A DNA stretch of 32,000 nucleotides from the NCBI GenBank assembly GCA_942493105.1, contig OW818668.1, positions 1,830,001-1,862,000 of the forward strand. The letters run 5' to 3'. Shown one piece after another: positions 1 to 32,000 of the stretch. Made by a program: the position numbers and the translations under genes. Origin of the DNA: an uncultured Erysipelotrichaceae bacterium. Its GTDB lineage: Bacteria; Bacillota_I; Bacilli_A; Erysipelotrichales; Erysipelotrichaceae. The stretch's first letter is position 1. Each line of letters opens with the position of its first letter. The notes beneath the pieces were generated by a model, which ran no database searches, was not told the origin of the DNA, and worked only from the letters and a program-made list of their open reading frames with translations.

Positions 1-89
1 CATAAGTTCACCTGATTTATATGTTTACAAAAGTCAAAAAAAGCTTAAGATTAAAACAAGAGCATATTAAATAAGAAAGGTTAAATTCA

Positions 90-1568
90 ATGGCCGACCT
101 AAAGAAACTTACAATTTTACATTCAAATGACATGCATGGAGATTTCTTATCAAAAGACAACAATGAACAACTGGTAGGTGGTGTCAGTATGTTGTCTGGC
201 TATGTTTCAAAAGTACGTGAAGAAGAAGAAAGTGTTCTCTATTGTATTGCTGGAGATATGCTTCAAGGGTCATTGATCGACAGTGAGTTCAAAGGCATTT
301 CCACAATGGAAATCATGAATTATATCGCTCCTGATATTGCCTGTGTTGGAAATCATGAGGTAGATTATGGATTACCTCACCTGTTGTTTCTAGAAAAATA
401 CGCTAAATTTTCCATTGTATCCGCAAATTTCTATTTAAAAAATCAGAACACTCGATTATTAAATTCGCATAAATTATTGGAAATAGATGGTATAAAAATC
501 TTGGTCATTGGAATATTGACCGAATCTATTTTAGATTCCCTGAAGATGGACAAATTGATTTCTACCTTCGTTGACATTAAAGATGCTGCTAAAGAAGTTG
601 GAAAGATCTGTGACAGTTATAAGACGACAGATGTTGATTTAACGATCTTATTGACTCATATCGGGTTTGATAATGATTGCACATTGGCCAGTCTATTGGA
701 TCCTTTATGGGGTGTTGACGTCATCATAGGAGGTCATTCTCATACCATCTTAGATAAGCCAGCAGAAATCAATCATATTCTAATTACACAAGCAGGTGTA
801 GGTACGGCTCAAATCGGACGCTTTGATTTGATCATCGATAAGGATCTCAATAAAGTGGACAGTTTTACTTGGAAATTGATTCCAATCACCCCTGAACATT
901 GTCCTAAAGATACAGTGCTAGAAAGTGTAATCTTACGCTTTAAGGATCAAGTCGATGAAAAATATGGTCGCATCTTGACCCATTTAGCTAGAAAACTGAA
1001 TCATCCAAAGCGTGAACAAGAAACAGAGCTTGGTAATCTGCTTTCAGATATCGGAAAAGAAATGCTGGGACTAGATTTAATGATGTTGGGATCTGGGGCA
1101 ATACGCAAAACAGAATGTGGACCTATCGTAACCGTGGCTGATTTAGTGACCATGCTTCCCTATTCCGAGGCTGTCCATCAAATCCAACTTAGTGGAAAAC
1201 AACTCATTCATGCCTTTGAACTTATCTTGAAGCCTGAACGATGCAATCCTACCTTTGAACATTATCAAGTCAACAAAGGAACCACCATCATTTATGATCA
1301 AAGTCTAAACAAAATCGTAAGATTTGAACTCAACAACAAAGTGATTAAACCTAATCAACTTTATAAAGTTGGATTACAAACATTCCATCTCAATAACATC
1401 GATAAATTTCTAGGATTGGATCAAATCGAAGTCTTCAAGAATGCTAAACCTTTGGTGTTATGTACATCTTTTAACAACATCATCGAAGAATATCTCATGA
1501 CCCATACCAATCTCAAATCAAAAGTTGAAGGCAGAATCCAACGCATCAATCATCCTAAACAATCCTGA
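90..1568 (+). CDS. Bifunctional metallophosphatase / 5'-nucleotidase family protein (no signal peptide visible, so probably cytoplasmic)
   Basis: 492-aa ORF. Calcineurin-type metallophosphoesterase motifs are present (LHSNDMHGD, AGDMLQG, GNHEVDYG, GGHSH), followed by a 5'-nucleotidase C-terminal-type region. AGAAAGG lies about 9 nt upstream of the ATG. Confidence 0.85.
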   Translation: MADLKKLTILHSNDMHGDFLSKDNNEQLVGGVSMLSGYVSKVREEEESVLYCIAGDMLQGSLIDSEFKGISTMEIMNYIAPDIACVGNHEVDYGLPHLLFLEKYAKFSIVSANFYLKNQNTRLLNSHKLLEIDGIKILVIGILTESILDSLKMDKLISTFVDIKDAAKEVGKICDSYKTTDVDLTILLTHIGFDNDCTLASLLDPLWGVDVIIGGHSHTILDKPAEINHILITQAGVGTAQIGRFDLIIDKDLNKVDSFTWKLIPITPEHCPKDTVLESVILRFKDQVDEKYGRILTHLARKLNHPKREQETELGNLLSDIGKEMLGLDLMMLGSGAIRKTECGPIVTVADLVTMLPYSEAVHQIQLSGKQLIHAFELILKPERCNPTFEHYQVNKGTTIIYDQSLNKIVRFELNNKVIKPNQLYKVGLQTFHLNNIDKFLGLDQIEVFKNAKPLVLCTSFNNIIEEYLMTHTNLKSKVEGRIQRINHPKQS

Positions 1569-1640
1569 TACATGGATGTATATGGCTTGATTTAATCTTT
1601 TTGAAACGTCATAGTTGGTTTAGAAAGACAATGGGAAAAT

Positions 1641-2060
1641 ATGCAAAAATCAATAACCATAGAAACTGAAGTCTTAGCATCACTAGAAAAAGTGTGGGAA
1701 GTTTGGACATCACCCAAACATATCGTTAAGTGGAACACTGCATCTGATGATTGGCATACCACAAATGCCATAAATGACTTAAGCATCGGTGGTAGATTTA
1801 ATTATAGGATGGAATCAAAAGATGGAAAAGAAGGATTTGATTTCTGGGGAACTTATGATGAACTTATATTGAAAAAATTGATAAAAATCACTTTAGGAGA
1901 TGATCGCAAGATGGAAGTCCGCTTCATCCCTGTTGGATCAAAAATAAGGATCAATGAGACCTTTGAGATCGAAGACGAAAATTCTGAAGAACTGCAAAGA
2001 GCTGGATGGCAAGCCATTCTAGAACATTTTAAATCCTATACTGAATCCCTATCGGATTGA
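1641..2060 (+). CDS. SRPBCC superfamily protein (AHSA1 / START-like fold)
   Basis: 139-aa ORF. The N-terminus (ITIETEVLASLEKVWEVWTSPKHIVKW) is typical of Activator-of-Hsp90-ATPase-homolog-1-like bacterial proteins. Confidence 0.7.
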   Translation: MQKSITIETEVLASLEKVWEVWTSPKHIVKWNTASDDWHTTNAINDLSIGGRFNYRMESKDGKEGFDFWGTYDELILKKLIKITLGDDRKMEVRFIPVGSKIRINETFEIEDENSEELQRAGWQAILEHFKSYTESLSD

Positions 2061-2073
2061 AGGAGTTCACACT

Positions 2074-2502
2074 ATGATTCAATTTATGAATTACATTGAT
2101 TTCAATGGGAATGCATTGGCAGCAGTAAACTTTTATGCGGAAGTCTTTGGCTTAGAAAAACCTCACTTTTTTCTATATAAGGATGTTCCTACGCATAGCC
2201 CAACAACTCCTGAAACTGAAAACTTAATTGCTCATGCCAATTTGAAAATCGGAGATTATACTTTGATGTTTTCAGATACTCCGCCAGGTAAACCTGTCAA
2301 AATTGGTGAAAACATTACTTTATTTGTTCAATTTGACGATCTAGATGAACAAAAAGCAATTTATGAAAAACTCAAAGTCAACGCAAACATCATCATTCCT
2401 CTGTCAGAAACATATTGGAGTAAGTCATATACCTATTTGATCGATCAATTTGAGATAGGTTGGCAACTTGATTATGTTGCTAAAGAAAATAATAAGCCAT
2501 AA
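2074..2502 (+). CDS. VOC / PhnB-like (glyoxalase-fold) protein
   Basis: 142-aa ORF. The N-terminus (NYIDFNGNALAAVNFYAEVFG) matches the PhnB / 3-demethylubiquinone methyltransferase-like domain pattern. AAGGAG RBS lies 8 nt upstream. Confidence 0.65.
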   Translation: MIQFMNYIDFNGNALAAVNFYAEVFGLEKPHFFLYKDVPTHSPTTPETENLIAHANLKIGDYTLMFSDTPPGKPVKIGENITLFVQFDDLDEQKAIYEKLKVNANIIIPLSETYWSKSYTYLIDQFEIGWQLDYVAKENNKP

Positions 2503-2512
2503 TTTACAATTT

Positions 2513-2539
2513 AAAGAATGCCGTAAGTCATTCTTTTTT
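2513..2539 (+). terminator. Rho-independent terminator after the PhnB-like gene
   Basis: Stem AAAGAATG (2513-2520) pairs with CATTCTTT (2529-2536) around an 8-nt loop. A T-run extends to 2539. Confidence 0.6.
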
Positions 2540-2624
2540 ATGATGATTTATGCTCATGCAGCCGACATTTAGCGAAGTGTTAATCACTTATGTTATAGTT
2601 TCTATAGTAAACAAGGAGAAACCT

Positions 2625-3956
2625 ATGCTAGAACACCAAGCGTGGATACATTTTGCCCCTGAATTGGTATTAGAATGGAAACAAGCACAGGATGAAGGCC
2701 GAGATGTTAAACTCTTGCGAGCCATTTGTGAAGAGGTCGCAAAACGCGGGATCACTGAAAATAAAAACGAGGTCGCAAAAGCCATAAAAGCTCAACTCGA
2801 TAATGCTCCACTGATCAAAAACTACCCTTTTATAGAGCCTTCTGATTATCCTGGAATACAATCCGCAAAACCAAATAGAAGACACAAATTCTCTGTACAG
2901 TTATCCGATGAAGTCTTGTTTGATAAAATTAAGGGAGCATGGATTGGTCGTATCAGTGGTTGTTTATTGGGTAAACCTGTTGAAGGATGGCTGATCAAAG
3001 ATCTAACCAAACTACTTAAAGATTGCAATAATTATCCAATGGAACGTTACATCAAGCGAAATGAGTTCACTCCAGAATGGATTAAAAAAACAGATCCTAA
3101 TCGGGCATGGGCTGATTCACTAAATTGCTTTGCGCCGATTGATGATGATACCAATTACACTGTTTTAGCACTAAAACTGGTTCAAACTTATGGGAAAGAT
3201 TTTAGACCCAATGATGTTTTAGAAGCTTGGTTATCTTGGATGCCCATATTGGCAACCTGTACTGCAGAACGCGTCGCTTATCGCAATGCTTCTATGGGCT
3301 TATTGGCACCAGAAACTGCAACCACCATGAACCCATACCGTGAATGGATCGGAGCTCAGATCAGAGCCGATTTCTTTGGATACATCAACGTTGGCGATCC
3401 TGATCTGGCTGCCGAAATGGCCTTTAGAGATGCCAGTATCTCACACATTAAAAATGGGATCTATGGTGAAATGTTGATGGCTGCCATGATTGCAGCTGCT
3501 TCAGTCAGCGATGATGTATTGACCATCATTGAAGCGGGACTTGATGAAATTCCAGCTCGTTGTCGTTTACGCAGAGACATTCAAGCTGTTTTGGTGAATG
3601 TTAGAGAACAGAAATCTTATGATGAAACGATCACTTTGATCCACAAGCTTTATGACGAAACCACTGGTCATGGTTGGTGTCACACCAATCCTAACGCAAT
3701 GATCGTGATCACAGCTTTATGTTATGGAAACAAAGATTTCTCAAAAAGCTTAGGTATGGCTGTTCAAGCGGGATTTGACACAGACTGTAATGGCGCTACC
3801 TTAGGTTCATTATTGGGCATGTTGCTGGGAGCACATAGTATTCCTGAGCAGTGGATCCAACCCCATCAAAATACGTTAGAAACATCTTTGATTGGTTTCA
3901 CAAAAGTTACAATTGATGAATTGGTTCAAGAAACACTGTCATTAATCAAAAAATAA
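2625..3956 (+). CDS. ADP-ribosylglycohydrolase family protein with an N-terminal extension of about 100 aa
   Basis: ARH-family motifs are present: GAWIGRISGCLLGKPVEG, DDDTNYT, GFDTDCNGATLGSLLG. The track start at 2550 has no RBS. The in-frame ATG at 2625 is preceded by AAGGAG (2613-2618) with 6-nt spacing, so I use 2625. Confidence 0.85.
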   Translation: MLEHQAWIHFAPELVLEWKQAQDEGRDVKLLRAICEEVAKRGITENKNEVAKAIKAQLDNAPLIKNYPFIEPSDYPGIQSAKPNRRHKFSVQLSDEVLFDKIKGAWIGRISGCLLGKPVEGWLIKDLTKLLKDCNNYPMERYIKRNEFTPEWIKKTDPNRAWADSLNCFAPIDDDTNYTVLALKLVQTYGKDFRPNDVLEAWLSWMPILATCTAERVAYRNASMGLLAPETATTMNPYREWIGAQIRADFFGYINVGDPDLAAEMAFRDASISHIKNGIYGEMLMAAMIAAASVSDDVLTIIEAGLDEIPARCRLRRDIQAVLVNVREQKSYDETITLIHKLYDETTGHGWCHTNPNAMIVITALCYGNKDFSKSLGMAVQAGFDTDCNGATLGSLLGMLLGAHSIPEQWIQPHQNTLETSLIGFTKVTIDELVQETLSLIKK

Positions 3957-3977
3957 GACCACTTACGTGGTCTTTTT
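3956..3977. terminator. Bidirectional terminator between the convergent ARH gene and ribBA
   Basis: AGACCAC-ttac-GTGGTCT hairpin, flanked by A-rich sequence on the left and TTTTT on the right. It sits between two convergent stop codons. Confidence 0.7.
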
Positions 3978-5172
3978 ACTCTTCAAATTTTAACATATGA
4001 CTGAGTTTAACTTGTTTGGTCTTTAAGTAAAGCTCATTCTTTTCATTATGATTGAGCTGTATAGGAATTCTTTCAGAGATTTCGATCCCATAACCAGATA
4101 AACCAACCAATTTTCGAGGATTGTTTGTCATTAATCGCAATTGTTTGATGTTGAGATCCGCTAATATTTGAGCTCCAATCCCATAATCACGCATATCTGC
4201 CGCAAATCCTAAAGCAAGATTAGCTTCTACTGTGTCTAGTCCTTGATCCTGCAAAGCATAAGCACGAATCTTATTGATCAATCCAATTCCACGGCCTTCT
4301 TGCCTCATATATAGAAGCACACCACGGCCTTCCTTTTCAATAGCCTTCATAGCTGCGTCAAATTGTTGACCACAGTCACATCTGAGTGAGCCAAACGCAT
4401 CACCGGTCAAACATTCACTATGAACTCTGATCAAGACTGGTTCGCCATTACTGACATCCCCTTTTACAAGCGCAACATGATGTTCCTTGGTTAGTGTATT
4501 CTCGTAACCTATGATTGTGAAATCACCATAACGTGTAGGCATTTTAGCACTGGATGCACGTTTGATGATCGATTCTCTTTGTCGACGATGAGCAATCAAG
4601 TCTTCGATCTTGATGATCAGTAAATCTTCTTTTTGGGCCAGTTCAATCAATTCATCATGATTAAATCGTGTCCCATCTTCATGGGCGATTTCACTGACCA
4701 ATCCGACTGGTTTTAGGTTTGCTAAACGTGCCAAGTCGACAGAGGCTTCTACGTGACCTACTCTTTTTAGGACGCCCCCAAAATGCGCTTGGGTGATATA
4801 AATATGACCAGGTTGAACAAAGTCATTGATCGTTGAATTATAATCTGCTAATTTCTGTATTGTTTTTAATCGCGCCTTAAGACTTTGATTGCCTAAAACG
4901 CTCTTTTCTTCAATTGATACAGAATTGACTACCAAATAAGTATGATCGTCTAGACTTGCTTGAAAGCCAAGATCAAGTAAGCGAGCGGCTTCCAAAGCTA
5001 CATGTAAGGTCAAATGACCCACCTGTTCAAACAAGGCTAAATTTTGGGCCGAGCTCTTTTCTGCAGCCAAAATCAAATGTGCTTTTGATTCAGATGACTC
5101 ATCATCTAAAATGATAATGGGTTTACCCATTAAGGTTGCTTGAATGGCACTGGGAATCGTATTGAATTTCAT
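3976..5172 (-). CDS. ribBA: Bifunctional 3,4-dihydroxy-2-butanone-4-phosphate synthase / GTP cyclohydrolase II (RibBA); the RibB half is diverged
   Basis: The C-terminal half carries the GTP cyclohydrolase II zinc motif [18 protein letters not shown] and [15 protein letters not shown]. The N-terminal half is DHBP-synthase-like ([17 protein letters not shown]). The ATG at 5172 has AAAGGAA 6 nt upstream, whereas the track start at 5199 has no RBS. Confidence 0.88.
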
Positions 5173-5306
5173 ATTGTGTTCCTTTTGATATTTCTTCAAT
5201 ATAAAGTTAACTCATGGTAACCTTATAAACCATAATTCTGCCCAACTATCAAACGCATATAAAGAAGGAAACTAAAAAATGCCCAATCAAAGATCTTTCA
5301 TTTTTA

Positions 5307-7145
5307 TTATGATTTGCTTAACTCTGTTTCCAGCTCACCTTCATGGTCCTTGATTTGTGTTTTAAATTGTGTTTCATAAAGATGCGCATAAAGCCCATTA
5401 AACTTTAATAGTTCGTCGTGTTTGCCTTGCTCAAGTAGGACACCCTTCTCAAGTACAATGATGTTGTCAGCCATCAGAATGGTTGATAAACGATGGGCGA
5501 TAACGATGCTTGTTCTTCCAATCAAAAGAGGACCCATGGCTTTCTGTATGTATTCTTCAGATACAGAATCAAGTGATGAAGTTGCTTCATCAAGAATGAT
5601 GATTTTAGGATTTTTTAAAATGACACGGGCAATCGACAATCTTTGTTTTTCACCACCAGATAATTTGATTCCGCGATTTCCAACAATGGTATCATAGCCT
5701 TCAGGTAAAGTGCTTATGAAATCATGAATATAGGCTGCCTGACATGCTTTGATCATATCTTCAGTTGAAGCATCTGATTTACTATACAAAAGATTATCTT
5801 TAATGGAAGCATTAAACAGATAGGGTTCTTGCATGACGATCCCAATATGCGAGCGTAATGATTCTAGCGTCACATCTTTAATGTTGATCCCATCTACATT
5901 GACACTTCCGGATAAGACATCATAAAGCCTTGGGATAAGATTGGTGATGGTTGTCTTACCGGCACCACTTGGTCCAACAAGTGCTGTAATCGTTGAAGGA
6001 TAAGCCTTAAAGGAAAGGTCATGTAGGATGGGTTGATTTGAATTGTAGGCAAAATGTACATGATCAAACTCGATCAAACCATCTTGAATGGGTAGATCTA
6101 TCGCGCCTTCTTTGTTTTTGACTTCTTGGTCTTGGTCTAAATATTCAAATATTCTTCCAAATAAAGCAAAGGATCTGGTCACATCGATATGGATGTTGGA
6201 CAATTGTGTAACAGGTCCATATAAACGACTTAACAAGGCCACAAAGGCAATGATGCTTCCTACAGTCAATTCTCCTTGAATCAAAAGATAACCTCCATAG
6301 AAGTACACCATCATCGGACCTATGGTCATAAAGATCTGAATCGTCATCATAAACCAACGACCAACTAAAGATTCCTGAAGTTGTAATTTGATCAGATCCT
6401 TATTGATCTTTTCAAAATTCTGTTTTTCTTGGTTTTCTTTGGTAAAGATCTTCATTAAAATCAAACCTGATAATCCTAATGTTTCTTGGATGATCTGATT
6501 GAGCTCACTGGCTTTTTCTTGTGATTTCATGGCAATCTTCCATCTTACCTTCCCGACTTTTCGAGTTGGGAAGATAAACAAAGGCAAAACCACCATACTC
6601 AATAATGCCAATTTCCAATTCATATTAAACAAAACCAAAGCTGTGGTCAATAAAGTAAAGGATGAGTTTAATGCATTGACGATCGTAGAATTGAAAATAT
6701 CTTGTATCCCATCGATATCGGTGCCCATTCGAGTGGTGATTTCACCAGGTTTAGCCATCGTAAAGAAACTCAGAGACATTCCTTGAAGATGATGGTACAT
6801 CCTATTTTTTATGTTGAAGATAATGTGTTTTGAGATCCATGAATTAAGGTAACTTTGACCTACCTGTATCAGATTGATCAAGATCGTCGTGGCAATAGAT
6901 ATCAATACTAATAGCCCTAACATTTGGATGTCTTTTTGAGGCAAAGCCACATCAATAATGTTTTTCAATAAAAGAGAGGGTACCAAATTCAAGATCGACA
7001 TTGCCAAGATCATAAGGATCGTCAAACTTAATTGAAATATATACGGTTTAAAATGACTTAGGATGCGCAAAAGGATCTTCTTTGAGATCTCAGGAGCTTT
7101 ATCATTTTCACTAACATAACGTATTCTGCCTAAACCAGCTGGCAT
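5307..7145 (-). CDS. ABC exporter, fused permease/ATPase (MsbA / multidrug-type half transporter)
   Basis: 612 aa with an N-terminal six-helix ABC exporter membrane domain. Walker A is GPSGAGKTT, the signature is LSGGEKQRLSIAR, and Walker B is IIILDEATS. AAGGAGG RBS lies 8 nt upstream. Confidence 0.9.
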   Translation of the reverse strand: MPAGLGRIRYVSENDKAPEISKKILLRILSHFKPYIFQLSLTILMILAMSILNLVPSLLLKNIIDVALPQKDIQMLGLLVLISIATTILINLIQVGQSYLNSWISKHIIFNIKNRMYHHLQGMSLSFFTMAKPGEITTRMGTDIDGIQDIFNSTIVNALNSSFTLLTTALVLFNMNWKLALLSMVVLPLFIFPTRKVGKVRWKIAMKSQEKASELNQIIQETLGLSGLILMKIFTKENQEKQNFEKINKDLIKLQLQESLVGRWFMMTIQIFMTIGPMMVYFYGGYLLIQGELTVGSIIAFVALLSRLYGPVTQLSNIHIDVTRSFALFGRIFEYLDQDQEVKNKEGAIDLPIQDGLIEFDHVHFAYNSNQPILHDLSFKAYPSTITALVGPSGAGKTTITNLIPRLYDVLSGSVNVDGINIKDVTLESLRSHIGIVMQEPYLFNASIKDNLLYSKSDASTEDMIKACQAAYIHDFISTLPEGYDTIVGNRGIKLSGGEKQRLSIARVILKNPKIIILDEATSSLDSVSEEYIQKAMGPLLIGRTSIVIAHRLSTILMADNIIVLEKGVLLEQGKHDELLKFNGLYAHLYETQFKTQIKDHEGELETELSKS

Positions 7146-7242
7146 TATGAAACCTCCTTAGGGTAAGATTTATCTATTAATCGAGATGACACTTTGTTCA
7201 ATTGTTACCTTAATTCTCAAGAAAAAAACTAAAAAAGCTTTA

Positions 7243-7971
7243 TTATTCATCTTGTTCAATCGTAAAGTGAAGATTTTCAGGTAAGATCCAGCAAGCATTG
7301 ATTTCGATCAATCGATCTAAACGATCATAAGTCTTAACGATCGAGTAGCAAAACGCACTGCCTGTAGGAACATTTAAAAGCTCGGCCTCCTTCTTACGCA
7401 GATTTCCGGCTTCCAAAGTTCTCTCTGAACGGCTGACTTCGATATGATACATTGATTCAAATAATGAATAATAAGGTTTGTTGCTTTGAAGCACATTTTC
7501 AAAGTCGGGAAATAAATCTTGTGGGAAGTAACAATCCATTAAAACTTGGGGTATATCGTTACCTGAATACAAACGACGGGTATAAAGAATCTTATTGAAA
7601 GGGATCTTGATTCCAATGTCTTTGGTGATCTTATGGTCTCTTTTTAGGGCTAAAGTTAAAATGCTGGGAATAGCTCCGCCTTGTCGGATGATGTCATGTA
7701 AAGATGTAAAATCTCTAAAAATCAATTGCGATACTTTGCCATAATTCACTGACCACGTTTGGTTTTTTTGAATCAAATGATTTGCTTTTGTCAAAGCTTG
7801 ATATGCCATCAAGACATCATTTTCTTCTACACCAAGTTCTCTGGCAAACTCAAAAACGCTGGGTAAACTTGTTCCCTGCAACAACTCTCCACGCATCAAT
7901 CTTAAGCGCAGTTCGATTTCTATTTGCTGAAAAAGAGGTGTCTTTGAGCGTCGATCGATGGTGATGTTCAT
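7243..7971 (-). CDS. GntR-family (HutC-like, UTRA effector domain) transcriptional regulator, second of a tandem pair
   Basis: 242 aa. An N-terminal GntR winged-HTH pattern (PLFQQIEIELRLRLMRGELLQGTSLPSVFEFARELGV) is followed by a C-terminal region of UTRA size. Its start overlaps the upstream gene's stop by 4 nt (ATGA). Confidence 0.8.
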   Translation of the reverse strand: MNITIDRRSKTPLFQQIEIELRLRLMRGELLQGTSLPSVFEFARELGVEENDVLMAYQALTKANHLIQKNQTWSVNYGKVSQLIFRDFTSLHDIIRQGGAIPSILTLALKRDHKITKDIGIKIPFNKILYTRRLYSGNDIPQVLMDCYFPQDLFPDFENVLQSNKPYYSLFESMYHIEVSRSERTLEAGNLRKKEAELLNVPTGSAFCYSIVKTYDRLDRLIEINACWILPENLHFTIEQDE

Positions 7972-8708
7972 CTTTTCTCCTGAGTATAGACCAATTTTAA
8001 ATAACGGCCAGGGTAAGTAGATTGAATAAAAAACAAAGGTTTATCCTGGGAGTCTACATAGGTGCTGCGATAGATATACGCAGCTTCATGACGTTCTACT
8101 TGAAGCATCTGTGACGAAAAGGATTGTAGATTCTCAACCGAAAATTCGTGTTTAGACCTTGCTAAGGGCAATTGATACATGTCTTTTGCCAATAAAGTTA
8201 TGGGATAATTAGGATTAATAAATGCTTTGTCAAGGTTAGGAAAGCTTGAACAAGGCAAAATTAATTCTTGACCATAGACTGGAGTCGTGTGATAGACAGC
8301 CGTCAAAAGTATTCGATAAACCAAAGTTCCTGGTTCAAGATTCAAATAAGCGAAAGCCAATTCATGTTGATCGATGATTTCAATTAGGTTAAGTTTTTTT
8401 TGAACACCCATTTGGGTAAAACGTTGCTCTAAGATTTTGATGTTGGTAATGGCTGTTTCGATTTTGGGGACCGTTGTGACAAAAGTTCCTTTACCTCTTA
8501 TTCTTGAAATCAGTTTTTCTTTTGTCAAAACAGAATAAGCTTGTTTGACGACGATATTGCTGATTCCAAATTGAGTACAAATGTCTTCGTCGGTAGGCAA
8601 TTGATCGTCATGCTTTAAAACTTGATCTGCGATTGCCTTTTTGATGCTTAAAACCAATTGCTGATAAATGGGTTGTTTTGAAGTTTTATTGATATGAAGG
8701 TAAAACAT
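7968..8708 (-). CDS. GntR-family (HutC-like, UTRA effector domain) transcriptional regulator, first of a tandem pair
   Basis: 246 aa. GntR wHTH pattern is present (QPIYQQLVLSIKKAIADQVLKHDDQLPTDEDICTQFGISNIVVKQAY...GKGTFV), with a UTRA-sized C-terminus. Confidence 0.8.
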   Translation of the reverse strand: MFYLHINKTSKQPIYQQLVLSIKKAIADQVLKHDDQLPTDEDICTQFGISNIVVKQAYSVLTKEKLISRIRGKGTFVTTVPKIETAITNIKILEQRFTQMGVQKKLNLIEIIDQHELAFAYLNLEPGTLVYRILLTAVYHTTPVYGQELILPCSSFPNLDKAFINPNYPITLLAKDMYQLPLARSKHEFSVENLQSFSSQMLQVERHEAAYIYRSTYVDSQDKPLFFIQSTYPGRYLKLVYTQEKR

Positions 8709-8714
8709 AGTGTA

Positions 8715-8723
8715 ATTATAGCA
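8715..8723 (-). promoter_or_regulatory. Extended -10 promoter element (TGcTATAAT) placed for a leaderless GntR transcript
   Basis: The minus strand reads TGCTATAAT-tacact-ATG. The -10 hexamer ends 6 nt before the ATG at 8708, and no Shine-Dalgarno sequence lies between them. Confidence 0.35.
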
Positions 8724-8734
8724 AGAAATAGTAT

Positions 8735-8759
8735 AAAAAGATGATATTTATCATCTTTT
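8735..8759 (-). terminator. Hairpin terminator downstream of glycerate kinase
   Basis: Near-perfect palindrome AAAAGATGATA-tt-TATCATCTTTT, with T/A runs on both sides. Confidence 0.5.
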
Positions 8760-8792
8760 AGAGGGGTTGATGTCTTTATAGCACGTCAATAT

Positions 8793-9935
8793 TCATTTAA
8801 ATTTCTTGATTTGTTGAAGGATTCTCATGGTGTTTTCAACAGCTACTTCTATGTTTCTGGGTCCATCAGCCATGGCTTCCTCCAGGCTAAATATACCTGG
8901 TACGATCCCAATAACACTGCTTACTCCATTTTTGTATAATGGATTTAAATCTCCGCTTATCTTACCAGCAAACACAATAACAGGCACTTTATGTTGTTTG
9001 GCTTTTTTTGCGATACCAATGATCGTTTTACCATAAGATGTTTGTTCATCGACACTTCCTTCACCTGTCAGTACCAATGATGCACCTTTTAATTGATCTT
9101 CAAACTGTGTCAGCTGTAGCACGGTATTGATGCCTGATGAGAGCTGAGCATTCAATACGCCAATAAAAGCTGCACCTAGTCCTCCGGCAGCTCCGGCACC
9201 AGGAATGGAATCGATTTCTTTCTTCAATGTTTTCTTTAAGATTGAGGCATAATGTTTAAGATTCTTATCAAGGATCTCAATCATTAAAAGATCGGCTCCT
9301 TTTTGTGGTCCATAGACAACACTGGCCCCTTTAGATCCTGTCAAAGGATTCATGACATCACATGCGATCGTTAGCTCAACATCTTTGATTCTTGGATCTA
9401 TGTTTGAAATATCTACAGTTGCTAATTGATTAAGAAAACCACCGCCTAAGCGTAGTTCTTGTTGATTCTTATCTGTAAACTTAACTCCTAAAGCACTCAA
9501 CATCCCAGCTCCCCCATCATTGGTAGAACTGCCACCCAAACCGATAATTAGGCGTTTTGGATGCAAATCCAGAGCTGCTTTGATGAGTTGTCCAACCCCA
9601 TAAGAAGTTGTTGTAAAAGGATTACGCAACGCTTTAGGAACCAAGTGTAAACCACAAGCTTGAGCGATTTCTACGACAGCTGTTTCTTGATCACCCAAAA
9701 GACCATAGGATGCTTGAACTTGTTCGCGTAAAGGTCCCATCACCATGGTGGAATAAATACAACCATTCGTGCTTTGAACCAACGAAGACAAAAGCCCTTC
9801 TCCTCCATCTGACATTGGGCAATGAATGATTTCAGCATCAGGAAAAACCTTCCGAATGCCTTTTTCCATACTTTGGCAGACAATAGAAGCACTCATACTT
9901 TCTTTAAATGAATCAGGAGCACATATGATTTTCAT
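8793..9935 (-). CDS. glxK: Glycerate kinase
   Basis: 380 aa. The N-terminus (MKIICAPDSFKESMSA) and the motifs GGSSTNDGGAGM and TGEGSVDEQT are characteristic of the GlxK/GarK family. Confidence 0.9.
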   Translation of the reverse strand: MKIICAPDSFKESMSASIVCQSMEKGIRKVFPDAEIIHCPMSDGGEGLLSSLVQSTNGCIYSTMVMGPLREQVQASYGLLGDQETAVVEIAQACGLHLVPKALRNPFTTTSYGVGQLIKAALDLHPKRLIIGLGGSSTNDGGAGMLSALGVKFTDKNQQELRLGGGFLNQLATVDISNIDPRIKDVELTIACDVMNPLTGSKGASVVYGPQKGADLLMIEILDKNLKHYASILKKTLKKEIDSIPGAGAAGGLGAAFIGVLNAQLSSGINTVLQLTQFEDQLKGASLVLTGEGSVDEQTSYGKTIIGIAKKAKQHKVPVIVFAGKISGDLNPLYKNGVSSVIGIVPGIFSLEEAMADGPRNIEVAVENTMRILQQIKKFK

Positions 9936-9997
9936 GGATACTCATCTTTCCTATAATTCTAAAACAAATGGCTAAAATCTCTTATTGTTGCCTAAAC

Positions 9998-10006
9998 ATT
10001 ATAACA
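9998..10006 (-). promoter_or_regulatory. Candidate extended -10 promoter (TGtTATAAT) for glxK
   Basis: The minus strand reads TGTTATAAT about 60 nt upstream of the glxK ATG. No clear -35 is present. Confidence 0.35.
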
Positions 10007-10112
10007 CCTTATAAATGTGTTTTTAGGGCAATAAAGCTCAATTTAACCAAATAAAGTCTAAAAAACAGGATTATTTTTGTTTTTATTTACTTGATCAATT
10101 TATGACCAAGGT

Positions 10113-10883
10113 CTATTTAATTGGGACTTCTTTCAACAAGCGTTCATTGAAGAAATCATCGATAAGTTTCAGGATATCTTGATTAAGCCTATCATCATCG
10201 AGTAAGCGATGTTTAACACCTTTAATCACCAACAAGAGTTTCATTTCATGAGGAACTTTCGTATAAGCATTCTCACTGCTTCTTACAGGGATCGTTTCAT
10301 CATCACTTCCATGAAGAAACAAAATAGGTACATCCACCTTTTCGATCGAATCTTTACACAAAGCAATGATGTTTCTAAAAACTGAAGAAAAACTTGATGG
10401 AAGTGGCGGATACGATGTCGTTATAAGTGGTTTAGGTTTCTTGATGATCGTACGAGCAACAGTTTCAGCAGCACCTTTCACATTTTGCAGAGATAAATAT
10501 TCAAATGCTGGTGCCAATAAAACAATACGTTCAACGGAATACAAGGTCGATAAATGAGAAGCAATGACACCTCCCATTGAAAATCCAACAAGCCACACTT
10601 TTCTTTCTTGAGCAATAAGTTGTGCCAGGCCATCCTCTGCCCTTCTTAGCCATAGTTGCGGATCCGTATCATTAAGATCCAGTTGATCAAAAAGCTCCAC
10701 ACAAACAACCTTATGGCCTTTATCTTCAAAATATGTTCTGAGAGGTAAAAACTCAACGGTCTTTCTTACCCCAAAACCATGAACACAATAAATAACAGGA
10801 AGTTTTGCCTCTCTTCTTGATTTAAGCCATTCCTTGATTTTTAAGATCCACTTGTACATATTGATTCCTATCCCCTTACTCAT
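10113..10883 (-). CDS. Alpha/beta hydrolase (esterase/lipase-type serine hydrolase)
   Basis: 256 aa with the nucleophile elbow GFSMGG, an HG oxyanion motif (VHGFG), and C-terminal D and H residues (HGSDDE, KGVKHRL). The start is uncertain: the in-frame ATG at 10859 (MYKWIL...) has a better-placed AGGAA. Confidence 0.75.
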   Translation of the reverse strand: MSKGIGINMYKWILKIKEWLKSRREAKLPVIYCVHGFGVRKTVEFLPLRTYFEDKGHKVVCVELFDQLDLNDTDPQLWLRRAEDGLAQLIAQERKVWLVGFSMGGVIASHLSTLYSVERIVLLAPAFEYLSLQNVKGAAETVARTIIKKPKPLITTSYPPLPSSFSSVFRNIIALCKDSIEKVDVPILFLHGSDDETIPVRSSENAYTKVPHEMKLLLVIKGVKHRLLDDDRLNQDILKLIDDFFNERLLKEVPIK

Positions 10884-10897
10884 GTAACACGAAACAT

Positions 10898-11809
10898 CTA
10901 TCCTCTATTATGTTCTCGATTGCGTAAATCAAATTTCTCTAAAGGAACAGGACCTCTGATGATTTCGCGTACGATTTGTAAGACCCCTTCAAGATTGACT
11001 ATGGTTCTCCATTGAACCAACATGATTTCTCCATTTTCAATCTCAATGGCAGTCAAACTTGTAGGATATATACAACATCCTGTATTGAAATAAGGCAATT
11101 CCGATAATTTCGGATATTTATATCGATGGGTATGACCACATATCAACATTATTTGATGTTTTTCGATCCACTTATTGTAGTTCTTTTCGATTTTGTGTCG
11201 CCTTTGAACATTTCTGACAGGACTTGCCGGATTTTGAAAACCAAAAGCATGCATAAAGCGCCAGAAATATCTGAGAGACAACATTGACAAGAACCAATTT
11301 TGATCGTTATTGAAATCACCTTGATGACCATGGACCACAAGTATCTCTTGACCTGTTTCTTTGACTTTCAAGACTAAGGCCTCAACTGGCTCAACATGAT
11401 TCAATAATTCATGAACAGTTTCACTATATTTGTCATAACTCGTATACAGATTTTTTGCGACATAATCTTGATTGTTTATAAAGATATTATGATTGCCATA
11501 CAACATGATCAAACGATTGTTTTTATGAAAGAGACGCATGACTGAAAACGCATCGGCATGGGCCAATCTTATGTCTTTAAATTTATATTCCCACAATTCA
11601 TCGCCATCTCCAGCTTCCACATAGGTATAATCTAAATCAAGATAATGATATAAAGCATACACAAAAGCATTTTGATTGCGACTGAATTCATCCGATGCAC
11701 TTCCATTTCCACGATGACAGTCACTCATAAAAACAAGCTTAGAATCTTTGTCTATTGTTTCAATTCGGGCATTACGATAAGCTTGCGTAAGCCGCTGATC
11801 TGTTTTCAT
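10898..11809 (-). CDS. Calcineurin-like metallophosphoesterase
   Basis: 303 aa with ordered phosphoesterase motifs: SDCHRGNG, GDGDELWE, GNHN, VHGHQGD, GHTH. GAGGT RBS is present. Confidence 0.8.
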   Translation of the reverse strand: MKTDQRLTQAYRNARIETIDKDSKLVFMSDCHRGNGSASDEFSRNQNAFVYALYHYLDLDYTYVEAGDGDELWEYKFKDIRLAHADAFSVMRLFHKNNRLIMLYGNHNIFINNQDYVAKNLYTSYDKYSETVHELLNHVEPVEALVLKVKETGQEILVVHGHQGDFNNDQNWFLSMLSLRYFWRFMHAFGFQNPASPVRNVQRRHKIEKNYNKWIEKHQIMLICGHTHRYKYPKLSELPYFNTGCCIYPTSLTAIEIENGEIMLVQWRTIVNLEGVLQIVREIIRGPVPLEKFDLRNREHNRG

Positions 11810-11917
11810 GAATTTACCTCGCTTTGATTCGAATATGGATCAACCATAGCCAGCATCACTTTTGATTATCTATATTTTACACCTAAAATAGAGGAATGGA
11901 GTTAAGAAACCAAACAC

Positions 11918-11941
11918 AAAAAAACCAGAGTACTCTGGTTT
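11918..11941 (-). terminator. Rho-independent terminator of mntP
   Basis: The minus strand reads AAACCAGAGTACTCTGGTTT followed by TTTTTTT. The hairpin starts at the TAA stop. Confidence 0.7.
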
Positions 11942-12500
11942 AGAATAAATGATCGAACAGAATTTTAATTCCGATGCCAAGTAAGACAAGGCCACCAATG
12001 ATTTCTGCCGTATTATCCAGCAGTGCTGCATATCGTTTTCCAATCATTACTCCAGTGATGGATAAAACTAAGGTCACAAGTCCTATGATCAAAGAAGTTG
12101 ACAGAATATGTGTTGTCAACAAAGCCAAACTGATTCCTACCGCTAAAGCATCGATACTGGTCGCAATGGAGACTCCCAGCATTGCTTTTAGATCTGTTGT
12201 TGGTTCTACTTCACAACTAAGATCTTTGGGTTGAAATCCTTCATAAATCATCTTTGCGCCTATGATAGATAATAGTATAAATGCGACCCAATGATCAAAT
12301 GAATTGATCATTGAACTAAATGTTAAACCTAAATAGTAACCAGCCAAAGTCATCATAGCCTGAAAGAAACCAAAGTAAAGTCCTACTTTTAGGGCAAAGC
12401 GAAAACGAAGGTCCTTAGTGCATAATCCTTTTACCAAAGCTACAGCGAAGGCATCCATAGATAAACCAATACCGATCATCAAGATTGAGACAAGATCCAT
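11940..12500 (-). CDS. mntP: Manganese efflux pump MntP (DUF204 family)
   Basis: Two DUF204 repeats are present (LSMDAFAVA and SIDALAVG) in a polytopic membrane protein. The ATG at 12500 is preferred over the GTG at 12509. A yybP-ykoY element lies directly upstream. Confidence 0.85.
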   Translation of the reverse strand: MDLVSILMIGIGLSMDAFAVALVKGLCTKDLRFRFALKVGLYFGFFQAMMTLAGYYLGLTFSSMINSFDHWVAFILLSIIGAKMIYEGFQPKDLSCEVEPTTDLKAMLGVSIATSIDALAVGISLALLTTHILSTSLIIGLVTLVLSITGVMIGKRYAALLDNTAEIIGGLVLLGIGIKILFDHLF

Positions 12501-12520
12501 GTTTCTCACTTTCCAGCAAA

Positions 12521-12632
12521 CAAAAACTCATTTCCGCTATGGTTATGAGTCTCTTTGTTTAAGGTTTGCCAGATGATGTCTCACCGGGTTGTTGACAAAC
12601 CGCACACTGTGCCAAGTACTCCCTCATAAATC
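12521..12632 (-). promoter_or_regulatory. yybP-ykoY (Mn2+) riboswitch with a terminator expression platform
   Basis: The minus-strand RNA has several class features:
- P1 pairs UUAUGAG with CUCAUAA.
- GGGAGUA occupies the conserved L1 position.
- A GGUUUG/CAAACC helix encloses GUCAACAA.
- GAGAC and AAAGAGAC elements are present.
- The 3' strand of P1 (ACUCAU) is also the 5' arm of the terminator ACUCAU-n13-AUGAGU-UUUUU (12521-12550), which gives ON-switch logic.
The element is in the genomic context expected for this class, upstream of mntP. Confidence 0.75.
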
Positions 12633-12638
12633 AAAACA

Positions 12639-12667
12639 ATTCTAGTTGAACTTAACTTAACTGTCAA
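12639..12667 (-). promoter_or_regulatory. Sigma-70-type promoter for the riboswitch-mntP transcript
   Basis: The minus strand reads TTGACA (12667-12662), a 17-nt spacer, then TAGAAT (12644-12639), immediately upstream of the riboswitch. Confidence 0.6.
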
Positions 12668-12905
12668 GTTTTGAAACCAGTATGCATGATTAAGTTAAAA
12701 ATCAAATCTAAAATAGGTAGTAAAAACAACCTGATTGATGAGAGATCATTCAACAATTTTAGTCAACGAAGAAGTTACACAAGATGCAACATGTTCGCTA
12801 TTTACTGAAAATAGGAATATACTGTAAGTGTATCCTCTGACATTCACACAGAATTCCCATAGATGTCTTAAAGAGCAGAATAGAAATCATCGATATCGAA
12901 AACTA

Positions 12906-12926
12906 GTATCCCGAGGATACATTTTT
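12906..12926 (+). terminator. Terminator-like hairpin inside the 5' leader of the small-membrane-protein operon (candidate attenuator)
   Basis: GTATCC-cga-GGATAC followed by ATTTTT, 44 nt upstream of the ATG at 12970. An upstream 8-mer GTATCCTC (12830-12837) is perfectly complementary to GAGGATAC (12913-12920). Confidence 0.45.
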
Positions 12927-12969
12927 GCGTTTAAAAACTAAATGAGGTTAAAGAAAGGAGGACATTGTT

Positions 12970-13119
12970 ATGCTTTGGACCATTGCAATTATATTAATTA
13001 TTCTATGGCTATTAGGCATTGTCACTTCGACAACAGTCGGAGGCTTTATCCACGTATTGTTGGTTATTGCTATTGTTATCGTTTTACTCAGAATCATACA
13101 AGGAAGACGAGTTCTATAA
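12970..13119 (+). CDS. Small membrane protein resembling the lmo0937 family (49 aa)
   Basis: Not in the ORF track because it is under 60 aa. AGGAGG lies 8 nt upstream of the ATG. Translation is MLWTIAIILIILWLLGIVTSTTVGGFIHVLLVIAIVIVLLRIIQGRRVL. It has two hydrophobic helices, an MLWTI...LWLLG start and a basic tail, as I recall for lmo0937-like proteins. Confidence 0.75.
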   Translation: MLWTIAIILIILWLLGIVTSTTVGGFIHVLLVIAIVIVLLRIIQGRRVL

Positions 13120-13137
13120 CCATCAAGGAGGTTGCTC

Positions 13138-13293
13138 ATGAAAGTAACTAAGAATCTAGGATTTCTACTTCTGGCAATTTGGATGATCATCTCAGGATTA
13201 TCCGGACTAGTTAAACTGCCAATCCCATCATTAGGACTAATCTTGGACGCATTAGGCTTAGTTTCCGGTGTCTTTATTCTTCTCGGAAAATAG
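13138..13293 (+). CDS. Small two-helix membrane protein (51 aa), hypothetical
   Basis: Not in the ORF track. AAGGAGG lies 7 nt upstream of the ATG, and the gene starts 18 nt after the previous stop. Translation is MKVTKNLGFLLLAIWMIISGLSGLVKLPIPSLGLILDALGLVSGVFILLGK. A strong terminator follows. Confidence 0.6.
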   Translation: MKVTKNLGFLLLAIWMIISGLSGLVKLPIPSLGLILDALGLVSGVFILLGK

Positions 13294-13314
13294 ACTCACT
13301 CCGTTCTAATGAGT

Positions 13315-13346
13315 AACCTTGCATCAAAATGCAAGGTTTTCTTTTG
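13315..13346 (+). terminator. Rho-independent terminator of the small-membrane-protein operon
   Basis: AACCTTGCAT-caaa-ATGCAAGGTT (10-bp perfect stem) followed by a TTTTCTTTT tract. Confidence 0.75.
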
Positions 13347-13443
13347 TCTAAATCGTTTATTTGCTTATTTTCGGTTATATCATGATGCAAGTACCTTTCA
13401 AAGTGTTAGAATTCAAATACTGAAAAATTTAAAAAGGTGAAAC

Positions 13444-14349
13444 ATGATTCCATTTAAAGAATTAGAAAATATCGATATATCCAAAAAGACGATACTGATT
13501 ACCGGTGCAAATGCAGGATTGGGATTTGAAACAGCACGATATTTTGCATCACAAGGTGCTAGTGTCATCTTGTCTTCAAGATCACTAGAAAAAGGACAGG
13601 CAGCTTGTGAGTTGATCAAAATAGAGGTTCCACAAGCAAAGCTCTATTTGCTTCAACTAGATTTGGCTGATTCAAAATCTATAGAACTCTTTTCAAAGCA
13701 AGTTCATGATCTTAATATTAAAGTAGATATCTTAATCAACAATGCTGGGATCATGGCTGTCCCTTATGCATTGACCAAGGATGGTTATGAAAGCCAAATT
13801 GGAGTCAATCATTTGGGTCATTTTCGATTAACTGCATTGTTGTTTGATTTGCTAAGTGACCAAGCACGAATTGTCAATATTTCAAGTATGGCTCATCGTC
13901 AAGGCACTGCGAATTTTAATAACTTCATGTATGAAAAAGGTAAGTATTCCCCTTTCAGTGCTTATTCAAGATCCAAATTGTGTAACCTATTGTTTACTTA
14001 TGCTTTGGCCGATCGAATCAGTGCCAACAAATTATCCATTATTATTGTTTCAGCACATCCCGGTGTCGCAAAAACTGGATTGTTTGACACAGGAAAACGC
14101 TCAAAAGTCATCCAATTCTTCATCAATCTTTTTCTGGCTTCAGTATCTACAGCTGAAAAAGGTGCTCGACCAACCATTATGGCAGCTTTAGATCCACAGG
14201 CTGTGAGTGGTAACTTCTATGGGCCATCAAAAAACGATCTCGTTAAACTTGAAGATCCAAAACCTTTGGCTCTTGATAAAAAAGTACAGTCTGATTTGTG
14301 GGTTTACTCTCTGAATAAAACAAATGTATCCTATCCTTTTAATACATAG
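13444..14349 (+). CDS. Short-chain dehydrogenase/reductase (classical SDR) oxidoreductase
   Basis: 301 aa with cofactor motif TGANAGLG, NNAG, and catalytic S...YSRSK. RBS is AAAAAGGTG. Confidence 0.9.
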   Translation: MIPFKELENIDISKKTILITGANAGLGFETARYFASQGASVILSSRSLEKGQAACELIKIEVPQAKLYLLQLDLADSKSIELFSKQVHDLNIKVDILINNAGIMAVPYALTKDGYESQIGVNHLGHFRLTALLFDLLSDQARIVNISSMAHRQGTANFNNFMYEKGKYSPFSAYSRSKLCNLLFTYALADRISANKLSIIIVSAHPGVAKTGLFDTGKRSKVIQFFINLFLASVSTAEKGARPTIMAALDPQAVSGNFYGPSKNDLVKLEDPKPLALDKKVQSDLWVYSLNKTNVSYPFNT

Positions 14350-14372
14350 GATGATCATTCAACCAAAACAAT

Positions 14373-14404
14373 AAAAAAAACTTCAAGTTGATTGAAGTTT
14401 TTTT
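14373..14404. terminator. Bidirectional terminator between the convergent SDR gene and glpP
   Basis: AAACTTCAA-gttga-TTGAAGTTT, flanked by an A-run on the left and a T-run on the right. Confidence 0.75.
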
Positions 14405-14963
14405 AGTTAAATTCAGCGTATTTAACCGCAAGATCTAAATTACTCAAGGTAATTCGTTTTATACCGCTTGCGAATATGGATTGGATCTGATGCTGTGTTT
14501 GGACAAGGCCTCCTGCCCATACTTCAGCTTTTATGTCGTTAATGAATGTAGGAAAAACTTCATAGATGAGGGCTGGTAAGAATTCGACCACATCCGGTTT
14601 TATAACTTCAATCAATTGTAAACTTCGTTTGATGGATTTTGAATCCATAATGAATACTCTCAAGATTCCCAAACAACGATTCTTTTGGGTCATTTCTATT
14701 ATCTTTGGTTTAGAACTGATGAGTCCATCCACTTGAAGTTGTTGAATCAAAAACTGTGCCCCATATTCATCATTGGCGAGACCCTGGATCAATTCGATAT
14801 GAACGATCACTTCTTTCTTTGCATCATGGGCCATTTTGATCATATCCTTAAGATGATTGATATGGACATCTTGTAGAATGAACACTTTTAAAGAGGTTCC
14901 TAAGAATGTCTCAAGGCCCTTCATTGAAGTGATGACTGGGATGATGTTCTGTTTAGAGATCAT
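14403..14963 (-). CDS. glpP: Glycerol-3-phosphate-responsive antiterminator GlpP
   Basis: Collinear similarity to my recollection of B. subtilis GlpP (IPVI...HI.LIQGL..DEYGAQFL...LPALIYEV...AGGL). The ATG at 14963 has GGAG 7 nt upstream, whereas the track start at 14990 is a TTG. Confidence 0.8.
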   Translation of the reverse strand: MISKQNIIPVITSMKGLETFLGTSLKVFILQDVHINHLKDMIKMAHDAKKEVIVHIELIQGLANDEYGAQFLIQQLQVDGLISSKPKIIEMTQKNRCLGILRVFIMDSKSIKRSLQLIEVIKPDVVEFLPALIYEVFPTFINDIKAEVWAGGLVQTQHQIQSIFASGIKRITLSNLDLAVKYAEFN

Positions 14964-15321
14964 GTTTTTTCTCCATGGTTTTAGCAGCAATCATATCGAT
15001 TCCGCACCCTAATACATTGGCACATATAACTTGATTGATACAAACAGGGGCAATTACTTCGACTGATTCTAGAAGTCGGATCACTTTAAATAAATCATCT
15101 TTTAAGATAGGAGCACTCGATACGACTGGACAACGTGGAATCAAAGCACCTTTTATTTTAACTGTACTTGTCAAAATTCTCCTAGGTTCTGTTGCTTCTT
15201 GGATTCCATAAACATTCCCTCTAAGACATGCATTTCCAGAAGTCGTATAAATCCCGTCTTGCTCAGATACGGTAACTTTGCAGCCCTTTGGGCATACGAT
15301 ACAGATCACTTGCTTATTCAT
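14953..15321 (-). CDS. DUF1667 domain protein (Cys-rich small subunit of the G3P-dehydrogenase-like cluster)
   Basis: CIVCPKGCKVTV and GNACLRG motifs are present. The start ATG at 15321 overlaps the upstream stop (ATGAATAA), indicating translational coupling. Confidence 0.8.
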   Translation of the reverse strand: MNKQVICIVCPKGCKVTVSEQDGIYTTSGNACLRGNVYGIQEATEPRRILTSTVKIKGALIPRCPVVSSAPILKDDLFKVIRLLESVEVIAPVCINQVICANVLGCGIDMIAAKTMEKKHDL

Positions 15322-16555
15322 CGCAAAGCTCCACAACTAGATTATAGTTGATTTTGTCTAGAAATACTTTAGGGAGTTGATAAGTCTGCATTTCTGAAGG
15401 ATGTAAATCAAACTTAGGAAGTTTGACCAGTGTTTTTCCATCAGAAGATATCTTTAAGAAGGCTTTGGATTTAGGTTTTGAAACCCGATACTTGATCAAT
15501 AAGGATGCACTATTTGGATCATAATATTGAGGCAGGACATAGTTTAGTTCACCTTTAGCCTCAATAGGGATCTGTTTCTCATGATGTTGATCACTAAGAT
15601 AGGAAACGATAGAATCCGCAACCAACATCCCTTCCATAGAAACATGGTCAACTAAATCATGGATATGCAAAACATTTCCACAGGCAAAGATACCAGGTAC
15701 CTTGGTCATAAGTTGACTATCAACCAAAGGTCCTTTGGTTCTAGAGTCAATCTCTACACATGCTTTTTCACTTAATACATTATCTGGAATAAGGCCGACA
15801 GACAACAAGACAGTATCAACTTCTACTTCTCTAGCTGTTTCAAGCATGGGACGCCGTTGTTCATCCACTTGACATAATGTAATGGATTCCACTCGATTAT
15901 GACCTGTGATCTTGGTGATGGTCGTTGAAAGATATAATGGAATATCATAATCGTGCAGACACTGAACGATATTGCGCGTCAAACCATTTGAGTAAGGCAT
16001 GATTTCTGCTACTCCTACTACTTGTGCTTGAGCTAGGGTCAAACGACGTGCCATGATTAGCCCTATGTCTCCTGAACCTAAGATAAAGATTTTTTTGCCG
16101 ACCAAATAACCTTCGATGTTGAGATATTTTTGGGCAACTCCTGCTGTCCATACCCCAACACATCGATCACCTGGAATCTGGATGTTGCCTCGAGTACGTT
16201 CACGTGCACCCATAGCCAAAACGATCACTTCTGCTTGGATCTGATAACACCCTTGTGGTTCACTTAGGGTAATGATCTTATCTTCTGTGATGTTGATGAC
16301 TGTTGCGTTGAGTAAATAAGGGATTTTCAACTGCATAAACAAGTCGATGTTTCGTTGGGCATACATCGGTCCGGTCAATTCTTGTTTATATAAATGTAAA
16401 CCAAAGCCATTGTGGATGCATTGATTTAAGATGCCACCCAGTTCATTCTCTTTTTCGATAAGTAAAATATCTTGAATGCCTTTTTGTCTTAAGGCATTGG
16501 CACAAGCCAATCCGGCTGATCCTCCACCGATGATCACAATCTTATTTCGTTTCAT
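15314..16555 (-). CDS. NAD(P)/FAD-dependent (pyridine nucleotide-disulfide family) oxidoreductase
   Basis: 413 aa with two Rossmann dinucleotide motifs (IIGGGSAGLACA and ILGSGDIGLIMA) plus a GD motif (FACGNV). It overlaps the upstream gene by 14 nt. Confidence 0.85.
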   Translation of the reverse strand: MKRNKIVIIGGGSAGLACANALRQKGIQDILLIEKENELGGILNQCIHNGFGLHLYKQELTGPMYAQRNIDLFMQLKIPYLLNATVINITEDKIITLSEPQGCYQIQAEVIVLAMGARERTRGNIQIPGDRCVGVWTAGVAQKYLNIEGYLVGKKIFILGSGDIGLIMARRLTLAQAQVVGVAEIMPYSNGLTRNIVQCLHDYDIPLYLSTTITKITGHNRVESITLCQVDEQRRPMLETAREVEVDTVLLSVGLIPDNVLSEKACVEIDSRTKGPLVDSQLMTKVPGIFACGNVLHIHDLVDHVSMEGMLVADSIVSYLSDQHHEKQIPIEAKGELNYVLPQYYDPNSASLLIKYRVSKPKSKAFLKISSDGKTLVKLPKFDLHPSEMQTYQLPKVFLDKINYNLVVELCDE

Positions 16556-17969
16556 AAAGATCCTCCATCGGAATCAAGAACTGAGTTTGATCATTATCAT
16601 ATAAAACTTCTTGTTTAGGGATATTGAGTTCTTTAGACAAGAGTTCTACGATCTTGGCTTCACAAAACCCGCCTTGACATCTTCCACTACCTGGTCTTGT
16701 TCTACGTTTGATGCCTTTGACACTTTTGGTTTGAGATGGGGAATGGATCGCATTGATGACTTCCTGAAGCGATACATCTTCACACAGACAAACGATTTGT
16801 CCATAAGCAGGATTATGTTCAACCAAATTGTTGCGATGCTCCAAACTCATTTCTGAGAGTGGCTTGGGATGAATATACACATCACGTTCAATGAAGACTG
16901 GATTGAAAACAGGTTTTACGAAGGTTTCAAAAACATATTCTGCAATGGCTGGAGAACTGGCTAGTCCTGGTGAATCTATCCCAATCACATTGATCCATTG
17001 ATTGCGATTTTCTATGATGAAATCATTGGTGGGACTACTGGGCCTTACACCTGCAAATTGTCGGATCATGCGACTTTTAGGCAAAGGCTTAATCACTTCA
17101 CCGATCTTAAGATCGATTTCATTTAACCCTTCTTGGGTGCAAGAACCATCATAAGGATCATCCACCAACTCATTATTGGGTCCAAACAAGAGGTTTCCTT
17201 CAACTGTTTTTACTGCTAGGACACCTTTACCATGAACTGTAGGTAAAGGAAATAAGATATGATTTATGTATGAAGCATCACTCTTATCAGTAACCTGATA
17301 TTCCCCTTTTTTATACAATAAATGTATAGGATAATTCGGATCTTCTAAACGTGCGACTTTATCCCCATTGAGACCACTACAATTGATGACCATTTTTGAT
17401 TGATAACTTTGTTTAGAAGTGCTTACTGTAAAACAAGATCCTTTTTCAACTTTGAGTACGGGCTCACTGGTATGAAGCAAGACCCCATTTTGGCAAGCAT
17501 TATCCATCAAAGCATATCCCATTTGCCAAGGTAAAATGGCAGCTGTGGTTGGGAAAAACAGCGCTTGGATCACAGAATCTGCAATATGTGGTTCTTCAAG
17601 TCGCAGTTCTTTTTGATTCAGCATCTTACATGGGATGCCTCTACGATCGGCTTTGACCTTGATCGCCAACAATTTCTGGATCTCTTTTTCATGATGAGCT
17701 ACGATCATACTGCCACATTCCATCAAAGGAACTTGGAGTTTAGCACATAGATCTCTATACAATAAAGCGCCTCTCACATTCAGTTTAGATTTTAAAGGTT
17801 GATCCTCTGGATCATACCCAGTATGAATGATGCCGCTATTGGCACTACTGACTTCATTTAAAATTTCGGTATTCTTTTCTAATACTAAAACACTCAGTGA
17901 AGTCAAACTAAGTGTATATGCCATTTGTGAGCCAACGATTCCAGCGCCAATGATGATGATGTCAAACAT
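16542..17969 (-). CDS. FAD-dependent oxidoreductase, GlpA/GlpD-like glycerol-3-phosphate dehydrogenase with a C-terminal BFD-like [2Fe-2S] domain
   Basis: N-terminal motif DIIIIGAGIVGS is present. The C-terminal pattern CLCEDVS...GSGRCQGGFC is the BFD-like Cys pattern. The ATG at 17969 has GGAGG 6 nt upstream. Confidence 0.85.
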   Translation of the reverse strand: MFDIIIIGAGIVGSQMAYTLSLTSLSVLVLEKNTEILNEVSSANSGIIHTGYDPEDQPLKSKLNVRGALLYRDLCAKLQVPLMECGSMIVAHHEKEIQKLLAIKVKADRRGIPCKMLNQKELRLEEPHIADSVIQALFFPTTAAILPWQMGYALMDNACQNGVLLHTSEPVLKVEKGSCFTVSTSKQSYQSKMVINCSGLNGDKVARLEDPNYPIHLLYKKGEYQVTDKSDASYINHILFPLPTVHGKGVLAVKTVEGNLLFGPNNELVDDPYDGSCTQEGLNEIDLKIGEVIKPLPKSRMIRQFAGVRPSSPTNDFIIENRNQWINVIGIDSPGLASSPAIAEYVFETFVKPVFNPVFIERDVYIHPKPLSEMSLEHRNNLVEHNPAYGQIVCLCEDVSLQEVINAIHSPSQTKSVKGIKRRTRPGSGRCQGGFCEAKIVELLSKELNIPKQEVLYDNDQTQFLIPMEDLYETK

Positions 17970-17983
17970 AGGGTCCTCCAAGT

Positions 17984-18023
17984 AAAAAAGCGAAAACAAC
18001 TTTTGAATGGTTGGTCTCGCTTT
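17984..18023 (-). terminator. Leader terminator/attenuator upstream of the glpA-like operon (candidate GlpP target)
   Basis: The minus strand reads AGAAAGCGA-ga-CAAC-cattcaaaa-GTTG-tt-TCGCTTTTTT. It ends 14 nt before the ATG, just upstream of the RBS and downstream of the predicted promoter. Confidence 0.45.
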
Positions 18024-18050
18024 CTCTACCTGTGATTAACTTGTATTTAT

Positions 18051-18079
18051 ATTATACACCAAAACTTTTGTGACGTAAA
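18051..18079 (-). promoter_or_regulatory. Sigma-70-type promoter of the glpA-like operon
   Basis: The minus strand reads TTTACG (18079-18074), a 17-nt spacer, then TATAAT (18056-18051). Confidence 0.5.
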
Positions 18080-18262
18080 AGATAACCGACTAAAGTTGAT
18101 AAATTTAGTTATTTTTAATCATCAACCATAAAAATAATCGTTTTTTTAGTCTACAAACCCTTTGTCTTTTTACTAAAAATGAGATCTTTTCAGAATATGT
18201 CAGACTAGATTAAAATTCTTATATAGAAATGACATATTTCTTATCTTGTGTATATAAGTTGA

Positions 18263-18291
18263 TTGATAAGAGTACATTTGAAGTGTATTAT
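18263..18291 (+). promoter_or_regulatory. Candidate promoter of the nagA-like gene
   Basis: TTGATA (18263-18268), a 17-nt spacer, then TATTAT (18286-18291). The RBS AAGGAGG at 18301 follows closely. Confidence 0.4.
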
Positions 18292-18313
18292 TAAATATAT
18301 AAGGAGGATAGAT

Positions 18314-19507
18314 ATGATTATCCAATCAAGTCGAATTTATACTGAAAATGGTTGTGTAGACGGTTTTTTAGAGGTAGAAAATGGCAAGATCAAACGAATT
18401 TTGCCAAAGCATCTTAATGTTAAAGCTGACCTTAAGTACGGGGATCTTAGAATCATCCCAGGCATTTTTGATACTCATAATCATGGTGCTGTAGGATATC
18501 GTTTTGATGATGCGGATGAAGCTGGTTTAAAGGTTGCCCTTAAAGGACAAGCTGCATTTGGAGTCACTGGAGTATTGCCTACGATTTTAGATCTTGAACA
18601 ATTCCCTTTGATTGCTAAACTCGCCAATGAATTTGTGGATGGAGCTCAAGTATTAGGGATCCACTCAGAAGGACCTTGGGGCTCAAGAGTCGGCGAAAAA
18701 GGTATCAATACAGGTTATCCTTCAGTTGATCTCGATATTGCGAAAAAAATGGTTGAGTATGGAAAAGGCAAACTAGTTTTAGTAGATGTTGCACCTGAAG
18801 TAGAACATGCTCTTGAAGCAATCGATTATTTCGTTTCTCAAGGGGTTACCGTTTCTGCTTATCATACCAATGCGAACTTTGCAGAAGCCAATATTGGGTT
18901 TGATCATGGAGTCAGTGTTTCAACCCATTTGATGAATGTTATGACAGGCCTTCATCATCGTGATGTCGGTACAGCTGGTGCATCCATTCTTCGCGATGAC
19001 GTAACCTGCGAATTGATTTGTGATGGTCTTCATGTTTGTTTGCCAATGGTTCAATTGATCTTGCGTATGAAAGATCACGATAAAATCATGATGATCTCTG
19101 ATAATGGACAATACCTTGGTGCACCTACAGGTAAATACAAAGGATTGAAACGCAATGAGAATTCAGATCGTAAAGTGATCATCGTAACACCAGAGGGTTT
19201 CGTATTAAGTGAAACTGGTCGTTTATCAGGTAGCAGTAAAGCTGTGATCTATGGCATCAAAAACTTAGTTGAAGTTCTAAAGATGCCCTTAGAAGAAGTT
19301 GTTAAAATGAGCAGTTTGGTACCCAGTCAAAAATATGGATTTTATAATAAAGGTTCCATTGCTGCTGGTAAAGATGCTGACTTCGTTGTTATCACCGATG
19401 ACTATGATGTTAGAGCGACCTATTGTTTAGGTAAAGTCGTATTTGACAGTAAGAAAGAAAAAGTACCTTTCAACCAAGAATTCTTAAGAGACAACAAATT
19501 CGAATAA
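18314..19507 (+). CDS. nagA: N-acetylglucosamine-6-phosphate deacetylase-like amidohydrolase
   Basis: NagA-type metal-binding motifs are present: DTHNHG, HSEGPW, AYHTNA, THLMNVM. The ATG at 18314 is preceded by AAGGAGG with 6-nt spacing, whereas the track start at 18263 lacks an RBS. Confidence 0.8.
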   Translation: MIIQSSRIYTENGCVDGFLEVENGKIKRILPKHLNVKADLKYGDLRIIPGIFDTHNHGAVGYRFDDADEAGLKVALKGQAAFGVTGVLPTILDLEQFPLIAKLANEFVDGAQVLGIHSEGPWGSRVGEKGINTGYPSVDLDIAKKMVEYGKGKLVLVDVAPEVEHALEAIDYFVSQGVTVSAYHTNANFAEANIGFDHGVSVSTHLMNVMTGLHHRDVGTAGASILRDDVTCELICDGLHVCLPMVQLILRMKDHDKIMMISDNGQYLGAPTGKYKGLKRNENSDRKVIIVTPEGFVLSETGRLSGSSKAVIYGIKNLVEVLKMPLEEVVKMSSLVPSQKYGFYNKGSIAAGKDADFVVITDDYDVRATYCLGKVVFDSKKEKVPFNQEFLRDNKFE

Positions 19508-19531
19508 GCGTATTTATACTGAATATTTAAT

Positions 19532-19563
19532 AAAGAAACTCTGACATCGGAGTTTCTTTTTTT
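19532..19563 (+). terminator. Rho-independent terminator of the nagA-like gene
   Basis: AAAGAAACTC-tgacatcg-GAGTTTCTTT followed by TTTT. Confidence 0.75.
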
Positions 19564-19638
19564 AATCTAGATGAACACATTAATTAGTCTATTGCATGCA
19601 TTATTGATTTTTGCATGTTCATACCTAGATAACATTGC

Positions 19639-19667
19639 TTGACTAATCCATGGTTCAACACTAGAGT
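19639..19667 (+). promoter_or_regulatory. Candidate promoter of the FMN-binding lipoprotein gene
   Basis: TTGACT (19639-19644), a 17-nt spacer, then TAGAGT (19662-19667). Confidence 0.35.
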
Positions 19668-19680
19668 AATGATTGTCTTA

Positions 19681-19700
19681 GGTCACAATCTGTTGTGATC
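19681..19700. promoter_or_regulatory. 8-4-8 inverted repeat (operator-like) between the promoter and the RBS
   Basis: GGTCACAA-tctg-TTGTGATC, with 7 of 8 positions symmetric. It overlaps a competing hairpin, GATTGT (19671-19676) with ACAATC (19685-19690). Confidence 0.4.
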
Positions 19701-19713
19701 TGAAAGGAGACAC

Positions 19714-20058
19714 ATGAAGAAATTATTATTGTTGGCCATCATCGGCACACTATTGTTTGGAGCCTGTGCATCGGGTCCCAAAATCTATAAAAACGGAATC
19801 TATGAAGGAACAGGTGAAGGTAAAAAAGGACCTGTCGTTGTTTTGGTTGAATTTAAAAATGACAAGATCGTCGCGATAAAAATCACTAGTCAAATCGAAA
19901 CCGTTGAGATTGCTGCAGATGTATTGGCACAATTGCCAGGCAAGATCATTGCTGCTCAATCCACCGAAGGCCTAGATACTTATGCTGGTGCGACCTATAC
20001 TTATGATGCTATTTTAGATGCTGTCAATCAAACCATTGAAGCTGCTAAAATCAAGTAA
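19714..20058 (+). CDS. FMN-binding domain lipoprotein (PplA/RnfG-type flavinylation target)
   Basis: 114 aa. The signal peptide has a lipobox-like LLFGAC. The FMN_bind-like domain carries the flavinylation-type motif D-x-x-A-G-A-T (LDTYAGATYT). RBS is GAAAGGAG. Confidence 0.8.
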   Translation: MKKLLLLAIIGTLLFGACASGPKIYKNGIYEGTGEGKKGPVVVLVEFKNDKIVAIKITSQIETVEIAADVLAQLPGKIIAAQSTEGLDTYAGATYTYDAILDAVNQTIEAAKIK

Positions 20059-20077
20059 TTTATTAAAGTCAATTCAT

Positions 20078-20110
20078 AAAAAGGATCATGAACAATCATG
20101 ATTCTTTTTT
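20078..20110. terminator. Bidirectional terminator between the convergent lipoprotein gene and the Opu permease gene
   Basis: AGGATCATGA-acaa-TCATGATTCT (10 bp including one G-U pair), with AAAA upstream and TTTTT downstream. Confidence 0.7.
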
Positions 20111-20849
20111 ATGATTCAAATGTTTTGTATCTAAGTAAACGATCAGCAAACAAAGCCATTAAAATAACAGGCACAGAGCCCTGGATCACCATCACAGGGT
20201 CATAAGTACGAATGCCCGCAATGATGGGCACCCCAAAGCCTCCTGCTCCCACAGTGGCTCCTATGGTCGCTGCTGAGATGTTGATGACTAGTGCTGTTCT
20301 TATTCCTGCTAGTAGTGTGGGTTGAGATAACGGTAATTCAATTTTGATCAATTGTTGCCATTTAGAAAGCCCAACGCCTTTAGCAGCGTCAATAACCGGT
20401 GTCGAAATTGATTCCAGACCTACGATCGTATTACGCAATATCGGTAATATTGCATAAATGATCAACGCTAAAATAATTGGACGATCCCCATAACCATACA
20501 AAGGGACAGATAAGGCAATGATGGCTGCACTGGGGATAGTTTCTCCAATTGATGCCAATTTCAACGCCAACGCTTTTAATTCTTTAAGATGTGTATAATG
20601 AATGATCAACCCCAATCCTAACCCAATAACGATCGCAATGGAGGTTGAGATAAAAACGATGTTGAGATGTTGAAGTGCCAATTCAGCTAAACTTGTTCTT
20701 TGAATCAGATCTGGTCTTTGTCCTAACCATTCTAGAAACAAACTTCTGATGGTCGCAAAACCAAAAATCCACCATAAAAACAAAGCAAGATACAGACCAC
20801 TTACCCACCATTTTTTAACTAGAGTAAAAAGAGAATTATGCGATTTCAT
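20109..20849 (-). CDS. Osmoprotectant (glycine betaine/choline/carnitine-type) ABC transporter permease
   Basis: BPD_transp_1-type permease (EAA-loop region DAAKGVGLSKWQQLIKIELPL). The ATG at 20849 is preferred, and it overlaps the ATPase gene's 3' end. Confidence 0.85.
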   Translation of the reverse strand: MKSHNSLFTLVKKWWVSGLYLALFLWWIFGFATIRSLFLEWLGQRPDLIQRTSLAELALQHLNIVFISTSIAIVIGLGLGLIIHYTHLKELKALALKLASIGETIPSAAIIALSVPLYGYGDRPIILALIIYAILPILRNTIVGLESISTPVIDAAKGVGLSKWQQLIKIELPLSQPTLLAGIRTALVINISAATIGATVGAGGFGVPIIAGIRTYDPVMVIQGSVPVILMALFADRLLRYKTFES

Positions 20850-21798
20850 TATTGATGACCTTGCGTAACAATTCAATCACGGCATCATAGGTAACGATTA
20901 CGCGTGACCCATCCATCTTTTGAATCATGATTTCTTGAGATCCGCTTTGAAGAATCTCAGATAGGATTTCCTTGCTTGTGCTCAATTCATTCAGAGAGGA
21001 GAGTTGGTTTTTGTTTGAAGCTTGTTCAACTTTGATAAGTTCTAGATCCGCTAAAGTATAGCGTTTCAATAAGCGTAAAGGATAATCGGCTCCGATGAAT
21101 TCATTGACGAAAGCATCTTGTTTACCCTTAACTAAACCACCTGGTGTTTGTAGAGAAAGGATCTTACCTTTATGCATGATGGCGATGCGATCTGCCAACA
21201 AGATGGCCTCTTCCATATCATGAGTCACAAAGAGCACTGTTTTCTTAAGCTCACGCTGGATCTTTCTAAATGCCAATTGAATCTGTTCACGTGTCATGGG
21301 ATCTACAGCTCCAAAGGGTTCATCCATCAATAAAATGGAAGGATTAGCAGCCAAAGCACGACATACCCCTACCCGTTGTGCTTCTCCTCCAGAAAGTTCA
21401 TGTGGTTTTTTACTCAGATAGCTCATAGGAAGCCCAGTTAGATTCATCAATGTTTCAATTCGATTGATCGTTTTGGTTTTATCCCATTTTAAAAGTTGGG
21501 GAACGATGGCGATGTTGTCATATACGCTAAGATGAGGAAAAAGACCTACGCCTTGGATACAGTAACCCAGCTGTCGACGTAAATCTTCAACCTTGTAGGA
21601 CGAAATATTTTGACCGTTAACCAAAATTTCACCTTGATCTAAATCAACCAAACGATTGATGCTTCTCAATAATGTAGATTTACCACAACCAGAAGGTCCA
21701 ATCAAGACGACACATTCTCCATCTTGAACACTTAGATCGATTTGATCTAGCGCTACTATATCGCCATATCTTTTACTGACTTGTTTGAGTTGTATCAT
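20836..21798 (-). CDS. Osmoprotectant ABC transporter ATP-binding protein
   Basis: Walker A is GPSGCGKST, the signature is LSGGEAQRVGVCRA, Walker B is ILLMDEPFGA, and the H-loop is THD. The tail is OpuCA/OpuBA-like. GGGGG RBS is present. Confidence 0.9.
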   Translation of the reverse strand: MIQLKQVSKRYGDIVALDQIDLSVQDGECVVLIGPSGCGKSTLLRSINRLVDLDQGEILVNGQNISSYKVEDLRRQLGYCIQGVGLFPHLSVYDNIAIVPQLLKWDKTKTINRIETLMNLTGLPMSYLSKKPHELSGGEAQRVGVCRALAANPSILLMDEPFGAVDPMTREQIQLAFRKIQRELKKTVLFVTHDMEEAILLADRIAIMHKGKILSLQTPGGLVKGKQDAFVNEFIGADYPLRLLKRYTLADLELIKVEQASNKNQLSSLNELSTSKEILSEILQSGSQEIMIQKMDGSRVIVTYDAVIELLRKVINNEIA

Positions 21799-22939
21799 GG
21801 TATACCCCCATTATGTTTACTAATTTATGTTCTAGTAACTCAAAGATCTGATCAGACATCAAAGCCATAATCACCACTGGGATCGTACCTAGTAAAACCA
21901 AATCCGGAGCAGCTTGTGATAGACCTAGAAAGATCAATGCACCTAATCCTCCTCCTCCTACCAAACCCGCCAAAATGGTATTCCCAATATTTTGAGTAAG
22001 AGCGGTTCGAATACCGGAGATAATGATTGGAGAAGCCAAAGGAAAAGATACTTTCGTAAAGATTTGATAAGGTGTCATTCCCATGCCTTTGGCACTGTTA
22101 AGAACTGCTTCATCGACTTGTTGAAAACCGGCATAAGCATTGGCTACGATCGGCAATAAGCAATATAACGTTAACACAATGAAAGCTGGGGCAAAACCTA
22201 TCCCCTTGATGCCCCATTGAGAAAGGATCGGAAAGGCCTTTGATAGTAAACTTAATGGAATCATCACCAAACCCAACAAAGACAAAGTGGGTGCCACTTG
22301 AAATAGATTCACAAAACCCATGACCCATTCACGCCATTGACTGTGGGTATAACTGATATAGCCCAATAGTATCCCAGGTATGATGGCACTCAGTGCTGAG
22401 CTGAGGGCTAAGGTAAGATGTGTACTCATTGCTTTGATGAATGAGTCTTTAACATTATTAAACTCTTTCACCAAGCCTAGATTTGGGACGAGATTAAATA
22501 TTGCGCTAAGTGCGACCAATAAGACCATACTCAGTAAAAGCCATTTAAATGACTTGAATTGGCTCAAGATGATCAGTATGCCCAGTAATAAAACATAAAA
22601 ACCTATCCCTAGAGATACTCTTGCTGCGATGGGATTAAACTCAATTCCACTAACCGTAGCAGCAGATAAAGAAATCAGAGCCAAACTTGGTAAAAAGATC
22701 AAACTGATGATCAACCATTGGACCAAAGCCTTTAGATTTTCTTTTCTAATTTGAAGCATAAAAAGAATGATGATACCAAGGATTAAAGCAATTGTGATGG
22801 TTAGTCCAAAAAGATCAATTGGATATAGTAATATACCTTTTACCACTCGATTGGGTTTAAACTCACCTAAAGGCAAGGCAAAACATGCCAAGCCGATTAA
22901 GCCATATCCTAGAATGATCTTTAGTCTGGAAGACTTCAT
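21773..22939 (-). CDS. Osmoprotectant ABC transporter permease with an extra N-terminal membrane domain of about 170 aa
   Basis: The C-terminal ~210 aa is a BPD_transp_1 permease (NSAKGMGMTPYQIFTKVSFPLA). The N-terminal ~170 aa consists of additional hydrophobic helices. The start overlaps the stop of the binding-protein gene (ATGA). Confidence 0.85.
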   Translation of the reverse strand: MKSSRLKIILGYGLIGLACFALPLGEFKPNRVVKGILLYPIDLFGLTITIALILGIIILFMLQIRKENLKALVQWLIISLIFLPSLALISLSAATVSGIEFNPIAARVSLGIGFYVLLLGILIILSQFKSFKWLLLSMVLLVALSAIFNLVPNLGLVKEFNNVKDSFIKAMSTHLTLALSSALSAIIPGILLGYISYTHSQWREWVMGFVNLFQVAPTLSLLGLVMIPLSLLSKAFPILSQWGIKGIGFAPAFIVLTLYCLLPIVANAYAGFQQVDEAVLNSAKGMGMTPYQIFTKVSFPLASPIIISGIRTALTQNIGNTILAGLVGGGGLGALIFLGLSQAAPDLVLLGTIPVVIMALMSDQIFELLEHKLVNIMGVYHDTTQTSQ

Positions 22940-23868
22940 TTTTTCAAGAATTTATTTTCAATCAAATAAGCTTTAGCAACATCTTTGGCATCTAGTCCTT
23001 CATAAGCGACTTTCGCATTCAATGTTTGTAGTGTTTCTAAATCCAAAGATTCAAAGACAGGTTTCAGTAATGCTCTGATGCTTGGATAGACATCAAGGAC
23101 CGCCTTACGGATTACAGGTGCCGGTAAATACACTGGCGGAATCTGTTTTGGATCTTCCAATACGATCAAATCCAGTTGATCCAAAGCACCGTCTGTGCCA
23201 TAGACCAAAGAAGCATTGATCCCATTGGTGCCTTGAGACAAGGCTTGCAGCATTTCTGCTGTGTTACCTGATGATAATGAGATGATTTGATCATTGGTCA
23301 ATTTAAAATCATAGGCTTCTTCATAGCCCAATAGACCCATGGTATTTTCGATAAAACCAGCTGATGCAATCAGTTTAAATGGCTTTCCAGCATTGATGTA
23401 GGCCGCTAAATCAGCCATAGTGACTAAATTATTTGCTTGTGCAAAATCACGTTTCACCGCGATCATTTCAGTGTTATTGGCAGGGGCCGGTGTTAACCAT
23501 AAGAGATTGTTTTTTTCTCGATCCAGTTTTTCAGTAAAGGCATAACCGTCTTCAGGATCATTCCAAATCGAAGGGTCGGTCGCATCTTCAGGATGATAAT
23601 ACTGACCAGATCCGGTATAATCAACAACCAAATCCACTTCATCGTTTTCTAAAGCAGCACGTAAGATATCTGGTGTTCCAAAATAAAGTTTGTTTTCAGT
23701 TTTAATGCCTTTAGACTCCAGCATCAAAATAATCATATTGCCTAAGATCCCACCTTCAGAATCCAGCATCGTCGCAACGACCACAGGTTCTTTCTTTACA
23801 GTAGGTGCACAGGCAGTTAAAATACTAAGGCTTAATACTACAGCAATCATTTTAAAATATTTAGTCAT
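22936..23868 (-). CDS. Osmoprotectant ABC transporter substrate-binding lipoprotein (OpuBC/OpuCC-like)
   Basis: Signal peptide with lipobox LTAC and an OpuAC-type binding-domain pattern. The ATG at 23868 has GGAGG 5 nt upstream, whereas the track start at 23880 is a TTG. Confidence 0.85.
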   Translation of the reverse strand: MTKYFKMIAVVLSLSILTACAPTVKKEPVVVATMLDSEGGILGNMIILMLESKGIKTENKLYFGTPDILRAALENDEVDLVVDYTGSGQYYHPEDATDPSIWNDPEDGYAFTEKLDREKNNLLWLTPAPANNTEMIAVKRDFAQANNLVTMADLAAYINAGKPFKLIASAGFIENTMGLLGYEEAYDFKLTNDQIISLSSGNTAEMLQALSQGTNGINASLVYGTDGALDQLDLIVLEDPKQIPPVYLPAPVIRKAVLDVYPSIRALLKPVFESLDLETLQTLNAKVAYEGLDAKDVAKAYLIENKFLKK

Positions 23869-24021
23869 GTGGTCCTCCAAAAGTGTTCATCAGTTCAAGT
23901 TAGAATTTGATTCAACTTCGTATCCTGTCTTTATTTTACTCTACTTTTAACTTAAAACAAATATTATGAATGTTTATACTTAATGGTAAGGTCTTCATAG
24001 ATTTAAATAACATTGACAGTT

Positions 24022-24067
24022 CTTTTTGAGTCATCAAAAAGGTCTTGTTTACAAAGTTCTAAACAAG
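24022..24067 (-). terminator. Tandem hairpin terminator downstream of the HD-GYP sensor gene
   Basis: On the minus strand, CTTGTTTA-n8-TAAACAAG (24067-24044) is followed by ACCTTTTT. This overlaps a second hairpin, CTTTTTGA-n4-TCAAAAAG (24041-24022). Confidence 0.6.
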
Positions 24068-24101
24068 CTTCCGCATTTTATATAATCAACAGTCACATTT
24101 A

Positions 24102-26105
24102 CTAAACGATTATTTTAAATTCATTGATGTTATCTAAAAATAAGCCAACGATTTCCGGATCAAATTGCTTACCAGCATTAATTCTCATTTCATCCATTAC
24201 TTTTTCGATACTTAGAATCTGTCGATACGTTCTTTGAGATGTCATGGCATCAAAAGCATCGGCAACGGCAATAATTCTTGAAAACAAAGGAATGTCAGTA
24301 CCACTGAGACCTTTTGGATATCCTTTCCCATCCCAACGTTCGTGATGCGTCAAAACACATTCAGCGATCTCTGAAAACTCAATGGCAGAACTTAGGATAC
24401 GATACCCTGCCTCTGAATGTCGTTTGATTTGATCCCATTCTTGATCATCCAATTTACCTGACTTATTTAAAATCTCATCGGATATCCCAATCTTGCCGAT
24501 GTCATGCATGAGTCCTGCAATCTTTATTTTATCGATGTTTTTTTGATCAAAGTCCATTTTTTGAGCTAATTTTTCACATATCACACTCACTCGTTTAGAA
24601 TGCAGCATTTCTCGATTATTCTTTTCAAATAATGAATTGATGATGATATCTATAGTTTTACTGAGCATACTGTTTTTTGACACTACTTTTTCGTTGAGCA
24701 TACGGCCTTCAATCCGTTTGAATATGTCTCGATAACTCGTGTTGATGTTTTCCCAGACAGCACATCCCATGGATACAGAAATCTTCATCCCTTCAATTCG
24801 TTGTCGATCAATTGCGAAATTAATCGAGGTTTCAAAAAACTTCAGTACATTCTCATTTTGATTCTTGTGTAGAATCAGAAACTCATTGGAACTCACACGA
24901 GCAATCATGGCACTTTCTTCACAAGTTTTCTTAAGTGTGCTTGCGACTATTTTTAGTAGATTATCTCCTGCTTTATGTCCAAAAACTTCATTGACAGTTT
25001 TAAGTCCATTTACATTGACTAGGATCAATGAGATTGGAAAATCCTTTTCATGAATCTCTTTTTCAATAAATTCTTCATAGTATCGGCCATTATAACAATG
25101 CGTCAATTGATCGTGATAGGCTATATATTCTAAAAACAATTCATATTCTTTTTTCTCTGTGATATCTTGAACGATCATCATTAAGTGTTCTGGTTGATCT
25201 TGTGTGAATCTTACCTTTGATACCGATAAGTTTGCCCACAAAAGTTTGCCATTTTTAGTTACATATCTTTTATCCATAGAAAAATTCTTTAGTAAACCAT
25301 CTCTGATTTCATTAAGTTTTTTGTTTTGAATCGCTAAATCTTCAGGATAAGTTGTGTGATCAGCAGGCAATCTATTTATTTCATCGATGGTATATCCTAA
25401 CATATGTTCATATTCATTGTTGACTTCCATAATGACACCTTCCATCGTCGCATAACCTATGCCTGTAGGAGCTTGGTTAAAAATCGATCTGAATCTGATT
25501 TCAGCTTCTTTTAGATATTCTTGAGCTTCAATTTGTGAAACTTGGAAGTTGAATAACTTACCAAGGATAACGGTCACTAAAGGATAAAGGATCAACACTG
25601 GAGTCCCAACTGCTCGAATTGTAAGGAAGATTCGATCAACAGGCAATGTAAACATGCATAAAATCATGACCATATGTACTACTAAGCCCAACACATAGAA
25701 ATCAATCACTTTTCTTCGATGTGTATTTAAGATTTTGACCTTTGACCAATTCAAACCGATCCAAGTTGATAAGATGATCACTAAGACACCCATGATCACT
25801 CCTGATCCACCCATGATGATTCGATATATAACCATCATTCCACCAGCAATGAGAGCTGGTATCAATCCAAACATCAAAGCGGTGATCGATAATAGAATTG
25901 ATCGTGTATCAAAAGTAATCCCAGGTGCCATTCTATAAGGAAAGGTCATGATGAAGAGCCCAACCAGACCAAATAGTAAGCCACGGTAGATGTTGATTTG
26001 AAATTTATATTTCTTGTCATAAAAAGAGAGGATCTGTGATATTGCACTTAATGCGATCAGCATCTCAATGTTCTCAATCAACAAAGTAACTAAATCAATG
26101 ATCAT
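24102..26105 (-). CDS. Membrane sensor: 5TMR-LYT domain, PAS, degenerate GGDEF (SSNEF), and an HD-GYP c-di-GMP phosphodiesterase domain
   Basis: 667 aa with four regions:
- N-terminal multi-helix LytS/YhcK-type membrane module;
- PAS region (FRSIFNQAPTGIGYA...IVQDITEKKE);
- GGDEF-fold region in which the signature reads ARVSSNEFLIL;
- HD-GYP motifs HDIGKIG and HHERWDGKGYPKGL. Confidence 0.85.
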   Translation of the reverse strand: MIIDLVTLLIENIEMLIALSAISQILSFYDKKYKFQINIYRGLLFGLVGLFIMTFPYRMAPGITFDTRSILLSITALMFGLIPALIAGGMMVIYRIIMGGSGVIMGVLVIILSTWIGLNWSKVKILNTHRRKVIDFYVLGLVVHMVMILCMFTLPVDRIFLTIRAVGTPVLILYPLVTVILGKLFNFQVSQIEAQEYLKEAEIRFRSIFNQAPTGIGYATMEGVIMEVNNEYEHMLGYTIDEINRLPADHTTYPEDLAIQNKKLNEIRDGLLKNFSMDKRYVTKNGKLLWANLSVSKVRFTQDQPEHLMMIVQDITEKKEYELFLEYIAYHDQLTHCYNGRYYEEFIEKEIHEKDFPISLILVNVNGLKTVNEVFGHKAGDNLLKIVASTLKKTCEESAMIARVSSNEFLILHKNQNENVLKFFETSINFAIDRQRIEGMKISVSMGCAVWENINTSYRDIFKRIEGRMLNEKVVSKNSMLSKTIDIIINSLFEKNNREMLHSKRVSVICEKLAQKMDFDQKNIDKIKIAGLMHDIGKIGISDEILNKSGKLDDQEWDQIKRHSEAGYRILSSAIEFSEIAECVLTHHERWDGKGYPKGLSGTDIPLFSRIIAVADAFDAMTSQRTYRQILSIEKVMDEMRINAGKQFDPEIVGLFLDNINEFKIIV

Positions 26106-26148
26106 GGTGTTCCTTTCACTTTATGGTTTAGAATCAGAATAAATAGAT

Positions 26149-26196
26149 AAATAGTGCTCCAAAATAACATGATGCAACTATTTTGGAACACTATTT
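26149..26196. repeat. Long inverted repeat (18-nt arms, 12-nt loop) between the peptide gene and the sensor gene
   Basis: AAATAGTGCTCCAAAATA (26149-26166) pairs with TATTTTGGAACACTATTT (26179-26196), with 17 of 18 positions complementary. On the minus strand it is followed by the U-rich tract AUCUAUUUAUUCU. Confidence 0.6.
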
Positions 26197-26328
26197 GTTT
26201 AGAATAAACACGATGGAAAAAGTCAAACCGTCACTAAACATTCACCCATTTATTTTATCCCACTAAAATAATGACTTTGAACAACATACATCGGTTAAAC
26301 TAAACTAGGATATCCTTTGATGATTGGA

Positions 26329-26433
26329 TTAACCGCACTCATCAAACAGACAAATCGAATACTGTTTTGGTTGCGAAGTCGGAATGATCAGTAATCCTAA
26401 AACAAGACAAATCAATATTATTTTTTGTTTCAT
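26329..26433 (-). CDS. 34-aa signal-peptide-like pro-peptide with a Cys-containing polar tail (candidate signalling peptide precursor)
   Basis: This is the 3' part of the track's 82-aa ORF. The ATG at 26433 is preceded by GGAAAGG with 7-nt spacing. Translation is MKQKIILICLVLGLLIIPTSQPKQYSICLFDECG. It has a Lys-rich N-region, a 13-residue hydrophobic core, a P-T-S-Q-P break and a 12-14 aa tail. It is divergent from an HTH/TPR regulator. Confidence 0.55.
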   Translation of the reverse strand: MKQKIILICLVLGLLIIPTSQPKQYSICLFDECG

Positions 26434-26479
26434 TTCATTACCTTTCCTTGTTAAGAACATTGTATAAGGCAATTGTGAA

Positions 26480-26505
26480 AAAACTCGTTTTAATATAAAA
26501 CTCGT
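26480..26505. repeat. Two 9-nt direct repeats (AAAACTCGT) phased 17 nt apart in the divergent promoter region
   Basis: Repeats lie at 26480-26488 and 26497-26505. On the minus strand they read ACGAGTTTT. The proximal copy covers the -35 position of the peptide promoter, whose -10 is TACAAT (26464-26459). Confidence 0.45.
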
Positions 26506-26569
26506 CTTTTCGCGAATCATTAGCACTTTTACCGTTTTTATATTAGAATTAAAACGTTGAGGATAAGAA

Positions 26570-27817
26570 ATGTACAATAATGTCGGTAAACTAATTGGTT
26601 ATTATCGCAGAAAAAGATATGACGAAACAAAGCAAACCAACTTCAGTCAGGTTGGTTTTGTATATTATGAACATCGCTTGATCTGTGCTCAATCTAAACT
26701 ATCAATTATTGAAAACGGGAAAGTCAGAATTCCTTATCCAGAAGAGTATTATTATCTCATCAAGAACCTTGACTTCAATTCCTTGGATTATAAAACCATA
26801 GCACCTCTTTTTAACGAATTCACAGATCAACTTTTACATACACTTCAATTTTGTCCCATTTCGGATCTTCATCAATTACAAACCATTTATGAACAAAAAC
26901 TTGCATCTTATGGTGATTTCTTTTATCTACGCGAACTCAATGGGGTGTTTAAAGCAACCATCCAAGCACATTTAGGAATTGCTTTGCCAAGCATAAGTTT
27001 TTTAGATGAGTATCTTGATGCCTTGGATTGTTTCCCACAAACGGTTCAATTCTTGATTCTAGATCTATCGAATTTAATCATAGAAAACTACATTCCTTAT
27101 AAAGAAGTACGAGATAAAGTCAATGGGTTGGTTGATCAGTTACAATTGGATGCCCCTATTGTTAAGATCCTCAAAGCCAGTCGCAATTTACGCCAATTAA
27201 GATTGATCGATGCTCAGCAGAAACTAAAATCGATCGATGCAGAACATTTAAATGAACTGTTGAAGTTCAGAATTCAACGCTTACTGTTTATGATAGAAAT
27301 CGAAGACATTGAACAATTATCAAAATTCTCAGATGCTCAGAATCCAGCACTGAAATTTACAAACATCAATCGATTTGAAAGATGCAGACCCTATTTGATC
27401 TCAGGTTATCTGCGTTATTCATTTAAAGATTATGAACTTGCTTTAGTTGACTATAAAAAAGCACAATCCATCAATCCGGAAGCAGTTTGTTTTAGTATGA
27501 TCTACATCAGTGATTGTCTCTATGAATTAAAAAGAACACATGAATTGCATCTCTTCTTGATGGATGCGGAGCATCATATCTCCCACTTTTCAATGCTTCA
27601 TAAAGATATCCTCAAGTTTTTCAATGTCATAAGTGGGTTACAAGTCAGTGAAGATGAGTCATTACAGTTTAGATCGCTGTTTGAAAGTCTGGCTCAGTTA
27701 AATTCAGAAAGTCCTTATGTTAGAATCATCCGAAAACACTTATTGAACTATGCGAAGAAGTCCCATAAATATAAGCTTGTTTTTGATTATGAAACCATGA
27801 TGCTGGATAATCGTTAA
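26570..27817 (+). CDS. XRE-type HTH plus TPR-like repeat transcriptional regulator (RNPP-like: Rgg/PlcR/NprR/PrgX class)
   Basis: 415 aa. The N-terminus has an XRE HTH signature (VGKLIGYYRRKR...SKLSIIENGKV, compare the S-x-ErG pattern). The remainder is helical and repeat-like, with TPR-like segments (DYELALVDYKKAQSINPEAVCFSMIYISDCLYELKR). No enzymatic motifs are visible. RBS is TGAGGA. Confidence 0.7.
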   Translation: MYNNVGKLIGYYRRKRYDETKQTNFSQVGFVYYEHRLICAQSKLSIIENGKVRIPYPEEYYYLIKNLDFNSLDYKTIAPLFNEFTDQLLHTLQFCPISDLHQLQTIYEQKLASYGDFFYLRELNGVFKATIQAHLGIALPSISFLDEYLDALDCFPQTVQFLILDLSNLIIENYIPYKEVRDKVNGLVDQLQLDAPIVKILKASRNLRQLRLIDAQQKLKSIDAEHLNELLKFRIQRLLFMIEIEDIEQLSKFSDAQNPALKFTNINRFERCRPYLISGYLRYSFKDYELALVDYKKAQSINPEAVCFSMIYISDCLYELKRTHELHLFLMDAEHHISHFSMLHKDILKFFNVISGLQVSEDESLQFRSLFESLAQLNSESPYVRIIRKHLLNYAKKSHKYKLVFDYETMMLDNR

Positions 27818-27838
27818 AGACAATAGGTAGAAAAAAGT

Positions 27839-30800
27839 TTAAACATTAGTTTTTGGGTTATGAATCATACTGAAACCATATCGATAATTCACATTGGCCT
27901 TAAGTTGATATTGATCATACGATTGATAATAACCGGGTAAGTCACCAGCTACTCCTTTTTGACCATAATCGAGATTAACAGTCGTTATTTTGTGGAGTGG
28001 AAGTTCATGGATATGAGTTGCCATTTTTAGTTCTTCTTGTGTATATGGCCAAACACTGGTTTCAATTAATCTATCTGTGATGGATTCAAAGCGGAGCGTT
28101 CCACTTGTACCATAGATTTGTAGAGTGCGAACATCGGTATGATTTCCGTTTTCTTGAGGGCGCATATAATCATGTGTAAAATCATGAATATCTCCATGAT
28201 AGAGTCCAATTTTTGAACCTGTTTTACGATCTACATAGTTTTCTTGTGGGCCTCTTCCATATAAATCAAGTTGTTGATAACCATGATCTAAAATTAAATG
28301 CATACCAAAACGGATCATGTCTTTTTTGGGTTTGAGTTCAACAATGACTGTGATGAGACCATTTCCATGGAAGCTCAATATGGTTCCAAGCTTATGGAGT
28401 CTAGGCATCTTGTGCGTAATTCGATAAGAAACCAAATCAGATTCAGAAGTGATTGTTTCGATTTGATGAAGTTTAAGATGTGATTGAGCTTTTTCCCAAG
28501 GTCGGATCGGATTCAAATGACGCATCAAAGGTACGAAGATTTCTACCCCACAATCATTGTCTATATCAGCTCTGGTAAAATTATACTTAAGTGGTGACAT
28601 AAGAATGTTTCCCTGACCATAATCTAAACTCTCCAAAAATCCTGTTGATTTATTGAGTATGGCAACAAACGCATTGGTTTGAATCTTGATATTTTGTTCA
28701 CTATGATGGGTGCGAAGAACAGCTGGAACCATACCGATGTTGGGGGTTGGTACATAGGATCTCACAATAAACTGACCGAAACAGATTTCGTGACCTTGTT
28801 TAGCCCAAGGACGATCTTCTTTTTCAATTGCAGATATTTCAAGAATCAGCTCTTGATTTGTTTTGGGAAGTTTTGGCATTTTTAACTGAACCCTCTGCTC
28901 ACTTCCAGGGTAAATAGGCGGAATCTGTAACAACTCTTGAGCAATCACGATACCTTCACATAAGATCTTCGCAACAAACACGACATATGAAGTATCGATA
29001 AACACATTCTTATTTTTAATCAAAACAGTATGATCATCCGCTTGATAATCTGTGATTGAAAGATTGGAATACACTTGTTTGACCTCACTGATGGCTGGAT
29101 GCAAACTTCGATCACATGCGATCAAACCATTGGCACAGAAAAAAGCATCAGTCTTTCCTTCATGAAAATCGCCTCCATACAGCCAATGGATACTGCCGTC
29201 AGCTTGACTTTGTTTGATCGACTGATCGACAAAATCCCATATAAATCCACCAATCAAATTGTCGTACTTCTCAAAATTATCCACATGATCCTTGAGGTTA
29301 CCCAGTGAATTTTCCATACAATGCGCATATTCACAGTTCAGTATGGGCAAATCTTGATACGCTTCCTTCTTAATCGGTTTGCGGCTCAAAAAAAGTTGAG
29401 TAACTTTTTCAAGCAAGCTTTGAGGTTTGATGTCTTCCTTTTCACCAAATTTAATTTCCAGATCAACAGATGGATACATCATACTGTATAAATCGCTCAA
29501 ACCAGCTTGTTTGTCTCCTTCATAATGGATCGGTCGTGTCGAATCCAGTGCTTTAACGGCTTTCCTCATGGCCATAAAGCTTGTTCCCTCTCCTGCTTCA
29601 TTGCCCAATGACCACATCACGATGCTGGGGTGATTGCGATCCCGCAAGACCATTCGTTTGTTTCGATCGACACAAGCATTGGTCCAAATTGGATCATCTT
29701 TAGGAAAGAAGGTACGGATGCCATGTGTTTCAAGATCGGCTTCATCTATGACATAAAACCCCAACTCATCAGCCAAATCATACAGGTGAGGATGATTGGG
29801 ATAGTGTGAGGTCCTTATCGCATTGATGTTATGAGATTTCATGATCAGTAGATCTTTGAGTCGAGTTTCTTTTGAGATTCCCCAAGCAACTTCCGGATCA
29901 AAATCATGGCGATTGACCCCTTTGAATTTTATGGGTCTCCCATTGATTAGAAATTGAGTATTCTTGATTTCGATGCTTCTGAAACCAAATTTAAATTTCT
30001 TAGCTTGGATCAGTGATTTACCATGATATAGATATATCTTTACGACATATAAATGTGGCGTTTCTGCTGTCCACAGAGCTGGTTTTTCAATGAGCTTTTC
30101 AAGGTGAGTTTGCATTGAATCCAGTTTGACTTGATGGATCACTTGATCCATGGTGTTTGATAATACGACTTTGAGATTTAAATCCGGATGATATTCACCA
30201 TTAATTTGAATATCCAGTTTAAGTTGTGCATCTTTGTAATCATGGATCAGTTCACAAGCGGCATACGCATCAAAGATGTAGGTCTGTGGTTCTGCATAAA
30301 CACTCACATCTCGGGTGATGCCTCCAAAAAACCACATGTCTTGATCTTCCAGATAAGTGCCATCTGAGTATTTATAAACCAAAACAGCAACTTTATTAGG
30401 TCCTTCTTTAATATGCTGTGTGATCTCAAATTCATGTGATGTCATAGATGCTTTTGAGAATCCAACTTTATTACCATTGATCCATAATGTGAAAGCACTT
30501 TTGACAGCTCCAAAGCGAATGAAAACACGTTGCTTATCCCAGGATTTTGGTAAAGTAAACGATTTGACATATGCTCCGGTTGGATTATCGGTATGTGAAA
30601 TCGAAGGAATCTTGTTTTTACGGATATCGATTTGAGGTGGATAAGACTTTGCCAAATAATAAGGCGTTCCAAATCCTTGAAGTTCCCAGACTCCAGGTAC
30701 TTTTATGTTGGACCAACTTTCACTGGTCTTATCATCCACACCACTAAACCATGACCCTACTTCATCCGGATTTCGATAAAGTTTGAATTTCCAGTCTCCA

Positions 30801-30946
30801 TTAAGACTAAGGCTTGTTTTTTCTAGATCATTGTCGAGATCTTTTTGAGATAAAAAACTTAGTCCTTCAAAATGAGCATCCAGCTTATGTATCCCCAGAA
30901 TTGTAGGATTTAGGTAATCAGAAACATCCGTGAATTTACTTCTCAT
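27839..30946 (-). CDS. lacZ: Beta-galactosidase (GH2, LacZ type)
   Basis: The GH2 acid/base region is MWSLGNEAGEG and the nucleophile region is ILNCEYAHCMENSLGN, with C-terminal small-chain-domain-type sequence. The start is ambiguous: ATG at 30946 (used here) or the track's TTG at 31015. Confidence 0.9.
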   Translation of the reverse strand: MRSKFTDVSDYLNPTILGIHKLDAHFEGLSFLSQKDLDNDLEKTSLSLNGDWKFKLYRNPDEVGSWFSGVDDKTSESWSNIKVPGVWELQGFGTPYYLAKSYPPQIDIRKNKIPSISHTDNPTGAYVKSFTLPKSWDKQRVFIRFGAVKSAFTLWINGNKVGFSKASMTSHEFEITQHIKEGPNKVAVLVYKYSDGTYLEDQDMWFFGGITRDVSVYAEPQTYIFDAYAACELIHDYKDAQLKLDIQINGEYHPDLNLKVVLSNTMDQVIHQVKLDSMQTHLEKLIEKPALWTAETPHLYVVKIYLYHGKSLIQAKKFKFGFRSIEIKNTQFLINGRPIKFKGVNRHDFDPEVAWGISKETRLKDLLIMKSHNINAIRTSHYPNHPHLYDLADELGFYVIDEADLETHGIRTFFPKDDPIWTNACVDRNKRMVLRDRNHPSIVMWSLGNEAGEGTSFMAMRKAVKALDSTRPIHYEGDKQAGLSDLYSMMYPSVDLEIKFGEKEDIKPQSLLEKVTQLFLSRKPIKKEAYQDLPILNCEYAHCMENSLGNLKDHVDNFEKYDNLIGGFIWDFVDQSIKQSQADGSIHWLYGGDFHEGKTDAFFCANGLIACDRSLHPAISEVKQVYSNLSITDYQADDHTVLIKNKNVFIDTSYVVFVAKILCEGIVIAQELLQIPPIYPGSEQRVQLKMPKLPKTNQELILEISAIEKEDRPWAKQGHEICFGQFIVRSYVPTPNIGMVPAVLRTHHSEQNIKIQTNAFVAILNKSTGFLESLDYGQGNILMSPLKYNFTRADIDNDCGVEIFVPLMRHLNPIRPWEKAQSHLKLHQIETITSESDLVSYRITHKMPRLHKLGTILSFHGNGLITVIVELKPKKDMIRFGMHLILDHGYQQLDLYGRGPQENYVDRKTGSKIGLYHGDIHDFTHDYMRPQENGNHTDVRTLQIYGTSGTLRFESITDRLIETSVWPYTQEELKMATHIHELPLHKITTVNLDYGQKGVAGDLPGYYQSYDQYQLKANVNYRYGFSMIHNPKTNV

Positions 30947-30950
30947 AGCG

Positions 30951-32000
30951 TTACTGTGGCCACTGATAGACACCCTCTTGTCTAAGGCGAATCTTGATAA
31001 AACTATGTTTTCCAAAGACAGACTCCAGTGATGACTTGAGTGAAGCTGTCATCTCTTTTGGGATAAACATCAAGATCGTACCCGCAAAACCACCCCCATG
31101 AACACGCCAGGCGCCTTTGTTTTTGAGATGATCTTCTGCAATCATCAACGCAATGGCTAAGCCTTGCTGAGCAACATGCTTGTTCCAAGTATTTCGAAGA
31201 TAGGTATTAGATGAATTCCCAGAATCAACGATCAAAGACAGGAAACTAACAAGATCAGCCTGCTTCAATGCTTCCATCAAATCAAGGACACGTTGATTTT
31301 CCTGAAAGAAATGATGCGCCCGTAAAATTGCCCGTGAATCATATTTCTCATAGAGCTCTTTTAGTGAAGCATCAAACAGTTTCTTATCGACTCTAGACAA
31401 GACGTCTTGATTGAAATGTCTGGAGATCATTTTACAGTCAGTGAAGATTTCTGCATAATCTGCAGAAAGATCTGCATGTGACCCGCCTGTCTGTACCAAA
31501 CACAGATCCATTTGATCAAACATCGACTGACTGTCTAGTTTGGTCACGATCGGATTGTTTTTATCATAGAAATCAATGGCACAGAAGCCCCCATGGGCAA
31601 TGACCATTTGATCCATCAATCCACAAGGTTTATTGAAGTAGTTGTTTTCGGCCATCTGTGAAATGATTGCCATCAAACTGGGATCCAACTTGCCATGACC
31701 ATAATAGGATTCAAGGATCTTCACAATCAAAACTTCAACCGAAGCCGATGAGGATAATCCAGAACCGGATAAGACATCGCTTTCTACATACGCATCAAAT
31801 CCACCAATCACGCCATAGATTTCTTTGAAATAATAAGCTATTCCGCGAATCAATCCCATGGTCGTAAAGTATTCATCCTCATGAACATTTAAATTGTTGA
31901 GGTCAATGGGTTCGATTTTGTAGTTTTTTGAAACGAATCGGATGATGTTTTCTGTATTCTTAACGGTGAAAGCTACTGTATCTAAGTCGACTGCCATTGC
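30951..32000 (-). CDS. galK: Galactokinase (partial; the N-terminus lies beyond the window edge)
   Basis: The GHMP kinase motif SGSGLSSSASVEV and the C-terminal HGGGFAGT are present. The reading frame stays open to position 32000, and the N-terminal galactokinase signature is not within the window. Confidence 0.9.
   Translation of the reverse strand, partial: AMAVDLDTVAFTVKNTENIIRFVSKNYKIEPIDLNNLNVHEDEYFTTMGLIRGIAYYFKEIYGVIGGFDAYVESDVLSGSGLSSSASVEVLIVKILESYYGHGKLDPSLMAIISQMAENNYFNKPCGLMDQMVIAHGGFCAIDFYDKNNPIVTKLDSQSMFDQMDLCLVQTGGSHADLSADYAEIFTDCKMISRHFNQDVLSRVDKKLFDASLKELYEKYDSRAILRAHHFFQENQRVLDLMEALKQADLVSFLSLIVDSGNSSNTYLRNTWNKHVAQQGLAIALMIAEDHLKNKGAWRVHGGGFAGTILMFIPKEMTASLKSSLESVFGKHSFIKIRLRQEGVYQWPQ

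Follow-up and report, generated by a model that had tools for sequence, protein, structure and literature searches.

A divergent HTH-TPR regulator and a two-cysteine propeptide that probably form an RRNPP-type quorum-sensing cassette in an uncultured Erysipelotrichaceae bacterium

The window, as the whole 32,000-nucleotide stretch analysed here is called, contains a gene for a large helix-turn-helix (HTH) regulator and, divergent from it, a very small gene for a putative exported peptide ending in a C-x4-C motif (Table 1). This pair is probably an RRNPP-type quorum-sensing cassette, made up of a new receptor subfamily and a new class of pheromone with two cysteines. The definition of RRNPP(A) systems that was applied is that of PMC9765709 and PMC10075063, and the signature in the latter consists of five criteria, including a small propeptide, a receptor of 250-500 aa with TPRs and a distance between the neighbours of -50 to 191 bp. 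The cassette shows the features named in criteria 1, 3, 4 and 5, while for criterion 2, Sec secretion as predicted by SignalP, the N-terminus of the peptide was found to be export-signal-like by composition. With regard to the individual elements, a receptor of the expected kind (~250-500 aa, with a superhelix built of 5-9 TPR or TPR-like repeats) is predicted by the structural model, an N-terminal XRE HTH was found both by profile and in the domain model, and the adjacent small gene encodes a propeptide within the range of 10-100 aa with a C-terminal mature part and an export signal, the character of the signal again being judged by composition.

Table 1. Positions of the cassette and associated elements in the window
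Feature	Position	Strand	Basis and remarks
20-bp hairpin with T-rich tail	26149..26196	-	dG -21.6 kcal/mol, z -6.5
Propeptide gene, 34 aa	26329..26433 (end coordinate includes stop codon)	-	ORF, conservation
Peptide Shine-Dalgarno AAGGAAAGG	26441..26449	-	read from sequence; 7-nt spacer to ATG
Palindromic box GCGAATCATTAGC, candidate HTH operator	26512..26524	.	consensus GCGAAT-N-ATTCGC
Regulator promoter-like site TTAGCA-18-TAGAAT	26520..26549	+	consensus scan alone
Regulator Shine-Dalgarno TGAGGA	26558..26563	+	6 nt before ATG, read from sequence
Receptor/regulator gene	26570..27817	+	415 aa ORF

A preliminary description of this DNA had proposed a hidden minus-strand ORF of 34 aa, preceded by the ribosome-binding site GGAAAGG, separated by 136 bp from the ATG of the regulator and nested within an 82-aa ORF, and all of this was confirmed, the reality of the gene being established by its conservation among related loci. 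The ATG at 26433 opens an ORF encoding MKQKIILICLVLGLLIIPTSQPKQYSICLFDECG, the stop codon of which ends at 26329, and the product can be divided into a basic start (MKQK), an apolar core (IILICLVLGLLII), a linker (PTSQPKQYSI) and the C-x4-C-x tail CLFDECG. The mechanically called 82-aa ORF (26329..26577) begins with TTG and this longer form is not conserved, the longest ORF at locus L005 being exactly the 33-aa peptide. Among the 864 stop-to-stop segments of at least 20 aa in the 32-kb window this ORF is the only one to end in C-x4-C-(x). Comparison with the codons of L001 revealed 9 synonymous and 4 non-synonymous changes over the whole peptide and 3 synonymous and 0 non-synonymous changes in the tail SICLFDECG. 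As judged from these sequence comparisons the ORF is under coding selection and is a real gene. Inspection of the 13 peptides known from the family revealed no obvious conserved signal-peptidase I site after the apolar core, and a search of Rfam found no known RNA elements near the peptide gene or within the insert present in L003.

Conservation of the peptide extends far beyond the closest relatives. In 14 of 17 distinct loci an ORF of 33-37 aa ending in C-x4-C-(x) adjoins the regulator, over a range of regulator identity from 100% down to 22%, and 13 distinct peptide sequences were found in this way. They begin with basic residues followed by an apolar stretch of 8-14 residues, both cysteines are invariant, and a glutamate precedes the last cysteine in 11/13. 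The check for conservation that had been suggested in the preliminary description gave the pattern expected there: the reading frame is kept, the tail is conserved and the signal region is variable, not only beside orthologous regulators but also beside very distant ones. Altogether 25 segments ending in C-x4-C-(x) occur in the window and all fetched loci, of which 21 are the regulator-adjacent ORF, and the background is thus 4 of ~4,400 other segments, a rate of ~0.1%. Purine-rich Shine-Dalgarno motifs, mostly of the GGAGG/GGGGG type, lie upstream of the peptide start in 10/13 other peptide-bearing loci, where the sequences inspected were those upstream of the peptide in loci apart from L013 and L025. 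The C-x4-C peptide is absent from L007, L012 and L024. An ORF at the equivalent position in L007 (LIPIVCLIVSYRKLRVFCCIYKLLSYEV) was not counted, since it lacks the C-x4-C tail and its Shine-Dalgarno is poorly placed; in L024 a CMFDVC occurs internally in an upstream frame, without a stop codon next to it, and was put down to chance. It could be argued from these three relatives, and from the missing or wrong annotation of the peptide ORF in most records, that the small ORF is a chance frame and the regulator a solitary HTH-TPR protein, but the conservation of the peptide, the low background rate, the Shine-Dalgarno motifs and the synonymous-only changes in the tail leave this reading with a negligible probability, and it can be regarded as effectively refuted.

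The tails vary in a manner that follows the regulators. At regulator identities of at least 48% they read CL[FY]DEC or CVYDEC, at 37-42% CVLIEC, CILLEC or CLFLEC, and beyond this CPYYEC, CYYIVC, CLHFVC or CYTWEC, so that peptide tails track regulator clades. A test for covariation of receptor and peptide is confounded by phylogeny, because the tails containing aspartate form one clade. Of the two-cysteine, acidic tail originally described, the cysteine pair proved invariant, but the acidic character was not universal. The same was true of the gene arrangement, for which a divergent layout like that of Rgg/SHP had been claimed. This was found in most clades, with the stop codon of the peptide gene 224-250 nt from the regulator ATG, but in two distant clades the arrangement is that of PlcR/PapR, with the peptide gene following the regulator on the same strand.

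Searches with the regulator against named families gave very little. The ORF, which includes ICAQSKLSIIENGK, its length of 415 aa and its HTH pattern were as first reported, and all 25 of its close homologues are ~415 aa long; no apolar segment is present. A Pfam scan yielded a sub-threshold match to TPR_1 alone (E 0.005) and no family above threshold, HTH_3 also remaining below threshold for the N-terminus. There was nothing in NCBIfam at E<=10, no match in PHROGs and nothing in the PDB by phmmer, and the C-terminal models of Rgg in Pfam and NCBIfam were unmatched. Across Pfam, NCBIfam, PHROGs and the PDB no significant full-length match was obtained to Rgg, ComR, PrgX/TraA, PlcR, NprR, Rap, AimR, AloR, Qsr or QssR, and beyond the HTH the profile matches were confined to a generic TPR motif. 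A profile from the broad regulator alignment (A2) was swamped by a single TPR motif when compared with the PDB. Scans of genomes and metagenomes for further loci returned six, and no relatives were found in plasmid, phage or viral collections. Two other ORFs of ~410 aa in the window (18263-19507 and 3976-5199) were considered as paralogues and are unrelated enzymes. The family of regulator and peptide is unnamed in any source and unmentioned in the RRNPP surveys consulted. The earlier suggestion of a new subfamily therefore holds, and the regulator represents a previously undescribed group of receptors.

The architecture of the protein could nevertheless be established from profiles and structural models, which agreed with the initial proposal of an XRE-type HTH followed by TPR-type helical repeats. 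The AlphaFold2 (AF2) model (pLDDT 93.3, pTM 0.91) is all-helical with ~22 helices overall. Residues 1-~70 form the HTH, in which a small beta-hairpin is inserted ahead of the recognition helix (ICAQSKLSIIENG), and ~17 helices arranged in TPR-like pairs follow from ~74 to 412, with a single canonical TPR motif at 274-305 when compared with consensus TPRs. The top PDB match of a profile of residues 1-72 was PlcR, which aligned across the recognition helix at E 2.5e-4, followed lower in the same search by the HTH protein 3pxp (E 0.009) and ComR (E 0.13). Foldseek searches with the N-terminal model returned XRE HTHs almost exclusively, the best superposition being with the ComR DNA-binding domain (TM 0.70/0.74, rmsd 2.6 A), and SinR gave TM 0.63-0.67. 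When the whole model was used TPR proteins were matched at a probability of ~1.0, with RapH as the top bacterial match at ranks 3-4 (TMt 0.47/0.44) and PlcR, RapF, AimR and Rap-pLS20 within the top 41. All E-values in the whole-protein search were >1e-3 and generic eukaryotic TPR proteins were interspersed with the RNPP matches, and for this reason the fold evidence is to be read as an HTH with a TPR solenoid rather than as membership of an RNPP clade. The matches from whole-protein Foldseek searches of the PDB and BFVD were weak or generic TPR and insufficient for placing the protein within that clade. Three cysteines of the receptor, C39, C154 and C316, are invariant in the family.

The region between the divergent genes contains a palindromic box that overlaps the -35 element of the regulator promoter and is a candidate operator for the HTH. 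It is the single such site in the window at <=1 mismatch; a second copy at 31845 has 2 mismatches and is at chance level. L011, L012, L013, L014 and L018 each have a single copy of the exact core CGAATNATTCG, always ~40-58 nt upstream of the regulator ATG, variants are found in the same place in L001, L003, L005, L015 and L017, and a -10-like element, TATATTA(A/G)AAT or TGATATAAT, is kept across loci. On the other side of the peptide gene the predicted hairpin lies 133 nt downstream of the peptide stop codon and ~43 nt upstream of the start of a gene encoding a sensor with 5TM-LYT, PAS, GGDEF and HD-GYP domains, and both of its arms are invariant in L001. It is a candidate terminator of transcription from the peptide gene, a candidate attenuator of the sensor gene, or both.

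The position of this sensor gene raises the question of whether the peptide is an extracellular or membrane-anchored ligand or modulator of the sensor, and hence of c-di-GMP signalling, rather than of the HTH-TPR protein. The peptide gene is directly upstream of it on the same strand in the window, L001 and L003, and there is no room after the hairpin for the sensor gene to have its own promoter. This explanation is nonetheless very improbable, as the synteny is restricted to the closest clade (at least 66% regulator identity), whereas in all other clades the pair of regulator and peptide is kept and its neighbours are unrelated. What accompanies the pair varies by clade and consists of variable secreted proteins or of radical-SAM/ABC peptide clusters.

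Such clusters, comprising radical-SAM/SPASM and ABC genes, adjoin the cassette in L007, L019/L020 and L025, and it is therefore conceivable that the peptide is itself a RiPP precursor, the tail being modified by a radical-SAM/SPASM enzyme encoded next to it in some clades and elsewhere in the genome of this bacterium. A bond from cysteine to the conserved glutamate (a C-x3-E thioether, ranthipeptide-like) or some other modification would be formed, and the active molecule, either a signal or an antibiotic, would be this modified product instead of a plain or disulfide-bonded peptide. At C-x3-D/E motifs, SPASM enzymes such as PapB form thioethers between Cys and Asp/Glu, and ranthipeptides have been connected with quorum sensing in clostridia. 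The glutamate before the second cysteine, which provides the C-x3-E spacing in those 11 tails, is in keeping with this. Against it, a radical-SAM gene is absent from the vicinity in 14/17 distinct loci, including the window, where the 32 kb scanned contained no set of radical-SAM maturase, precursor and transporter beside the pair. Where the enzymes do occur there are better candidates for their substrates: in L019 and L025 a separate small ORF sits between the C-x4-C peptide gene and the radical-SAM enzyme, and L007 has two Cys-rich peptide ORFs with two radical-SAM enzymes and an ABC transporter. The N-terminus of the peptide moreover resembles an export signal and not a RiPP leader. Taken together these observations make a RiPP precursor decidedly unlikely, and from the gene order and content of the loci the radical-SAM clusters are clade-specific cargo outside the core cassette.

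A related idea is that the product of the small gene is a secreted effector, for instance a bacteriocin-like or short cyclic antimicrobial peptide, which the HTH-TPR protein regulates but does not sense, its ligand being another one. Bacteriocin-like cargo does occur elsewhere in the family (a Gly-rich secreted peptide of 70 aa in L013/L018, the Cys-rich peptides of L007 and the radical-SAM/ABC clusters of L019 and L025), and binding of the peptide by the regulator is proposed by analogy. This too is unlikely, given that regulator and peptide remain paired one-to-one at identities as low as 22% although the cargo is replaced entirely, that tail residues co-diverge with the regulator, and that the peptide gene stays with the regulator through a shift of layout from divergent to downstream. 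This is the pattern of a receptor and its ligand, not of a regulator and its cargo. Neither an immunity gene nor a dedicated exporter accompanies the peptide in the window, and a mature part of ~7-12 residues would be short for a bacteriocin.

How an RRNPP-type cassette of this composition would work, from export and processing through uptake and binding to the disulfide, we infer by analogy with PlcR/PapR, NprR/NprX and Rgg/SHP. The propeptide would be exported by Sec or by a PptAB/Eep-like route and trimmed to a C-terminal peptide of ~7-10 residues containing CLFDECG, which would build up outside the cell and re-enter through an oligopeptide permease; genes for Opp, Eep and PptAB do not occur within the 32-kb window. 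Once inside, it would bind the concave face of the TPR domain, and the peptide-bound dimer of the regulator would alter the occupancy of GCGAAT-N-ATTCGC, driving the peptide gene (a positive loop), the regulator gene and the genes downstream of the peptide gene. These targets would be the sensor gene in the window, reached through the conserved hairpin, and secreted proteins or radical-SAM/ABC peptide clusters in other clades. The residues between the cysteines differ by clade and would set pherotype specificity. Most likely the two invariant cysteines constrain the peptide, as a six-residue disulfide ring or by another cross-link, although this is the least supported step. Oxytocin has the same spacing in its six-residue disulfide ring. 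Two points complicate the role of the cysteines: in the cytoplasm a disulfide would undergo reduction, and the host organisms are probably anaerobes. It is possible, and we suggest it tentatively, that this is the first RRNPP-type receptor with a constrained pheromone, the C-terminal C-x4-C forming a ring by an oxytocin-like disulfide or by a Cys-Glu or Cys-Cys cross-link. If the ring is real then, given the three invariant cysteines of the receptor, signalling may be gated by redox (thiol/disulfide exchange) or by metal in addition to density, and redox gating would make the cassette a combined quorum and redox sensor in probable anaerobes.

To our knowledge every characterised RRNPP pheromone is a linear oligopeptide that carries no modification and enters the cell through Opp, and cysteine, disulfides and cyclic peptides go unmentioned in the RRNPP surveys consulted. 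The invariant tail suggests that a cytoplasmic peptide receptor here relies on a different chemistry, and the 13 natural pairs with differing ring residues provide a testable set for specificity. RRNPP-type signalling would also be extended to the Erysipelotrichaceae, a lineage absent from those surveys. Systems of this kind have been missed because the best Pfam TPR match of the receptor is far from the cut-off of E<1e-5 used by RRNPP_detector (PMC10075063) and because annotation omits the peptide gene or calls it wrongly. The cassette of this genome may act on c-di-GMP signalling, and its position beside radical-SAM peptide clusters in relatives may serve as a guide for natural-product discovery.

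Comparison with characterised systems shows a mixture of shared and distinct features. PlcR likewise has an XRE HTH fused to TPRs and is the best PDB match by sequence, the recognition-helix region being ICHQSEVSRIESG in PlcR against ICAQSKLSIIENG in the regulator; its palindromic box is also near the -35 element, and the downstream peptide of two distant clades is a further likeness to PlcR/PapR. PapR is exported as a propeptide, and the signal is the heptapeptide at its C-terminus. PlcR, on the other hand, is ~285 aa long with fewer repeats, similarity to it is undetectable outside the HTH, PapR has 48 aa as against a propeptide of 34 aa that is without a clear pro-region, its signal is linear (LPFEF-type) whereas the tail here has two invariant cysteines, and most clades here are divergent. 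NprR and Rap of the Bacillales (~420-440 aa) are similar to the regulator in size and in having ~8-9 helix pairs behind an N-terminal domain, and RstA of C. difficile is grouped with NprR/NprX and Rap/Phr as a system of similar size. TM-scores of 0.4-0.47 and the absence of NprR from the top 50 Foldseek matches set it apart, as do the linear, Cys-free peptides Phr and NprX. With Rgg/SHP, ComR/ComS and PrgX/PrgQ it shares a short hydrophobic propeptide that is transcribed divergently and has its active part at the C-terminus, and the DNA-binding domain of ComR is the best structural match to the HTH. Rgg/SHP pairs control RaS-RiPP operons (PMC9389541, PMC8092268), and three clades here abut precursor, radical-SAM and ABC genes in the same way that shp/rgg lies beside the str, wgk and tryglysin operons. 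The receptor here is ~130 aa longer and has a canonical TPR motif, and the peptide is longer than SHP and has the C-x4-C motif. Agr autoinducing peptides (AIPs) are a parallel of a different kind, in that a short, Cys-containing and probably ring-constrained peptide serves as signal in Bacillota. AIPs are thiolactones that depend on AgrB, and their sensor is a histidine kinase in the membrane. No AgrB protease or AgrC kinase is encoded with the propeptide in the window, where domains of these types were absent from a Pfam search covering most ORFs of at least 90 aa (all but 22936-23880, 314 aa, and 30951-31997, 348 aa). The partner here is instead a cytoplasmic HTH-TPR protein, and the ring would join two cysteines (i, i+5), whereas in AIPs it runs from Cys to the carboxylate of the C-terminus.

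Re-reading of the sequence confirmed the gene pair as the preliminary description had set it out: a regulator ORF, the 136-bp gap, and a 34-aa peptide ORF that sits within a mechanical 82-aa TTG ORF and has a ribosome-binding site (AAGGAAAGG, 7-nt spacer) before its ATG. The setting is ordinary and chromosomal, the rest of the window carrying genes for transporters and for glycerol-3-phosphate and sugar metabolism, and Pfam scans of the flanking genes and most other window ORFs of >=90 aa found no radical-SAM, Agr or Opp genes.

Features of the cassette and its surroundings in the window
Feature	Position	Strand	Remarks
Regulator ORF	26570-27817	+	415 aa
Peptide ORF MKQKIILICLVLGLLIIPTSQPKQYSICLFDECG	ATG at 26433, end 26329	-	34 aa; 136 bp upstream of regulator
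Palindromic box GCGAATCATTAGC	26512-26524		from intergenic alignment
Regulator promoter-like site TTAGCA-18-TAGAAT			consensus scan; palindrome overlaps its -35
Promoter-like site	26281->26252	-	possible alternative start of GGDEF/HD-GYP transcription
20-bp hairpin, T-rich tail	26149-26196	-	133 nt after peptide gene; dG -21.6 kcal/mol, z -6.5
5TM-LYT/PAS/GGDEF/HD-GYP sensor gene	24102-26105	-	667 aa; upstream side of cassette
LacZ-type GH2 gene			downstream of regulator, convergent
Two GntR/UTRA-type regulator genes	7243-8708	-	tandem and overlapping
Downstream GntR/UTRA-type gene	7243-7971	-	UTRA domain alone at E<=1e-5, no GntR HTH match

Searches with the regulator gave only a sub-threshold TPR_1 match in Pfam (E 0.005, residues 281-304) and no match in NCBIfam or PHROGs, so that on sequence grounds it is claimed by no curated family. 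A large protein database contained 25 relatives from Erysipelotrichaceae MAGs and metagenomes, nearly all of exactly 415 aa; the most informative name given to any was 'hypothetical' or 'TPR repeat protein'. Their alignment spans the full length, and the N-terminus is highly conserved (MYNNVGKLIGYYRKK...ICAQSKLSIIENGK). An exhaustive profile search added ~25 further full-length but very distant relatives of 410-450 aa, which have in common the N-terminus G.LIG.YR...Q..F...ICS..TLS.IE.G. Among 31 aligned members Pfam at E<=0.01 recognised TPR_1 or TPR_2 in 11 and HTH_3 in two. No relatives were found in plasmid, phage and viral-contig collections. All 25 family members share three receptor cysteines, C39 in the HTH (with a counterpart in the ICHQS of PlcR), C154, and C316 in an invariant D-C pair, and C307 is near-invariant; this is notable given the two invariant cysteines of the presumed ligand.

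An AlphaFold2 model built from the alignment of the 25 relatives (pLDDT 93.3, pTM 0.91) is all helix except for a small beta-hairpin at residues 32-37. For residues 1-72, a profile that included distant relatives matched PlcR best in the PDB (E 2.5e-4), across the recognition helix and the helix after it, ICHQSEVSRIESGAVYPSMDILQGIAAKLQI; an XRE 'HTH domain protein' and then ComR came next. Modelled separately (pLDDT 93.8), this domain superposed almost exclusively on XRE-family HTH domains, best on the DNA-binding domain of ComR (TM 0.70/0.74, rmsd 2.6 A) and next on SinR; the weak E-values are due only to its length of 72 residues. The remaining 340 residues form ~17 paired helices, of which the pair at 274-305 fits consensus TPRs by sequence, and Foldseek matched the whole model to TPR proteins at a probability of ~1.0. 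Among the bacterial proteins RapH came first (ranks 3-4, TMt 0.47/0.44); PlcR, RapF, AimR and Rap-pLS20 were all inside the top 41. The model thus establishes the predicted architecture, an XRE HTH followed by a TPR solenoid in 415 aa, but not the place of the protein within the RNPP superfamily, because generic eukaryotic TPR proteins were interleaved among the RNPP-type matches and every E-value was at least 1e-3.

The preliminary description had named conservation of the short ORF beside related regulators, with its C-terminal tail kept, as a check on its reading, and this was found: an ORF of 33-37 aa and the same design adjoins the regulator in 14 of 17 distinct loci, the window included. 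Each peptide opens with Met and 1-3 Lys/Arg, continues with 8-14 apolar residues in a row and usually a break containing Pro, and closes with C-x4-C, 0-1 residue and a stop. Neither cysteine varies (13/13 sequences), and in 11 of the 13 the residue before the last Cys is Glu.

Regulator identity to that of the window, peptide tails and adjacent genes at the loci of regulator relatives
Locus	Identity	Peptide tail	Adjacent cargo
Window	100%	...SICLFDECG	GGDEF/HD-GYP sensor
L001	84%	...SICLFDECG	GGDEF/HD-GYP sensor
L003	66%	...VCLYDECG	GGDEF/HD-GYP sensor
L015	50%	...LCVYDEC	secreted 140-aa protein (no Pfam family recorded)
L023	48%	...VCLYDEC	uncharacterised secreted protein
L005	43%	...ACPYYECI	secreted 140-aa protein (DUF2599)
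L017	42%	...DCVLIECG	uncharacterised secreted protein
L011/L013	42%	...NCILLECG	Gly-rich secreted 70-aa peptide (L013)
L018	41%	...NCILLECG	Gly-rich secreted 70-aa peptide
L019	37%	...QCLFLECS	small ORF, radical-SAM/SPASM enzyme, ABC transporter
L007	37%		ABC transporter, two Cys-rich 47/48-aa peptides, two radical-SAM enzymes
L014	36%	...PCYYIVCI	lipoprotein
L021	28%	...ECLHFVCT	uncharacterised secreted protein
L025	22%	...FCYTWEC	small ORF ...FFCGGFC, radical-SAM enzyme, ABC exporter

In divergent loci 224-250 nt separate the peptide stop codon from the regulator ATG; in L021 and L025 the peptide gene follows closely after the regulator gene, on one strand with it, and keeps the motif. A purine-rich Shine-Dalgarno sequence, mostly of GGAGG/GGGGG type, precedes the peptide start in the upstream sequences read for 10 of the other 13 loci with the peptide. 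The C-x4-C-(x) ending is highly specific to the regulator-adjacent peptide gene: it closes 25 of 4,440 stop-to-stop segments of at least 20 aa from the window and all loci, 21 being the peptide gene and four background, and within the window the peptide ORF alone among 864. Between the window and L001, 13 peptide codons differ (nine synonymously, four non-synonymously), and the changes within SICLFDECG are three synonymous and none non-synonymous, the pattern of a gene that is translated and under selection in its C-terminal tail. The peptide is absent from three loci. L024 has only 329 nt of upstream sequence and L007 carries an ORF of another design at the equivalent position. L012 and L014 (compared at 1300-1850 and 5454-6003) have regulators of 97.9% identity, and their upstream DNA is identical through promoter and box but unrelated beyond ~95 nt; from these sequences the L012 receptor may be a natural orphan ('eavesdropper'-like), or L012 may mark a point of recombination at the cassette itself.

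The intergenic alignment also revealed a palindrome, GCGAAT-N-ATTCGC, perfect in L012 and L014 and with recognisable variants in L001, L003, L005, L011, L015, L017 and L018. Five loci have a single copy each of its exact 11-nt core, in every case 40-58 nt before the regulator ATG, and a scan of the window found no further site at <=1 mismatch. The other side of the palindrome faces the peptide gene. A symmetric site so placed would suit a dimeric HTH regulator that controls its own gene and drives the divergent promoter, making it a candidate operator; precedents are known in the PlcR box and in the sites of Rgg at shp promoters.

The gene downstream of the peptide gene differs clade by clade, and RRNPP cassettes typically have such a constant regulator/peptide core beside interchangeable cargo. 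The 667-aa membrane sensor of the window, syntenic with the cassette in the closest clade only, joins 5TMR-LYT, PAS, GGDEF and HD-GYP (HD_5), so that a single protein has domains of both the c-di-GMP synthesis type and the hydrolysis type. Both arms of the hairpin preceding it are invariant between the window and L001, and the stretch from peptide stop to hairpin (within 26106-26328) is ~90% identical compared with 81-82% in the flanking coding regions; the region between the peptide stop and the sensor gene matched no Rfam family. As only about 43 nt lie between hairpin and start codon, the sensor gene would have to be transcribed through the hairpin, either from the peptide promoter or from the promoter-like site, and the hairpin could thus be a leader, terminator or attenuator tying the cassette to c-di-GMP turnover. 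In the orthologous locus L003 a ~640-nt insert (~3140-3760), absent from the window, separates the peptide and sensor genes; its composition is by eye unlike translated ORFs, with many Arg/Gly/Pro-rich frames. Rfam matched nothing in it, and Pfam matched none of its called genes.

At L007, where the canonical C-x4-C peptide is missing, an operon divergent from the regulator (1-3606) encodes an ABC ATPase, an ABC2 membrane protein, 47- and 48-aa Cys/Gly-rich peptides and two radical-SAM (SPASM) enzymes, a layout that brings to mind those of two-peptide sactibiotics, thuricin CD among them. A second small ORF follows the C-x4-C peptide gene at L019 (1286-2750; MIKNLDLNFDNLGKPITLGIIVVTQD, then a radical-SAM (SPASM) enzyme and ABC transporter) and at L025 (3760-6251; MLVTNEGITSYPTPRAWVNFFCGGFC, then a radical-SAM enzyme and ABC transporter), and both are candidate QS-controlled RiPP clusters outside streptococci. 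These three loci mirror the Rgg/SHP-controlled RaS-RiPP operons of streptococci (PMC9389541, PMC8092268).

Architecture, gene pair, selection pattern and DNA motif together lend computational support to the peptide quorum-sensing cassette originally proposed, which is probably of RRNPP type. Most likely it would follow the RRNPP cycle: the propeptide would be exported and trimmed to a C-terminal peptide containing C-x4-C, which would accumulate, undergo Opp-dependent re-import and bind the TPR groove, altering palindrome occupancy and leading to autoinduction and cargo expression. At 33-37 aa, and lacking an evident pro-region or a conserved small-x-small cleavage site, the propeptide is as much like SHP/PrgQ-type peptides (Eep/PptAB route) as like Sec/SPase I substrates. 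That the signal is structurally constrained or redox-active is a tentative suggestion. The cysteines could form a six-residue disulfide ring, as in oxytocin, which has the same spacing; the C-x3-E spacing of 11/13 tails makes a thioether formed by an unlinked radical-SAM enzyme another option, and metal or thiol chemistry with the invariant receptor cysteines a third.

A new candidate RRNPP subfamily is no longer an unusual find. The possibility of a new subfamily, raised at the outset, was borne out in that Pfam, NCBIfam, PHROGs and phmmer against the PDB gave no sequence match to any known one, and the RRNPP surveys consulted nowhere mention Erysipelotrichaceae, cysteine or disulfide. The RRNPP_detector, applied to complete genomes, needs a TPR HMM match at E<1e-5 (PMC10075063), and would plausibly miss the regulator, whose best such match is far weaker. 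The system is directly testable, offering a family-wide two-cysteine signal, 13 natural receptor/peptide pairs and a defined candidate operator. The operational RRNPP signature of five criteria includes a small propeptide and a TPR receptor of 250-500 aa whose genes are directly adjacent, at -50 to 191 bp, and the cassette displays numbers 1, 3, 4 and 5, number 2 being SignalP-predicted Sec secretion (PMC10075063). It also fits the structural RRNPP definition (PMC9765709), and we class it as RRNPP-like in its probable working, but with a receptor subfamily that is new and a proposed class of pheromones marked out by the invariant C-x4-C at their C-terminus.
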